Shown here one piece after another: positions 1 through 64,000 of a stretch of DNA of 64,000 nucleotides. The stretch spans positions 225,065 through 289,064 of the forward strand of contig NZ_CANMAH010000003.1 in the NCBI RefSeq assembly GCF_947495825.1. Direction: 5' to 3'. Made by a program: the position numbers and the translations under genes. Under the pieces are notes generated by a model. The model did no database searches, was not told the origin of the DNA, and saw only the letters and a list, made by a program, of their open reading frames with translations. Each line of letters starts with the position of its first letter. Within the stretch, counting starts at the first letter, position 1. This stretch comes from an uncultured Psychrobacter sp. Lineage in GTDB: Bacteria; Pseudomonadota; Gammaproteobacteria; Pseudomonadales; Moraxellaceae.

Positions 1-999
1 TATAACGCTGAAGCAGTCGCTATTGTTCCAGGCTCTGGCACTTACGGAATGGAAGCTGTCGCCATGCAGCTAGCCAAAGATCAAGACTGTCTAATCATCC
101 GCAATGGTTGGTTTAGTTATCGCTGGACGCAAATTTTAGAAAAAGGCAACATTGCTAAGTCATCTACGGTCCTAACCGCTGACCGTACTGAAGATACCGA
201 TACGCCAAAACCATTTGCACCTGTCGATATCGAAACCGCTGTGGCTAAGATTAAAGAACAAAAACCAGCGATCGTCTTTGCTCCGCATGTCGAGACCTCA
301 GCCGGTATCATCTTGCCAGAAGACTACATTAAAGCGTTAGCAGATGCGACACACAGCGTTGGCGGCTTATTAGTAATTGATTGTATTGCCTCAGGTTGCG
401 TCTGGCTCGATATGAAAGAGTTGGGTATTGATGTGCTTATCAGCGCCCCGCAAAAAGGCTGGAGCAGCACCCCATGTGCTGGACTCGTCATGCTAAGCGA
501 TGCTGCCGTCAAACAAGTAGACAATACCGAGTCAAACAGCTTTAGCCTTGATTTAAAGCAGTGGCTAAACATCATGCGCGCTTATGAAAATGGTGGCCAT
601 GCTTATCATGCCACCATGCCAACAGATAGCTTGCGTCAGTTCCGCGATACTATCAATGAAGCTAAAGAGATCGGTTTTGATAAGCTGTGTGATGCGCAGT
701 GGGAATTGGGCAAGCGTGTCCGTAAAGTGCTAGAAGATAAAGGCATTGAGAGCGTCGCTGCTGAAGGCTTTAAAGCGCCAGGAGTCGTCGTTTCTTATAC
801 TGAACGTGATGATATGCATAAAGGTAGTGCTTTTGCTGAAGCTGGCATGCAAATCGCCTCTGGCGTACCATTAAAAGTGGGTGAGCCTGATAGCTTCAAA
901 ACCTTCCGCTTAGGTTTATTTGGCTTAGATAAGCTAACGGATATCGACGGTGCGGTACAACGTTTTGAGTCAGTACTTGATAAAGTATTAGCTAAATAA
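1..999 (+). CDS. Class V (AGXT/PhnW-like) PLP-dependent aminotransferase, 5'-truncated by the window edge
   Basis: Frame 1 is open from nt 1 (YNAEAVAIVPGSGTYGMEA...), so the ORF starts upstream of the listed Met at 49. It has a GSGTxxMEA motif and the SAPQKGW PLP-lysine context. A hairpin terminator follows the stop. Confidence 0.8.
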   Translation, partial: YNAEAVAIVPGSGTYGMEAVAMQLAKDQDCLIIRNGWFSYRWTQILEKGNIAKSSTVLTADRTEDTDTPKPFAPVDIETAVAKIKEQKPAIVFAPHVETSAGIILPEDYIKALADATHSVGGLLVIDCIASGCVWLDMKELGIDVLISAPQKGWSSTPCAGLVMLSDAAVKQVDNTESNSFSLDLKQWLNIMRAYENGGHAYHATMPTDSLRQFRDTINEAKEIGFDKLCDAQWELGKRVRKVLEDKGIESVAAEGFKAPGVVVSYTERDDMHKGSAFAEAGMQIASGVPLKVGEPDSFKTFRLGLFGLDKLTDIDGAVQRFESVLDKVLAK

Positions 1000-1030
1000 T
1001 ATCTGTATCTACTAAGCGGCTTTTGGCCAA

Positions 1031-1063
1031 AAAATACTGAGACTTTGTGCTCAGTATTTTTTT
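1031..1063 (+). terminator. Rho-independent terminator
   Basis: An 11-bp stem aaaatactgag/ctcagtatttt with an 8-nt loop runs into a T-tract. Confidence 0.65.
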
Positions 1064-1149
1064 GGCTTTTTATTATATTTTATAATATAATGTATTTTAA
1101 TAAATAGATTATTTATTAAATAATTAATAAAACTAGTGAGTAAACCGTT

Positions 1150-1587
1150 ATGAGTATACAAGTGGACTGGCAAGCATTTACGCCCATATCCTTAGTAGGT
1201 GGTTTGATGCTAGGAGTGGCGACTGTCATCTTGCTGCTGGGTATTGGGCGTATTGCTGGCATTAGTGGCATCTTTTCAAGTTTGCTCAAACCCAGGCGCG
1301 TGGAGATGTGGCAAGTTCTATTTATTGCTGGTCTAATCATCTCGCCTTTACTCTATAGTGCGTTCAGACCTTTGCCTGACATAGAAGTCAGCACCTCTTT
1401 ACCGCTGCTGATTGCAGCAGGGTTGCTAGTCGGCTTTGGTACGCGCTTAGGTTCAGGTTGCACAAGTGGTCATGGCATCTGCGGCAATGCGCGTATGTCA
1501 CCGCGCTCTATAGCAGCGACAGTGACTTTTATGCTCTTTGGTATCGTGACCGTCTATATCGGTCGTCATGTACTAGGGTTACTATAA
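1150..1587 (+). CDS. YeeE/YedE family membrane protein (half-size, sulfur-compound transport family)
   Basis: The protein is hydrophobic with about 4 TM segments and carries the family motif GSGCTSGHGICG. Confidence 0.8.
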   Translation: MSIQVDWQAFTPISLVGGLMLGVATVILLLGIGRIAGISGIFSSLLKPRRVEMWQVLFIAGLIISPLLYSAFRPLPDIEVSTSLPLLIAAGLLVGFGTRLGSGCTSGHGICGNARMSPRSIAATVTFMLFGIVTVYIGRHVLGLL

Positions 1588-1682
1588 ATGCAAAATGGCT
1601 TAGATAGCGTATTGCATAGACGGCGTTCGATACTTTTAATAAAAGATGATAGCGTAATAAAAGATGATAGCGAGATATAATA

Positions 1683-2102
1683 ATGCTAAAAAATATAATT
1701 GGATTACTGGCTGGATTATTATTCGGGTTTGGGCTGCTGATATCAGGTATGACCGATCCTGTTAAAGTACAAGGCTTTTTGGACGTTTTTGGTGCTTGGG
1801 ATATTTCTCTAGCCCTAGTGATGGGCGGCGGCCTAGCAGTTGCCATCGTTGGCGTACAGTTAGCCAGACGGCAAAAGAGCAGCTGGATTGGCACCGCAAT
1901 TGATATGCCAAACAAAACAGTCATCACAAAAAAATTGTTAATCGGTGCGATGCTATTTGGTATCGGCTGGGGATTGGTTGGTATTTGCCCGGGGCCAGGT
2001 ATTGTGCTGCTTGGCACTGGACAATGGCAGGCCTATGTATTTATCCCAGCGATGATAACAGGTATGCTTGCTTTTCAGTGGCTTGAGCCTAGGCTTAATT
2101 AA
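1683..2102 (+). CDS. YeeE/YedE-like membrane protein, second half-size partner
   Basis: The protein is hydrophobic, carries GICPGPG, and lies immediately downstream of the first half-size gene. Confidence 0.75.
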   Translation: MLKNIIGLLAGLLFGFGLLISGMTDPVKVQGFLDVFGAWDISLALVMGGGLAVAIVGVQLARRQKSSWIGTAIDMPNKTVITKKLLIGAMLFGIGWGLVGICPGPGIVLLGTGQWQAYVFIPAMITGMLAFQWLEPRLN

Positions 2103-2167
2103 CGTAAGCTTAATGAACGTAGGCTTGGCTAATGACAAGATTGGTTAGTAAAAAAGAAGTCTAAAAT

Positions 2168-2210
2168 AAAAAAAGGCTCAGTCTAAGAGAATAGATTGAG
2201 CCTTTTTTTT
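2168..2210. terminator. Bidirectional rho-independent terminator
   Basis: An A-tract, a 10-bp stem ggctcagtct/agattgagcc (one G-T pair) and a T-tract lie between convergent genes. Confidence 0.65.
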
Positions 2211-2269
2211 GTGACTTATTTTGTGATTTAAGCTTAAGCATGCAATAGCTTACAACTCAAATTCAAGAG

Positions 2270-3934
2270 CTATTTTGCACTAGACGTTACTTTTGGCGTC
2301 TCATGAGCAAGTGAGATGGCCGCTTGACGCAGCTCAAACTTTTGCACTTTACCGGTACTGGTTTTTGGAATTTCGGCAAAGATAATGTATTTAGGGACTT
2401 TAAAACCGGCTAAATGTTGCTTGCAGTGCTCCATAACCGTATCGCGCTGCAAGGTGCTGTCTTCATGAATCTCGATAAAGGCGACTGGTACTTCGCCCCA
2501 CTTATCATGCGGAGCAGCGACTACCGCGCAGCTTTGAATCGAAGGTAATTTATATAAGACGTTTTCGACTTCTATACTCGAGATATTTTCACCGCCTGAG
2601 ATGATGATGTCTTTGAGTCTATCCATGATTTTGATATAACCGTCAGGATACTTGACGCCCAAATCACCCGTACGGAACCAACCATCTGCAAAGGCTTCTT
2701 CAGTCGCTTTACGGCTTTTAAGATAACCTTTCATCACCATATTACCGCGTAGTGCCAGCTCACCCATCTCTTCACCATCGGCGGCAACCGGTTCCGTGGT
2801 ACCTTGCTTAAACAGCTCAAATCCAGTCATCAAATGCGAGGTCACGCCTTGACGCGACTTTTTTTGCGCACGTGCCGCGACATCAAGATCATCCCATTCA
2901 GCTTGCTCAGCACAGACGGTAACTGGTCCATACACTTCAGTTAGACCGTACACATGCGAGATATGAAAGCCCATCGCCTCCATAGCCGCTAGCATGGTTT
3001 CAGACGGCGGCGCACCAGCGACCCAACCCTTGACTTCGTGGTTAATCGCTTCTTTATACTCAGGCTTACCGCCAGCAATCATGTTATGTACGATAGGCGC
3101 TGAACAATAATGCGTCACTTTATGCTTAGCAATGAGCTGAAGAATTAAGTCGGCATCGATTTTACGTAAGCAGACATTGACACCAGCACGCTCAGCGATG
3201 GTCCACGGAAAACACCAGCCGTTACAGTGAAACAAGGGTAGTGTCCATAAGTACATGGGGTGTTTGGGCATATCCCAATCTAGAATATTGGAGACAGCAT
3301 TAAGCGTGGCACCGCGATGGTGATAGACGACGCCCTTAGGCTTGCCCGTCGTACCGGATGTATAATTGAGCGCAATCGCTTCCCATTCATCCGCAGGCTT
3401 TTCCCAATTATCTAGACTGTCTGAGCTGGCAACCAATTCTTCATAGCTCATCCGTCCAAAACGCTCTACATCGACTGCAGCATCTGTTGCATGAATGACG
3501 ATCAAGTTTGGAAAAGTTTCATCGATAATCTCAGCATGTTCAGCAAACTCACTGTCCAAGATTAAGACTTTGGCTTCTGAATGCTGTAGACAAAAGGTCA
3601 AGGCATTGATATCGAGACGCGTATTCAACGTACACAATACGCCACCTGACATCGGCACACCAAACGCGCACTCAACCATCGCTGGCGTGTTCGGCATCAT
3701 AACCGCGACTGTGTCATTCTTATCGATACCAAGCTTACGCAAACCATCTGCCAGCTGGCGGCAACGATCGTAAGTTTGCTGCCACGTTTGGGTGAGGCTA
3801 TTGTGCTCTAGATCGTCATAAATGATGGCAGTCTTGTCAGGATAAACCTGTGCACTACGGATAATAAAGTCAATTGGAGTAAGTGGTTGATAATTGGCTT
3901 CGTTTTTGCCAAGACCTGTGTGAAAGTCGGTCAT
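2270..3934 (-). CDS. AMP-dependent acyl-CoA synthetase/ligase
   Basis: AMP-binding motifs YTSGTTGKPKGV and GWFRTGDLG, plus the C-terminal PKTSTGKVQKF. Confidence 0.9.
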   Translation of the reverse strand: MTDFHTGLGKNEANYQPLTPIDFIIRSAQVYPDKTAIIYDDLEHNSLTQTWQQTYDRCRQLADGLRKLGIDKNDTVAVMMPNTPAMVECAFGVPMSGGVLCTLNTRLDINALTFCLQHSEAKVLILDSEFAEHAEIIDETFPNLIVIHATDAAVDVERFGRMSYEELVASSDSLDNWEKPADEWEAIALNYTSGTTGKPKGVVYHHRGATLNAVSNILDWDMPKHPMYLWTLPLFHCNGWCFPWTIAERAGVNVCLRKIDADLILQLIAKHKVTHYCSAPIVHNMIAGGKPEYKEAINHEVKGWVAGAPPSETMLAAMEAMGFHISHVYGLTEVYGPVTVCAEQAEWDDLDVAARAQKKSRQGVTSHLMTGFELFKQGTTEPVAADGEEMGELALRGNMVMKGYLKSRKATEEAFADGWFRTGDLGVKYPDGYIKIMDRLKDIIISGGENISSIEVENVLYKLPSIQSCAVVAAPHDKWGEVPVAFIEIHEDSTLQRDTVMEHCKQHLAGFKVPKYIIFAEIPKTSTGKVQKFELRQAAISLAHETPKVTSSAK

Positions 3935-4319
3935 AAGGATAGTCCTTTATCTTTAACGTATTGTAGTTTTGTCGTTCTCATACTAGATTTTATCTGCTAA
4001 TAGCTATCTTCATCAACAGGTAGCCCATTTATTATAGATAGCTATCATCAATAAGTGAGTTTGTTCTGTAGCCTCAATTTACTAAGTGACATATACGGAA
4101 GTTAAATACAGAAAATATAGTGTTCACTCACCAGTCGTTTGTCTGCGTAGCTGATAATAATAGCGGTGTGTTACGATAGAATGCATATTGAATCATCAAA
4201 TACTTACCATTCTTAAGCACAATATACCTCATCTACAACGATATGGACACAGGAGAGTCAAACGCAGGCGATGTCACCGTATAATATATGATATTGCCCA
4301 TGTATTCATATCATAGTGA

Positions 4320-6554
<2,235 letters not shown>

Positions 6555-6580
6555 CAGATTTACTTGAGTTAGTTATGAGG

Positions 6581-6609
6581 CGGCAGGGATATGATTAACT
6601 GCCGTTTTT
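6581..6609 (+). terminator. Probable fadH terminator
   Basis: A 6-bp stem cggcag/ctgccg is followed by ttttt. Confidence 0.45.
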
Positions 6610-6637
6610 AAGAAACAGCAGTTAATATAATTACGCT

Positions 6638-7600
6638 TTATTCAAAAACTTCTATTCTGTAACCATGTTTTAGTAATTGCTGTATTTCAAATTGTTCAAA
6701 ATATTGAATTGAATAGTTAGGGTTTTGTATAGTTCTGTCAAATGTATTTGTTCTACAGATTTGATATTTTTGTTTATAAGATCTTTCATAGTTTCTAAAG
6801 ATAGTCTCAATTTTTATGTTTTCGATAATGCTTATTACAAATGCCTTAAAATCATCATCAGTTATAGAAAGAAAAGAGTGTTCTGGCATGGTTGCAAGCT
6901 TAAAATCTATAAGGTATGTATCGCATATCTCAGTATTTTTACTATCAATAACTTGAAATATGACTTCTTGAAAGTAACATGAATCGCGGGGCTTTTCTAA
7001 TAGATTTACATCTATTAATTTTCCACCACCACCTTTGTTAGTTACCTTTATTGAAAAATTTATTTCTGTAATGAAGTAAGTACTCATCACAAGGTTTTTT
7101 AACTCTGGAGCGCCCTCTAGTAAGTTTACCTTATATTTTTTATCTGTTGCTTGCTCTAAGAGCTGAACGTTAAAGTAATGTATTTTAGAAAAAATAAAAA
7201 TAGGTACTTTTGACTTTGCCTCTAACAAGTAAAGATTAAACTGCTCTTCATTAATCTTCAGTTGAGATTTTAGTGCTTCTGATTGCTCTTTGAGAGCTTG
7301 TTCAGAACCTTGTTGAGCCTTAATCGACTCTTTAAGTTCAAATCGCTGTAGTCTAAGCTCCTTACTTTGAATTAGGTAAGCCTCTATAAATCCATAAAAA
7401 GCTAAAATAGAAAATATTCCTGATAAAAATGCGCCAATGTCGCCAAGAGATAATGAACGTACTGTATTATCAGGAGAGCAATTTAGCCAAAATGAAAAAA
7501 TGACCCCGCAGGTAAGAAGCCATCCTATAGCAATAAACTTAGATCTTTTAGGTATCTTTATTTTCAGCTCATTATCTATAGAGTCTTGATTGTCCAACAT
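6638..7600 (-). CDS. Hypothetical membrane protein: 2 TM helices, a coiled coil and a beta-rich C-terminal domain
   Basis: An AAGGTGA RBS lies 6-7 nt before the ATG. The two hydrophobic helices are FIAIGWLLTCGVIFSFWL and IGAFLSGIFSILAFYGFIEAYLI. A heptad-like segment follows (SKELRLQRFELKESIKAQQGSEQALKEQSEALKSQLKINEEQF). I recognise no family motif. The gene is very AT-rich. Confidence 0.65.
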   Translation of the reverse strand: MLDNQDSIDNELKIKIPKRSKFIAIGWLLTCGVIFSFWLNCSPDNTVRSLSLGDIGAFLSGIFSILAFYGFIEAYLIQSKELRLQRFELKESIKAQQGSEQALKEQSEALKSQLKINEEQFNLYLLEAKSKVPIFIFSKIHYFNVQLLEQATDKKYKVNLLEGAPELKNLVMSTYFITEINFSIKVTNKGGGGKLIDVNLLEKPRDSCYFQEVIFQVIDSKNTEICDTYLIDFKLATMPEHSFLSITDDDFKAFVISIIENIKIETIFRNYERSYKQKYQICRTNTFDRTIQNPNYSIQYFEQFEIQQLLKHGYRIEVFE

Positions 7601-7679
7601 GGTTAATCACCTTAATAGGCTGTTATAAGGAAGAATAAATATATATTTTACAAGGATTGTGAACCATCAACTCTATAAT

Positions 7680-8684
7680 CTAACCTTCCATCTCGCTAAT
7701 CAACCATTTCCCAAAATCGCTAACTTGCGCTGACAACTCAGGTTGCGAGTTTGCCAACTCAGCAAGCTTAGCTTTTACCTCACTACGATTGTATTTAGTG
7801 CCCGTTAAAGTCTGCTTCAACAAGTCGATCAGCTCCACATTTAGCGCATCAGAGAAGATGACCACCTCGCTAATGACTGCTTGCTTGACATCAAGGTGCA
7901 AATCAATAATGCCCCAATCAAATCGCGTCTCGATATGATGGCTAAATTCAGGCGTCTTACCAAAGCGCCAATCCCAATCTGCCATTTGTTGATAGTATTT
8001 ATTGAGAGCTGGCTGCTTGGCGAGACTGGCTTCATCCAGCTCTTCTACTGGCGCGGTATCATTATAATATTCGTAAAACGCCTCGATAATCGCATCCGAT
8101 AAAGTCTCGTGATTGATATTCTCGTTAAACTCAATCAGGTTAGCAACGCGCGCACGAACCGATTTAATGCCTTTGGCTTTGAGTTTAAGCGGATGGGGGT
8201 TGAGATAGTCGCCGAGCTTTTGCATGTTGGCATTGACAAGTAACGTACCATGATGAAAGCTGCGATCGGCGGCATGTTTAAAGGCGCTGCCTGATATTTT
8301 CTTATCACCAACTTGCATATCATTACGCCCAGATAAATCTGCATCTATGCCTAACTTCTTAAGCGCGTTAATAATAATGGTAAAGTTTGCGTCTTGGTCG
8401 TAGTCGGCTTTGGGCGATAAAAAGGTGAAGTTGGTATTGCCCAAATCATGAAACACCGCGCCGCCGCCACTCTGCCGCCGCGCCAAAAACACGTCGTCTT
8501 CTTCCATTTTGTCAATTTTGCATTCTACCCACGGGTTTTGCGAGCGCCCAATAACCACGGTCTCGCTATTGCGCCATAAGAATAGCGTGTGCGAGTCGGG
8601 ATTCAGCGTGTTAAATATCCAATCTTCGGTCGCGAGGTTAAACCACGGGTTGGTCACGGCAGACTTTAGAATGCGCAGTTTCAT
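7680..8684 (-). CDS. lplA: Lipoate-protein ligase A
   Basis: The sequence is LplA-like throughout: NPWFNLATEDWIF, RRQSGGGAVFHDLGN and KISGSAFK (the lipoyl-AMP binding lysine context). Confidence 0.9.
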   Translation of the reverse strand: MKLRILKSAVTNPWFNLATEDWIFNTLNPDSHTLFLWRNSETVVIGRSQNPWVECKIDKMEEDDVFLARRQSGGGAVFHDLGNTNFTFLSPKADYDQDANFTIIINALKKLGIDADLSGRNDMQVGDKKISGSAFKHAADRSFHHGTLLVNANMQKLGDYLNPHPLKLKAKGIKSVRARVANLIEFNENINHETLSDAIIEAFYEYYNDTAPVEELDEASLAKQPALNKYYQQMADWDWRFGKTPEFSHHIETRFDWGIIDLHLDVKQAVISEVVIFSDALNVELIDLLKQTLTGTKYNRSEVKAKLAELANSQPELSAQVSDFGKWLISEMEG

Positions 8685-8790
8685 TGGGTGTCCTTTTTAT
8701 TATGGAGATTGTTAGTAGCAGCTATTGTTGCCCATGCAAGGTTGGAATTCAATGGAGATGTAATAGAAGGATAGAAAGATAGTCATTTTA

Positions 8791-8827
8791 AATAAAAAGG
8801 TTAAAGGTAGACTATTACCTTTAACCT
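8791..8827 (-). terminator. Rho-independent terminator of the M28 peptidase gene
   Basis: A perfect 12-bp stem aggttaaaggta/tacctttaacct with a 6-nt loop is preceded by an A-tract on the + strand (a T-tract on the - strand). Confidence 0.7.
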
Positions 8828-8864
8828 TGAGTATTGCTATTGATTACTAATATTAAGCACTGTT

Positions 8865-9977
8865 TTATCGAATAGACTCAGCTTGTACTTGTTCTGCGAT
8901 AAGTTTGGTAACAATTTGAGCAAAAGCACTCATGCGCTGTTTGATCCGCTCCTCGCCCAATGCTTGCGTCAATACTGCTTCGTTATCCACATCTGGGTTG
9001 TGCCATGAATAGCCACCGGGAATATCAGGATTATCCGTTTGCGTATAGCCATCAAAATCTGGTCCCAAGCTCCAGTTGGTTGCTTCAAAGGCGACGACAG
9101 GCATAATACTGTCAAATGACTCTTGATCGCTACAACAGCCAACGCCAAGAGGTTTATAAGGTTCGGTTTCGCCCGGAGGAATGATAGCTGGATTTACTTG
9201 CAAGCCAAGGTTAAGCTCGTTTGCAATACGCAGCGCCGCTTCGCGTAATTTGACGTTGGCTGCGATCTCATTGCCGTCATCGTCGTAACTATTGTCCCCA
9301 GCGTTGGCATACATATTATCGCCTGTGAGCAAGCTGTCTAGATTTATCATGCCGATGGCATTGTCAATCTCATCTTGGCTTAAGCTTTCTACAAATGCCT
9401 TGGAACCTTGCAGTCCGCCTTCTTCAGAGCCAAATGCCACGAATTTAATCGTATCTGCGGTATTGACTCCGTTAAAATGATAGACCAGCTCGCTTAGTAC
9501 GCCAGAACCTGAGGCATTGTCATCTAATCCTTCAAGCTCGATATAATTAGGATACTGCGTTGCCGAATCATAATGAGCGCCTACGTATAAGGTTCGTCCG
9601 GTATTTTCTGTGCCTTCGTGAGTAACGACCACATTTTGACTGGTAATCGATTGATCAGCAAATGGCCCTCTAGAGGCGACAAAGGTAAAAGGCTGTAGTA
9701 TCACCTCATCGCCATTATCGCCAAAGGTCATGCGCTGTTTCATATATTGAGCAGCGGCAAGCTCGGTACTCGATCCCATATAACGACCCGGATAATCACG
9801 CGCCAAGGTCAGTGCCGTATCAGTACCATACTCACCGTATGTAGGTACAGTAACAAATACGGCTTCGCTATCATCATCATTACATGCGGCCACCCCTGCA
9901 ACCATGATAGCTACAGCCATAATTTTCATCGTTTGTTTTGAGGTTTGTTTCGCTATTATCTGTAACATCGTCAGCAT
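8865..9977 (-). CDS. M28 family metallopeptidase (aminopeptidase-like) lipoprotein
   Basis: The signal peptide has the lipobox VAGVAAC. The M28-type metal-ligand contexts are GAHYDS, DDNASG, FGSEEGGLQGS and NLDS. Met at 9968, which has an AGGGA RBS, is an alternative start. Confidence 0.8.
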   Translation of the reverse strand: MLTMLQIIAKQTSKQTMKIMAVAIMVAGVAACNDDDSEAVFVTVPTYGEYGTDTALTLARDYPGRYMGSSTELAAAQYMKQRMTFGDNGDEVILQPFTFVASRGPFADQSITSQNVVVTHEGTENTGRTLYVGAHYDSATQYPNYIELEGLDDNASGSGVLSELVYHFNGVNTADTIKFVAFGSEEGGLQGSKAFVESLSQDEIDNAIGMINLDSLLTGDNMYANAGDNSYDDDGNEIAANVKLREAALRIANELNLGLQVNPAIIPPGETEPYKPLGVGCCSDQESFDSIMPVVAFEATNWSLGPDFDGYTQTDNPDIPGGYSWHNPDVDNEAVLTQALGEERIKQRMSAFAQIVTKLIAEQVQAESIR

Positions 9978-10170
9978 CCCTGTTTTAGTTATTGAAAAAG
10001 ACCTAATAAGTAATATAGAACGTTTTTAGACCAAAGTGTAAATAGTTTTATAGGGACATTGTCGTCAGTTGTGTTTTGACGGAGGTGGGTGGATAGCAGA
10101 TTGGGGTAATGACTGTAAAGGGTGGTCTATAGAGGTCTTAATAAAGCTTGGACGTAATTTTGATTTTAGC

Positions 10171-10201
10171 GTAGGGTGGGTTAGCGAATGCGTAACCCAC
10201 C
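10171..10201. repeat. REP-like palindromic element (left)
   Basis: GTAGGGTGGGTTAgcgaatgcgTAACCCACC has perfect 9-bp arms GGTGGGTTA/TAACCCACC. Confidence 0.8.
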
Positions 10202-10302
10202 TAATATGTCTAAAAAAGATAAGTTGTATACAGTATTCAATTAATGTAAAAGGTTAAGCTTACAAAATAATTTTACTGTTAGTTTAGTGTAGAAGGAAAC
10301 AC

Positions 10303-11109
10303 ATGATTTTATACAAATATATGTCATTATCAGGTGCGATAAAAGCTATCGAAACGTCATCTATTGGTTTTACACACTTAGAAGACTTTAATGATCCTTT
10401 TGAATGTACTGCTTTTGGTTTTAAAGAAAAACCGAATTTTATGGTAAGTCCTCAAATAGCTCAAAACGCTTGTAAAAATAGATTCTCTCGAGGATATGCC
10501 GTATTGTCTTTGTCCAGACAACCACTGAACTCATTAATGTGGTCTCATTATGGGGATTCTCATCAAGGAGTTGTTATTGGTATTGATGTTGACGAAGCTA
10601 ACTTTCATTCACTTTCCGATAATTTTATTCCATACCAGTTTGGTGAGATTGTATATACAAAAACTAAACCGCAGAATGATTTAGATATAATTAACGATGA
10701 TGAATTAATGAATATTGGCAAAAATACTCTGTTCGAAGGAAACTTATTTAACCTTGCGAAAAGAGCTTTTTTATACAAATCATTAGATTGGGCTTACGAA
10801 GAGGAGGTAAGAGTAGTAAAAGAAGTTAAAAGTCTAAAAGCTAGCTATCATACCAGTGAAGGGGTTTTTGGAGACTTCAATATAGTCAGAATACAAAACA
10901 GACCCCTATACTGTTTTTCTATTCCTCAAAGTTCAATCAAAGAAGTTTATTTAGGTAAAAATATTTATAAAAATATATCGAGAACGGCAACAGTTTCTCA
11001 AAATGAATATGAGTCTTTAATTCAGGGCTGGCAAGACCAAGACATTGAAGTTTACTACTGTGAATGCGAATTAAATTCTTGGGATCTAAAGAAAAGAGCT
11101 AGTAGATAA
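10303..11109 (+). CDS. DUF2971 domain-containing protein
   Basis: N-terminal LYKYMSL...FNDPFEC and LMWSHYGDSHQGVVIGID match my recollection of the DUF2971 signature. An AAGGA RBS is present. The gene is AT-rich. Confidence 0.8.
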   Translation: MILYKYMSLSGAIKAIETSSIGFTHLEDFNDPFECTAFGFKEKPNFMVSPQIAQNACKNRFSRGYAVLSLSRQPLNSLMWSHYGDSHQGVVIGIDVDEANFHSLSDNFIPYQFGEIVYTKTKPQNDLDIINDDELMNIGKNTLFEGNLFNLAKRAFLYKSLDWAYEEEVRVVKEVKSLKASYHTSEGVFGDFNIVRIQNRPLYCFSIPQSSIKEVYLGKNIYKNISRTATVSQNEYESLIQGWQDQDIEVYYCECELNSWDLKKRASR

Positions 11110-11124
11110 TTACCTAATTTCAAT

Positions 11125-11183
11125 GGTGGGTTACGCCTTGTCCTCATTCTCTACGAGAACTCGACAAGTCTAACCCACCCTAC
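11125..11183. repeat. REP-like palindromic element (right)
   Basis: GGTGGGTTAcgcCTTGTC...GACAAGtcTAACCCACCCTAC has the same 9-bp arms as the left element plus an inner CTTGTC/GACAAG pair. Confidence 0.8.
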
Positions 11184-11229
11184 GGCAAAATTCATATTTC
11201 ATGCAATATCTAACCCAATAAAACCACAC

Positions 11230-11541
11230 TCAAATTTCAATCTTTTCTCCAATATTCGGCAGCAATTTATCAATCTGATGCTGACTAAATACCTTGGCAC
11301 CGCGGGAGACGGTTGCTATGCCGACACCAAGCTTTGCACTGATTTCTCTTTGGATCATACCTTGTTGCAGAAGGGCAAATATAGTTAAGCGGTTGGCAAG
11401 CTCCGTTTGTTCTTTATCGGTCATGAGCGCAGCAAATATCGCTGATAGACGTTCTGTGTCATCAGTTTCGACCAGTAGCTTAAGTAGATAATCATAAGCG
11501 CCGCTTGCTTGATTGTTCGCCTGAATGTCTTTTTGTGACAT
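11230..11541 (-). CDS. trpR: Trp repressor family transcriptional regulator
   Basis: LMTDKEQTELANRLTIFALLQQGMIQREISAKLGVGIATVSRGAK aligns with the helix-turn-helix region of E. coli TrpR ([47 protein letters not shown]). Confidence 0.85.
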   Translation of the reverse strand: MSQKDIQANNQASGAYDYLLKLLVETDDTERLSAIFAALMTDKEQTELANRLTIFALLQQGMIQREISAKLGVGIATVSRGAKVFSQHQIDKLLPNIGEKIEI

Positions 11542-11612
11542 CTTAATATCCTCATAATATCTTCTTAATGAATCAAACTAGCTAATAAACACTTTCAGAT
11601 CGTTTCTAGTTA

Positions 11613-11662
11613 TTGACCTTAAACAGGACTTAACTTAGAATATGTTTCAGTGTACTAGAACA
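11613..11662 (+). promoter_or_regulatory. Putative sigma70 promoter of trpB with a TrpR-type operator half-palindrome
   Basis: TTGACC (11613-11618), a 17-nt spacer and TAGAAT (11636-11641) are followed by TGTACTAGAACA (11651-11662). That sequence is palindromic in 10 of 12 positions around a CTAG core and contains the GTACTAG motif of E. coli trp operators. Confidence 0.4.
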
Positions 11663-11795
11663 TTGATACAATAGCTTTATTATAACGCTATAAAAATAAT
11701 TTGCTTGGATAATTTTCAAACGCCAAAGTTTCAAATACTACAGTTTTCAATACCGTAATTTTAAATATCACAAGTTCAGATACTAGGGTTTAACG

Positions 11796-13022
11796 ATGAC
11801 AACAGATAATGCAACAGATAGCTATGGCCTACATCAGTCGATTTTGCCGAGTAGCGAGGGTTTATACGGCGAGTTTGGTGGCAAAATAGGCCATCCTGAA
11901 CTTGCCAAAGCCATGGATGAGATAGAAATAGGATTTCGTGAAATTATCAAAGACGACGACTTTATCACTGAGATGAAACGTCTGCGTGAGACTTATGTCG
12001 GCAGACCTAGTCCGATATTCCATGCCAGACGCTTAAGCGCGCATTGCGGCGGGGCGCAAATTTATTTCAAGCGTGAGGACTTAAATCATACGGGCGCCCA
12101 CAAGATTAATCACTGTTTGGGTGAGGTGTTACTAGCCAAAAAGCTCGGTAAAACCAAAGTCATCGCGGAGACAGGTGCAGGCCAACATGGCGTGGCGTTA
12201 GCAACCGCAGCGGCGTTGATGGGTGTTGAATGTGAGATTCACATGGGTGTGGTCGATATTGAAAAGGAGCATCCCAATGTCAGCCGTATGAAAATATTAG
12301 GCGCCAATATCGTACCCGTATCGCGCGGCGCAGGAACGCTAAAAGAAGCGGTAGACAGCGCTTTTGAGACTTATCTTAATGAGCTGGACACCAGTATGTT
12401 TGCCATTGGTTCAGCTCTTGGGCCAGCACCTTATCCCGAGATTGTCAGCTATTTTCAATCCGTCGTTGGTCGTGAGGCGCGGGCACAGTTCTTAGAGACA
12501 ACTGGCAAATTGCCTAATAAAGTAGTCGCCTGTGTCGGCGGTGGTTCTAATGCTATCGGTATATTCAGTGGCTTTTTGGGAGATGAGAGCGTTGAAAAAG
12601 TAGGGGTAGAGCCCGCAGGCGAAGGTTTAGATACACCCAATCATGCGGCGACGATGACATTAGGTAACAAGGGTGAGATTCATGGCTTTAAATGTTATGT
12701 GCTGCTCGATAAAGATGGTGAGCCTGCGCCTGTCCATTCGATTGCTTCTGGTTTGGATTACCCAGGCGTTGGGCCGCAGCACTCACTATTAAAAGACAAT
12801 AATCTGGCGACTTATGAGTCGGCGACAGACGCTGAGTGTCTAGAAGCCTTTATGTCGCTGTCACGATTAGAAGGTATTATTCCCGCTTTAGAGACTGCTC
12901 ACGCCATTGCCTATGCAATGCGAGTGGCCAAAGATATGTCGCCTGATGACACTATTTTGGTCAATTTATCGGGGCGCGGTGACAAAGATATCGATTTTAT
13001 TTTGAATAAAGTCGATTTGTAA
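11796..13022 (+). CDS. trpB: Tryptophan synthase beta chain (TrpB1-type), with no adjacent trpA
   Basis: [15 protein letters not shown] (PLP lysine), [18 protein letters not shown] and GLDYPGVGP. Confidence 0.9.
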
Positions 13023-13153
13023 ATAATTAATGACTAACAAATACATAAAACAGCACCTAAAGAGCAATTAAAAAGTTATCATCGTGGCATTCTTAACAAC
13101 ATAACTTTTGACGACTTCGTAACAGCAGTCTAAACGCTTAATAGGATTCACCA

Positions 13154-14056
13154 GTGACTAAACGCGACCTCATTATCTTTTTTACCCTCTCTTTTATGTG
13201 GTCGCTGTCTTTTATATTTTATCGCGTCGGTGTGCCCGAATTTGGCTCGATAGCGTTTGCAAGCTTACGCGTATTGTTCGCAGGCTTAACCATGTTGGTC
13301 TTTGTGTTTGTCAGTTTGGAAAATCGACGCGGCATTCGCGAAAACTGGAAGCTACTGACCGTCGTCGGTTTATTTTCTACCGCTATTCCGTTTGTGCTAT
13401 TTTCATTTTCAGCCCAGTCAGTGAACGCTGGTGTATTGGCAGTGCTAAACGCCTCTGTACCGATGATAAGTGGCTTTATCGCTAGTACATTTTTTAATGA
13501 TAAGCTCTCAAAAAAGCAAATTCTCGGTCTATTTATTGGCCTTGCAGGTGTCATCATTTTAATGAGTGAGAGCTTGTTTGCTGGTGGTGAGTCAGATACA
13601 AGTTTGATTGAAGGCTTATTGCCAATGGGCTACGCTTTACTAGGCTGCGTCGGTTATGCGACAGGAGCCAATATTACCAAAAACTATTTGCAAGGCTTAT
13701 CACCGATTGCTATCACCGCAGGCTCAACCATTATTGCCAGCATGGTCATGCTACCCATCGGCTTGTATGAGTTTCCCTATGGCAAAAGCATCAGTTTACA
13801 AGCGTGGGTATCTGTCATCTGCATTGGGGTGTTTTCGACAGCAATCGCACTGATTTTTATGAATCAGCTTATTAAAAATATCGGCCCAATGCGCGCGACC
13901 AGTATTACCTTAGTCATTCCGATTTTTGCGATATTCTTCGGTTATGTATTGCTTGGCGAAGCGTTAGATTTGGGCGCGATTATTGGCTCGGCAGTTATTT
14001 TAATTGGTACATATCTGTCTTTAAATATCTCTTTTAAAAAGATGATGAAAGCATAA
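13154..14056 (+). CDS. DMT superfamily (EamA-like) transporter
   Basis: The protein has about 10 TM segments in two EamA-like halves. It uses a GTG start. Confidence 0.8.
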   Translation: MTKRDLIIFFTLSFMWSLSFIFYRVGVPEFGSIAFASLRVLFAGLTMLVFVFVSLENRRGIRENWKLLTVVGLFSTAIPFVLFSFSAQSVNAGVLAVLNASVPMISGFIASTFFNDKLSKKQILGLFIGLAGVIILMSESLFAGGESDTSLIEGLLPMGYALLGCVGYATGANITKNYLQGLSPIAITAGSTIIASMVMLPIGLYEFPYGKSISLQAWVSVICIGVFSTAIALIFMNQLIKNIGPMRATSITLVIPIFAIFFGYVLLGEALDLGAIIGSAVILIGTYLSLNISFKKMMKA

Positions 14057-14363
14057 GTGTTGTCTAAACATTAGCGCGTCACATGACTTAAATAGTTCGA
14101 ATTGCCGTAGTTTAAATGTCTAAAATATATCTAAATCAATGTTTCTGTTTGTAAAGCTTGCTTGAATAATAGTACATGCTCCTTATAAAGAGAACGGTCA
14201 TTCAATATAGGTCTTATTTAATAGGTATTTACTTATTAGCTAAGCAAACATACATTTTGTTGACCGAATAACTCATAAAGATTTCATAGTTATAAGTAAA
14301 TTACTTTATAGTTGTGAATACTATTTTTATTCATGTTTTTGATAACAACAAACAGGGCATACC

Positions 14364-15476
14364 ATGGCTTACGATAAATTATTTGAACCAGTAAAAATGG
14401 GTACGCAAACCCTAAAAAACCGTATCATTATGGCGCCATTGACTCGTCTGCGCGCCGTTGAACCAGGTGATGTGCCGACCGCATTGGCAGGTGAATATTA
14501 TTCACAGCGCGCTGAAGGAGCGGGCCTTGTCATCGCAGAGGCGACGCAAGTGTCATTTCAAGCAAAAGGCTATGCAGGTGCGCCTGGTATCCATACCGAA
14601 GATCAAATGACTGCATGGAAAGCCATCGTCGATAATGTTCATGCTAAAGGCGGAAAAATCGTCGTTCAGCTATGGCATACGGGTCTTGTCGCACACGAAA
14701 GTGTCCAGCCTGATCGTCAGGCACCTATCTCAGCATCAGATGTCAAAGTCGATGCCCGCACATCTTTACGTGATAGTGACAATCAAGCGATTCGCGTCGA
14801 TACCACACCGCCTCGTCCAGCCACTCTCGATGAGATTGAGCAAGTGATCAAAGACTTTGCTCATGCAACCAAAGTCGCTCGTGAGGCAGGCTTTGATGGC
14901 GTAGAAGTCCACGGCGCACATGGTTATCTGTTACATCAGTTTTGGGTTGAGCAAACCAATAAGCGCGATGATGAGTATGGTGGTAGCCGCGAGAACCGCG
15001 CACGCTTGACGCTTGATGTCGTCGATGCTTGTGTTGATGCATGGGATAACGATCACGTCGGTATTCGCATCTCGCCACAAGGCACGTTCAACGCGGTAGA
15101 AGCAGGCTATGATGAAGATGATAATATCTGGCTCATCGAGCAAATCAATAAACGCGGTTTGATGTATCTCCATCTCTCTGAACCTGATTGGGCAGGTGGC
15201 ACGCCGTATAGCGATAGTTTCCGCCAGCGTATTCGTGATGCCTTTGATAATACGATCATCGCAGCGGGTGGCTATACTGCCGAAAAAGCAGAAAGAAATG
15301 TCCGTGAAGGCTATATCGACGCAGTTGCTTTTGGTCGTGATTTTATTGCCAACCCTGATCTGCCTGAGCGTATTCGTCAAGATGCGCCGCTCAATGAGCA
15401 GCATCCACAAACCTTTTATGGTGGCGGTAGCGAAGGCTATACCGATTATCCGTATTTGAACCAAAAACAAGCTTAA
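14364..15476 (+). CDS. nemA: Old Yellow Enzyme family NADH:flavin oxidoreductase (N-ethylmaleimide reductase-like)
   Basis: NRIIMAPLTRLRAVEPGDVPT, AKGYAGAPGIH, VQLWHTG and GVEVHGAHGYLLHQF closely parallel E. coli NemA. Confidence 0.85.
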   Translation: MAYDKLFEPVKMGTQTLKNRIIMAPLTRLRAVEPGDVPTALAGEYYSQRAEGAGLVIAEATQVSFQAKGYAGAPGIHTEDQMTAWKAIVDNVHAKGGKIVVQLWHTGLVAHESVQPDRQAPISASDVKVDARTSLRDSDNQAIRVDTTPPRPATLDEIEQVIKDFAHATKVAREAGFDGVEVHGAHGYLLHQFWVEQTNKRDDEYGGSRENRARLTLDVVDACVDAWDNDHVGIRISPQGTFNAVEAGYDEDDNIWLIEQINKRGLMYLHLSEPDWAGGTPYSDSFRQRIRDAFDNTIIAAGGYTAEKAERNVREGYIDAVAFGRDFIANPDLPERIRQDAPLNEQHPQTFYGGGSEGYTDYPYLNQKQA

Positions 15477-15507
15477 GTGTACGCTTAGTTTTAAATATCA
15501 ATATAAT

Positions 15508-15547
15508 AAAAAGCCGCCTTACTGTCATAGTAAGGCGGCTTTTTTTG
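15508..15547. terminator. Bidirectional rho-independent terminator
   Basis: A perfect 13-bp stem aagccgccttact/agtaaggcggctt with a 5-nt loop is flanked by an A-tract and a T-tract between convergent genes. Confidence 0.8.
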
Positions 15548-15562
15548 AGCTTGTATTATCGG

Positions 15563-16825
15563 CTAAACGACTTCACCGCAGACAAAGCCACTTGCCCAAG
15601 CCCATTGGAAGTTATAGCCACCAAGCCAGCCCGTGACATCAAGCACTTCACCGATAAAGTATAGCCCATCTTGAAAGCTGCTTTGCATGGTTTTCGACGA
15701 CACTTCATCGGTTTTTATACCGCCGCGCGTCACCTCAGCCGTACGATAGCCTTCAGTGCCAGAGGGTTTGAGTTGCCAACCATTTAAGGTTTCACCAAGC
15801 TCGCCTAGGCGCTCGTCTTTAATATTGGCAAGCTCTTTGTCTTTTATATCATCCCACAGCGTTGTTTGTAGGGCCGTCAGTAGTTTTTTAGGCAATGCAT
15901 TGTCTGTATAGTCTGCTAGTACAGTACGGATAAGCTGCTTAGGGTGCGATTTTTTGTGAGCGAGTAGGAGGGCTGCGACATCGATATCAGGCAGTAAGTT
16001 GATATTGATATATTCGCCCGTCTGCCAATAGTTGGACAGCTGGAGCATGGCAGGGCCCGATAAACCGCGATGAGTAAAGAGAAGCGGCAGCTTAAATGAG
16101 ATGCGCTCATTACTGGCAATCACTGGCAAACTAATACCAGCTAAGGAGCGGATAAGCTCGCCCGTCTTATCTGTAAAGGTAAAGGGAACGAGGCTTGCAT
16201 CAGTCGGCATAAGCTGATGGCCAAACTGCTGTGCCAGCTCGTAGCCAAGACCGCTTGCACCCATCGTTGGAATAGACAGGCCGCCAGTCGCCACGACTAA
16301 CGACTCACAGCTGTATTTTTGTTGCGAGGGTTTAACGCTATTAGCGATATCTTTTTTACTCAGTTTTTTAGAGGTCGATAGATCGAACCTTTTACATTCA
16401 GACTCATTGACACTGACCTTATCAATCTGGGTATTAGTGCGTATCTGTACACCTACCGCGGCGCATTCATCAAGTAGCATAGTGACGATATCTTGCGCGG
16501 AGTCATCACAAAACAACTGACCGTGCTCACGCTCGTGGTAAGCAATTTTATGTTTCTCAACCATGCCAATGAACTCCCAGCTGGGATAACGACTGAGTGC
16601 TGACTTACAAAAATGCGGGTTGGCACTGATAAAGTGTTCAGGCTCGACGAAGTAATTGGTAAAGTTACAGCGTCCACCGCCCGACATCAGGATTTTTTTG
16701 CCGACTTTATTGGCATGATCGAGCACCAACACGCGGCGGCCTCGACGACCAGCGGTAAGCGCGCAGTATAGCCCCGAAGCGCCTGCGCCAATGATGATGA
16801 CATCGTAATGAGTGTTATTGTTCAT
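15563..16825 (-). CDS. HI0933/BaiN-family NAD(P)/FAD-dependent flavoprotein
   Basis: YDVIIIGAGASGLYCA, the family motif SGGGRCNFTN and the C-terminal GGYNFQWAWASG. I placed the start at Met 16825 (MNNNTHYDV), not the ORF-track Met at 16861. Confidence 0.85.
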   Translation of the reverse strand: MNNNTHYDVIIIGAGASGLYCALTAGRRGRRVLVLDHANKVGKKILMSGGGRCNFTNYFVEPEHFISANPHFCKSALSRYPSWEFIGMVEKHKIAYHEREHGQLFCDDSAQDIVTMLLDECAAVGVQIRTNTQIDKVSVNESECKRFDLSTSKKLSKKDIANSVKPSQQKYSCESLVVATGGLSIPTMGASGLGYELAQQFGHQLMPTDASLVPFTFTDKTGELIRSLAGISLPVIASNERISFKLPLLFTHRGLSGPAMLQLSNYWQTGEYININLLPDIDVAALLLAHKKSHPKQLIRTVLADYTDNALPKKLLTALQTTLWDDIKDKELANIKDERLGELGETLNGWQLKPSGTEGYRTAEVTRGGIKTDEVSSKTMQSSFQDGLYFIGEVLDVTGWLGGYNFQWAWASGFVCGEVV

Positions 16826-16924
16826 GACGGTTTTGGTCCATAAAGCGCTGCTTTTAAACAAACGTAAAAATAAGGTAGAAGCAATGATATAGTTAGATCA
16901 AAATGAAGAAAATATATCGGAATG

Positions 16925-16984
16925 GGGACAAATTTTTTTTGCTTGCTGTGCCTACGCCGACAGAGGCTACAAAAAATTTGTCCC
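16925..16984. repeat. Long palindromic element
   Basis: Perfect 14-bp arms GGGACAAATTTTTT (16925-16938) and AAAAAATTTGTCCC (16971-16984) are separated by 32 nt. Confidence 0.8.
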
Positions 16985-17433
16985 AATCCCGCGACATAAT
17001 ATCGTGTACCCATTTTATTTAGTATCGACTATATGAATATGTTGATATGAATATCATGCAAAAAGTGTATTTAGTATGGCTATTGTCCATATTTAACCTA
17101 GGGTTACAAGGATTAAATACGGCTCAATTTTCTACTATCTATGATTAATGGAGTGTATAAATACATAAGTAAACAGCTGTACATTGGAATTGTTGTAATT
17201 GGTGGTTGGTGTCTTGCATCACCTCCCCTTATTTGTCAAACTAGAGTCAGGGCGTCACTCATTATGGAAGATGATAGCCTGTTGTCTGCAATTACCGTCG
17301 TTACTGATTAGCTGCCGATTATCATTGTCTGATAGTAGTGTCATTGCTTCAGTTCCAGTCAGTATATTGGGTAGTTTTTTCTTTTATTCTTAATATTTTA
17401 TGCAGGCAATAATAATTAAAAAAGGAATATATC

Positions 17434-19404
17434 ATGACTCAGAAATCTTTTCCTATTACGGCTGAATTTATCGCCGCTGCCAATACCACCGCCGAGCAGT
17501 ACGCTCACGACTATAAGCAGTCTGTTGAATCACCTGAGGCCACAGATGCCTTTTGGGCTAAGCGTGCTGAGCTGATTGATTGGATAAAAAAGCCAACTAT
17601 CATTAGCAACGTCAGTTATGATTTGGAAGATTTTCGTATTAAATGGTATGAGGATGGCGAGCTAAATATTTCAGTAAATTGCCTCGATCGACACCTTAAA
17701 AACAACCCCTATAAGCCTGCTATTATTTGGGAAGGGGATCATCCTTCTTTACATAAGATTATCTCCTTTAAAGAGCTGCACGCTGATGTTTGCCGCTTGG
17801 GTAATGCTATGCGCAAGCTTGGGGTCGAAAAAGGCGATCGCGTGACTCTATATATGCCAATGATACCTGAAGCGATGATAGCGATGCTGGCATGCACGCG
17901 TATCGGTGCAGTGCATTCGGTCGTATTTGGTGGCTTTTCTGCTGAGAGCTTGGGTAATCGTATTATTGATAGTCAATCCAAAATTGTGATTACGGCCGAT
18001 GAAGGTCTGCGCGGTAATAAACATACGCCGCTTAAGGTCAATGTTGATCGTGCGTTAGATATGGATGGTACTGACAGTGTCGAAAAAGTCGTTGTCGTGC
18101 ATCGGACGGGTAATTCGATTCCGATGAGTGGACGCCGTGATGTTTGGTATCATTCTTTAATCGCTGGCGAGCAAGAGTGGTGTGAGCCTGAAGTCATGAA
18201 TAGCGAGGACCCGTTATTTTTGTTATACACTTCTGGTTCGACTGGCAAGCCAAAAGGCGTGCTGCACACGACGGGTGGTTATATCACCTATGCGCTGTCG
18301 ACTTTTCGCGATGTCTTCGATATCAAAGACGATGATGTCTACTGGTGTACAGCAGATATCGGCTGGGTAACTGGTCATACGTATTCCACTTATGGGCCGC
18401 TTGCTAATGGGACGACGACAGTAATGTTTGAGGGCGTGCCAGAATATCCAACATGGGCGCGGATTGGTCACATTATTGACAAGCACAAAATCAGTGTCTT
18501 ATATACAGCGCCAACGGCGATTCGCTCAATGATGAAAGAGGGCGATACCTTCGTCCGTGAGTCTGATCGCTCAAGTCTGCGCCTGCTCGGTACTGTTGGG
18601 GAGCCTATCAACCCTGAAGCATGGGATTGGTATTATGATGTCGTTGGTGGAGGTCGCTGCCCGATCGTAGATACATGGTGGCAGACTGAAACGGGTGGTA
18701 TTTTGCTTGCTCCAATACCGGGTACAGTCGCGCTCAAACCGGGGGCTGCGATGAACCCTTTATATGGCATCATACCGCAAGTGATTGATACCGATGGTAC
18801 GGCACTTGAAGGTCCTGCTGAAGGCAATCTTGCTATCAGTAATAGCTGGCCGGGACAGATGCGTACTATTTACCATGACCATGAGCGTTTTTTGGAGACC
18901 TACTTTACTGAATATCCAGGCTACTACTTTACTGGTGATGGGGTACAGCGCGATGAAGATGGGCATTACTGGATTACCGGCCGGGTCGATGATGTCCTCA
19001 ATGTCTCAGGCCATCGTCTGGGTACCGCAGAGGTCGAAAGTGCAGTAGATGCCCATCCTTCTACCGTTGAAGCTGCTGTCGTCGGTATGCCGCATGACAT
19101 TCGCGGCGTGGGCATTGCCGCATTTATAATTCTTAGTATGGGTGAGGTTGCAAGCGATCAGCTAAAAGCCGAGCTAAATCGCCATGTGCGCAACGAGATT
19201 GGTCCGATTGCCAATTTAGATGCCATTTATATCGTTGAAGCATTGCCCAAAACTCGCTCTGGCAAGATTATGCGGCGCATCTTACGTAACCTTGCGGCGG
19301 GACAATATGTCGGACTGGGTGACCTATCCACCCTTGCTGATAGTTCAGTTATCAACAAGATAATCGACGTGGTTAAAGAAGAGCGCGAAGCAAAACGCTA
19401 TTAG
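17434..19404 (+). CDS. acs: Acetyl-CoA synthetase
   Basis: [37 protein letters not shown] and the C-terminal [14 protein letters not shown]. Confidence 0.95.
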
Positions 19405-19484
19405 TAAGCAACAGCTGGCATTATTTATAGATATGGTTCATATTGTTCACGAGCCATGTTACTAGACAATCGTCAAATATCACA

Positions 19485-19518
19485 AAAGTCATGCTGTATT
19501 CAATAGCATGACTTTTTA
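19485..19518 (+). terminator. acs rho-independent terminator
   Basis: The stem aaagtcatgct/agcatgacttt with a 9-nt loop is followed by a T-run. Confidence 0.7.
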
Positions 19519-19604
19519 ATATATACGGCATTACAAAATTAAAAAAACTCATTTTTTAATAAGGTTTTTAATCGTAGCTCTCTCTTACAAGGCTTACTGT
19601 CCCT

Positions 19605-20861
19605 ATGACTGACCATTCTGCACCGACTACTGGCAACAATGTGAAGCAAACTAATAATGATAATCAGAACACACTGAATACTGGCCTGAACACTGCACCA
19701 AAAATAGCCATTATCGGAGGTGGGTTAACGGGTCTATTTACAGCGTCACTGTTAGAGCGCGCCTTTGTTAAGCAAAAAACTAAACCATCTGCGAATGATT
19801 TAGCACCGCAAATTACTATCTTTGAAAAATCACGTAGCGTTGGTCGCCTAGCCACGCGCTATCGCACCGATAGCAATACTAATAAAAACTGGCAATGGGC
19901 ATTTGGTGCCCAGTTTTTTACGGCAAAAACCTCTAGCTTTCAGCAATTTATCGCGCCTTGGCTAGACTCAAGATTACTGCAACCGTGGTGCGCTCAAGTA
20001 GTTAATTTGACGCCAGCTAATGCCAATTCTCAAGATGCTTATTCACCTGACATTCAGAAAAAAGAGCAGTGGGATACCAATCATGCACGTTATATTAGTA
20101 CCCCTAAAATGACCAGTTGGGGGCGCGCATTGGCTGATGATCTGCAGCATACAACTATTAACTTTAAAACCCGTGTCGCACCAATCAACAAAGCGCAAAT
20201 AGATAACGCAAAAGCTCATAAAAATATAAAGACTGAACTGTTTGATGAAAAGGGCCATAGTCTTGGCAGGTTTGATTGGGTTATTTGTACAGTGCCCAAC
20301 GGTCAGGCAGTAGAGCTGATGGCAGATAGCGGCTTTATGGAGCAAGCCAAAATTACCGAACCAAAAATGCAAGCTTGCTATACGCTCATGCTAGGCTGGG
20401 ATAATGTTGGTATGCTTCCTGAAACTCTGAGCAATCAGACAGCGCCAGTATGGGATGTGGCTTATGTAAATGACTCAATACTCGATAGAGTGTTTATTGA
20501 ACATCAAAAGCCTGCTCATAATAAGCTACTTCCAAGTGTCACTATTCATGCGCGCAACGACTGGTCAGAAAAGCATGTCGATGATGATATGGAGACGGTT
20601 AAAGCGCAATTATTAGCAGCAGCCCAGCAAGCGTTGCATTGGAGCGCGGATACAGCACCCAGCCAGATAGATTGTCATCGCTGGCGCTATGCTGCGACAG
20701 TGATTGAGGCAAAAAATAAAGACAACAATGAAACGTTAGGAATATTGTTTGATCAAGAGCATCAATGGATTGTCAGTGGTGACTGGTGCGGACAAGGCAA
20801 TATTGAAAGCTGTTATCACGTGGCAAAAAACACCGTACAAAGCATCAGTAAAATAAAGTAG
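19605..20861 (+). CDS. NAD(P)/FAD-dependent oxidoreductase (renalase/COG3380-like)
   Basis: The dinucleotide-binding motif KIAIIGGGLTGL follows a low-complexity N-terminus. The C-terminal SGDWCGQGNIESCY is typical of this family. Confidence 0.65.
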   Translation: MTDHSAPTTGNNVKQTNNDNQNTLNTGLNTAPKIAIIGGGLTGLFTASLLERAFVKQKTKPSANDLAPQITIFEKSRSVGRLATRYRTDSNTNKNWQWAFGAQFFTAKTSSFQQFIAPWLDSRLLQPWCAQVVNLTPANANSQDAYSPDIQKKEQWDTNHARYISTPKMTSWGRALADDLQHTTINFKTRVAPINKAQIDNAKAHKNIKTELFDEKGHSLGRFDWVICTVPNGQAVELMADSGFMEQAKITEPKMQACYTLMLGWDNVGMLPETLSNQTAPVWDVAYVNDSILDRVFIEHQKPAHNKLLPSVTIHARNDWSEKHVDDDMETVKAQLLAAAQQALHWSADTAPSQIDCHRWRYAATVIEAKNKDNNETLGILFDQEHQWIVSGDWCGQGNIESCYHVAKNTVQSISKIK

Positions 20862-20917
20862 ACAAGATAAGCCAAATTCATTCATTTGCAACTTAAAGAT
20901 AGAGAGCACCGTAAACC

Positions 20918-21346
20918 ATGTTTGGATTTGATATAGATATAGACTTAATGCAGTACCACTTTTTTCAATTAAGCATTGCCTTTGTATTGTCACTGCCGAT
21001 TGCGCTGAATCGTGAGATGAAAGACAACGGCGCAGGACTTAGAACTTTCCCGCTTGTAACGATTGCTTCATGTGCATTTATGCTAGTCGGTATGGATATC
21101 TATGAATCTGCTGGTGAAGCGCGGATTATGTACGCCATTATTACTGGTATGGGCTTTATCGGTGGTGGTGCCATTTTTAAAAATGAGGAAGGCTCAAAAG
21201 GCACCGCTACAGCAGCCAGCTTATGGAATACTGGTGCTATCGGTATTTCAGTTGCCTATGGTCGTTACGAGATAGCGATTATCTTGTCTTTGGTTGGGTT
21301 TTTAATACTGCAATTTTCGGAACCATTTAAAGTCAAAAATAAGTGA
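20918..21346 (+). CDS. MgtC/SapB family membrane protein
   Basis: NREMKDNGAGLRTFPLV, GMGFIGGGAIF and TAASLWNTGAIG. Confidence 0.8.
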   Translation: MFGFDIDIDLMQYHFFQLSIAFVLSLPIALNREMKDNGAGLRTFPLVTIASCAFMLVGMDIYESAGEARIMYAIITGMGFIGGGAIFKNEEGSKGTATAASLWNTGAIGISVAYGRYEIAIILSLVGFLILQFSEPFKVKNK

Positions 21347-21515
21347 TAGTAGTCAAACAATCATGCGTTTTGTTTGTCATTGACTCATATAAAAATTATA
21401 AATTTAGATGATTGTTTCTTATTGGTAAATAGAAGGATTTTACTAAATGACGCTAATTGACTCCTCTGTTTTTTTGGCCTATGGTTGGTAATGCAGTCTC
21501 TAAAAAATAAATAAC

Positions 21516-22898
21516 ATGGAGTGGGTTGTGAGCAAAATTACCAAAGAGTCTGTTTCAGCGGTAGATATGGCAGCTCGCCTTGAAGAAGGCAGTCTTTGTC
21601 CGGTTGAGCTGATAGAAGAGACGTTTGCAAATATCCGATCTTCTGATCCTGCTATTTTTACAGAACTGCTTGAAGAGCGAGCGCTAAAAGAAGCCCATGC
21701 TTCTAAGCAACGTCGCCATGAGGGCAAGCCACTTAGTCCATGGGATGGTATCCCCATCGCATGGAAAGATCTTTTTGATATAAAAGGTCGGGTAACCACC
21801 GCAGGATCAGTGGTGCTCAAATCCAACGCACCTGCCACTCATGATGCCAATATGGTTGCCAATGCCACTCAGGCAGGCCTTGTATCAATCGGCTGTCTTA
21901 ATATGACCGAGTTTGCCTATTCTGGCCTTGGTCTCAATCCGCATTTTGGTACACCCAAAAACCCTCATGGTACAGGCCCAGAACGTATACCTGGTGGCTC
22001 ATCCTCAGGTTGCGGGGTTGCTGTTGCTCGCGGACTCGTACCACTGGCCATTGGCAGTGATACTGGGGGATCGATACGTATTCCTGCTGGGTTAAATGGT
22101 ATAGTCGGCTATAAAGGCTCTAGCGTCGCGTTTCCAACTGGTGGGACGTTGCCACTCTCACCGACATTGGACACTTTTGGTCCCCTTGCAGCTGACCTAA
22201 AAAGCTGTATTGGTGCCGCACAAATTCTCAGCGGGCGAGCGATCGTCATACCCAAGCCAACACCTATCAACCAACTCAAATTTTTTATTCCTAACAATGT
22301 TGTTTTTAAAAATGCACAAGATGCGGTGATCCAGAATTTTGAAGCCTCTGTACGCGCACTTGAGCAGACAGGCGCGACGGTTACTCGCGGCGTGTGCAGT
22401 GAGTTTGATGAAATAGGTGCGCTTGCTCGTGAACACGGTTACTTAGTCGGTCCAGAAGCGCTAGATGTGCACTGGGATCTAGTACATTCGGCAGATGCAG
22501 AGCAGATAGACCCAAGAATCCTTACCCGTATTCTTGATGCAGGAGATATGAGTGCACGAGATTTGCTTGTCATTCAAAGAGAGCGCGCAAGATTAATCGA
22601 AAAAAACCGCCAAAATTTAGACAAGCAAATTGTGCTGTTTCCAACCACGCCTATTACGGCGCCCGAGCTTAAACCGCTTGAAGAAGACGATGACTTGTAC
22701 TTGCGCACTAATAAATTGATGCTACGCAATACCGCGCTTGGCAATTTTTTGGACTGGTGCGGCGTCGCTTTACCAAATGGAATAGATGAAAACCAGATGC
22801 CTACTAGTATCTTGCTATCGATGACCAGCGGCCGCGACAGTGATCTATTAGCTGCGGCACTCTCTGTCGAAAACATGCTTTCTCAAAACTTATCATAA
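21516..22898 (+). CDS. Amidase-signature family amidase
   Basis: The amidase-signature core is GGSSSGCGVAVA...GSDTGGSIRIPA. Confidence 0.85.
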   Translation: MEWVVSKITKESVSAVDMAARLEEGSLCPVELIEETFANIRSSDPAIFTELLEERALKEAHASKQRRHEGKPLSPWDGIPIAWKDLFDIKGRVTTAGSVVLKSNAPATHDANMVANATQAGLVSIGCLNMTEFAYSGLGLNPHFGTPKNPHGTGPERIPGGSSSGCGVAVARGLVPLAIGSDTGGSIRIPAGLNGIVGYKGSSVAFPTGGTLPLSPTLDTFGPLAADLKSCIGAAQILSGRAIVIPKPTPINQLKFFIPNNVVFKNAQDAVIQNFEASVRALEQTGATVTRGVCSEFDEIGALAREHGYLVGPEALDVHWDLVHSADAEQIDPRILTRILDAGDMSARDLLVIQRERARLIEKNRQNLDKQIVLFPTTPITAPELKPLEEDDDLYLRTNKLMLRNTALGNFLDWCGVALPNGIDENQMPTSILLSMTSGRDSDLLAAALSVENMLSQNLS

Positions 22899-22981
22899 CC
22901 ATCTAACAGAGGAGTAAAACAGAGCTAAAACCCCAAAAAAAAGGAAACCAAACCAAAATAAAAATATCAAAGGAATGAAAT

Positions 22982-23884
22982 ATGGCTAAAACTATTATAT
23001 GTGGATTCGGCACGGACGTTGATTCCGTAGCAGGACAAATTGGCTCGTACGGCGGCGGCGAAAGCCCGTCAGATATCCAGCGCGGTGTCTGGGCCTCTGA
23101 GGTTGGCGTGCCGCGTTTATTGCGCCTGTTCAAAAAATATGACATGCGCACCTCGTTTTTTATCCCCGGTCATAGCCTCGAGACCTTCCCCGACATTGCT
23201 AAAATGATCGTCGATCATGGACATGAAGTAGGCGCGCATGGCTACTTACATGAAAACCCCATTGCCATGACCCGCGCTCAAGAAGAAGCGGTCATGGAAA
23301 AGTCGGTTGAGCTGATTACCAAGCTGACAGGTCAAAGCCCGCGTGGATACGTAGCACCGTGGTGGGAGATGTCAGCCGCGACCCCTGAGATTTTAGCCAA
23401 ATATGATTTTAAATATGATCATAGTCAAGGCTATCGTGATTTCCAGCCATTTTACGCGCGGGTTGGTGATAAATGGAACCTTATCGACTACTCCAAGACA
23501 GCAGAAGAGTGGATGCATCCTATGACCCATGGTGACGAGATTGATTTGGTTGAAATCGCTGCCAACTGGTATATGGATGATTTACCGCCGATGATGTTTA
23601 TGAAAAACGTGCCTAACAGTCACGGTTTTGTCAATCCGCGTGATATCGAAGAGATGTGGCGCGACCAGTTCGATTGGGTCTATCGCAACATGGACTATGC
23701 AGTTTATCCTTTCACCATTCATCCTGATGTGTCTGGACGTCCGCAAGTGCTGATGATGCTTGAGCGACTAATCGACTATATCAACAGCCATGAAGGTGTG
23801 GTTTGGATGCCATTTGAAGATATCGCTGCCGACTTTCGTCAGCGCTTCCCGTTTGAAGGGGGGAAACGACCAGACGTTATTTAA
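22982..23884 (+). CDS. Polysaccharide deacetylase (NodB-fold) family hydrolase, PuuE-like subgroup
   Basis: [22 protein letters not shown]...[13 protein letters not shown] parallels the NodB/PuuE motifs. Confidence 0.8.
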
Positions 23885-23968
23885 TTTTAATAACTCTGTG
23901 TTGATAAGTTTATTGACCTTAGTGGTATTTTAAAAATGCTGCTAAGGTTACTTATAGGGAGAAGAATC

Positions 23969-24256
23969 ATGTGTAATGCATGTGGCAACCCAGCGGCTCC
24001 AGGGCATTGGACAGAAGCAGGCGCACAGCAAGGTGGTATCCGGCTCAGAGCGATGTTTCATCGAATATCGATACTAAAGCGCGTGCTAAAACCATATGGG
24101 TTCTCAGTTTATGCCGATGGGGTGATTCCGCAGATTCAGCTGCTATGTCCAGGCGGGGCTCGTGTCATGGTCGACAACTTAACTGAGCTGTGGGCTGAAG
24201 TAGAACGCCGTCAAGGCTTTCCAATCGACCCCTTAACAACGCTTTCAGTGGCTTAA
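23969..24256 (+). CDS. Small hypothetical protein with an N-terminal CxxC
   Basis: I chose the start at MCNACGN (ATG 23969) because an AGGGAGAAG RBS precedes it. The stop lies 2-5 nt before the next gene's start, which suggests translational coupling. Confidence 0.5.
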   Translation: MCNACGNPAAPGHWTEAGAQQGGIRLRAMFHRISILKRVLKPYGFSVYADGVIPQIQLLCPGGARVMVDNLTELWAEVERRQGFPIDPLTTLSVA

Positions 24257-24258
24257 AT

Positions 24259-25227
24259 TTGATGCAAACATTGCAGGACAACCGTCTTAACATCATTTTA
24301 TTGAGTGGCTATCTGGGTTCAGGTAAGACCACATGGCTGCGTCATACGCTGTTTACTAAGACATTTGGTCGTGCTCAAGTCTTTACCCAAGAAGCGGCCA
24401 AGCAGCCCGTTGACGACTTGCTGTTGGGCGAGGCGATGAGTGTCAAAGTGCTGACTGGAACCGCAGGCACACCGAAAGGCAAAGAGGAGCTCATATCTGC
24501 ACTGCTTACGGTTGCCGAATCTCGAACGAGCGGCGTTTCTATACAAACCAATGCTCAGCTAGACACGCTTATAATAGAAACCAGTGGTTTAGCTGATCCT
24601 GAAGAGATTATCGTCGCTATTAAAGAGCATCCCATTTTGGTCTATCATTTTGCACTCAAAGAAACCATTATTATGGTTGATGCCCTACATTTCCATACAT
24701 CGTTAAAGACTGACGCACTATGTCGTCAGCAAATCTTGTCGGCTGATCGCATCGTTATTGCAAAATCAGAGGAAGTATCCGAGCAGTCTTTATCGAACCT
24801 TGTTTCAACCATCAGCAAAATCAATCCAGCCGCACCGATGTCATTATCCGCATTCGGTGTCGAAAGCCCTGTACCTGAGCTGCCAACGCCGACCGAAATC
24901 TACAAATCGACTCTCACTAATGTAGGAGAACCAACGACTGTGGTTTCGCTGCCAGTGCCAAAAGAAGTAGATTGGGTCGAGTTTACCGTTTGGCTATCGG
25001 CGCTGTTGCACGCCCGGGGTGATACGATTCTGCGGGTTAAAGGTGTTTTGCAGACGGATGAAGGCCCGCTGTTACTGCAATCTGTACGTAAGGTAATGCA
25101 GCAACCAGAGATTCTCCCTGCTAACAAAAATAGCCCTACACCTGAAGACATTGTATTTATAGGAGAGGGTATAAACCAAGAGACGCTACTTGCTTCCTTA
25201 AATTCTTTTCTTGGGAAAAAAAGCTAA
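24259..25227 (+). CDS. COG0523/CobW-like G3E P-loop protein, degenerate (no CxCC motif)
   Basis: Walker A is GYLGSGKTT and Walker B is LIIETSGLADP. A CobW-C-like C-terminal domain is present. The position of GCxCC reads GTAGTPKG. The true start is probably ATG 24262. Confidence 0.8.
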   Translation: MMQTLQDNRLNIILLSGYLGSGKTTWLRHTLFTKTFGRAQVFTQEAAKQPVDDLLLGEAMSVKVLTGTAGTPKGKEELISALLTVAESRTSGVSIQTNAQLDTLIIETSGLADPEEIIVAIKEHPILVYHFALKETIIMVDALHFHTSLKTDALCRQQILSADRIVIAKSEEVSEQSLSNLVSTISKINPAAPMSLSAFGVESPVPELPTPTEIYKSTLTNVGEPTTVVSLPVPKEVDWVEFTVWLSALLHARGDTILRVKGVLQTDEGPLLLQSVRKVMQQPEILPANKNSPTPEDIVFIGEGINQETLLASLNSFLGKKS

Positions 25228-25280
25228 AAAATAGGTGCTAATTTAAATTTTTAGCAAATAGTAGCAAAACGATTAAGCCA

Positions 25281-25330
25281 CTATAATGAAGTCGCTGTAA
25301 TTGAGTTGCTATAATGAAGTCACTATAATT
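25281..25330 (+). repeat. Imperfect direct repeat (2 copies of 22 bp)
   Basis: ctataatgaagtcgctgtaatt (25281-25302) and ctataatgaagtcactataatt (25309-25330) share 20 of 22 positions. Confidence 0.8.
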
Positions 25331-25358
25331 TTAAGAAACAGCGTTTAGAAATTTAAAA

Positions 25359-25391
25359 CAAAAAAAGACCCACAGAGGAGGAAACTGTGGG
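25359..25391 (-). terminator. Orphan minus-strand terminator-like hairpin
   Basis: A 7-bp stem cccacag/ctgtggg with a 9-nt loop is preceded by an A-tract on the + strand (a T-tract after the hairpin on the - strand). No annotated minus-strand gene lies upstream of it. Confidence 0.4.
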
Positions 25392-25831
25392 CTGAGGAAA
25401 ACTGAGTATGTAGTGCGTCTACAATTACAGTAAAAACTTATTATTTTTATAGCGATCCTAACGTTATTAGAAACACAAACAGTTATAATTTAGAATAAAA
25501 ATTCAGTGTACAACTGTTTCTTCTAATACAATCATATTACCCGAAGTTGCCATTAATTAGCTACTTAAGTTACATGAAGTTACTCTTAAGAGAGTTTTAA
25601 TACAATGTCACATTTTGAAATATTTTTGTGTGTCGAGGCTTCTTGTTTTCCCTATGTTTTTTAGCATAAGTACAGATAAGGCTATCGGCATTCAAATCTT
25701 GTATCGTACAGGGCAGAGCGAATAGCTTTATAAAAAATAGTAACGATGAACTTGCAGAAGATGGCATGACGAGATACATGAAAAATGCTAAGCTAGCAAA
25801 CATTCTTATGTCTATATAAACTAGGCTTACC

Positions 25832-26512
25832 ATGACCAAAAGCACACAATTGCATACAAAAGAGCCGCTACAACCACAAAATAATAAAAGTATCTTTAAC
25901 CTACCCAATAATTTGACTATTGCCCGTATTTTAATGATCCCATTATTTGTAGCGATTGCCTATTGGCCACCAGCCATGGGTATTGGAATGCCAGCTATTT
26001 CAAATAATGTCATCGCCCAAGTCGGGATGAGCGAGTTTAGTGACAGTTTAGTGCGTCATTTATTACTAACTGGGGTGTTTATTATTGCTGCGATTACAGA
26101 TTGGCTTGATGGCTACTTCGCCCGTAAGCTTAATGTAATGTCAGCCTTTGGGCGGTTTTTGGATCCAGTCGCTGATAAGTTGATGGTAGCGGCAGCGCTT
26201 ATCATCTTGGTACAGTGGCATCCTAACATCATTATGGCGATAGCAGCGATTGTGATTATCTCGCGTGAGATTGCAGTATCGGCTCTACGAGAATGGATGG
26301 CAGAGCTGGGCAATCGTACTAGTGTGGCAGTATCGTATGTAGGTAAACTCAAAACGACATTTCAGATGATAGCTATTACGGTGCTCCTATTAAACTGGGA
26401 GTCACTTGAGATGATAGGTTACGTGTTGATGGTAGCGGCAGTGGTTTTAACGTTGTGGTCCATGTTTATTTATCTAAGGGCAGCATGGCCATATCTAAAA
26501 CAAAGTGGTTAG
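25832..26512 (+). CDS. pgsA: CDP-diacylglycerol--glycerol-3-phosphate 3-phosphatidyltransferase
   Basis: The CDP-alcohol phosphatidyltransferase motif is DWLDGYFARKLNVMSAFGRFLDPVADK. Confidence 0.9.
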   Translation: MTKSTQLHTKEPLQPQNNKSIFNLPNNLTIARILMIPLFVAIAYWPPAMGIGMPAISNNVIAQVGMSEFSDSLVRHLLLTGVFIIAAITDWLDGYFARKLNVMSAFGRFLDPVADKLMVAAALIILVQWHPNIIMAIAAIVIISREIAVSALREWMAELGNRTSVAVSYVGKLKTTFQMIAITVLLLNWESLEMIGYVLMVAAVVLTLWSMFIYLRAAWPYLKQSG

Positions 26513-26561
26513 ATGTGAAGTATTAATATCAGTTTGATCTATTTTATCTGATAAAAAATAT

Positions 26562-26596
26562 AAAAAAGCCAGTAGCGATAAGCGACTGGCTTTTTT
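26562..26596. terminator. Bidirectional rho-independent terminator
   Basis: An A-tract, the stem gccagt/actggc and a T-tract lie between convergent genes. Confidence 0.65.
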
Positions 26597-26617
26597 GTAT
26601 TAATGCCGATTGAGTTA

Positions 26618-27112
26618 TTAAAGATCTATTGAAAAATTCTCACCCAAACTCTTTTCGATAGCAGTATCTGTGACTGCTGCTGCTGTCATCTTAACAGCAC
26701 TAGCAATCGCATTACCGTTTTCCCAATACTCCGCACCATGAGGGACAACTTTAATTAGCTGCACTTTTGGGTCTTCTTTGCCTTGCTCAAAATAAGCGTT
26801 GTATGTCATTGACCATAGCTCATCAAGCTTTTCTCGATCTTCTACTAGTTCAGCTCTACCCGTGACAGACAAGTAGCTTTTGTCATCCTGACTGACGTAC
26901 GCTAAGTTTACTTCCGGATTGTTATTGATATTGTCAACAGTTTCAGAAGGACTATGACCAATAAACCAAATCTCTTTGGCCCCAATGCTGGTTTCTGTCG
27001 TATTCATCGGACAAGAATGAAGATGATCTTCGTGAGTACGAGTAGTCATCATTGTATACTTGATATTGTTAACCATTGCTTGGATTTTATCCATTTGTTC
27101 TTGTTTACTCAT
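26618..27112 (-). CDS. Pyridoxamine 5'-phosphate oxidase-like / general stress protein 26 family protein (copy 1)
   Basis: The protein is 164 aa with a GSP26-like pattern: MMTT...EIWFIG...LSVTGRAELVEDREKLDELW. Confidence 0.75.
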   Translation of the reverse strand: MSKQEQMDKIQAMVNNIKYTMMTTRTHEDHLHSCPMNTTETSIGAKEIWFIGHSPSETVDNINNNPEVNLAYVSQDDKSYLSVTGRAELVEDREKLDELWSMTYNAYFEQGKEDPKVQLIKVVPHGAEYWENGNAIASAVKMTAAAVTDTAIEKSLGENFSIDL

Positions 27113-27357
27113 AATAGTTATCCTTTCCTATATAAAATTTAAGGTTGTGAATAAATTGAAAAACGCATATATAAAAGCAAAATTAATATAAGCCATCTTC
27201 GTTATGATTTGATAATACGCAGTCTTTCAAAATATATAATCAATTATTAATATAGCCAAATTGGGCAGTAAAACTATACTGGCGCTCTGTAATACGCTGT
27301 GACGGTTTGTAATATTATCTTTTTATCTTGTTTTTATCTTAGCAAAATTTAGTCTAT

Positions 27358-27391
27358 AAAAAACGCCAATAAACAGTGGTTTACTGGCGTT
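27358..27391 (-). terminator. Rho-independent terminator between the two GSP26 paralogs
   Basis: A 13-bp stem aacgccaataaac/gtttactggcgtt (one mismatch) with a 4-nt loop is preceded by an A-tract on the + strand. Confidence 0.65.
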
Positions 27392-27486
27392 CAAAGTCGT
27401 TAAACTGCTTGTTATTTTTATATAAGATGATCTAATTTTACAGATTCATCTATGTTATACAGTGACTTATATTATAAATATTTATA

Positions 27487-27981
27487 TTACAGAGAGACTG
27501 AAAACTGCTTACCGATATCTTCTGCAGTTTCTCCGTCTTGTACTGCTGCTGCGGCCATCTTAAACATGTTGACAGTAGAGCTACCACTTAACCAGCATTC
27601 TACGCCATGCGGTACAACTTTAATAAGCTGCACATTTGGATCTTCTTTACCATGCTCAAAAAACGCATTGTAAACAGGAGACCATAGCTCCTCTAGTTTG
27701 TCTTTATCCGTAGGCAACTCTGCATTGGCACTGATAGAGACGTAATTTTTCTCATCTTGAGTAGCATAAGATAGACCAATTTTTTTATTGTCTTGAATAT
27801 CTTTTACCACGTCTGAAGTTTTATCACCGATAAACCAAATCTCTTTACCACCGATGCTTGCTTCACTGGTAGTCATTGGCCACGCATGGACATCGCCTTT
27901 GCTATTAATAGTGCTCATCATGGCGAATTTTACGTCTTTAATTACGTCTTGGATTTTATCGATTTGTTCTTGTTTATTCAT
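27487..27981 (-). CDS. Pyridoxamine 5'-phosphate oxidase-like / general stress protein 26 family protein (copy 2)
   Basis: The protein is 164 aa and collinear with copy 1 (MNKQEQIDKIQ..., EIWFIG, VQLIKVVPHG). Confidence 0.75.
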   Translation of the reverse strand: MNKQEQIDKIQDVIKDVKFAMMSTINSKGDVHAWPMTTSEASIGGKEIWFIGDKTSDVVKDIQDNKKIGLSYATQDEKNYVSISANAELPTDKDKLEELWSPVYNAFFEHGKEDPNVQLIKVVPHGVECWLSGSSTVNMFKMAAAAVQDGETAEDIGKQFSVSL

Positions 27982-28336
27982 AATAGATATCCTTATTGCG
28001 TTGAAATTAAAATTTTAGTGAAAGGTCGCTGTTAATGGTTTTAATTATTAGCTGGTTGTAGAATAACGATAGTCACCCGCACAGTTATATAGTTTGCCCG
28101 TAAGACGATGTTAGTGTTTGTAAGGTATACGATAATTAAGTAAAAAGTGTAGTGCGTTAGGCAAAAGTTTGCTGCTATAAAAAAACAAAGATAGCGAAGA
28201 CTCTCTTAAATGAGTTATGTGTGTTAGGGACAATTTATCCTGGTTTATACCTGCTTATTATGAGCCTTCTTGTTATAATACACAGACCATTTACTTTGCA
28301 TTGCAGTGATGCCTTGATCTTACGGATTATGCCTTT

Positions 28337-31300
28337 ATGATGACCATCGCCGGACAACCGTTCCTTACCGATTTTCAGACGCAGCAACTCATCAATCAGT
28401 TTCAGCAAAAAACCGAGCTAAATGTCAGCCAAATCAATACCCAGCAAGTGTATGTGCTATCACGGAAGCTCGAAGGTGATGAGCAAAAAAAAGCGCTGGA
28501 CCTATTTGGTATTAAAGAAGATATTCAATTTGTCGCCCCGCAAGACAACCGATTACAAGTCGTCGTTGGCCCACGTTTTGGCACCATATCGCCATGGGCA
28601 AGTAAAGCGACCGACATCTTTAATAACTGTGAAATCGAGATTAATCGCGTCGAGCGCGTCATCGTTTATACGCTAACCTTTGATGAAAAAGCAGACGGTG
28701 AGGGGAATGCGATTAATAACAAGTTATCAAGTGCCGCTGAGCAGTTATTGTTTGATCGCATGACCCAAAGCTTGGTTTATGACTTAGATGACGTGAGCAA
28801 ATTATTTGATGACGAACCACCAGCATCGCTCAATCGCATCGATGTGATGGGTGAAGGACGCAGTGCGCTTGAGTCGGCTAATACCCAGTTTGGCTTTGCG
28901 TTGTCGAGTGATGACATCGACTATCTGATGAATGCCTATGTCAATGAGCTAGGCCGTAATCCAACCGACGTTGAGCTAATGATGTTTGCGCAGGCCAACT
29001 CAGAGCATTGCCGTCACAAGATCTTTAATGCCGAGTGGACGATCGATGGCGAGGTGCAGCCAAAGTCATTGTTTCAGATGATCAAAAATACCTATCAATC
29101 AAACCCGCAAGGCATCTTGTCTGCTTATAAGGACAACGCGGCGGTGATGGCAGGAGCAGAGGGTCTACGTTATTATCCTGTGCCGACTGATGCGATGGAC
29201 GCCAATTCTGCGCATCCGTATGACTTCCATCAAGAAGCTATCGACATCTTAATGAAAGTCGAAACCCATAACCACCCAACGGCGATTGCTCCTTATGCTG
29301 GCGCTGCAACAGGCGCAGGCGGTGAGATTCGTGATGAAGGTGCAACGGGTCGCGGCGGTAAGCCAAAAGCCGGTCTGACAGGTTTCCACGTATCGCATCT
29401 TCATATCCCTGAGCTTGCGGAAAAATGGGAGCAGTCTGGTCAATTAAGTACGCAGGGTTATGGTACGCCAGATCGTATGGCGACCAGTCTTGAGATTATG
29501 ACCGAAGCGCCATTAGGCTCAGCCAATTTCTCAAACGAGTTTGGACGTCCCAACCTATGCGGCTATTTCCGTAGTTTTCAGCTTGATACTTCAGCGGCCA
29601 AAGACGGTAGCGAGATGCGCGGCTATCATAAGCCCATCATGCTGGCGGGCGGTTATGGTAATATCAAACGCAACCTTATTGAAAAAAACGCCATTCGCGA
29701 AGGGGATTTGCTGATCGTCCTTGGTGGCCCTGCGATGCAAATCGGTCTTGGCGGCGGTGCGGCGTCTTCGGTCGATAGCGGTGAGTTGGATGAAGGTTTG
29801 GACTTTGCTTCAGTGCAGCGTGATAACGCTGAGATGGAGCGTCGCTGTCAAGAAGTTATCGATCGCTGCTGGTCCTTAGCTGGTAACGATATTGACGCTA
29901 GTAATGCCAGCAAAGACGGCAACCCAATCGTCTCTGTCCATGATGTCGGGGCAGGTGGTCTGTCAAATGCCATGCCAGAGCTGGTCGATGACCATGACAT
30001 GGGCGCGCATCTGAACCTGCGTAAGATTCCATCGCTAGAAGCGGGCATGTCGCCAATGGCCATCTGGTCAAATGAGGCGCAAGAGCGTTATGTCCTCGCG
30101 ATTCGTCCAGAGAGCAAAGCGCAATTTGATGCAATCTGTGCCCGTGAGCGTTGTCCGTATGCTATCTTAGGCGAAGCGACTGAAATACGTCAGCTTATCG
30201 TTGATGATGAGTTGCTCCCTGAGCAGCCAGTCGATATGCCGATGCAAGTACTGCTTGGTGGTACGCCAAAGATGCAGCGCAGCTTTAGTCGTCAAGAGAA
30301 TGAATTGTCGCCGCTTGCGCTTAATGACTTTAACCTAACTGAATCTATTAAAGATGTGCTACGTCATCCAACCGTTGCGAGCAAGTCATTCTTGATTAGT
30401 ATTGGTGACCGCTCTATCACAGGTATGGTAGTGCGCGATCAATATGTTGGTCGCTATCAAGTGCCTGTATCAGATTGCGCAATCACCGCATCAGGTCTGG
30501 TGGCGCTTGATGGTCAACCAATGACTGGTGAGGCGATGAGTGTCGGTGAGCGTACCCCTGTTGCCCTTATTAGTCCAAAAGCCTCGGCGCGTCTGGCGGT
30601 TGGTGAAGCCATTACCAATATCGCAGGCGCACGTATCGCTCAGCTATCTGATATCACTATGTCAGCGAACTGGATGGCCGCTTGCGGTGACGATGCGGAA
30701 GACGCGGCATTGTTTGATGCCGTCCATACAGTCGGTGAAGAGCTGTGCCCAGCACTGGGTATCGCTATTCCAGTCGGTAAAGATTCGCTATCGATGCGTG
30801 CTAACTGGACAGACAGCGATGAAAATGGTAACGCAGACAAATCAGTGGTCTCGCCAATGAGCCTTGTGATTACCGCGTTTGCGCCTGTCGTCGATGTGGC
30901 AAAAGCTTTAACCCCTGAGCTAATCAACGGTGATAGCGCTTTCTACCGTATTGACTTATCCAAAGGTAAATTGCGTCTAGGCGGTTCGATCCTTGCGCAA
31001 ACGCTGAGCCAACTCGGTAACGACTGCCCAGATCTAGCGCAGCCAAGTGATTTGATCGACTTCTTTAACTTTGTCCAAGCGGGCAACGCGCAAGGCGTCA
31101 TCAGCGCTTATCACGATATCGGTGATGGCGGTCTATTAGCGACCATCGCAGAGATGCAGTTCACCAGCCGTCAAGGTATCAAGCTGTCATTAGATGATAA
31201 AAACCTACTCGGTCAATTATTCAGTGAAGAGCTGGGCGCAGTCATCCAAGTATTACCTGAAAACGTTACTACATTGATGGAGCTAGCAGAGCAGCATAAT

Positions 31301-32368
31301 GTCAGCGACATGCTTAGTCTCGTCGGTCAAAGTACTGAGGAAGACAGCCTCATCATTCAAACACCGTTACATATGGGCGATGACACTTTACGCTTTAGCC
31401 GTTCTGAGCTACAACAAGAATGGAGTCAGGTTAGCTATCAGATTGCCCGTCGCCGTGACAACCCAGCATGCGTGCAGCAAGAGTATGACTTGATTGCTGA
31501 TGCGAGCCATAAAGGCCTAATCGCTGCGCCAAACTTTGATCTCAATCAAAAAGTCGAAGAGCCATATCTAAACAGCCGCGCTGATTCTGATAACAGCAAG
31601 CCAAGAGTCGCTATCCTGCGCGAGCAAGGCGTCAACGGTCAGACCGAGATGGCAGCAGGCTTCACTCAAGCAGGCTTTGAAGCGGTCGACGTGCACATGA
31701 GCGATTTGCTTGAAGGTCGCATCAATCTACGTGACTTCGACGGTCTAGTCGCTTGTGGCGGCTTTAGTTACGGTGACGTACTCGGCGCAGGCTCTGGCTG
31801 GGCAAACTCTATCTTGTTCCATGACGAATTACGCATGCAGTTTGTGCGCTTCTTTGCCCGTCCTGATACCTTTAGCTTAGGTGTCTGTAACGGCTGTCAG
31901 ATGATGGCGCAGCTCAAAGGCCTCATCCCAGGCGCGGAAAACTTCCCACGCTTCATCGCTAATAAATCCGCTCGATTTGAAGCGCGTACGGTCAACGTCA
32001 AAGTCGAGCGTACCAAGTCTATCCTGTTCAAAGGCATGCAAGACAGTATCTTACCAATCGCTGTGGCGCATGGTGAAGGCTATGCCACGCTGGACAACAC
32101 AGAAATCGACGGTATGGCAAAACACGGTCAGCTCGCCATGCGTTATGTCGATAGCCAAGGTCATCCAACCGAGACTTATCCGCTCAATCCAAACGGTTCG
32201 CTCGGCGGTGTCACGGGTCTATGTAGCACCGACGGTCGCGTCACCATTATGATGCCGCACCCTGAGCGTACGCTATGCGCCTACAATCACAGCTGGAAAC
32301 CAGAAGCATGGGACGAGGACGGCGCGTGGATGCGTATGTTCCGTAACGCTCGCGCTTGGTTAAGATAA
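28337..32368 (+). CDS. purL: Phosphoribosylformylglycinamidine synthase (single-chain large PurL)
   Basis: The size matches E. coli PurL (1,295 aa). Motifs include [25 protein letters not shown] and the C-terminal GATase with GVCNGCQMM and MPHPER. Confidence 0.95.
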
Positions 32369-32404
32369 GCTAAGTTGGTTTAGAGTATAGTTCTAGGTAA
32401 TAAA

Positions 32405-32431
32405 AAAGGTGGGCTTCGGCTCACCTTTTTT
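32405..32431 (+). terminator. purL rho-independent terminator
   Basis: aaaaaaggtgggcTTCGgctcacctttttt is a 7-bp stem with one G-T pair, a tetraloop and a T-tract. Confidence 0.75.
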
Positions 32432-32527
32432 GTGTTTGGAATTTCTGATATTTTTAAAGATAAAAATTTTGACCTGATATATGAATGTTATCTGTTAATC
32501 TAAGCCATTAATCACTAGGGCGTGTCT

Positions 32528-32746
32528 TCAATTCAGCTGACAATGAACGATAGTACACGCCAGATAAAGCATTGACTTAAAATTGCGAGCTAACTTTTCA
32601 TAGCGAGTGGCGATACTACGAAAGTGTTTGAGCCTTGCAAACATACTCTCTACCAAATGACGCAGTTTGTATAAGTAGCTATCGAATTCTGGATTAGGCG
32701 CTTTAGCATTGCTCCTTTTGAGAATTATAGGAATCATGTCATGCAT
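32528..32746 (-). mobile_element. IS5-family (IS427/ISL2-like) transposase C-terminal remnant
   Basis: YKLRHLVESMFARLKHFRSIATRYEKLARNFKSMLYLACTIV is the conserved C-terminal block of IS5-family DDE transposases. Only about 70 codons remain, and no N-terminal or catalytic region is present. Confidence 0.7.
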
Positions 32747-32967
32747 ACAAGCTTTAATAGACGCGGTATTGTAACTATTATTTAGGGCTTATCTAATTGA
32801 AGATATGCCCTAATCAGGGAGTTGTTATAGGTTTAACAATTGATGTACAGTAAGTTTTAGTTGCAAACTTATCCATCTGATAATCATATTTATAAATAAG
32901 CCATTATTAATATATTTTTGCAACAAAGCTGGTTATAGATAACCTTTATTCTACAAATATTTAGGAT

Positions 32968-35900
32968 GTGAATATGACAAATTTGCCTGAAGAAGGTGAT
33001 AGCCAAAGAATTGGACGACTAGCGAAAAAAGCTTTGACTAATCATATGCCACTTGATTGGATAGAGAAAGAACAAGATGGTGATTCAGACTATGGAATTG
33101 ACTACTTGATACAGTTGAAAAATGACAGTAGTCAAGTCGAGTTTAGCTTCTATCTACAGCTCAAAGGTACTATGTCGCCAACATATAATAAAACTCATAC
33201 ATCCATCTCTTACGATTTCAAAACCACTACATTAGCATATTATCACCGACAAGAACCTCTTGTAATGGTAGCGGTTGTAGATATTCGAGATGAGAAAAAG
33301 TTTTATGAGTGTCCTATTTATTATTTTTGGCTTGATGAGAAATGGTTTGACGAAAATGCTAAAAAGTTGGATAGTCAAAAAACTATTTCGATAAACATTC
33401 CTACTACAAACCTGCTAAATCAGGATTTAGATATATATAGTTTTTATGCGAATAGATTTCAAGAAAAGCTAGCATTCTCCGAGATTAGAAAAGGTATTAA
33501 CGGATTAGAAAGATCTGTATTGGATACTTTGAGTCTAATCGCAAAAAATATCGATGAAAAGCCTATTTTTTTAAAATCGATTGAACTGAAAAATGAAGCC
33601 CCTTGGATTGATAATCCTAAGGATGAAGTTTCAACTGATTTAAAGATGTGTTCAGATTATTTATCAAATAATCGCATACAGGCTGCAAAAGTAGTATTAG
33701 AAAAATTGAATAATAAACAAGATAACTTTAATACCCATGAAATGGCAGAGTTTTACTATCAAAAAGGTAATATTCTGTCTCATGAAGGATTTCGTGATGA
33801 TGCGGAAAAATACTTTAAGTTAGCACAAGAGAAGAGTTCCAAAGATCGATATCGTTTGGCGTACTTAGAGTCAAAATTTAAACTACACTCAACACTTTCA
33901 CCAGATGAGCTCGAAGAGTCACTTGACACACTAGGGAGTAGTAGTCTTCCAGAATGTGCACTAAAAGCTAAAATTTTAGCAATGCTTAAGAGACCTACAG
34001 AGGCTCTTCAACTGCTAAAACAACATTACCCCACTGAAACTACGATGCAAATGGTTATATGTACTATAGGATATCTTCATGAAGAACTAGATCTCATCAT
34101 TGAAGAAAATTTAGGTCATGAATTTGAGGATGATAGAAAAACCTATATTTTTAATGCACTAGCTGCTAGAAGATTCTTCCAGAAATCTTCAAATGATGTG
34201 GGAATATCTGGAGAGATTCTTCCTATTGAGGGGAGACCTGATTACGATCTAGAAGGGATGAAGCAAGCATTTAGTTCATTACAGAAAGCATGGGTTGCAG
34301 CTAAAAAGCTAGGATATCCAAATGATATCACTATGCTTATAGATATCAGTGCATTAATTTACGGATATTTTAACAAATTAGAAGAGCTTACCTGTTATTT
34401 TGATGAGATTTTAAGTGAAAGAACCTCACATTCAGAAGTCATACGATCATATGTTCGTATATTATTTAATTGTGGGCAATATACAAAAGTGATCGAATTA
34501 CTTGAAAAGCTAGAATTACTAGATAGTGATGAATGTGGTATACATATCCTCTCATATCATAACTTAAATAAATCTAAATTATGTTTATCGTTAATTCAAA
34601 AATATGAAAGTATTTTATTGAGTTCTTCTAGAGAAAATATTCCTGCTATCTTTTGTATTGGGGCTGAAATCGCTGATTCAATGTTCAACACAGATTTAGC
34701 TACTAGGTATAAAGACATTGTAAAGTCACTCCCAGACGGTGAAGCATTCATTGCGATTCAAGATTTTGTCAATAAGTCCAACCGAGATAAAAACAGACAT
34801 AATGAGTTTACACAAAACTTATATCAAAAATACATAGATTTAGATAAGCCTTTAGTTATTGCTGTACAACTGATTAGATATTTAAATCCTCGGGATAGTA
34901 TGACTGCTAATCAATTAATTGAGTTAGCAGAGAATATATTAGAAACAAGAGAGTTGAGTAAAAATAGATATTTAGACCTAGCACAAGCTTTTATCACTAC
35001 AGAGCGCTGGGCTGATGCGGAAAGATTAGCAGAAAAAAATATTGCTAAAGGTGTAGCTGCTTCAAAATGGAAACTGGTACAAGCGGCAGCTTTACAAAAT
35101 CAAGGTAAGGTAGGAGTTGCCTATCAGATTATTACAGATGTAATCAAATTAGAGGACATAGGAAAGCAAGAAAAAGATTTTTTTATCAATCTCTCTCTTT
35201 CATTAGGATTAATTGATAATGTAGTCGAACAGCTTGAAGAGGATTTAGCAAATTCTTCTAATACAGAAGATCAAATCGTTATTATTAGACGACTAATTAG
35301 CATTTATTCGAACAGAGCTGACTATAAGGAAAAAACAAAGACTGCGGTTTTAAGATATGGAACACTTGTAGATCAAAATAACTGTGATCAGGAAGGTGAT
35401 TATTTGCAGTTATGTATGCTTCTATGCCCATTTGACAATGATAAACAGTTTACAGACTATAGAGAAAGGCAAGATAAATATACCAAAAAATTTCCTGACT
35501 CTAAAGTTTTTAAGGTAGGGAATATCAATATAGATGAAGGTGCTGAAGGATTATTAGAATCTTTGAGAGATATGGCGGGCATTACTCCAGAACAGATTGA
35601 ATTATGGGAAAGTAACAAGCAAAAGCTTAGGAGTGGTGAATTACCTATACCTTTTTTTATGAGAGGATTATGTTTACAGGATACTAGAGATATTTTTACT
35701 ACTTGGTTTTTATCAAAATCTTCTACAGATCAAGAGTTAGAATTTAAAATTCTACATTCTCCTCAGTTAAATAAAAATGATTTTAAAGACCTTATAGATA
35801 CGTCTGATATTTTGTTAATAGAGGAAACTTCAATACTGGTTCTTAACGAATTAGAGGTTCTTGATAGCTTTTTGGAGTCCTTACCAAGATTTTCTATATT

Positions 35901-36798
35901 GGAAACGTTCTTTAAAAAAATTAACCTTACAGCTCATGCTCTACTTTCCCCTTATAATAATATTGCAAAAGAAATTTTAAAATCTATACAGAATAATCTG
36001 ACTAAGTTAGATTTGATACACATAGATGAGGAAGGTTCATTACAGTATGACCAGCCGTTAAAGAATAAAAAAGGACTTTTAATTACTGACGATTTATACC
36101 TAAAAAGATGGATTTCTGTAGAAAATCATAATACTCAGCAGACTGGTAATATATTTAATGTCTTAGAGTATTTATATGATAAAGGTATGTTAGACAAGAG
36201 TGTTTTACAAGAAAAAATAGTTAGTGGCAGTAAATTAGGTATTGTAGATTTAAATATGAGATTAGATTTTTTAGGTGATTCAATAGATTACTTTTTGGGA
36301 AGACCGGAAATTCTAGATTATAAAGATACAGATTTTCAATATATTTTTGACAAGATAATGCTGTTTCATACAGATTTCAAAATAAAATATAAGTTATTTT
36401 TAGATATTTTCCTTTATGTTGATGTGCAGAAAATTAGTCCACAGACTTTACTAACTCTAGTCTATAAACTCATTGAGAGTGAAGATAGTTACGAACCGCA
36501 GGCAGTTATTACGACGTGGTTAATCCACTCTGGGCTTGGAAGGAAATGTGAGAAAGGCATGGAAAATAACTTTAGTACTGAACATTTAATCTTGTGGAAT
36601 AAATATACATCAGTTATGGGAATATTAGATCCTGAAAGTTCTTCAATTATATCTTTATTAGAGAAGGTGGTATCTGTAATACTGAAATTAGAACCAGAAA
36701 TTAAAAGTATAGCGTTTAACAACTTAAAAAGTGGATTTTCTTCAGATTCAATAGAATATAGTAACTTAAAAAGATTAGATCGTTTTTTCAATCTATAA
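32968..36798 (+). CDS. Large hypothetical protein: N-terminal DUF4365-like (PD-(D/E)xK-type) module, TPR-like helical repeats and a PIN-like C-terminal region
   Basis: The ORF is 1,276 aa and uninterrupted. The probable start is ATG 32974, preceded by a TAGGAT RBS. The N-terminus has DYGIDYLIQL...FYLQLKGT. TPR-like segments include EMAEFYYQKGNILSHEGFRDDAEKYFKLAQ. The C-terminal region has DILLIEETSILVL and LLITDDLYL. There is no Walker A motif. The gene is very AT-rich. Confidence 0.7.
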   Translation: MNMTNLPEEGDSQRIGRLAKKALTNHMPLDWIEKEQDGDSDYGIDYLIQLKNDSSQVEFSFYLQLKGTMSPTYNKTHTSISYDFKTTTLAYYHRQEPLVMVAVVDIRDEKKFYECPIYYFWLDEKWFDENAKKLDSQKTISINIPTTNLLNQDLDIYSFYANRFQEKLAFSEIRKGINGLERSVLDTLSLIAKNIDEKPIFLKSIELKNEAPWIDNPKDEVSTDLKMCSDYLSNNRIQAAKVVLEKLNNKQDNFNTHEMAEFYYQKGNILSHEGFRDDAEKYFKLAQEKSSKDRYRLAYLESKFKLHSTLSPDELEESLDTLGSSSLPECALKAKILAMLKRPTEALQLLKQHYPTETTMQMVICTIGYLHEELDLIIEENLGHEFEDDRKTYIFNALAARRFFQKSSNDVGISGEILPIEGRPDYDLEGMKQAFSSLQKAWVAAKKLGYPNDITMLIDISALIYGYFNKLEELTCYFDEILSERTSHSEVIRSYVRILFNCGQYTKVIELLEKLELLDSDECGIHILSYHNLNKSKLCLSLIQKYESILLSSSRENIPAIFCIGAEIADSMFNTDLATRYKDIVKSLPDGEAFIAIQDFVNKSNRDKNRHNEFTQNLYQKYIDLDKPLVIAVQLIRYLNPRDSMTANQLIELAENILETRELSKNRYLDLAQAFITTERWADAERLAEKNIAKGVAASKWKLVQAAALQNQGKVGVAYQIITDVIKLEDIGKQEKDFFINLSLSLGLIDNVVEQLEEDLANSSNTEDQIVIIRRLISIYSNRADYKEKTKTAVLRYGTLVDQNNCDQEGDYLQLCMLLCPFDNDKQFTDYRERQDKYTKKFPDSKVFKVGNINIDEGAEGLLESLRDMAGITPEQIELWESNKQKLRSGELPIPFFMRGLCLQDTRDIFTTWFLSKSSTDQELEFKILHSPQLNKNDFKDLIDTSDILLIEETSILVLNELEVLDSFLESLPRFSILETFFKKINLTAHALLSPYNNIAKEILKSIQNNLTKLDLIHIDEEGSLQYDQPLKNKKGLLITDDLYLKRWISVENHNTQQTGNIFNVLEYLYDKGMLDKSVLQEKIVSGSKLGIVDLNMRLDFLGDSIDYFLGRPEILDYKDTDFQYIFDKIMLFHTDFKIKYKLFLDIFLYVDVQKISPQTLLTLVYKLIESEDSYEPQAVITTWLIHSGLGRKCEKGMENNFSTEHLILWNKYTSVMGILDPESSSIISLLEKVVSVILKLEPEIKSIAFNNLKSGFSSDSIEYSNLKRLDRFFNL

Positions 36799-37054
36799 AG
36801 GTTGTGACTTGACCACGATGATGGGTTTGATGATTAAAAAAATGCTGTAGAAGCATCCAAAAAGATTTACTAAATATCTTATTTTTGGTGTTTCGGTAGC
36901 TTAGATTCTTTAGATAGTCGCTTTCGTCTGATTCCTCAATAAACCTGATGATCATCTGATCTAGGTTTTGTCTATTTGCGCTAAAGTCCTGCTTATCATC
37001 ATATAAAATTTGATTGAGCGTGGCAGGTGCTGGGAAGTCTTTGAGTGATGTCAA
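36788..37054 (-). pseudogene. DinB-superfamily gene fragment (truncated)
   Basis: The fragment carries the DinB-family motif HQTHHRGQ only 6 codons before its stop. It has no ATG start (only TTG). The frame is closed upstream by a stop at 37124-37126, inside the tdh terminator. Its 3' end overlaps the giant ORF by 11 nt. Confidence 0.6.
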
Positions 37055-37103
37055 CGCCTCAAATCCTGATGGGTAACTGGGGTGTTTGTTGAGGCGACTT
37101 ACC

Positions 37104-37133
37104 CAAAAAAAACGGCACTGAAATCAGTACCGT
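37104..37133 (-). terminator. kbl-tdh operon rho-independent terminator
   Basis: An A-tract on the + strand is followed by the stem acggcact/agtaccgt (one mismatch) with a 6-nt loop. Confidence 0.65.
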
Positions 37134-37195
37134 TTTATCAGCCGTGATAATGTAAACCCTAACCACGACTCCTCAAATACTGACGCACTACGTGA

Positions 37196-38221
37196 TCAAT
37201 CCCAGCTTAAAATCACCTTACCACATTGCCCACTTTCCATGATATCAAAGCCTTCTTGAAAGTCATCAATGTGCATGCGATGGGTGATGATAGGTGACAA
37301 ATCAATACCGCTAATCAGCATTTGCTCCATCTGATACCAGGTCTCCCACATTTCACGGCCATAAATACCCTTTAAGGTTAACGCCTTAAAAATAATTTTG
37401 CTCCAATCCACCGTGGTGGTGTTAGGTAAAATACCCAAGAGAGAGATTTTGGAGCCGTTATACATGTTACTAATCATCGAATCAAAGGCCTGAGGTGAGC
37501 CTGACATCTCAAGTCCAATATCGAAGCCGTGCATTTTTAATTCAGCAATGGCGCCTTCGATGGTTTCACCTTTGGCTGGGTTGACGGTCATCGTCGCGCC
37601 CATTTTTTTGGCAATCTCTAAGCGATAATCACTGATATCACTGACCACAATATTTCGCGCCCCTGCGAAGCGGCAAATCGCCGTTGCCATGGAACCAATC
37701 AGCCCCGCACCCGTAATCAGTACATCCTCACCAAGTACCGGAAATGAAAGGGCAGTATGAGTGGCATTGCCAAAGGGGTCCATAATGGCTGCCATCTCAT
37801 CGCTGATACGCTCATCAAGTTTTATGGCATTATCGGCAGGTATCACCAAATATTCGGCAAACGCGCCATCGCGGTCAACGCCCACGCCTATGGTGTTTTC
37901 GCACACATGCAGCTTACCACGGCGGCAGTTACGGCAATGCCCGCAAGCGATATGCCCCTCTCCAGTGACTCGGTCACCCACTTCAAAATGCTTGACGCCA
38001 TCGCCCACTTCACTAATGATACCAACGTATTCATGTCCGATGACCATCGGCGTCTTTACAGTTTTTTGTGACCACTCATCCCACTTATAAATGTGCAAAT
38101 CTGTACCACAAATGGCGGTTTTTTTGATTTTTATTTTTACGTCGTTGATGCCAACCTGTGGTTCTGGTACATCTTGCATCCAGATGCCTTTTTTATCTTG
38201 GGCTTTAACCAGAGCTTTCAT
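37196..38221 (-). CDS. tdh: L-threonine 3-dehydrogenase
   Basis: This is a zinc alcohol dehydrogenase-family protein with [22 protein letters not shown] and GAGLIGSMA. It is paired with kbl. Confidence 0.95.
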
Positions 38222-38284
38222 ACTTTTCTCTTATTTAACTGTGTTGCATTTCATTGTTGAATCTAGATAAATACCGAACGACGC

Positions 38285-39475
38285 TTAATCAATCACCTGC
38301 ATTTGCTTGGCGACTTTGATAAAGGCGGCGATACACTGGTCTAGCTGATCCGTAGTATGGGCAGCAGAGAGCTGGACCCGAATGCGAGCCTCGTCTTTAG
38401 GTACGACAGGGTAGAAGAAGCCAATCACATAAATGCCTTCTTTAAGCAGTGCGTCCGCCATTTGCTGGGAGACATTGGCGTCATAGAGCATTACTGCACA
38501 AATGGCCGATTCGGTGGGCTTGATATCGAAGCCTGCATCTTGCATTTTCTTAACAAAATAGGCGGTATTTTCATGCAATTTATCTTGTAGGGTATTGTCT
38601 TGCGATAGCATATCAAACGCTTTTACCCCAGCGGCAGCGACCATAGGAGGAATAGAGTTTGAAAAAAGATACGGACGTGAGCGTTGACGCAACATCTCAA
38701 TAATTTCTTTTTTTCCTGTCGTAAAGCCGCCGATAGCACCACCGAATGCCTTGCCTAAGGTACCAGTGATAAGCTCAATATCACCACGTAGATCAAACAA
38801 TTCAGTTACGCCGCCACCAGTGCGACCGACCACGCCTGCTGAATGCGATTCGTCAATCATCACCATGGCATCATATTTTTGTGCCAACGCATAAATCTCA
38901 TCCATTGGCGCTACATTACCGTCCATCGAAAACACACCATCGGTGACAATCAAACGAAAACGCTGAGCTTGCGCCGCTTGTAATTGAGCCTCTAAGTCTT
39001 GCATATCCGCATTGGCATAGCGATAACGCGCGGCTTTACACAGGCGCACACCATCAATGATTGAGGCATGATTTAACGAATCAGAAATAATGGCATCTTC
39101 GCTAGTCAGCAATGGCTCAAATGCACCGCCATTGGCATCGAAACAGGCCGCATAAAGAATCGTATCTTCGGTATTAAAAAACTTAGAAATCGACGCCTCT
39201 AATTGCTTATGCAAATCTTGTGTACCACAAATAAAACGCACCGATGACATACCATAACCTGAGTCTTCGATGGCTTGGGTAGCCGCCTTTTTAATCTCAG
39301 GATGGTCAGACAACCCAAGATAATTATTGGCACAGAAGTTCAGCACTTCACGACCATCGGCGATTTTGATTAGCGCATCTTGCGGAGAGGTGATGACACG
39401 CTCGTTTTTATACAGTCCTGCCGCGCGTATGTCGCTGATTTCTTGCTGTAAATGCTTTTGAAAGGCCTGATACAT
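38285..39475 (-). CDS. kbl: Glycine C-acetyltransferase (2-amino-3-ketobutyrate CoA ligase)
   Basis: Alpha-oxoamine synthase motifs are present: NYLGLSDHPE, DESHSAGVVG and GTLGKAFGG (PLP lysine). Confidence 0.95.
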   Translation of the reverse strand: MYQAFQKHLQQEISDIRAAGLYKNERVITSPQDALIKIADGREVLNFCANNYLGLSDHPEIKKAATQAIEDSGYGMSSVRFICGTQDLHKQLEASISKFFNTEDTILYAACFDANGGAFEPLLTSEDAIISDSLNHASIIDGVRLCKAARYRYANADMQDLEAQLQAAQAQRFRLIVTDGVFSMDGNVAPMDEIYALAQKYDAMVMIDESHSAGVVGRTGGGVTELFDLRGDIELITGTLGKAFGGAIGGFTTGKKEIIEMLRQRSRPYLFSNSIPPMVAAAGVKAFDMLSQDNTLQDKLHENTAYFVKKMQDAGFDIKPTESAICAVMLYDANVSQQMADALLKEGIYVIGFFYPVVPKDEARIRVQLSAAHTTDQLDQCIAAFIKVAKQMQVID

Positions 39476-39833
39476 AAAGATTCCTTTTTTAATATTATGG
39501 GAGCCTGCGTTGATAATGCAGATATCAAAACTGGTGATAGGACCAAATTATTAAAGCCGCACATCATTTTAGGCTTCAATAAAACCAACAATGTGGGAAG
39601 CCAACAATATGGTGCGAGCAGTGATACTATCTATAACTCCGTAAACGGTGATTTTATCATTAGCCCATGGCAATAACTAGCTCAAATAGCTGGTAGATAG
39701 GGCTATTTCCTTGGAACTATATAGGGTTGTTTAGCTGTAGTATTGGTCTCATAGCGGCTTAGATATGTCTTAAAACATAAGACATCAACTTGCGTAACTT
39801 TATAATCTTGATTGGTAAATACCGTCTATCCAG

Positions 39834-40031
39834 TTATTCATCTTTGGGACGCTTCTGAGCCTCTGCAATCAACTCATGAATCTTCGCGCTTTCTCTTAGT
39901 ACACAAGCCTCATATGCAGAAAGCTGCTCAGGCTCTTGTTCTTTCTGTTTTTGCTGCTCCTGCTCTTGTTTGGCTTTTTCTTCTAGATACTTTTGCAGCT
40001 CGTCTTGTTCTTTATTCTTTGAATCAGTCAT
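39834..40031 (-). CDS. Small, highly charged hypothetical protein (65 aa)
   Basis: A strong AGGAG RBS lies 7 nt upstream of the ATG. The gene begins 18 nt downstream of the GATase gene stop. The protein is E/K/Q-rich and predicted helical. Confidence 0.5.
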   Translation of the reverse strand: MTDSKNKEQDELQKYLEEKAKQEQEQQKQKEQEPEQLSAYEACVLRESAKIHELIAEAQKRPKDE

Positions 40032-40049
40032 CGCTATTCTCCTAACTAT

Positions 40050-40793
40050 TTAGTTTGCCGCTATTCGATTTAGCATCGCCGATAGCCTTGCGTTATTATC
40101 TTCGATATATTTTTCACCAAGTGCTACTATCTCAGCAGGTGATTGCACCGTTTTGGGATACTCTTTTAGTCCACTTTGAATGGCATTATTGCCATTTACG
40201 ACCATCTTGGCAAGGCTCTCTTTGGTCACTTCAAAGTGACATTGCCACCCCAGCACCCAAGTACCCAGCTCTTTGTGCAGCGAGGTCTGATAGATAAAGC
40301 CTTGATTCGCCACTGCATCCGTCGATGCGATAATGCTCGCCCCTGTTGGACAGTCAAAACCATCACCATGAAAGTGAAGCACGGTAAAATCCTGCTTGGG
40401 CAAATCTTGTAATAAACGATGCGCATGACCTGCGGGCGTGAGTCGCATCGGCAACCAACCGATTTCTTTTACCCCAGATGGCTGCACGCAAGCACCCAAA
40501 CAATGGGCGATTAGCTGCGAGCCTAAGCAAACACCGATGACGGTTTTGCCAGCATTGATACTTTGTTTAATGAGATGTTTTTCTGCGATGAGCCATGGGT
40601 GTTTTTCCTCATCATGGACGCTCATCGGGCCGCCCATCACGATGAGCCAATCGAAACTATCTAGCGCTGGCAGAGCATTATTATCAAAAGAGCGACTGAT
40701 GGTCATAATATGATGCTGACTGTTTGCCCACTGGGTGACAAAGCTTAAGTCTTCATAATCAGTATGGAATAGGGCATGGATGCGTAACGTCAT
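40050..40793 (-). CDS. Class I glutamine amidotransferase-like protein
   Basis: The nucleophile elbow is GVCLGSQLIA and the H/E pair lies in WQCHFEV. I placed the start at MTLRIHALFH; the ORF-track Met at 40832 is an alternative. Confidence 0.8.
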   Translation of the reverse strand: MTLRIHALFHTDYEDLSFVTQWANSQHHIMTISRSFDNNALPALDSFDWLIVMGGPMSVHDEEKHPWLIAEKHLIKQSINAGKTVIGVCLGSQLIAHCLGACVQPSGVKEIGWLPMRLTPAGHAHRLLQDLPKQDFTVLHFHGDGFDCPTGASIIASTDAVANQGFIYQTSLHKELGTWVLGWQCHFEVTKESLAKMVVNGNNAIQSGLKEYPKTVQSPAEIVALGEKYIEDNNARLSAMLNRIAAN

Positions 40794-40870
40794 AAGATAC
40801 CTCATTAGCAAGCATTGATTAGCAAATATCAATTAAAGCATATCACTTTGCCAAGATTTAACATTTAATC

Positions 40871-41752
40871 TTAATAAAAGTCATTACGACCAGCATACTT
40901 CTTATTGAGTGCGCGTAGTATTGCATAAGTCTCCAAATCCATTACACCCGTTGGTCGCTGCGGACGAAAATGCAGCTGAAACGCATAAACCACATCACGG
41001 CTGGCTTTATCCCATTCATTGCTATCGTTGATTTGGTAACCGTAATTGCGAAATTCTTGCTTAATATCAGGTATCGTCGCCGATGCAAACTCGTTTTTAT
41101 TGATAATAAATTGCTTATCAAATTCATCATACCAAGCGCCAATGCCGTACTCATTATGCAGACGCTCCCAAGGGAACTTGGCACCGGGGTCGATTTTGCG
41201 TGACGGCGCTATATCAGAGTGACCGACGATGTTTTTTGGAGAGATGTCATAACGCTTGGCAATGTCTTGCACCAGCTCGGCGACCTTTTTAATCTGCAAC
41301 TCATCAAATGCGACAAAGTGCTCATAAGGATGATATTGCAGCTCATCATTTTTTAGGGTATTGCGATATTCAGGTTTAATGCCGCTATTTACAATCTCGA
41401 TGCCGATAGAGGTATCGTTGAGGATGGTTCTACCCGCAAATCCGCTGTTGCCCGCATGCCAAGCACGTTCACTCTCATCTACTAAGCTATAAATCTTATC
41501 ATCGTCGTTATCCAAAATGAGATAGTGCGCGCTCACATTACCTGTGGTCAGGGTTTTGATCGAACGTTCATTATCTGAGACGGTGTAGTGCAAGACGATG
41601 GTTTTGATACGCTGGCTTTTGCCAGTAGCTTGGTAGGTTTCGCTATCGATGACATAACGCGGCGTCGATGTTGCCACGCAGCCGGTGAGTGGCAAAGTCA
41701 TAAACGCTGTTAATACTGATGCAAGTGTTAAATAAGGGATGTTTTTTGCCAT
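40871..41752 (-). CDS. N-acetylmuramoyl-L-alanine amidase (AmiD/AmpD family) lipoprotein
   Basis: The lipobox is LPLTGC. Amidase_2 motifs are present: IVLHYT, RAWHAG, GIEIVN, GHSDIAP and KIDPG. Confidence 0.85.
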   Translation of the reverse strand: MAKNIPYLTLASVLTAFMTLPLTGCVATSTPRYVIDSETYQATGKSQRIKTIVLHYTVSDNERSIKTLTTGNVSAHYLILDNDDDKIYSLVDESERAWHAGNSGFAGRTILNDTSIGIEIVNSGIKPEYRNTLKNDELQYHPYEHFVAFDELQIKKVAELVQDIAKRYDISPKNIVGHSDIAPSRKIDPGAKFPWERLHNEYGIGAWYDEFDKQFIINKNEFASATIPDIKQEFRNYGYQINDSNEWDKASRDVVYAFQLHFRPQRPTGVMDLETYAILRALNKKYAGRNDFY

Positions 41753-41849
41753 GAAATGCTCGGTATAAAAAAGAATGCTAGTAGATGGTCGAAACGAAAG
41801 TGAGCAGCGTGTTCTAGTGCTGGTACTGTATTATTTTATATCGATTGTA

Positions 41850-43229
41850 TCATTGCTTATATGTGGCGCTACCTTCAAGACTGACGCTACTAACAGGAAT
41901 TATCCTCTTATAACCAATCGCCCCTAAAATGATAAATACTGCCAATAACATATAAGCGTTCAATGATAATGCAGCAGGCGAGAAGGGTAGTAGTAACAGC
42001 GATATAAAGATGAGACTGACCAAGACTGCGAGATAATTTAACAGGCTCGCTTGCTTCTTTCTGCGCTCATTGATTAAATCAGCGGACGTCACATAAGCGA
42101 AGCCGACGGTAATACCCAGCGATGCCATACTGACAATATCAAGTAGATAGTTTCTGCCAAGCCATGGCGAAAATAGGCAAACCAAACATATCAATATGAC
42201 GGTTTTTTTCTTACTAAAATGATGATTATTATCGGTAAACACACTAGGTAGTAAAGAGGAGTCGCCCATCGATTCTAACAGTTTGACTGAGGATAATATA
42301 AAGCCATTGATACCGCTAAGTATGGAACCAATCATAGCGATGGACAGCAGTGCAATGCCGATGCTACCGATACGGTTATGTATACCTTCACCAGTGGCCC
42401 AATTGCTATCTTTGATTGCTTGGTAATCAAAATTCATATTTAAGGCGGTAAAATAATTGATCAAAAAATAGAATAAAACACCAGCGACTAATGAAATTAA
42501 GATAATGCTTTTGGTCTTGGTTTTTGAGTCACTAATAGATTTGGAAATCTGCGGTGTGGTCTCAAATCCGACGTATGCCCAAGGCATGACAGCGAGAATA
42601 GGTAACCATGCTAAGCTTGTGATGGAGCTGCTTTGCATATCAGTAGGCAAAAAGGGCTGCGTAGCTGGCGTGACCCAAAGCGAGCCAAAAAACAGCGCGG
42701 TGACTGACACAATCATAAATAGGGCGATATACAATTGGATTTTTGCCCCGACTTGTACTCCTCTTAGATTAATATAGCTAAATAAAATGATGGCGGCACT
42801 ACATAAGAACACTTCGCTGGCGTAAACCTCCCAACCAGCAATCGTATACAGGTAGCCTAGCTGTAAGCTACTGGGCAACAGATACCTTAATAGCAAAGCG
42901 ACGGCTGATATGTTGAGCGCCACGATAGAGATATAGCCTATCGCCACGCCCCAGCCATAGACATAAGCGTGTTTTCTATTGATGTATTTTTCGATCCAAT
43001 AGATACCGCCTGACTCATTCTCTGGCGTTTGGGTTAATAAATTAATATAGGCTTGGGCAACCATATAGATGGCTAACGTACCAATGATGATGGCGACAGA
43101 TGAGCCTAATAGCTGCGACTGCGGCAAAAATAAATCGCCTGGCATTACATAAGCACCCCAGCCAATAATCGCGCCTACACTAATCGCTATTGCTTGTAGG
43201 TAGCTGATGCTCTCAGTCTTTTTACGCAT
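41850..43229 (-). CDS. APC superfamily amino acid/polyamine permease
   Basis: The protein has about 12 TM segments. The N-terminal SVGAIIGWGAYVMPG is typical of the APC family. Confidence 0.75.
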   Translation of the reverse strand: MRKKTESISYLQAIAISVGAIIGWGAYVMPGDLFLPQSQLLGSSVAIIIGTLAIYMVAQAYINLLTQTPENESGGIYWIEKYINRKHAYVYGWGVAIGYISIVALNISAVALLLRYLLPSSLQLGYLYTIAGWEVYASEVFLCSAAIILFSYINLRGVQVGAKIQLYIALFMIVSVTALFFGSLWVTPATQPFLPTDMQSSSITSLAWLPILAVMPWAYVGFETTPQISKSISDSKTKTKSIILISLVAGVLFYFLINYFTALNMNFDYQAIKDSNWATGEGIHNRIGSIGIALLSIAMIGSILSGINGFILSSVKLLESMGDSSLLPSVFTDNNHHFSKKKTVILICLVCLFSPWLGRNYLLDIVSMASLGITVGFAYVTSADLINERRKKQASLLNYLAVLVSLIFISLLLLPFSPAALSLNAYMLLAVFIILGAIGYKRIIPVSSVSLEGSATYKQ

Positions 43230-43431
43230 ATATTCCTCTTTGAGAGCTAGATGGATGCTCGCTGCAAAAGCTTACTTGTCGTAAAGTCGATATTGCAGTT
43301 AAAACACCTTTAACTTTTGTGGTAAATGGTAATGGTTTTGAATAGCAGTTATGAATATGAAATACTGAATCAAACTTTGTTTTTGCTTAAGTTCGAGAAT
43401 GATACTAAAGGTTTTTTTGGGTTAAGTCTTT

Positions 43432-44178
43432 TTAGTCCTTCCGAATCTTTTTAGCCAAAACGGTTTTCCAACTTTCCTCCAAACACTCAATAGCCAGCCA
43501 AGGCTCGATCACCTCAGCAGCATATTTTTCTTTTGAGTTTGATAGTTGCCATAACGTTTCAAGAGTGGCAAACGGATAAGGGCGCTCGATGAGATAAACG
43601 GGTAAGTCGGCACTAATCATGCCGTCACGCACGACTTCAAAGTACCAGCCAGCGATCCCTTGCTTGCTCACCCATGCAGCGATGTTGGGTACTTTAGTAA
43701 ATTGGCCGATTTGGTCATTAATCTTATAGCAAGGGCGACGCGGCTGGACGATACGTAGCTGGACGCTGTTGTCGTCATTCATATCCCCATATTGAAAAAC
43801 GTCACCGATACAAACGGTAGTTTCTTCCATCTCAGGCAAACCATCTAGCGCTTCGGTGGTTAGGTTTTCGCCCAGTGTGCCGATGCGTACCTTTAAGCCA
43901 AATTCTGCATTAATCTTTTCATAAGTCGCAGGGGGCAGTTGATGCACCGCTTTTTGTGGGCCGCCATGATGCCGACGATCGGCTTGCTCATCGGTAGTGA
44001 GACCCATAAAGTTGACGGCAACGGGGGCTTTGATCGGTGCTTTATCGATAGCGCTCAGCTGCTCGCGGGCGAATGGCATGGCCTTACCTGCACGTACGCA
44101 GGTTAGATCAGCGATATGCATGGGCAGGGTTTGGTTAAAGTCTGCTTCGTTTTTTTGGGTAGAAACTTTTATACTCAT
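43432..44178 (-). CDS. MOSC domain-containing protein (YiiM-like)
   Basis: DRRHHGGPQKAVH, GENLT and QPRRPCYKIN (the conserved MOSC cysteine). Confidence 0.85.
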   Translation of the reverse strand: MSIKVSTQKNEADFNQTLPMHIADLTCVRAGKAMPFAREQLSAIDKAPIKAPVAVNFMGLTTDEQADRRHHGGPQKAVHQLPPATYEKINAEFGLKVRIGTLGENLTTEALDGLPEMEETTVCIGDVFQYGDMNDDNSVQLRIVQPRRPCYKINDQIGQFTKVPNIAAWVSKQGIAGWYFEVVRDGMISADLPVYLIERPYPFATLETLWQLSNSKEKYAAEVIEPWLAIECLEESWKTVLAKKIRKD

Positions 44179-44333
44179 GGCTTTTCCTAATTTATAAGGA
44201 TTTATTAGGCAAGGGGTTATATCATTACTGATAACAATGATGAGTATTATCTTAGCCTAATCATTTATCTGATTATATGGTATTGGTATTTTAAAATTTA
44301 TTAGCACTATAAAACTCAAACAAAAAAAGCCAG

Positions 44334-44366
44334 ACAAAAAAAGACCAGAATAGGCATCTGGTCTTT
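44334..44366 (-). terminator. rsfS rho-independent terminator
   Basis: An A-tract on the + strand is followed by a perfect 9-bp stem aagaccaga/tctggtctt. Confidence 0.75.
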
Positions 44367-44408
44367 ATCTTTAACAATGCATTGTCGTAAGCCGTCTAAA
44401 TGACAAGA

Positions 44409-44810
44409 TTAGTTGCGACGACCGGCTTTCTTTTCGCGCGGAGTTGCGACCAGCTCAGCTAGGCTCTCTGGTGAGGACCATAGGCCCTCTAGGTCATAAA
44501 ACTCGCGCGCAGCTGGCGTCATCATATGCACGACGACTGCACCCAAATCAATCAATGTCCAATCAGAGTCTGTACCGCCTTCACGGCCAAGAGGCATAAA
44601 GTTAGCTTGCTTAGCTTCAGCACCGACGCTATCTGCCATCGCACGTACATGGCGCTTAGAGGTGCCTTCAGCAATGACGATTCGCTCCATGACATCCGTC
44701 AAATCTTCGACATTGATCACGGTAATGTTCTTGGCTTTCATATCTTCTAACGTGTTTTCAACGACAGTTAAGCACTCTTTTAAGCGTTTGTCGTTCATAG
44801 TATTAATCAT
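44409..44810 (-). CDS. rsfS: Ribosome silencing factor
   Basis: The core is RsfS/IojAP-like (DWTLIDLGAVVVHMMTPAAREFYDLEGLW). The gene lies downstream of nadD, as in many bacteria. Confidence 0.9.
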   Translation of the reverse strand: MINTMNDKRLKECLTVVENTLEDMKAKNITVINVEDLTDVMERIVIAEGTSKRHVRAMADSVGAEAKQANFMPLGREGGTDSDWTLIDLGAVVVHMMTPAAREFYDLEGLWSSPESLAELVATPREKKAGRRN

Positions 44811-44964
44811 AAATTTTAATCTCTTGAAACGTAAATATTAAAAATAAAGTAGTAAAAAATAAAGTAGTAAATAGCCAATTAGTCTTACTCAGTTGATTTT
44901 ATATAGCCAGTCATGGGTGAGGGCTAGACAATCAAAAGGACAAATTGACAATGATAAAACGATT

Positions 44965-45810
44965 TTAACGGAATTGAGCAGCAGAATATAGCTGATGGGC
45001 AATAATATATTGATAAACAGTAGGATTTATTAGTTGAGTTAAGGTACTTGGTGCAGTATCCGCTCTAGCAGCACTTATCTGTAGCTGTTTGCGAATCTCA
45101 GTACTCGATATGGCACTGACTTGGTGCTGATCAATATAAATGCGTCCTTGGCTGGCGCTTTTCAAGGGTGCGCGGTTGTGTACCGAGTCATTGAATGGCT
45201 GTACTAAGTCCTGTACTGTCTTGGTGGTTTGCGCTTGTAGCTGCCTGGGAAGTTCGCTATAGAGAACATCGATATCTTGCAAAGATAGTGAGCGTGAGTC
45301 ATCGTTTGTATGGGCGACTGAGTTTGGTATTGATAAATCGGAGTTTTCTGTACGATTAAAAATCCATAGATTTACATAGTTGGTGAGCCGAAGCCCATCT
45401 TTCCACTTATCCAAACTACGGGCACTGTCCATACCCATAATAAATATTAGACTGTCGTATGGGTGGCGCTCACGTAGTGTCTGGACGCTGTTAATAGTAT
45501 ATACAGGTGGCGTCTGCCACAGCTCAAGCTCGCTAATCTGTAGGGGGGTGTTGGTTGTCACAAGCTTTAACATCGCCAGACGATGCTTGGGATTGGTGCT
45601 CTCGTCTTTAAAGGGCGAGCGCGCATTGGGTAGTAATGACACATGTAGTTCACACTGTTGTCGCTCAGCGATGGGTAATAAAACCTGATAGACACGCATG
45701 GCTATCTGCAAGTGACCTTTATGCACAGGATCAAACGAGCCGCCAAGATAAGCACGGATAGCGGGAGGCGGTGTTAAGTTATCGTCTTTATGAAGATTGG
45801 GAACTGACAT
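44965..45810 (-). CDS. nadD: Nicotinate-nucleotide adenylyltransferase
   Basis: GGSFDPVHKGH (the HxGH motif) and ISSTEIR. I placed the start at Met 45810 because the ORF-track start at 45888 would overlap the pta terminator. Confidence 0.85.
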   Translation of the reverse strand: MSVPNLHKDDNLTPPPAIRAYLGGSFDPVHKGHLQIAMRVYQVLLPIAERQQCELHVSLLPNARSPFKDESTNPKHRLAMLKLVTTNTPLQISELELWQTPPVYTINSVQTLRERHPYDSLIFIMGMDSARSLDKWKDGLRLTNYVNLWIFNRTENSDLSIPNSVAHTNDDSRSLSLQDIDVLYSELPRQLQAQTTKTVQDLVQPFNDSVHNRAPLKSASQGRIYIDQHQVSAISSTEIRKQLQISAARADTAPSTLTQLINPTVYQYIIAHQLYSAAQFR

Positions 45811-45886
45811 ACGCAGATAAAACACAGTAATAAAACAGGTTGGCCTCATTGTAGAGGACAAGGGCACTGCTGTCATTAACAACCAC

Positions 45887-45918
45887 AAAAAAGCCGACTA
45901 TCTATATGATAGTCAGCT
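45887..45918 (-). terminator. pta rho-independent terminator
   Basis: An A-tract on the + strand is followed by an 11-bp stem agccgactatc/gatagtcagct (one mismatch) with a 5-nt loop. Confidence 0.7.
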
Positions 45919-45944
45919 CTGAGTTTACAGCAGATGGTAGATGC

Positions 45945-48089
45945 TTAAATCAAATCGCTATAAGCCTGAATGGCAGTCAAAGCGATGGTATAAACGATAT
46001 CATCAACCAGTGCGCCGCGCGATAGATCGTTTACTGGTTTATTCAAACCTTGTAGCATCGGGCCGACACTGATGACATTAGCGCTACGCTGCACCGCTTT
46101 ATAAGTGGTGTTACCCGTATTTAGATCAGGGAAAATAAACACATTGGCTTGTCCAGCAACCTTGGAGTCAGGCGCTTTTTGTTTACCGACACTCATAACC
46201 GAGGCGGCGTCATATTGTAGTGGGCCATCAACCGCCAATTCAGGTGCGCGCTCGCGGACGATCTCCGTGGCACGTGTGACTTTTTCAACGTCAGCACCAG
46301 TACCTGAAGCACCTGTCGAATAGCTAATCATAGCGACTTTTGGCTCAATGCCAAACGCGGCAGCAGACTGTGCTGATTGAATAGCAATTTCAGCCAATTC
46401 TTCAGCCGTTGGATCGGGGTTGATAGCACAGTCACCATATACGACCACTTGCTCAGGCAGTAGCATAAAGAATACTGACGATACTAAAGAGTACTGCGGA
46501 GCGGTCTTAATCAGCTGAAATGCAGGACGTACGGTGTTAGCTGTGGTATGAATTGCACCTGAGACCAGACCATCGACCTCATCCATCTGTAGCATGATGG
46601 TGCCTAGATAAACCGTATCTTGCAGATATTCAGCCGCCATCTCTTCTGTCGTTTTACCTTTACGGCGCTCAACGACTGCCGCGATATATTTATTCATATC
46701 GAGCGTATCAGGGTCGATGATCTCAAGCCCTTCTGGCAAAATTAAATCGCGGTTTTTGGCGACTTGTTCGACATCCTCGCGCTTAGCGATTAGCACACAG
46801 TTAGCAATACCGCGGCTTTGACAGATACAAGCGGCTTCTACCGTGCGTGGTTCAGAGCCTTCTGGCAACACCACACGCTTTTTGGCATTTTGTGCTTTTA
46901 CGACGACTTGATGACGAAAAGCCGCTGGTGATAAGCGCGGTTTGTGATCGCCGCTGAACTGCTCTTTGATCCAGCTTAAGTCTAAATGTGCGGCCACATA
47001 ACGAGTAACGTCTAGCGCGCGCTCGGTGTCATCACTTGGAATCTCAGCACTCATGTGCATAAGGTTCTGCACGGTCTCATAACTATCGGTCTCGACACTC
47101 ATGACAGGAATGCCAGTTTTGATCGCAGATTGCCATAGCTCAGCGACGGTCTCATTTGGTATCACGCCGCCTGTTAATACTAGGCCTGCCAAAGGAATAC
47201 CATTGATACAAGCCAAAGCTGCGGCCAGTAATAAATCATCACGGTCACCCGGTACGACAATCAAAGTACCACGATTAAAGACTTCATCAATACGTGCAAT
47301 CGAGCGAGCCGTTAAACTGATATGATTGATTCGGCGCGTTTTTGCTTCGCCGACGTTTAGCCAAGTGGCATCAAGCTCAGCAGCGATATCCCAAGTACGA
47401 GGAACAGATAACGAGTCGCTAAACGGTACGACACCGATTAAGCGAAATTGCTCAGTATCAAAATGCGGTGACAAGCGTTGCACTTCTTGAATGAAGCTCT
47501 TGTCAAGCTCAAAGACAGCTTCACCAGGGGCAACTGGCTGGTTCTCAAAGGTATTGGGCACATCGACTCGCATCAAGATGCAGCCTAACGTACGCTCACT
47601 TGCGATGCCGCCAAACTCACGCGCATGCATATCGAGCTTATCAGCAAGGTGGGCGGGGTTTTGGGTATCAGCCGTACTGACAAAGATAACTCTTGCATCA
47701 AGTGCGTGAGCGATAGCGCGGTTGACCTGGGCTGCATAAGAAGCTTCAGTCGTCGAAACCAAGCCTTCGCAAATGATCACATCTTGTTCACCTTCGATGG
47801 TGTGGTAATTAATAACCACTTCTTCCATCAAGTCATCAAGGTTGCCATCTCCAATCATACGCTCAACGCGCTGACGGTTGATGGACTTGGGCGGAGTGAG
47901 ACCAAAAGCATGCATGGTTAATGCGCTTGAGCTGTCCAAGCTGTTTTGTTTATCAAGCGTATCATCTTGCAAAAACGGCTTCATAAAGCCCGCTTTGATA
48001 CCGTTATAATCTAATGCGCGAATCAAGCCTAGCGCAGCTGACGTCACACCGATACCGCGACTGATAGGGACAAGTAATATGGTTTGCAT
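45945..48089 (-). CDS. pta: Phosphate acetyltransferase (long form with DRTGG/AAA-like N-terminal domains)
   Basis: At 714 aa the size matches E. coli Pta. The C-terminal PTA_PTB domain has VVYGDCAINP and GPMLQGLNKPVNDLSRG. The gene lies downstream of ackA. Confidence 0.95.
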   Translation of the reverse strand: MQTILLVPISRGIGVTSAALGLIRALDYNGIKAGFMKPFLQDDTLDKQNSLDSSSALTMHAFGLTPPKSINRQRVERMIGDGNLDDLMEEVVINYHTIEGEQDVIICEGLVSTTEASYAAQVNRAIAHALDARVIFVSTADTQNPAHLADKLDMHAREFGGIASERTLGCILMRVDVPNTFENQPVAPGEAVFELDKSFIQEVQRLSPHFDTEQFRLIGVVPFSDSLSVPRTWDIAAELDATWLNVGEAKTRRINHISLTARSIARIDEVFNRGTLIVVPGDRDDLLLAAALACINGIPLAGLVLTGGVIPNETVAELWQSAIKTGIPVMSVETDSYETVQNLMHMSAEIPSDDTERALDVTRYVAAHLDLSWIKEQFSGDHKPRLSPAAFRHQVVVKAQNAKKRVVLPEGSEPRTVEAACICQSRGIANCVLIAKREDVEQVAKNRDLILPEGLEIIDPDTLDMNKYIAAVVERRKGKTTEEMAAEYLQDTVYLGTIMLQMDEVDGLVSGAIHTTANTVRPAFQLIKTAPQYSLVSSVFFMLLPEQVVVYGDCAINPDPTAEELAEIAIQSAQSAAAFGIEPKVAMISYSTGASGTGADVEKVTRATEIVRERAPELAVDGPLQYDAASVMSVGKQKAPDSKVAGQANVFIFPDLNTGNTTYKAVQRSANVISVGPMLQGLNKPVNDLSRGALVDDIVYTIALTAIQAYSDLI

Positions 48090-48186
48090 AGCGTATCCTA
48101 CTGTTTAATTATTATATCCTTGAGGGAGTTTATTATATCGAGGAAATCATAAAAAGCGCTTACTTCTTGTAGAAGCAGTCTGCTTT

Positions 48187-49419
48187 TTAGGCGATACCTA
48201 GCGCTTGGCGGGTCTCTTGCGCAATACGGCACTCTTCATCGGTTGGCACAACCCATAGCTCAATACTGCTATCGTCGCTATGGAAACTACCTTCGCTACC
48301 ACCGACTAGGCTGGCGTTTTTGTCCGCATCAAACTTGATACCAAAATGACGCATAACATCTAAGATGCGTGCACGAGTCGTTTTTGAGTTCTCTCCAATA
48401 CCACCAGTGAATACAATACCAGTAAATTCAGGCAGCGCACAGCTCAAGCTGGCCAGATACTTGCCAACGCGATAACAGAACATCTCAATGGCGAGCTGCG
48501 CATCTTTATGACCTTCATTGGCCGCCTCTTCGATGGTACGCAGATCGTTAGATAATCCTGAGATACCGAGCAGACCGCTTTCGCTATTGAGCATCTTATC
48601 GATCTCCTCTAAGCTCAAACCAAGCTGACGCTTTAGATGAATATGTAAGCTTGGGTCGACATCACCACTACGCGTACCCATCATCAGACCTTCAAGCGGT
48701 GTGAGCCCCATACTGGTATCTAAGCTTTTGCCATCATAGACAGCGGTCGCAGAGCAGCCATTACCCAAATGCGCGGTCAACCAACCATGAGGGCCTTTGG
48801 CATCTGTAATCTGGCTTGCTCGTTCTGAGACGTAGGCGTGCGAAGTACCGTGAAAGCCATAGCGACGGATTTTGTGGTCTTCATATAATGATTTTGGAAG
48901 CGGATAACGATAGGCAACTGGTGGCATAGTTTGGTGAAAGGCAGTGTCAAACACGACAACTTGCGGGATTTCAGGATAGATAGCTTGTACAGCTTCGATA
49001 CCAAGCGCATTGGCAGGGTTGTGTAGCGGAGCCAATACCTTTAGGCGTTTTACTTCTGATAGCACATGTTCATTTACACGAACGGCTTCTGAGTATTCAC
49101 GGCCGCCATGTACCACACGATGACCGACTGCAACGAAATGATACTGCTCGAGTAGCTCAAGGATTCTTTTTAAGGCCAGCTCATGACGGCCACCTGCAAT
49201 GGCAATCTCTAATTTTTTGCCATCTAAGGTGTTGTGTTTAATACGGGCAGTGTCCAAACCGAGGTTTTCAGCAAGACCGGTGATACGGGTTGATTCATCT
49301 TCGCTGATTAGGGCATATTTGATAGAAGATGAACCACAGTTAAGTACCAAGGTAGGATTAGTCAGTGTTGATGTCGTATCTTGATCGCTGAGAGTGGGGT
49401 TAACGGCGCTGTCGCTCAT
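48187..49419 (-). CDS. ackA: Acetate kinase
   Basis: VLNCGSSSIKY, RRYGFHGTSH and FTGGIGENS. Confidence 0.95.
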   Translation of the reverse strand: MSDSAVNPTLSDQDTTSTLTNPTLVLNCGSSSIKYALISEDESTRITGLAENLGLDTARIKHNTLDGKKLEIAIAGGRHELALKRILELLEQYHFVAVGHRVVHGGREYSEAVRVNEHVLSEVKRLKVLAPLHNPANALGIEAVQAIYPEIPQVVVFDTAFHQTMPPVAYRYPLPKSLYEDHKIRRYGFHGTSHAYVSERASQITDAKGPHGWLTAHLGNGCSATAVYDGKSLDTSMGLTPLEGLMMGTRSGDVDPSLHIHLKRQLGLSLEEIDKMLNSESGLLGISGLSNDLRTIEEAANEGHKDAQLAIEMFCYRVGKYLASLSCALPEFTGIVFTGGIGENSKTTRARILDVMRHFGIKFDADKNASLVGGSEGSFHSDDSSIELWVVPTDEECRIAQETRQALGIA

Positions 49420-49876
49420 GCTCTATCCTTAGATTATGTTTTATGAGGGGTGGTTGCTATACCTCGATAACTATAAGGTTAAAGATTGGCGCTCGTCAAG
49501 GCATCATAACATCTGTTCACTGAACATCGCTGCTGGCTTGCAGGAGCTATAGCAAGCGCTATAAAGGTAAGTTTGCTTGTTATCAAAATTGTAAGAAAGT
49601 TTGTCAGCAACATTCTAAACGCCTTTTTTGATAATCCGTAAGCATTTAAGCACAGACAGACTTACATGAGATAAATTAAGAATAGTCAAATAGATAGAAA
49701 GATAATAAGGCGAGGTTTTAGATCGATGTAGCCAAAAATCAGCAAAATTATCCGTCAATAAAACTCAAGACCAGCACAGCTTTAGTGAATAATGCTATGA
49801 TTGGCTCGTGCTAAATTTTAACGCTCTTTTATAACACTTCTTATAGCGTCTCCACTGTTGCAAGGTTATCTGTCAT

Positions 49877-50191
49877 ATGTTTACTATACGCCGCTCTTTA
49901 GATATCAGAGGCACGCAAAATTTATCTGCCAACTCCGGTCGACATGCTATCTGGACATTGATGATTGGCAGCGCTGTTATGCTTGGTCTGTCAGGTTGCG
50001 GACAAAAAGGGGATCTTTACTTAGCAGAGCCTAGCAGTCAGACGGTTGCTGCCTTAGATCAACTAGATAGTACCAGTCATCCCCAAGATGCCGCTTTTGC
50101 TACTATTGATGATGACAACTATGACAAGAGCAGCTATTTAGAGCAACAGCAGGTACTGCCTAGCGCCAGTGACGATCCTAACGATTACTAA
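49877..50191 (+). CDS. lptM: LptM (YifL)-like small lipoprotein
   Basis: The lipobox plus family motif LSGCGQKGDLYL compares with E. coli YifL LTGCGLKGPLYF. The gene lies upstream of lysA-dapF. The true start may be Met 49961. Confidence 0.6.
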   Translation: MFTIRRSLDIRGTQNLSANSGRHAIWTLMIGSAVMLGLSGCGQKGDLYLAEPSSQTVAALDQLDSTSHPQDAAFATIDDDNYDKSSYLEQQQVLPSASDDPNDY

Positions 50192-50231
50192 CTTTAATAA
50201 TTGATAACCTGATTAGATTTGAGAACCCGAT

Positions 50232-51587
50232 ATGAGTGAGACTAAATTGCAAGCTGGCGGTGTAACTATCCATACTGAGCAAGGAATGTATGTCGATCCG
50301 GCAGCCTTAACCAACCATTTACCCGAACTGCACTATAACCAAGGTGAGCTATGGATGGAGCAGGTAAGTATTCGTGAGTTGGTAGAGCGCTACGATACAC
50401 CATGCTATGTATATTCGCAGCAGGCAATACTCGATGTGTATCAAGCCTATAGCGACAGCTTTGCAGCGATTGATCATCAGATATGCTATGCGGTAAAAGC
50501 AAACTCAAATCTTGCCGTGTTGGGTGTGCTTGCGACAGCAGGTGCGGGGTTTGATATTGTCTCGCGCGGTGAGCTTATGCGCGTATTGGCAGCAGGTGGA
50601 CAGGCTGATAAAGTCGTGTTTTCAGGCGTGGGCAAAACCAAAAGCGATATCGAATATGCGCTAACTCAAGGTATTGGCTGCTTTAACGTTGAGTCTATTA
50701 GCGAGTTGACACTAATTAATGAGGTAGCACAGCAGCTTGATAAGCGTGCACCGATATCGCTACGGGTCAACCCTGATGTCGATGCCAAGACTCATCCATA
50801 TATTTCAACTGGTCTAAAAGACAACAAGTTTGGTATTGCCCATGAAGAGGCCGTCGCTGTCTATGAGCAGGCCGCTGCTTTATCGCATATCGATATCGTT
50901 GGGATTGACTGTCATATTGGCTCACAATTAACGGAAGTCGAACCCTTTATTGCTGCTTTGGATAAAGTCATTGAGCTGGTCCATAGCTTGCGTGAAAAAG
51001 GTATTGAGCTGCGTCATATTGATTTGGGCGGCGGCTTGGGGGTGCGTTATATTGATGAGTCGCCCGTCTCTATTCATGACTTTGCGCAAGCACTCTTACC
51101 GAAACTGACTGAGCTTGGCTTACCAGTGTTTTTTGAGCCAGGTCGCAGCATGGTCGCCAATGCCGGTATTTTGCTGACCCGTGTCGATGTATTAAAACCA
51201 ACAGCGCACAAAAACTTTGCCATTGTTGATGCTGCGATGAATGACTTGATACGTCCAGCGCTTTATCAAGCAGAAATGGCAGTGATTCCTATGACATTAT
51301 CCAGTGAAGGTATCGATACAGATGACACCCAGCCGTGGGATATCGTCGGGGCGATTTGTGAGACTGGGGATTTCTTAGCAAAAGATCGTCTATTATCACT
51401 TGCAACAGGCGACGTTTTAGCCATTACTGGTGCAGGGGCGTATGGCTTTACCATGAGCAGCAACTATAATTCACGCCCGCGCGCAAGTGAAGTCATGGTT
51501 GCAGGAAGTCATCATCAGCTAATTCGCAAACGTGAAACTACTGAAGCTCTATATGCAGATGAGATACTTTGGCAAAATGCAAAGTAG
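50232..51587 (+). CDS. lysA: Diaminopimelate decarboxylase
   Basis: YAVKANSNLAVL (PLP lysine), HIGSQ, EPGRSMVANAG and CETGDFLA. Confidence 0.95.
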   Translation: MSETKLQAGGVTIHTEQGMYVDPAALTNHLPELHYNQGELWMEQVSIRELVERYDTPCYVYSQQAILDVYQAYSDSFAAIDHQICYAVKANSNLAVLGVLATAGAGFDIVSRGELMRVLAAGGQADKVVFSGVGKTKSDIEYALTQGIGCFNVESISELTLINEVAQQLDKRAPISLRVNPDVDAKTHPYISTGLKDNKFGIAHEEAVAVYEQAAALSHIDIVGIDCHIGSQLTEVEPFIAALDKVIELVHSLREKGIELRHIDLGGGLGVRYIDESPVSIHDFAQALLPKLTELGLPVFFEPGRSMVANAGILLTRVDVLKPTAHKNFAIVDAAMNDLIRPALYQAEMAVIPMTLSSEGIDTDDTQPWDIVGAICETGDFLAKDRLLSLATGDVLAITGAGAYGFTMSSNYNSRPRASEVMVAGSHHQLIRKRETTEALYADEILWQNAK

Positions 51588-51634
51588 AGTGCATTACAGA
51601 TAGAGTAGCTGCCAATCTTACCGCTGTAATAATG

Positions 51635-51665
51635 ACCCATTGTTATCATGACAATGGGTTTTTTA
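51635..51665 (+). terminator. lysA rho-independent terminator
   Basis: A perfect 9-bp stem acccattgt/acaatgggt with a 7-nt loop is followed by ttttt. Confidence 0.75.
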
Positions 51666-51822
51666 TGGCGCTAATTATGGTCGCTATGGGTTTCATTGTG
51701 ATAAGTACAGTTATTTATTGTTTTAATGGATTCCTGCAGTCTCCAACGCGTTGATAGTTATCATTGTGACAGACAGCATGCTAATATAACAGACACATAA
51801 AAATAGAATAGGACAAAGGGAT

Positions 51823-52719
51823 ATGCTAATAGAATTTACCAAAATGCATGGTCTGGGCAATGATTTTATGGTCATTGATTTGGTAACTCAGCGCTTGGAT
51901 TTGACCAAAGAATTGGTGCAGTTATTAGGAGATCGGCATTTGGGTATTGGCTTTGATCAATTGCTCGTCGTCGAGCCACCAATGCGCCCGGATGTTGATT
52001 TTAGTTATCGTATTTTTAATACCGATGGCACAGAGGTTGAGCAGTGCGGTAATGGTGCCCGCTGTTTTGCCCGTTTTGTGCAAGCGCGTAAATTGTCATT
52101 TAAACAGCGCTTACGTGTCGAGACCGCAGGCGGTATTATTGCTTTGACCACTGATCGCTATGGCTGGGTTGAGGTGGATATGGGCAAACCCAAGTTTGAG
52201 CCAGATGAGATACCATTTACGCCCAGAGCGACGACCAAAATTCAAAACGCCTATCATCTAGACGTCAATGGTACGCCTGTGCAGCTCTATGTTGCCAACA
52301 TGGGCAACCCGCATGCGGTTATCAAAGTCGACGATGTGCTTGATGCTGAAGTCGAAACGTTGGGCAAAGCCATTGAGTCACATCCAGCATTCCCAGAGCA
52401 TGTGAATGTAGGTTTTATGCAGATCATGAATCAGCGTCATATCCGTCTGCGTGTCTATGAGCGCGGCGTCGGTGAGACCCAAGCGTGCGGTACAGGTGCT
52501 TGTGCGGCAGTAGCCATTGGTGTACGCGAAGGCTGGCTTGATGAGGGCGAAGAAATACGGGCGCAGCTATATGGCGGTAGTATGATTATTCAGTGGCAAC
52601 CAGGCTATTCAGTGATGATGACAGGCCCAACTGCCTTTGTTTATGAAGGTGTGTTTAGCCCAGATGGTTTAATGGCGCAAGCAGGAATCAAACCCAACCC
52701 AGTCAACTCATCAAACTGA
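51823..52719 (+). CDS. dapF: Diaminopimelate epimerase
   Basis: FTKMHGLGNDFMVID, with the catalytic cysteines in EQCGNGARC and TQACGTGACA. Confidence 0.95.
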   Translation: MLIEFTKMHGLGNDFMVIDLVTQRLDLTKELVQLLGDRHLGIGFDQLLVVEPPMRPDVDFSYRIFNTDGTEVEQCGNGARCFARFVQARKLSFKQRLRVETAGGIIALTTDRYGWVEVDMGKPKFEPDEIPFTPRATTKIQNAYHLDVNGTPVQLYVANMGNPHAVIKVDDVLDAEVETLGKAIESHPAFPEHVNVGFMQIMNQRHIRLRVYERGVGETQACGTGACAAVAIGVREGWLDEGEEIRAQLYGGSMIIQWQPGYSVMMTGPTAFVYEGVFSPDGLMAQAGIKPNPVNSSN

Positions 52720-52756
52720 GTCAACTACTTGGTATTTGAGGCATCAAGGACAACGT

Positions 52757-53743
52757 ATGTCTATTAAAGATGACTATATCTATATGCCTGCTGAATCTGT
52801 AGAAATAGATAAGGCGCTACGTGAGCTATTATCACCAGTGCATCGCTGGCTAAACACTTTGGCTGTGCGCAATCACTCCGTGCATACTTTAAAGTCTTAT
52901 TTTGCTGGACTAAATCAGCTCGCGTTGTTTTTACGTGGTAAGCAGCTGAGCTGGACACGCTGTGATAAACGCACACTTGCGCAGCATATCAGTCAACGCT
53001 TGGATGAAGATAAACTGGCGCTGGCAAGTGTCCAACAAGAGCTGTCAGCTATTCGGCATTTTTATGGCTGGATGATTGAGGAGGGGTTGGCACGTATCAA
53101 TCCCACCACTGGCTATCAGCTAAAACGCAGCGCTAGACCATTGCCTTCTATTGCTGATGTGGATTTACTGACCCAATTGCTCGATCAAGAGATACCTGAT
53201 ACACCCGAGCAAGCCCGCTTGTGGCTACGTGACAAAGCAATGTTTGAGCTACTATATAGTAGTGGTTTGCGGGTAGGTGAGCTGGTAGCACTTGATATCA
53301 GTGATGTAGATTTGTCCGACTTGCGGGTGCGGGTCACAGGTAAGGGTAATAAGACTCGTCTATTACCGTTAGGCGAGAAGGCTGCCGCTGCCATCAATCG
53401 CTATTTACCGCATCGTAACTTATGGGTAGAGCAGCAAGACAATGCTTTATTTATCAGCGAAAAGCTTGGCACCCGATTATCTACGCGGGCCGTGCAGCAG
53501 CGTCTGAAAGTAGCAGCAACGCGAGCTGGTATTGCACAAAACCTATATCCCCATCTACTGCGCCATTGCTTTGCCTCCCACATGCTCTCAGGTAGTGGCG
53601 ACCTGCGTGCTGTCCAAGAGATGCTAGGCCATAGTGATATCAGTACCACGCAGATCTATACTCATGTTGATTTTGCCAAGCTGACCCAAGTCTATGACCG
53701 TGCCCATCCGCGCGCTACGCATACGCAAAACGAGAAAGACTAG
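52757..53743 (+). CDS. xerC: Tyrosine recombinase XerC
   Basis: Catalytic contexts are GLRVGELV, HLLRHCFASH and MLGHSDISTTQIYTHV. The lptM-lysA-dapF-xerC order is conserved. I placed the start at MSIKDD, which has an AAGGA RBS. Confidence 0.9.
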   Translation: MSIKDDYIYMPAESVEIDKALRELLSPVHRWLNTLAVRNHSVHTLKSYFAGLNQLALFLRGKQLSWTRCDKRTLAQHISQRLDEDKLALASVQQELSAIRHFYGWMIEEGLARINPTTGYQLKRSARPLPSIADVDLLTQLLDQEIPDTPEQARLWLRDKAMFELLYSSGLRVGELVALDISDVDLSDLRVRVTGKGNKTRLLPLGEKAAAAINRYLPHRNLWVEQQDNALFISEKLGTRLSTRAVQQRLKVAATRAGIAQNLYPHLLRHCFASHMLSGSGDLRAVQEMLGHSDISTTQIYTHVDFAKLTQVYDRAHPRATHTQNEKD

Positions 53744-53804
53744 AGCCACATAAAGCCAAACCATACAATGAGATGACACGCGCTGTGCTTAGAGATGTCT
53801 TGGA

Positions 53805-54695
53805 TTATGCTAAGCGATGACACTGAAAAATAGGCATTTTTTGTCGTCCCTGTTCTTGAGCAGGTTTGTCTAAGTCTGCGAATACCAATGCATAGTTTTT
53901 GTCTTGGGTTTGATTATCTAGATGGCTGTTATCATAACAGTCTTTGACAGTACCATTAAAATCAGTAATAGCGGTATGTCCCCATGTTTGACGAATGTTA
54001 CCATTTTTGTACGCGTGATCACCGCCTTGCGCCGCCCCAATCACCATACATTGACTGTCTAAAGCACGAGCCTGCAAGAGCAGCGACCAGTGCGCTTGTC
54101 CTGTCAAATAAGTAAAAGCAGAGGGCGCGCTCAACAAATCGGCTCCAGCTTGACGTAGACGCTGAGCTAGGGCTGGGAAGCGCAAATCAAAACATACCAT
54201 CATTCCAAGTTGATAGACTGAGTCGTTTGCTTCAACTGGCGCCACTACTGTCTGCATGCCAGGCTCAAACGTTGCCGCTTCGTTGTAGCTGCCTTGTTTG
54301 TCAGCCACAGTTGCAGTAAATAGATGAATCTTGTCATAGCGTGCGACCTGCGTCCCATCAGGACCAAACAGCTGGCTGACTTGGCGTAGACGTCCATCAG
54401 GTACGACGACACCATCCGGGCGATAAGAACACGGTAGCGATCCTACCAATAAATAAACGCGGTTGGTACATGCATAGTCTGCCAGCGTAGCTGAGAGAGA
54501 CTCAAAACGCTCAGCAGTCGCAAACTGCCGTCCCATACTACAGCAGTTCTCAGGCAGCACTATGAGCTGCGCTCCTTGAGCACAAGCTTCCTCAATAGCA
54601 GATTTGATAGTCGCTAGGTTTGCATCGATGTCTTGTTGGCTATTCATTTGTACAGCAGCGACCGTAAGTTTATGATTATGCAAGTGGTTATTCAT
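53805..54695 (-). CDS. Carbon-nitrogen hydrolase (nitrilase superfamily) protein
   Basis: The E-K-C triad contexts are LIVLPEN, YDKIHLF and MMVCFDLRFP. Confidence 0.85.
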   Translation of the reverse strand: MNNHLHNHKLTVAAVQMNSQQDIDANLATIKSAIEEACAQGAQLIVLPENCCSMGRQFATAERFESLSATLADYACTNRVYLLVGSLPCSYRPDGVVVPDGRLRQVSQLFGPDGTQVARYDKIHLFTATVADKQGSYNEAATFEPGMQTVVAPVEANDSVYQLGMMVCFDLRFPALAQRLRQAGADLLSAPSAFTYLTGQAHWSLLLQARALDSQCMVIGAAQGGDHAYKNGNIRQTWGHTAITDFNGTVKDCYDNSHLDNQTQDKNYALVFADLDKPAQEQGRQKMPIFQCHRLA

Positions 54696-55011
54696 GTATT
54701 TATTCTCAGTTATTGTTTTAAGATATAAATTATCATAGCAAAATCAGGGCAAATAATGCTATCGTCATTGTTTAGGACAGTTGTACTGCCTAACATGAGC
54801 AGCTTGAAAAATGGTTTAACACGCCTAATCTCATTTATGCCACGATTAAGTAACGGTACTTGTTTTGCTTGCTATTTTTATTTTTACAAATGGTATAAGC
54901 TTATAAAGATGCATACGCTTAAAAATGTGCGTTGTTGTCCATAAGCAGTCGTTATCCATGAGCCGTAAATATATGATTAAAATAATAACATTGGAGTGTA
55001 ATACATAAGCT

Positions 55012-56706
55012 ATGAGTATGTCGTTTGGATTGGCGACCACGCTATCTACCTCCCAAAAGCTAACCCCGCAAATGCAGCAAGCCATCAAATTGTTGCAGCT
55101 CTCTAGCCTTGAGCTTGCACAAGAGGTCCAAGCGAAGCTAGATAGCAATCCATTACTTGAGCGCGTCGAGGAAGATGAGTACGAGTATGACGACAGTGGT
55201 GATACGTCAGCAGATGCGTTAGATGACTCCTTAACGCTTGAGATGTGGAATGACAATAGCGAGGTAGGTCTATCGACTGACATGTCTGACTCATCGGATG
55301 GTAATGATGATTTTGAATATGGTGCTACTGAGTATGATGACACTTTTAGTGATAGCTTAGACAAACTGCAACAGGCAAACATTGATGGCAGTGCTATGGA
55401 TCACACTGATATAGACAATGATTACTCAAGCAGCGACTATCAAAGTACAGATACCGATGAAAGCTATGGCAACTATGATATTGGTAGCTTTAGTGGGAGT
55501 AGCGCCGCAGCAAACACAGATTACGACGAGCTTGATGACTATCAAGGAAGTACGAGTGCCAGTATTCAAGATTATGTACGTTGGCAGCTGAATTTTAAAC
55601 ATCTCTCAGATTCAGATATGCTAGTAGCAGAGTATCTGGTAGATTCGATGGATGATATGGGCTTTGTGCAGTTGGATATTGACGAGCTGTTCAAAAGTTT
55701 CGATACAATGGCAAGCTTTTATCAATGGGATGAGCAGATTGAGCGTGACGAGATAGAAGTGGTGTTGCGTATCATTCAATCTTGTGACCCGCTTGGCGTA
55801 GGCGCACGTAATCTAAGTGAGTGCCTTGCAATTCAATTGAACAAGCTTGATCCTAATACGGAACATTTAGCGCATGCTCAGGCGCTGCTATCTGCTAGTG
55901 ATTATTTGGTTAGTAACAATATCAAAGCGCTGACTGAGACCACAGGTTTGTTACCTGCGCATATTACCCCTGCTATTAATTTATTGCGTACCTTAAACCC
56001 CGCACCAGGTTTGTCCTTTCAAAACACGCAGCCCGACTATACCCAACCACCAGCCAGCTATGATATTCCGGATGTGTTGGTGACCCCGGTCCGTCAACCG
56101 CCCAATAGCGAAGCAAAAGAGGGCGGCTGGCATGTGCGTCTAAATCCAGCTACATTACCAAAACTGCGGATCAATCAAGAGTACGCAAGTTTGGTGAAGC
56201 GCGGTGATGACAGCCCTGACAATCAATATTTGCGCGAAAACCTTACAGATGCACGACTGTTTATTCGTAGTATCGAGGAGCGCAATCAAAACTTGTTAAA
56301 GGTCGCCACTAGTATCGTGCGCCGACAAGATGAGTTTTTGCAACATGGTGCCACAGCGATGCAGCCGCTGATCCTAAAAGATGTCGCAGAAGAAGTAGAA
56401 CTGCATGAATCTACCGTCTCGCGTCTGACCACTAGCAAGACGATTTTAACCCCTCAAGGCCTATTTTCTCTCAAATACTTCTTTTCATCCCATGTCAGTA
56501 GTAATGATGGGGACATCTCGTCCACAGCCATCAGCGCTATGATTAAGCAGCTCATCAGTGAAGAGAATCCTAAAAAGCCCCTATCTGATAGCCGTATTCA
56601 AACTCAGCTACTCACTGACGGTATAGATATCGCACGACGTACAGTAGCCAAATACCGAGAAGCGATGAATATCAGCTCTTCTACGCAGCGCAAAAAGAAA
56701 TATTAA
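55012..56706 (+). CDS. rpoN: RNA polymerase sigma-54 factor
   Basis: N-terminal QKLTPQMQQAIKLLQLSSLEL, the HTH LKDVAEEVELHESTVSR and the RpoN box ARRTVAKYRE. An unusually long acidic region II is present. Confidence 0.95.
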   Translation: MSMSFGLATTLSTSQKLTPQMQQAIKLLQLSSLELAQEVQAKLDSNPLLERVEEDEYEYDDSGDTSADALDDSLTLEMWNDNSEVGLSTDMSDSSDGNDDFEYGATEYDDTFSDSLDKLQQANIDGSAMDHTDIDNDYSSSDYQSTDTDESYGNYDIGSFSGSSAAANTDYDELDDYQGSTSASIQDYVRWQLNFKHLSDSDMLVAEYLVDSMDDMGFVQLDIDELFKSFDTMASFYQWDEQIERDEIEVVLRIIQSCDPLGVGARNLSECLAIQLNKLDPNTEHLAHAQALLSASDYLVSNNIKALTETTGLLPAHITPAINLLRTLNPAPGLSFQNTQPDYTQPPASYDIPDVLVTPVRQPPNSEAKEGGWHVRLNPATLPKLRINQEYASLVKRGDDSPDNQYLRENLTDARLFIRSIEERNQNLLKVATSIVRRQDEFLQHGATAMQPLILKDVAEEVELHESTVSRLTTSKTILTPQGLFSLKYFFSSHVSSNDGDISSTAISAMIKQLISEENPKKPLSDSRIQTQLLTDGIDIARRTVAKYREAMNISSSTQRKKKY

Positions 56707-57116
56707 GAACTGCTTATCTTGTAAAGAGTGCTTCAACTATAAAAATTGGATAATAATAAATAAAAGATTTGGCGCTTTAATAGAGGCTGATATCTACTAG
56801 AAAGGTTGCTTTATACGAGGTTATAAATAAAAAATAAAAATTCCTGATTATATAGAATTGTGCAAATAACAAAAGGTCTGGTTACGTTTAGTTACAATAT
56901 AGCGTATTGCTACTTATGTGCTTTCATGACAAATTAGAGGCATATCAATAATAAATTTGCAGCAGTTAATCTATATTATGAATAGGTGGTTGTTAGAGGA
57001 TTTACCACAGAATGAATATATGATGACTCTACTTTTGTTATTGATAAGGCAAGGTGGTATAGGCCGGAGTGCCAAACCATCTGTTGACTATGAGTAATAA
57101 ATATAAGGATCAGCAT

Positions 57117-57497
57117 ATGAACGTTTCTATCAGTGGTCACCATATCAGCGTAACCGATGCAATGAACACAGCTGTACGTGAAAAACTTGAAAAAGTAGAG
57201 CGTCACTTTGATCAGATTCAAAGTATTCAAGTGATACTATCGCTAGATAATAGTGGAGCAAGCGACGGAGGTAAGAAGAGTCATAAAGCCGAAGCGATCA
57301 TGCGAGTCTCAGGTCAAGAAATGTTCGTCCAAGCGTGTGAAGATGATATGTATAAAGCCATTAACGAGATGGCAGACAAGCTTGATAGACAAGTGCGCAA
57401 ATATAAAACTCGTCAAGAGCGCAAAAAGGTCCGCGGTGCAGGACGCGAGGGACGCTATGAAGATGTGTTGGGAGCTGAAGCGGCTCCAGCGACTTAG
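57117..57497 (+). CDS. hpf: Ribosome hibernation promoting factor
   Basis: MNVSISGHHISVTDAMNTAVREKLEKV is the typical HPF/YfiA N-terminus. An AAGGAT RBS is present. The gene lies downstream of rpoN. Confidence 0.9.
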   Translation: MNVSISGHHISVTDAMNTAVREKLEKVERHFDQIQSIQVILSLDNSGASDGGKKSHKAEAIMRVSGQEMFVQACEDDMYKAINEMADKLDRQVRKYKTRQERKKVRGAGREGRYEDVLGAEAAPAT

Positions 57498-57575
57498 TGA
57501 CAGCATTAGTCAGTTAACAAAAAATCAGGCAATAAAGGCCCAATAAATACAATAAAAACTTAATAAAAAAGGGAT

Positions 57576-57634
57576 AAATAACATATAAAAAGACCTCAAC
57601 ATATGATGTGTCGAGGTCTTTTTATATGTTATTT
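57576..57634. terminator. Bidirectional terminator / long perfect palindrome
   Basis: Perfect 22-bp arms aaataacatataaaaagacctc (57576-57597) and gaggtctttttatatgttattt (57613-57634) lie between convergent hpf and thiS. Confidence 0.8.
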
Positions 57635-57659
57635 GTTTGAGACAAAAGGCAGATAAGAT

Positions 57660-57860
57660 CTAACCACCACCGACTGCTTGTACGACTTCTATATTCATAC
57701 CTTCGACGATACGTAGCTGTGCAAGCTCGCTCTTAGGGACAAGCTCACCATCAACTTCGACCGCATAGCGACCACTGCTCAGTCCCAGTTCATTAACAAC
57801 TAACTGGACAGTTTGATGAGTGGTCTGTAATGTTCTTCCATTGACATGAATAGTACTCAT
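57660..57860 (-). CDS. thiS: Sulfur carrier protein ThiS
   Basis: The protein is 66 aa from MSTIHVNG and ends in GG. It is collinear with E. coli ThiS. The ORF-track start at 57914 is probably too far upstream. Confidence 0.8.
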   Translation of the reverse strand: MSTIHVNGRTLQTTHQTVQLVVNELGLSSGRYAVEVDGELVPKSELAQLRIVEGMNIEVVQAVGGG

Positions 57861-57944
57861 AATATTTGTTCCCTCAAAACAGTGATTCAACTCAATAGCT
57901 ATTTGATTGGTCATATTAGGACTATGACGTTTTACATTTTAACG

Positions 57945-58310
57945 TTATCTACTCATTTTAAACACAGTGACGGCAAGCCAGAGCCAGCCTGCTATTAATA
58001 AAATACCGCCCACAGGCGTTATGGCCCCAAACCAACGCGGTGCGCCTAGAGTCATCGCAAACAAGCTACCGGCAAATATGATAATACCAATCTGTAGTAG
58101 CCAAGCACTAACGTGAGTGGCATAACCTAGGCGAATCAAGAGTCCGACGACCAATAACCCAAGTGCATGAATAAATAGATACAGCGTTGCTGTATGCCAC
58201 CACTCAAGCTGCTGAGCATCGACCATGCTTTTGATAGCATGAGCACCAAACGCGCCTAGGCCAACTGCAATAGCGAGATTTATCGCTGCAACACTTATCC
58301 AATTTAACAT
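57945..58310 (-). CDS. DUF423 (YgdD-like) membrane protein
   Basis: The protein has 4 TM segments and the pattern GAFGAH...HALGLL typical of DUF423. Confidence 0.8.
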   Translation of the reverse strand: MLNWISVAAINLAIAVGLGAFGAHAIKSMVDAQQLEWWHTATLYLFIHALGLLVVGLLIRLGYATHVSAWLLQIGIIIFAGSLFAMTLGAPRWFGAITPVGGILLIAGWLWLAVTVFKMSR

Positions 58311-58413
58311 GCGACCACACTTGTTATAAGTTATACATTTAGACTGTTAGAAGTATATTTGACTATTCATTGAATACTATCTTATACGTTCAGTCTTCAT
58401 AACAAAAAGATAT

Positions 58414-59442
58414 TTATTGAATGTCATCAGGCAAAATGACGCTCTCAATAGTCATCGCATCACGAATTTTGTCCATGGCATTTTTTTCGATCTGACGTAC
58501 TCGTTCTGCTGAGATAGAGTAGACGGCAGCCAGCTCATGCAAGGTAGACTTTTGCTCTGTCAGCCAACGCTGTTCAACAATATCACGCGAGCGATCATCT
58601 AAGGTATCCATCGCTGCTATCAATGCTGATGAGTTACTCTCTTCCCAATCAGACTCTTCTATCATCTCAGCAGGATCAATACCGTCTTCTAAAAACAACT
58701 GCGGTGCATAGCGTCCATCATCATCGTCACTTGATTGCGTCTCAAACGATGCGTCGTATGACGTCAGACGCGACTCCATCTCTAGCACTTGCTTACGTGT
58801 GACATTCAAATCCTTTGCGATAGCATCTGCTTCTTCTAATGTCAGCTGATTATTGGTCTTTTTGAGACTACGTAAATTAAAGAATAACTTACGATGTGCC
58901 TTAGTAGTGGCAACTTTCACAATGCGCCAGTTACGAATCACAAATTCATGAATTTCAGCTTTGATCCAATGCACTGCAAAAGACACCAAACGTACACCCT
59001 TATTGGGATCAAAACGTTTGACCGCTTTCATCAATCCTAAATTACCTTCTTGAATCAAATCGGCTTGCGGTAGACCGTACCCTGAATAACTACGAGCAAT
59101 ATGAATGACAAAACGCAGGTGTGACATGACCAGTAAGCGTGCAGCCTCAACATCGCCTTCATCGTAGTAGCGATGGGCAAGCTCTTGCTCTTGAGTCGGT
59201 GTCAAGATAGGGATTTGATGGACAGTATTGATATACGCACCCAAATTCACCCCTGGTGCAGACAGATGAGTCGGCATGGCAGGTACTAAATCGCGTGTAC
59301 TGGTGTCTTCTAGTGCACTGGCATCGTAGGGTGGGCGCTGCGCTGCAGCATTCAGCGCCGCTTCACGTGCAGCATTTTTTTCAGTACCAGCACTGTCTTG
59401 CGTCTTTTTTGTTGTGGAAGATTCAGTAGATGGAGTAGTCAT
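58414..59442 (-). CDS. rpoH: RNA polymerase sigma-32 (heat shock) factor
   Basis: LRFVIHIARSYSGYGLPQADLIQEGNLGLMKAVKRFDP, the RpoH box-like region (QLTLEEADAIAKDLNV...) and the region 4.2 sequence ISAERVRQIEKNAM. An N-terminal extension is present. Confidence 0.9.
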   Translation of the reverse strand: MTTPSTESSTTKKTQDSAGTEKNAAREAALNAAAQRPPYDASALEDTSTRDLVPAMPTHLSAPGVNLGAYINTVHQIPILTPTQEQELAHRYYDEGDVEAARLLVMSHLRFVIHIARSYSGYGLPQADLIQEGNLGLMKAVKRFDPNKGVRLVSFAVHWIKAEIHEFVIRNWRIVKVATTKAHRKLFFNLRSLKKTNNQLTLEEADAIAKDLNVTRKQVLEMESRLTSYDASFETQSSDDDDGRYAPQLFLEDGIDPAEMIEESDWEESNSSALIAAMDTLDDRSRDIVEQRWLTEQKSTLHELAAVYSISAERVRQIEKNAMDKIRDAMTIESVILPDDIQ

Positions 59443-59536
59443 ATTCTTGACCTTGATTAAATAGGTAAGCAAATATTAAACGAGCAAATATTCAGATAAA
59501 AATCTTTATTGTCTTAATTGTAAAGGATAGCGACGC

Positions 59537-60025
59537 TTAGTTGCTATCGGTTTTGGTAATGATGAAGTGAAATATTGTATCGGAAGTCTTCGTTAAGGTG
59601 CTATCCGTCTCTTGCCCAGTAGTCGTTTGATTCACAGTTAAAAGCAGCAGCTCGCCATCATTGGTTTGACGCGATTGATGACAAAATGCCGTAATATCTG
59701 CTTGAGAGTTGGGATCAGTTGCCACGACATATAACGACTCACCACTAACGACACTACGTAGTGCGACTTTAGTTTTTAACAGTGGCATGGGACAAGCAAG
59801 TCCGCGTCCATCCACCATACCTTTTACTTTAATGACAGGCTGCGTATGGTCTAGGGCCTCTGTTGACTCAATATAGTTGATGCAGTAAGTTGGTAATAAA
59901 CGTAGTAATGACGCAATCTTAACCTGCTCAGTATCAGATAATGATTGCTGTAAGCAGACCTGATGAGGTGCGTATATCGTAGTATTCAAATTGCCTTTTG
60001 CAGACATAGATAAAATCCTTAGCAT
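59537..60025 (-). CDS. TusA/SirA-like sulfurtransferase domain protein with extra N-terminal region
   Basis: The family motif DGRGLACPMPLLKTK (CPxP) is present. The start is uncertain (Met 60025 or Met 60007). Confidence 0.65.
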   Translation of the reverse strand: MLRILSMSAKGNLNTTIYAPHQVCLQQSLSDTEQVKIASLLRLLPTYCINYIESTEALDHTQPVIKVKGMVDGRGLACPMPLLKTKVALRSVVSGESLYVVATDPNSQADITAFCHQSRQTNDGELLLLTVNQTTTGQETDSTLTKTSDTIFHFIITKTDSN

Positions 60026-60215
60026 CTGAGTCTTGATTAATTAAGCTTTAAAACTCAACGTTTAAAGTCGTTGTAAACTACTACAAAGTAAAACCATTAT
60101 AATTATGAAACATAGTTATGCTAAAACAATGGTTATATTATAACAAACTGTAATAGAGCAAAAGCAGTTGAATATAGTCATCGTTATGATTGACCTATTA
60201 AAATTACCCTAAGAA

Positions 60216-61988
60216 TTGACGATAAGCAGTCAACCTTGTATAGCCAAAAAACGCTATGGCCATCAGCAGCTAATAGAACAGGACATATCTTTGAATTATT
60301 CAAATCGTTTTTTAAGCCTTGAATCTACAACAAACCAGCGTGCAGTCGACACGCCGCATACGCGATTGTGGACGTTATCCCAGCTATATAAAAAGCCTAC
60401 ATTACGATATGCAGGCCTGCTTATGTTCTCAATGCTAGTTGGCCATCAGAGCTACGCTGCTACTGTTACCTCGCAGCCGACAACACCATCAACGCCATCA
60501 GCATTAATGACTGGCTCAACGTATGGCACTTGGCAAACTGAAAAACCTGATGAGTTACAGCTACCAAATTTGCAAGGTCAGGGTCTAAGCTTCGCTGACC
60601 AGTATCAAAACAAACTACTGGGTGAGTGGTCACTACAAAATATCAATGGTCGTGCCAAGATGGAGCATGATCCTTGGGTGCAAGAAACCATAAAAGACAT
60701 GACATGGCGCCTCAATGCCCAAGTACGGCAGCAAGCACCTTTAGCCGTGGTCATCATTGATAACCCAAGTATCAATGCCTTTGCCGCGCCAGGGGGCGTT
60801 ATAGGTATCAATACAGGAACGATACTAGCTGCCAGCAGCATGGATGAGCTGGCAAGCGTCGTGGCTCATGAAGTGGCTCACATTAGCCAGCGTCATTACG
60901 AAAGCGGTACCGATGAGCGCAAAAAAGCCATGTTGATGCAAATAGGCGGCATGCTGGCAGCTATTGCTGCTTCAGCAGCCGATGGTGATGCTGGTGCCGC
61001 TGTCATGATGGGCAGCCAAACCGCTGCCATGAACAGTAGCATGGCTTTTAGCCGTAATAATGAGCGCGAGGCTGACCGCGTGGGTATGCAGATTATGACG
61101 CAGGCAGGTTATGACCCAAGGGCGATGCCGAGATTCTTTGCCACAATGAACCAGCAAAACCAGTTAAATCAAGTTGCCAATCGCTTTTTGCCAAGCTTTG
61201 TACGCTCGCATCCGCTTAGTAATGAACGCCTAAGCGAGTCACAAAGCCGAGCTCAGCGTTATCCCTCTTTATCATTGACCCAACAGCAGCGTCATCAAGC
61301 TTTATTTGATCTGCTTTATTGGCGAGTACAGACGACGGGCCAGCATGTCTCAGAGACAGCTTTAACGACTGCTGCCAAAAATAGCGTTGGGGCAAAGCTG
61401 GCATTGATGCATTGGTATGGCGAGCAGCAGCGCTTTGATGATGCCAACGACATACTCGCAGAGCTAAACAAACTGCCCGCGGCGCAGCGTCAAAGACTAG
61501 AGCCACTATTATCGATTACTCATAGCCAATTGTTAACTGAGCAAGGTAATTGGTCAAAGGCCGCAGACGTATTGGCAGAGCAACAGCGCCTTTATCCTGA
61601 GCGCCGCGATTTGCGTTTGTATTTGGCAGAGGCGCTGACCAATAGTAACCAGCCGACCCAAGCACAAGCGCTACTCAAACCTTTGACCCAGCAGCAGCCA
61701 AGCGATCGCTACGCGTGGCAAAGCCTACAGCTGGCTAATGAAAAGCTGGCCAAAACCGCTACATCGCCACAAGTTGCCCGTATCGCTACGATTAACGCGC
61801 TTCGTTATCGCAGTCATGATCAGCTATGGAATGGCCGTTACGAGTCGGCACTTATCTCACTTACGCAGGCCAAGCAGTTAACTGAGCAATTACAAGCTGG
61901 GGCACAGAGCAGCAGTGCTCGTCCATTATTAGCAAGTATTAAACAGGAGATTAAAAACGTAAAAACCGCCAAAGACTTTAAACCTTAG
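60216..61988 (+). CDS. M48 family metalloprotease with C-terminal TPR region (BepA/YfgC-like)
   Basis: The zinc motif is HEVAHISQRH and the downstream glutamate lies in NEREADRVG. The C-terminal half is TPR-like. The listed start is TTG and the true start is uncertain. Confidence 0.8.
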   Translation: MTISSQPCIAKKRYGHQQLIEQDISLNYSNRFLSLESTTNQRAVDTPHTRLWTLSQLYKKPTLRYAGLLMFSMLVGHQSYAATVTSQPTTPSTPSALMTGSTYGTWQTEKPDELQLPNLQGQGLSFADQYQNKLLGEWSLQNINGRAKMEHDPWVQETIKDMTWRLNAQVRQQAPLAVVIIDNPSINAFAAPGGVIGINTGTILAASSMDELASVVAHEVAHISQRHYESGTDERKKAMLMQIGGMLAAIAASAADGDAGAAVMMGSQTAAMNSSMAFSRNNEREADRVGMQIMTQAGYDPRAMPRFFATMNQQNQLNQVANRFLPSFVRSHPLSNERLSESQSRAQRYPSLSLTQQQRHQALFDLLYWRVQTTGQHVSETALTTAAKNSVGAKLALMHWYGEQQRFDDANDILAELNKLPAAQRQRLEPLLSITHSQLLTEQGNWSKAADVLAEQQRLYPERRDLRLYLAEALTNSNQPTQAQALLKPLTQQQPSDRYAWQSLQLANEKLAKTATSPQVARIATINALRYRSHDQLWNGRYESALISLTQAKQLTEQLQAGAQSSSARPLLASIKQEIKNVKTAKDFKP

Positions 61989-62030
61989 GCGGTTGTTTAT
62001 ATAGTATCTGCTATGATTAAACGGTCGCGA

Positions 62031-62480
62031 TTAGCCTTGTAGTGCTTCTTTGACCAGCTTAGAGATAACAGCAGGGTCAGCGCGACCAGCAGTTTTATTT
62101 TTAAGTACGCCCATGACGCTACCCATATCACGCATCGATGTTGCGCCTTGTTCTTTGATTTCTGCATTGACCAAGGCGGCAAGCTCAGCATCATCCATCT
62201 GTTTTGGCATAAACTCGTTGATGATATCAATCTCAAACTGCTCTTTGGTCGCTAGGTCGTCACGGCTATTTTTAGTAAAGATAGCCAATGACTCTTGGCG
62301 TTGTTTTAGCTGCTTTTGTAGCACTTCTAAGACGCCTGCATCATCAAGCTCTTTTTGACGGTCAATCTCGATTTGTTTGATGACCGCTTGCACATTGCGT
62401 AGTACTTTGACGCGCTCAAGCTCACGCGCTTTCATAGAAGCTTTGACACTGTCCGATAAGTTTTGTTTAAGTTGGCTCAC
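62031..62480 (-). CDS. GatB/YqeY domain-containing protein
   Basis: The YqeY-like pattern runs throughout (LKQNLSDSVKASMKARE...RADPAVISKLVKEAL). Confidence 0.85.
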   Translation of the reverse strand: MSQLKQNLSDSVKASMKARELERVKVLRNVQAVIKQIEIDRQKELDDAGVLEVLQKQLKQRQESLAIFTKNSRDDLATKEQFEIDIINEFMPKQMDDAELAALVNAEIKEQGATSMRDMGSVMGVLKNKTAGRADPAVISKLVKEALQG

Positions 62481-62594
62481 TATTATTATCCTTATTCGTT
62501 AAATTTTATTCATTAGGCTTTTAAAAGAGGCAGTTTTTAATTGACTCGTTAATAAAAGCCTGTGTAAACAACAGCAATGACAAAAATTGTAGCA

Positions 62595-62633
62595 TAAAAA
62601 ACGCCACTGTTATTCATCGATAACAGTGGCGTT
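62595..62633 (-). terminator. rpsU rho-independent terminator
   Basis: An A-tract on the + strand is followed by a perfect 14-bp stem aacgccactgttat/ataacagtggcgtt with a 6-nt loop. Confidence 0.8.
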
Positions 62634-62669
62634 AGTGTAGCGCTTGTACTTAACTAATCGTATTATTGA

Positions 62670-62885
62670 TTAGTACATACGAGTGGTACGAATAGTTTCG
62701 CGTTGTAGTTTTTTCTTATAACGCTTTACGGCAGCAGCTTTTTTACGTTTGCGTACTTGCGTTGGCTTTTCATAAAACTCACGCTTACGTACGTCTGATA
62801 ATACACCGGCTTTTTCACAAGCACGTTTGAAACGGCGGATAGCGATATCAACTGGTTCGTTTTCTTTAACCTTAACTGCAGGCAT
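62670..62885 (-). CDS. rpsU: 30S ribosomal protein S21
   Basis: [28 protein letters not shown] is near-identical in pattern to bacterial S21. Confidence 0.95.
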
Positions 62886-63280
62886 GAAGACTCCTTGATT
62901 AGGATGAGATATAAGGGCATTAGTTCGGCTGTGTATTAGTATTTAGCCGTAATATCTCAAGATTACCGGCATCAGCTCAAACTAGGATAATTTTGCGCTA
63001 TAGCACAAGGGCAGGTATTTTAATAAAAAATGGCAACAAAGTCAATGCTTTTAGTACATCTAACTATCGGTGCTGTTATGTAAGATGGATGATAAATATA
63101 CACCTTTGTCCATGTTATAAATCTTTGTAACCTCGATTGAAGCTAAATAAATGAGGATAAGTGTAAGAACAAAAAACCCTTACTGCGTATAACGGTTTGG
63201 TTTGAGTTTATGCTATGATAATTCCCATATAGCAGTAGGCATATTCAAGATGATGTGTCCATTTTATTAAGGGTGTTGGA

Positions 63281-63682
63281 ATGAAAAAAACAGTACTAAA
63301 TACAGCGTTAAGTGCGGCAATGGTTGTTACTCTTGGGCTTGGCGTTACCGCCTGTAGTGGTGATAAAGAAGGCGAATCTCATGAGGTCTTAGCAGTAGAT
63401 AGAGTGGAGGAAGCCGCTGAACTGGCTCGTCAAAATGCACCTGAAGCTGAAGACATGGAGTTTCCAGAGACAGCGCCAATGCCTGTAGAGGGAGAGACTG
63501 CAGTAGACGGTACAGAAGCAGGAGCTACTACGACTACAGAAGAAGGCATGACTGAGCCTGCTACGGCAGAAGCTACTGCTGATGATACCAATACAGACGC
63601 CGCGGTGGCGGATAATGCAAATATGCCAGCTACTGATGCCGAAACAACAGAGAGCGACGCTGAGCCAGCGACGACTGAATAG
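63281..63682 (+). CDS. Acidic low-complexity lipoprotein
   Basis: The signal peptide has the lipobox LGVTAC. The mature part is rich in E, A, T and D. Confidence 0.6.
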   Translation: MKKTVLNTALSAAMVVTLGLGVTACSGDKEGESHEVLAVDRVEEAAELARQNAPEAEDMEFPETAPMPVEGETAVDGTEAGATTTTEEGMTEPATAEATADDTNTDAAVADNANMPATDAETTESDAEPATTE

Positions 63683-63728
63683 CTGCTCATATAAGCTGCT
63701 TATATAAACTACGAAAGGAGCTGTGCTG

Positions 63729-64000
63729 ATGATAAAAAAACTAACTTTATCTGCTTTTGGTATTGGCACATTGTTGTTATTGAGCGCTTGTAGTGGTGAC
63801 AATACCACTGCTGAAGAGCCTACTACAGTCAATGAGTCAACCGAGACCAGTATGGCGGTAGAAGAAGCGCCTATAACAGATCCCGAAGCGTCTGAGACTG
63901 TGACGTCTGAGACCATGACGTCTGAGCCTGTGGTTGAAGCTGAGCCAATTGAAGTGGCGATGGCTGAAGAAGTAGAACAAAAAACAGCTGCTGAGCCTGA
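63729..64000 (+). CDS. Acidic low-complexity lipoprotein, 3'-truncated by the window edge
   Basis: This ORF is not in the ORF track because it has no stop in the window. From ATG 63729 it reads MIKKLTLSAFGIGTLLLLSACSGDNTTAEEP... and stays open to nt 64000. The lipobox is LLSAC. Confidence 0.55.
   Translation, partial: MIKKLTLSAFGIGTLLLLSACSGDNTTAEEPTTVNESTETSMAVEEAPITDPEASETVTSETMTSEPVVEAEPIEVAMAEEVEQKTAAEP

Follow-up and report, generated by a model that had tools for sequence, protein, structure and literature searches.

A candidate single-protein conflict system of the REase-TGP family that moves as a one-gene cassette in Psychrobacter

The lone gene between purL and tdh in an uncultured Psychrobacter sp. 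encodes a protein that, as judged from sequence comparison, belongs to the published REase-TGP set. The TGP proteins (Kaur, Iyer, Burroughs and Aravind, eLife 2021, PMC8195603) are TPR-GreA/B-C-PIN conflict proteins that are encoded by standalone genes and vary in their N-terminal effector. The REase-TGP architecture has already been described computationally and is not new; as it was catalogued in 2021, the gene is to be regarded as a member of a predicted family rather than as a new kind of system. The best explanation, with an estimated probability of about 0.6, is a single-protein anti-phage or anti-MGE conflict system of the TGP class carrying a DUF4365/DREN N-terminal effector. A defence role is probable, judging by the genomic context and by analogy with a single related TGP protein reported in a preprint. 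The initial annotation of this DNA knew of no named system with the exact architecture, which is refuted by the TGP description, source tables and PIN alignment of PMC8195603. Its other proposal, that the gene follows the grammar of anti-phage or abortive-infection proteins, holds in so far as it relies on the domain order, the lack of an NTPase, the mobile orphan gene and the defence contexts of relatives, but not in presenting the architecture as one without a known system.

In the window, i.e., the whole stretch of 64,000 nucleotides that was analysed, the ORF list gives 32968..36798 (+), a product of 1,276 aa when begun at GTG. The true start is probably ATG 32974, which is preceded by AGGA seven nucleotides upstream and yields 1,274 aa. 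The gene is flanked by purL upstream and by tdh and kbl downstream, and its GC content of 0.317 (against 0.505 in purL, 0.465 in tdh and 0.433 in the whole window) is 12-19 points below that of the adjacent genes. The reading frame is intact in orthologues and the overall dN/dS is 0.16-0.32, the comparison indicating that the gene is under purifying selection. An uninterrupted lone ORF in an AT-rich insertion between purL and tdh, as first reported, is thus present with a revised start, and all the motifs quoted then are found again in the translation, including both TPR-like strings (aa 256 and aa 665).

Homology to Psychrobacter loci L003-L005, whose flanks differ, covers 32756-36799 only, and the cassette common to the Psychrobacter loci consists of the gene and 218 bp upstream of it (Table 1). 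The upstream stretch is probably the promoter region; sigma-70-like hexamers occur at 32754-32781 and 32889-32916 and are no commoner than in shuffles. The cassette lies between purL and tdh in two Psychrobacter genomes and between mltG and tmk in three others. The gene moves as a one-gene cassette between loci within Psychrobacter. The island had been called scarred, and the scars are an IS transposase fragment and a DinB-family fragment; an intact copy of the IS5-family element is present at the same relative position in locus L004.

Table 1. Features of the cassette and its immediate surroundings (window coordinates).
Feature	Position	Strand	Basis
Internally deleted IS5-family element, just upstream of cassette	32516..32812	.	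18-nt inverted repeats (I5); 72-aa DDE_Tnp_1 transposase fragment 32528-32746
Upstream non-coding stretch travelling with gene	32756..32973	+	homology to Psychrobacter loci L003-L005
Gene for 1,274-aa REase-TPR-PIN protein (stop codon included)	32974..36798	+	ORF list, translation, upstream AGGA
DUF4365/DREN-type PD-(D/E)xK nuclease domain, aa 1-165	32974..33468	+	PF14280, AF2 fold, conservation
Predicted catalytic core D39-x-G41-x-D43 ... Q62-x-K64 (DYGIDY...FYLQLKGT)	33088..33171	+	conservation, SPARDA DREN alignment
TPR-like alpha-solenoid, aa 166-840, about 30 helices	33469..35493	+	AF2, Foldseek, sub-threshold Pfam TPR
Conserved linker, aa 841-945 (FPDS..., LPxPF, W911)	35494..35808	+	conservation, DSSP
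PIN-like domain, aa 946-1095	35809..36258	+	Foldseek, conservation, hhalign, PF20698 in relatives
All-helical C-terminal domain, aa 1096-1274	36259..36795	+	AF2 model
DinB-family gene remnant, abutting right end of insertion	36788..37054	-	PF05163 at E=1.7e-10, limited to profile positions 68-142 of 165

The N-terminal domain matches PF14280 (DUF4365) at aa 28-150 (E=4e-14; 53 bits against a Pfam cut-off of 24.3), which bears out the DUF4365 signature recognised earlier in the first ~165 aa, where DYGIDYLIQL starts at aa 39 and FYLQLKGT at aa 59. In the AF2 model an alpha/beta fold spans aa 9-143. The nuclease domain is the best-conserved segment of the protein, with 52% mean pairwise identity, and DUF4365 is matched in 29 of 33 members, the remaining ones being truncated N-terminally. 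Residues D39, G41, D43, Q62 and K64 are without variation in 41 sequences and at least 90% conserved across the wider set. The last three line up with D41, Q60 and K62 of the SPARDA DREN nuclease, which are catalytic in an enzyme active only as a tetramer (PMC12205087). SPARDA (short pAgo plus DREN-APAZ) shares with the window protein the Pfam family, DUF4365 being DREN, and the D...QxK triad. It differs in that the window protein has no Argonaute, APAZ or guide nucleic acid, its sensor being the TPR/PIN part of the same polypeptide, and a direct comparison of the sequences gives a weak match (E=0.16). Membership in the SPARDA/short-pAgo DREN-APAZ systems was rejected, as no Ago or APAZ match was found in the protein or its neighbours. 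A PADLOC run, which had been recommended in the initial annotation, gave a match of the v2 Aga_REase model to the window protein at aa 11-110 only (E=8.5e-4).

The AF2 model of aa 1-800 (pLDDT 87) contains a long alpha-solenoid, which in Foldseek resembles TPR superhelices (Ctr9, Ski3, APC subunits; E around 1e-7). Pfam TPR matches are each below threshold; the central TPR-like helical repeats proposed at the outset are supported by the model and the structural matches. The protein lacks the Walker A motif [AG]xxxxGK[ST], and not even GK[ST] is present; likewise, no NTPase match was found in Pfam, NCBIfam or PADLOC. The earlier exclusion of a STAND/Avs-type NTPase is upheld by these scans, and Avs/STAND membership was rejected on the same grounds. 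The Avs-type proteins combine a variable N-terminal effector, often Mrr/REase, with a C-terminal repeat sensor and are found in P4 hotspots (PMC9122126). The likeness to these NLR-like proteins lies in an N-terminal effector fused to a repeat sensor within one large protein and in the occurrence in P4 hotspots, whereas the window protein is without the STAND NTPase and carries a PIN and a helical domain after the repeats.

In Foldseek, the AF2 model of aa 780-1274 (pLDDT 91) matches mainly PIN domains among the top-ranked PDB entries (3ix7, 1o4w, SMG6 PIN, archaeal PIN-RuvB-like helicase), with probabilities of 0.95-1.0 and TM of about 0.6 on target at E-values of 0.08-0.2, none being below 0.08. 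The acidic residues are E950/E951 (followed by T952-S953), E959 and D1039/D1040. The motifs ILLIEETS (aa 946) and LLITDD (aa 1035) place E950 and D1040 90 residues apart, in agreement with the PIN-like C-terminal layout suggested initially. [ED]950, [ED]959 and D1040 are kept in all family members examined, and the clade of the window protein has N at aa 1062, the fourth acidic position. Of 33 members, 14 match PF20698, with a best E of 4.3e-7, and none matches another PIN family; the window protein itself has no PF20698 match in Pfam. The C-terminal helical domain, also without a Pfam match, evolves fastest (23% mean pairwise identity), and the presumed sensor as a whole shows 23-34% as against 52% in the nuclease (effector).

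The assignment to the REase-TGP set draws on several lines of evidence. In the source data of PMC8195603, roughly 450 entries carry the architecture 'REase+TPR+GreAB-C+PIN'; Acinetobacter, Psychrobacter and Pseudomonas are among the genera represented, many entries bear the name 'DUF4365 domain-containing protein', and there are rows for Acinetobacter baumannii APP29939.1 and Psychrobacter urativorans WP_201621921.1. QHB89335.1, one of the sequences that Kaur et al. aligned in PIN.aln, shares 98.9% identity with family member P0026 across 190 aa; P0026 in turn is 54% identical to the window protein along the entire length. When QHB89335.1, the family's own representative, was removed from PIN.aln, hhalign still aligned the family PIN alignment A5 with it at a probability of 98.0% (E=2e-13, 156 columns). 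A TGP-specific PIN, a long TPR region N-terminal to it, an REase-fold N-terminal effector, a listing by the authors and a standalone gene are all found. The domain order, the PIN family and the DUF4365-type N-terminal REase are the same as in the published REase-TGP proteins, whose sizes are 1,216-1,380 aa, and the gene stands alone without conserved neighbours, as Kaur et al. describe. The differences are that the window protein falls below PF20698 detection, that N replaces D as the fourth acidic residue of the PIN in its clade, and that no GreA/B-C domain was detected in the window family.

This FKBP-like, RNAP-binding domain lies between TPR and PIN in the published TGP architecture (eLife 2021, PMC8195603), at the position of the conserved linker. 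The linker has invariant P841, P893 and W911 and is all helices by DSSP of the AF2 model (pLDDT 82-94); no beta-rich domain is seen in the models after aa 155, the TPR-to-PIN interval included. By hhalign, family alignment A4 gave a probability of 0.3% with E. coli GreA, PF01272 was unmatched at E<=10 in aa 795-948 of nine members (GreA control 6.6e-30), and a PDB profile search at E<=1 returned no GreA, GreB or Gfh1 chain. A degenerate GreA/B-C remnant is possible because Kaur et al. annotate the domain there using more sensitive methods. Alternatively, the DUF4365 clade may derive from TGP proteins by loss of GreA/B-C and weakening of the PIN active site (N at the fourth acidic position); the PIN and the hyper-variable C-terminus would then sense a phage protein or nucleic acid directly and an NTPase-independent oligomerisation would activate the DREN nuclease; this variant is tentative and rather doubtful. 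If it is true, the clade departs from the hijacked-RNAP model and would represent an Avs-like pattern-recognition receptor without the STAND engine.

About 200 clusters at 50% identity have the same fixed architecture. Whether homologues occupy defence islands or variable loci had been raised at the start, and such contexts are indeed found. For example, relatives are the cargo of a P4-like satellite, the moron of a P2-like prophage, adjoin Gabija on a plasmid, are carried on Enterobacter plasmids, or lie in a Pycsar and R-M island, in an R-M and HNH island beside an integrase, in an integrase-bounded island and in IS islands. No recurring neighbour gene was seen in more than a dozen contexts examined, and in several genomes, the window included, the gene is alone among housekeeping genes without another defence gene nearby. 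A housekeeping or regulatory role in RNA metabolism, with the TPR scaffold and PIN RNase acting on host RNA as in SMG6/Ski-type complexes and a non-catalytic DUF4365, would fit the structural matches to the SMG6 PIN and to Ski3/Ctr9-like scaffolds. It is highly improbable in view of the mobile-element and defence-island contexts, the patchy distribution across genera, a position that varies between close species, the low GC content relative to neighbours and the invariant DUF4365 catalytic triad. The carriage by satellite, prophage and Enterobacter plasmids, along with the IS association in Psychrobacter, could also denote a weapon or addiction module by which mobile elements exclude competitors or punish loss, the anti-phage effect being secondary; SPARDA, which shares this nuclease domain, is reported to act against plasmids (10.1101/2025.04.08.647717). 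No conserved antitoxin-like partner gene exists, however, and the gene persists under purifying selection in the window and other chromosomes without an intact mobile element around it, which makes such a module improbable. Mobile elements are regular carriers of defence systems (PMC9122126), so that much of this reading can be reconciled with the conflict-system explanation.

As a conflict system, the protein would be a latent monomer in the uninfected cell, comparable to the isolated SPARDA DREN domain, which is inactive as a monomer (PMC12205087). Infection would be recognised by its fast-evolving TPR-linker-PIN-C-terminal part. The cue may be an RNA polymerase hijacked by a phage, or the transcripts it makes, as suggested by Kaur et al. 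(PMC8195603); no less possible is a phage protein or nucleic acid to which the TPR or C-terminal domain binds. The GreA/B-C domain underlies the RNA-polymerase-sensing model. Recognition would lead to self-association that brings the N-terminal nuclease domains together; the nuclease, once switched on, would cleave DNA, and possibly RNA, indiscriminately, so that phage replication is halted and the cell is sacrificed (abortive infection). The PIN domain might cut RNA as a first-line defence or serve mainly as a nucleic-acid-binding sensor. Oligomerisation of the window protein may occur by analogy with SPARDA and with the suggestion made for Agp (bioRxiv 10.1101/2024.11.07.622273). Points that weigh against the conflict-system explanation are the isolation of the gene among housekeeping genes in several genomes, the missing GreA/B-C signal, the lack of a PF20698 match in the window protein, the PADLOC match confined to its N-terminal domain and the high Foldseek E-values of the PIN matches.

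Agp, the TGP protein of the Bab/Agp system of E. coli ECOR25, defends E. coli against T5 (preprint; bioRxiv 10.1101/2024.11.07.622273). In the literature searched, experimental data on a TGP system were found for Bab/Agp alone. The two proteins, likened by description and not by direct sequence comparison, have TPR-...-PIN regions of similar length (1,094 aa in Agp; 1,110 aa after the nuclease in the window protein), both occur in defence hotspots, and the N-terminal module is the output in each. However, the N-terminal amyloid motif of Agp templates a separate membrane-targeting protein, Bab, whereas the output here is a fused nuclease with no conserved partner gene. A direct-acting innate nuclease would work differently: it would be constitutively competent, the TPR region would target it, both nuclease domains would destroy invader DNA or transcripts, and the cell would survive. 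Two nuclease-type domains do keep their catalytic residues, and a first-line transcript-cleaving PIN role is proposed by Kaur et al. (PMC8195603). Rather, the collateral, non-specific action of SPARDA DREN (PMC12205087), the failure to find effector-independent activity in Agp (bioRxiv 10.1101/2024.11.07.622273), and the lack of a methyltransferase or self-protection partner, with neighbours differing in every lineage, render this unlikely.

PADLOC v2 overlooks the REase-TGP proteins, their N-terminal domain excepted. If these proteins are defensive, a repeat sensor would gate a collateral DREN nuclease without Argonaute or NTPase. They would then constitute a widespread one-gene immunity in Acinetobacter, Klebsiella, Enterobacter, Vibrio, Pseudomonas and marine Gammaproteobacteria, with satellites, prophages and plasmids as its carriers.

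The open reading frame that the initial annotation had placed at 32968-36798 is present on the plus strand of the window, with the GTG at 32968 being only the earliest codon at which it could start. Translation from the ATG at 32974, which follows an AGGA by seven nucleotides, gives a product of 1,274 aa (the window protein, to which all residue numbers refer) that agrees in length with the closest database protein. The peptides quoted in that annotation are all found at their expected positions, and the AT-rich insertion described between purL (5' of the gene) and tdh-kbl (3' of it) is borne out by a GC content of 0.317 in the gene against 0.505 in purL and 0.465 in tdh. A promoter scan gave 17 sites where 21 are expected from shuffles, and the sole terminator-like site is located directly downstream of tdh.

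The N-terminal DUF4365 signature corresponds to Pfam PF14280 at aa 28-150 (E=4e-14, far over the cut-off), and residues D39, G41, D43, Q62, and K64 of this nuclease domain are invariant across 41 sequences. The PADLOC match is limited to the same domain (PDC-M02A and the Argonaute-associated REase model), nothing useful was matched by NCBIfam, and no close relative of the whole protein is found among PDB sequences. In the AlphaFold2 model of aa 1-800 (pLDDT 87; input alignment of 41 sequences), about 30 helices come after a nuclease fold of alpha/beta type. The TPR-like repeats noticed earlier are supported by Foldseek, which aligns this solenoid to the TPR superhelices of Ctr9, Ski3, and APC subunits (E about 1e-7). 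The model of aa 780-1274 (pLDDT 91) runs from a short helical region through a five-strand alpha/beta domain to an all-helical C-terminus. The top-ranked Foldseek PDB matches are mostly PIN domains (3ix7, AF0591/1o4w, SMG6 PIN, and an archaeal PIN-helicase; probability 0.95-1.0, E-values merely 0.08-0.2), in agreement with the PIN-like layout that had been suspected. The conserved PIN positions are [ED]950-[ED]951-T-S, [ED]959, and T-[DE]-D1040, of which D1040 is invariant; aa 1062, the fourth classical PIN acid, is N in the clade of the window protein and D in most clades. A motif scan found no Walker A motif, as had been stated, and GK[ST] is absent too; STAND/Avs membership is ruled out, the NTPase being absent. 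A weak match below the threshold (E=0.083, 13.7 bits) links aa 864-898 to PF24407 ('HTH_upstream_double_PIN'), a possible hint that the linker is a helical module found upstream of other PIN domains and not GreA/B-C.

The claim that no named system has this architecture proved to be wrong. The REase-TPR-GreA/B-C-PIN set belongs to the TPR-GreA/B-C-PIN (TGP) conflict systems of Kaur, Iyer, Burroughs, and Aravind (eLife 2021, PMC8195603), standalone conflict proteins in which one of 13 effector domains, REase among them, stands N-terminal to a TPR-GreA/B-C-PIN region characterised as 'constant but rapidly evolving'. A database search with a profile of 33 full-length members of the family (the DUF4365-TPR-PIN relatives of the window protein) reached no canonical TGP, its matches being confined to the family itself and to generic TPR proteins, and a PIN-region profile searched for canonical TGP proteins gave fragments only. 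What connected the family to TGP was Pfam PF20698 ('PIN domain associated with the TPR-GreAB-C-PIN system'), together with the supplementary data of Kaur et al. Distant family members show sub-threshold matches to PF20698, which is matched by 14 of 33 diverse members (best E=4.3e-7), and other PIN families by none of the 33. Among the rows listed by Kaur et al. are Acinetobacter baumannii APP29939.1 and Psychrobacter urativorans WP_201621921.1, alongside many entries of 1,314-1,321 aa named 'DUF4365 domain-containing protein' (PMC8195603). QHB89335.1, a sequence of their PIN alignment, and aa 946-1135 of the family member P0026 share 98.9% identity over 190 aa. When QHB89335.1 is left out, hhalign still matches the family PIN region to that alignment (probability 98.0%, E=2e-13, 156 columns), pairing LLIEETS with the xLDxxS strand and TDD with the DD motif. 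Therefore, from these sequence comparisons, the window protein is assigned to the TGP systems, in their published REase class.

The family has thus already been described by computational prediction, and defence by the REase class is likewise a predicted function. The defence interpretation of the initial annotation is backed by context and precedent, and only its view of the architecture as unknown has to be given up. Experimental backing exists for one TGP protein, Agp of E. coli ECOR25 (OWC60848.1), which with the small protein Bab provides T5 protection by abortive infection (bioRxiv 10.1101/2024.11.07.622273). Experimental work on REase-class TGP was not found in a literature search. A 1,015-aa TGP-like protein of a P. 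aeruginosa megaplasmid (NZ_CP095921.1; PF20698, 24.9 bits) has no N-terminal effector, and its gene is flanked by an IS66 element directly upstream and by a ResIII/DEAD helicase of 988 aa downstream. Either an IS has truncated a TGP here, or the protein is an effector-less variant partnered by the helicase.

A word-indexed search gave 99 relatives, and aa 165-1274 used in an exhaustive search with HMMER gave 216 cluster representatives (50% identity) at E<=1e-3, 103 of them at E<=1e-30. Nearly all are 1,260-1,350 aa long with a match start near residue 165-240, and the architecture is therefore fixed. The hosts include Psychrobacter, Acinetobacter, Vibrio, Pseudoalteromonas, Shewanella, Pantoea, Klebsiella, Enterobacter (plasmids), Pectobacterium, Rheinheimera, and others, and the database label of all the relatives is just 'DUF4365 domain-containing protein'. 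The Klebsiella prophage-borne homologue had no match in a phage genome collection. No DNA match at roughly >=65% identity was found in E. coli complete genomes, so the family is absent from them or very divergent. Mean pairwise identity is 52% in the nuclease, 34% in the TPR, 38% in the linker, 30% in the PIN, and 23% in the C-terminal domain; conservation, as aligned, declines from the N- to the C-terminus. The overall dN/dS of 0.16-0.32 against five orthologues indicates purifying selection. In comparisons with close Psychrobacter orthologues (L002, L003, and L005), dN/dS peaks in the PIN segment at 0.49-0.67 and is 0.0-0.36 in the other segments, all from small counts. Swapping of the N-terminal effector within the family was considered and rejected, as the DUF4365-less P0143, P0170, and P0187 align from mid-nuclease and are truncated calls. 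The orthologue P0008 of Acinetobacter albensis is a mosaic, with a nuclease 57% identical to that of the window protein (dN 0.39) and TPR and linker regions 75-86% identical (dN 0.09-0.15), which suggests recombinational exchange of the effector domain inside the family.

The genomic contexts of the relatives are varied. For example, the gene in Pantoea agglomerans is carried by a P4-like satellite that sits beside smpB and encodes int, Ogr/Delta, AlpA, Ash, and a primase, being the first cargo gene after that primase, and the gene of Klebsiella (119 member sequences) lies within a P2-like prophage with gpU on one side and tail-fibre genes on the other. P2/P4-type mobile elements are established reservoirs of defence systems (PMC9122126). 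An RNase-A-like toxin gene and a CdiI_2 immunity gene directly follow the Pantoea gene at the end of the satellite. The gene adjoins GajA/GajB on an Enterobacter kobei plasmid (PADLOC E=1e-232 to 1e-235), an integrase, a type II R-M system, and HNH genes in a second Klebsiella lineage, and a PycC-E2-PycTIR operon and a type II R-M pair in Psychrobacter sp. Pi2-1; in Pseudoalteromonas it and a zeta toxin gene occupy an integrase-bounded island. The Pi2-1 operon is of Pycsar type, with a prokaryotic E2-domain gene between the PycC cyclase and the cNMP-binding TIR effector, and this order is unusual because E2 accessories are usually discussed for CBASS. The gene stands alone amid metabolic genes in the window, Vibrio neptunius, and Pectobacterium. 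In A. baumannii, also amid metabolic genes, it adjoins one uncharacterised 974-aa ORF, convergent with it in the same variable spot; this ORF has no Pfam or PADLOC match and was not seen beside other relatives. A conserved partner gene was rejected, as no neighbour recurs across the contexts examined. The patchy distribution, the aberrant GC, and these contexts contradict one rival reading of the protein, that it is a housekeeping RNA factor.

Within Psychrobacter, strain NZS113 carries a 96% identical protein at the identical purL-tdh site and is collinear with window 28231-39547. Three other Psychrobacter genomes share only 32756-36799 (the gene and about 218 bp upstream), with homology stopping one base past the stop codon; there the cassette lies downstream of mltG within a truncated tmk, beside IS5- and IS256-family elements. 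Such homology with differing flanks therefore shows that the gene has moved, as a cassette complete in itself. An IS5-family element is directly upstream of the gene at both the purL-tdh and mltG-tmk settings, and an intact copy occupies the matching position in the Psychrobacter loci L003 and L004; the IS therefore appears to travel with the cassette. The final codons of a DinB-family remnant overlap the 3' end of the gene, which suggests that insertion of the cassette truncated a resident DinB-family gene. In Psychrobacter immobilis, a cluster of four co-oriented large ORFs, two of which are tyrosine recombinases, adjoins IS256 fragments and the cassette and may be a multi-recombinase mobile element.

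Features of the window and of loci carrying relatives (L numbers; coordinates are those of each sequence)
Sequence	Coordinates	Strand	Feature
Window	26618-27112	-	Pyrid_ox_like (pyridoxamine-5'-phosphate-oxidase-like) protein, 164 aa
Window	27487-27981	-	Tandem 164-aa paralogue of the preceding; spacer between the two AT-rich (GC 0.28)
Window	32516-32812		MITE-like IS5-family remnant, 297 bp; 18-nt inverted repeats 32516-32533 and 32795-32812; 72-aa DDE transposase fragment inside
Window	32974-36798	+	REase-TPR-PIN gene
Window	35563-35667		PF24407 match
Window	35809-36258		PIN segment
Window	36788-37054	-	DinB-family gene remnant, right of the gene; profile positions 68-142 of 165 only
Window	37109-37136	-	Terminator-like site
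L001, A. baumannii	14152-17076	-	974-aa ORF
L004, Psychrobacter sp. Pi2-1	15767-18995	-	Pycsar-type operon
L005, Psychrobacter immobilis	15271-21794	-	Four large ORFs (440, 326, 680, 743 aa)
L016, Acinetobacter albensis	1372-5187		Mosaic orthologue P0008
L027, Pantoea agglomerans	14576-15712	+	RNase-A-like toxin and CdiI_2 genes
L033, P. aeruginosa megaplasmid	8163-11207	+	TGP-like gene

The nuclease triad D43/Q62/K64 aligns residue for residue with D41/Q60/K62 of DREN, the SPARDA nuclease domain of the same Pfam family, in which these residues are catalytic; the DREN monomer is inactive, and tetramerisation turns it into a collateral nuclease (PMC12205087). A SPARDA-like system is ruled out, as neither Ago nor APAZ is present. 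The proposed mechanism is based on the intact DREN-type triad, the repeat solenoid, and the PIN fold, in which the clade conserves three of the four acidic positions, and further on the fast-evolving C-terminus, the one-gene mobility, and the association with defence islands and mobile elements. Infection would be sensed by the variable TPR-PIN-C-terminal part, leading to self-association of the protein; the clustered N-terminal domains would then perform collateral DNA/RNA cleavage, as in SPARDA, and the infection would be aborted. The PIN domain would act as an RNA cutter or a sensor. In two further rival readings, the protein is a direct, non-suicidal nuclease, or it is a weapon between elements or an addiction module.

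A GreA/B-C domain was not detected in the family by the models, hhalign, Pfam, or a PDB sequence profile search, the last of which returned no Gre-family chain. Both AlphaFold2 models are devoid of a beta-rich domain after residue 155, and aa 841-945, between the TPR region and the PIN, are predicted to be helical (pLDDT 82-94). The family alignment gave an hhalign probability of 0.3% against an E. coli GreA sequence, whose identity is confirmed by its PF01272 match (E=6.6e-30); in the same Pfam run, with this GreA as control, aa 795-948 of nine members gave no PF01272 signal at E<=10. A degenerate GreA/B-C remnant is possible in the family, because the methods of the original authors are more sensitive. 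This negative result matters since the published mechanism, docking on a hijacked RNA polymerase, depends on the GreA/B-C domain, and the remaining novelty is whether the clade of the window protein works without this module.
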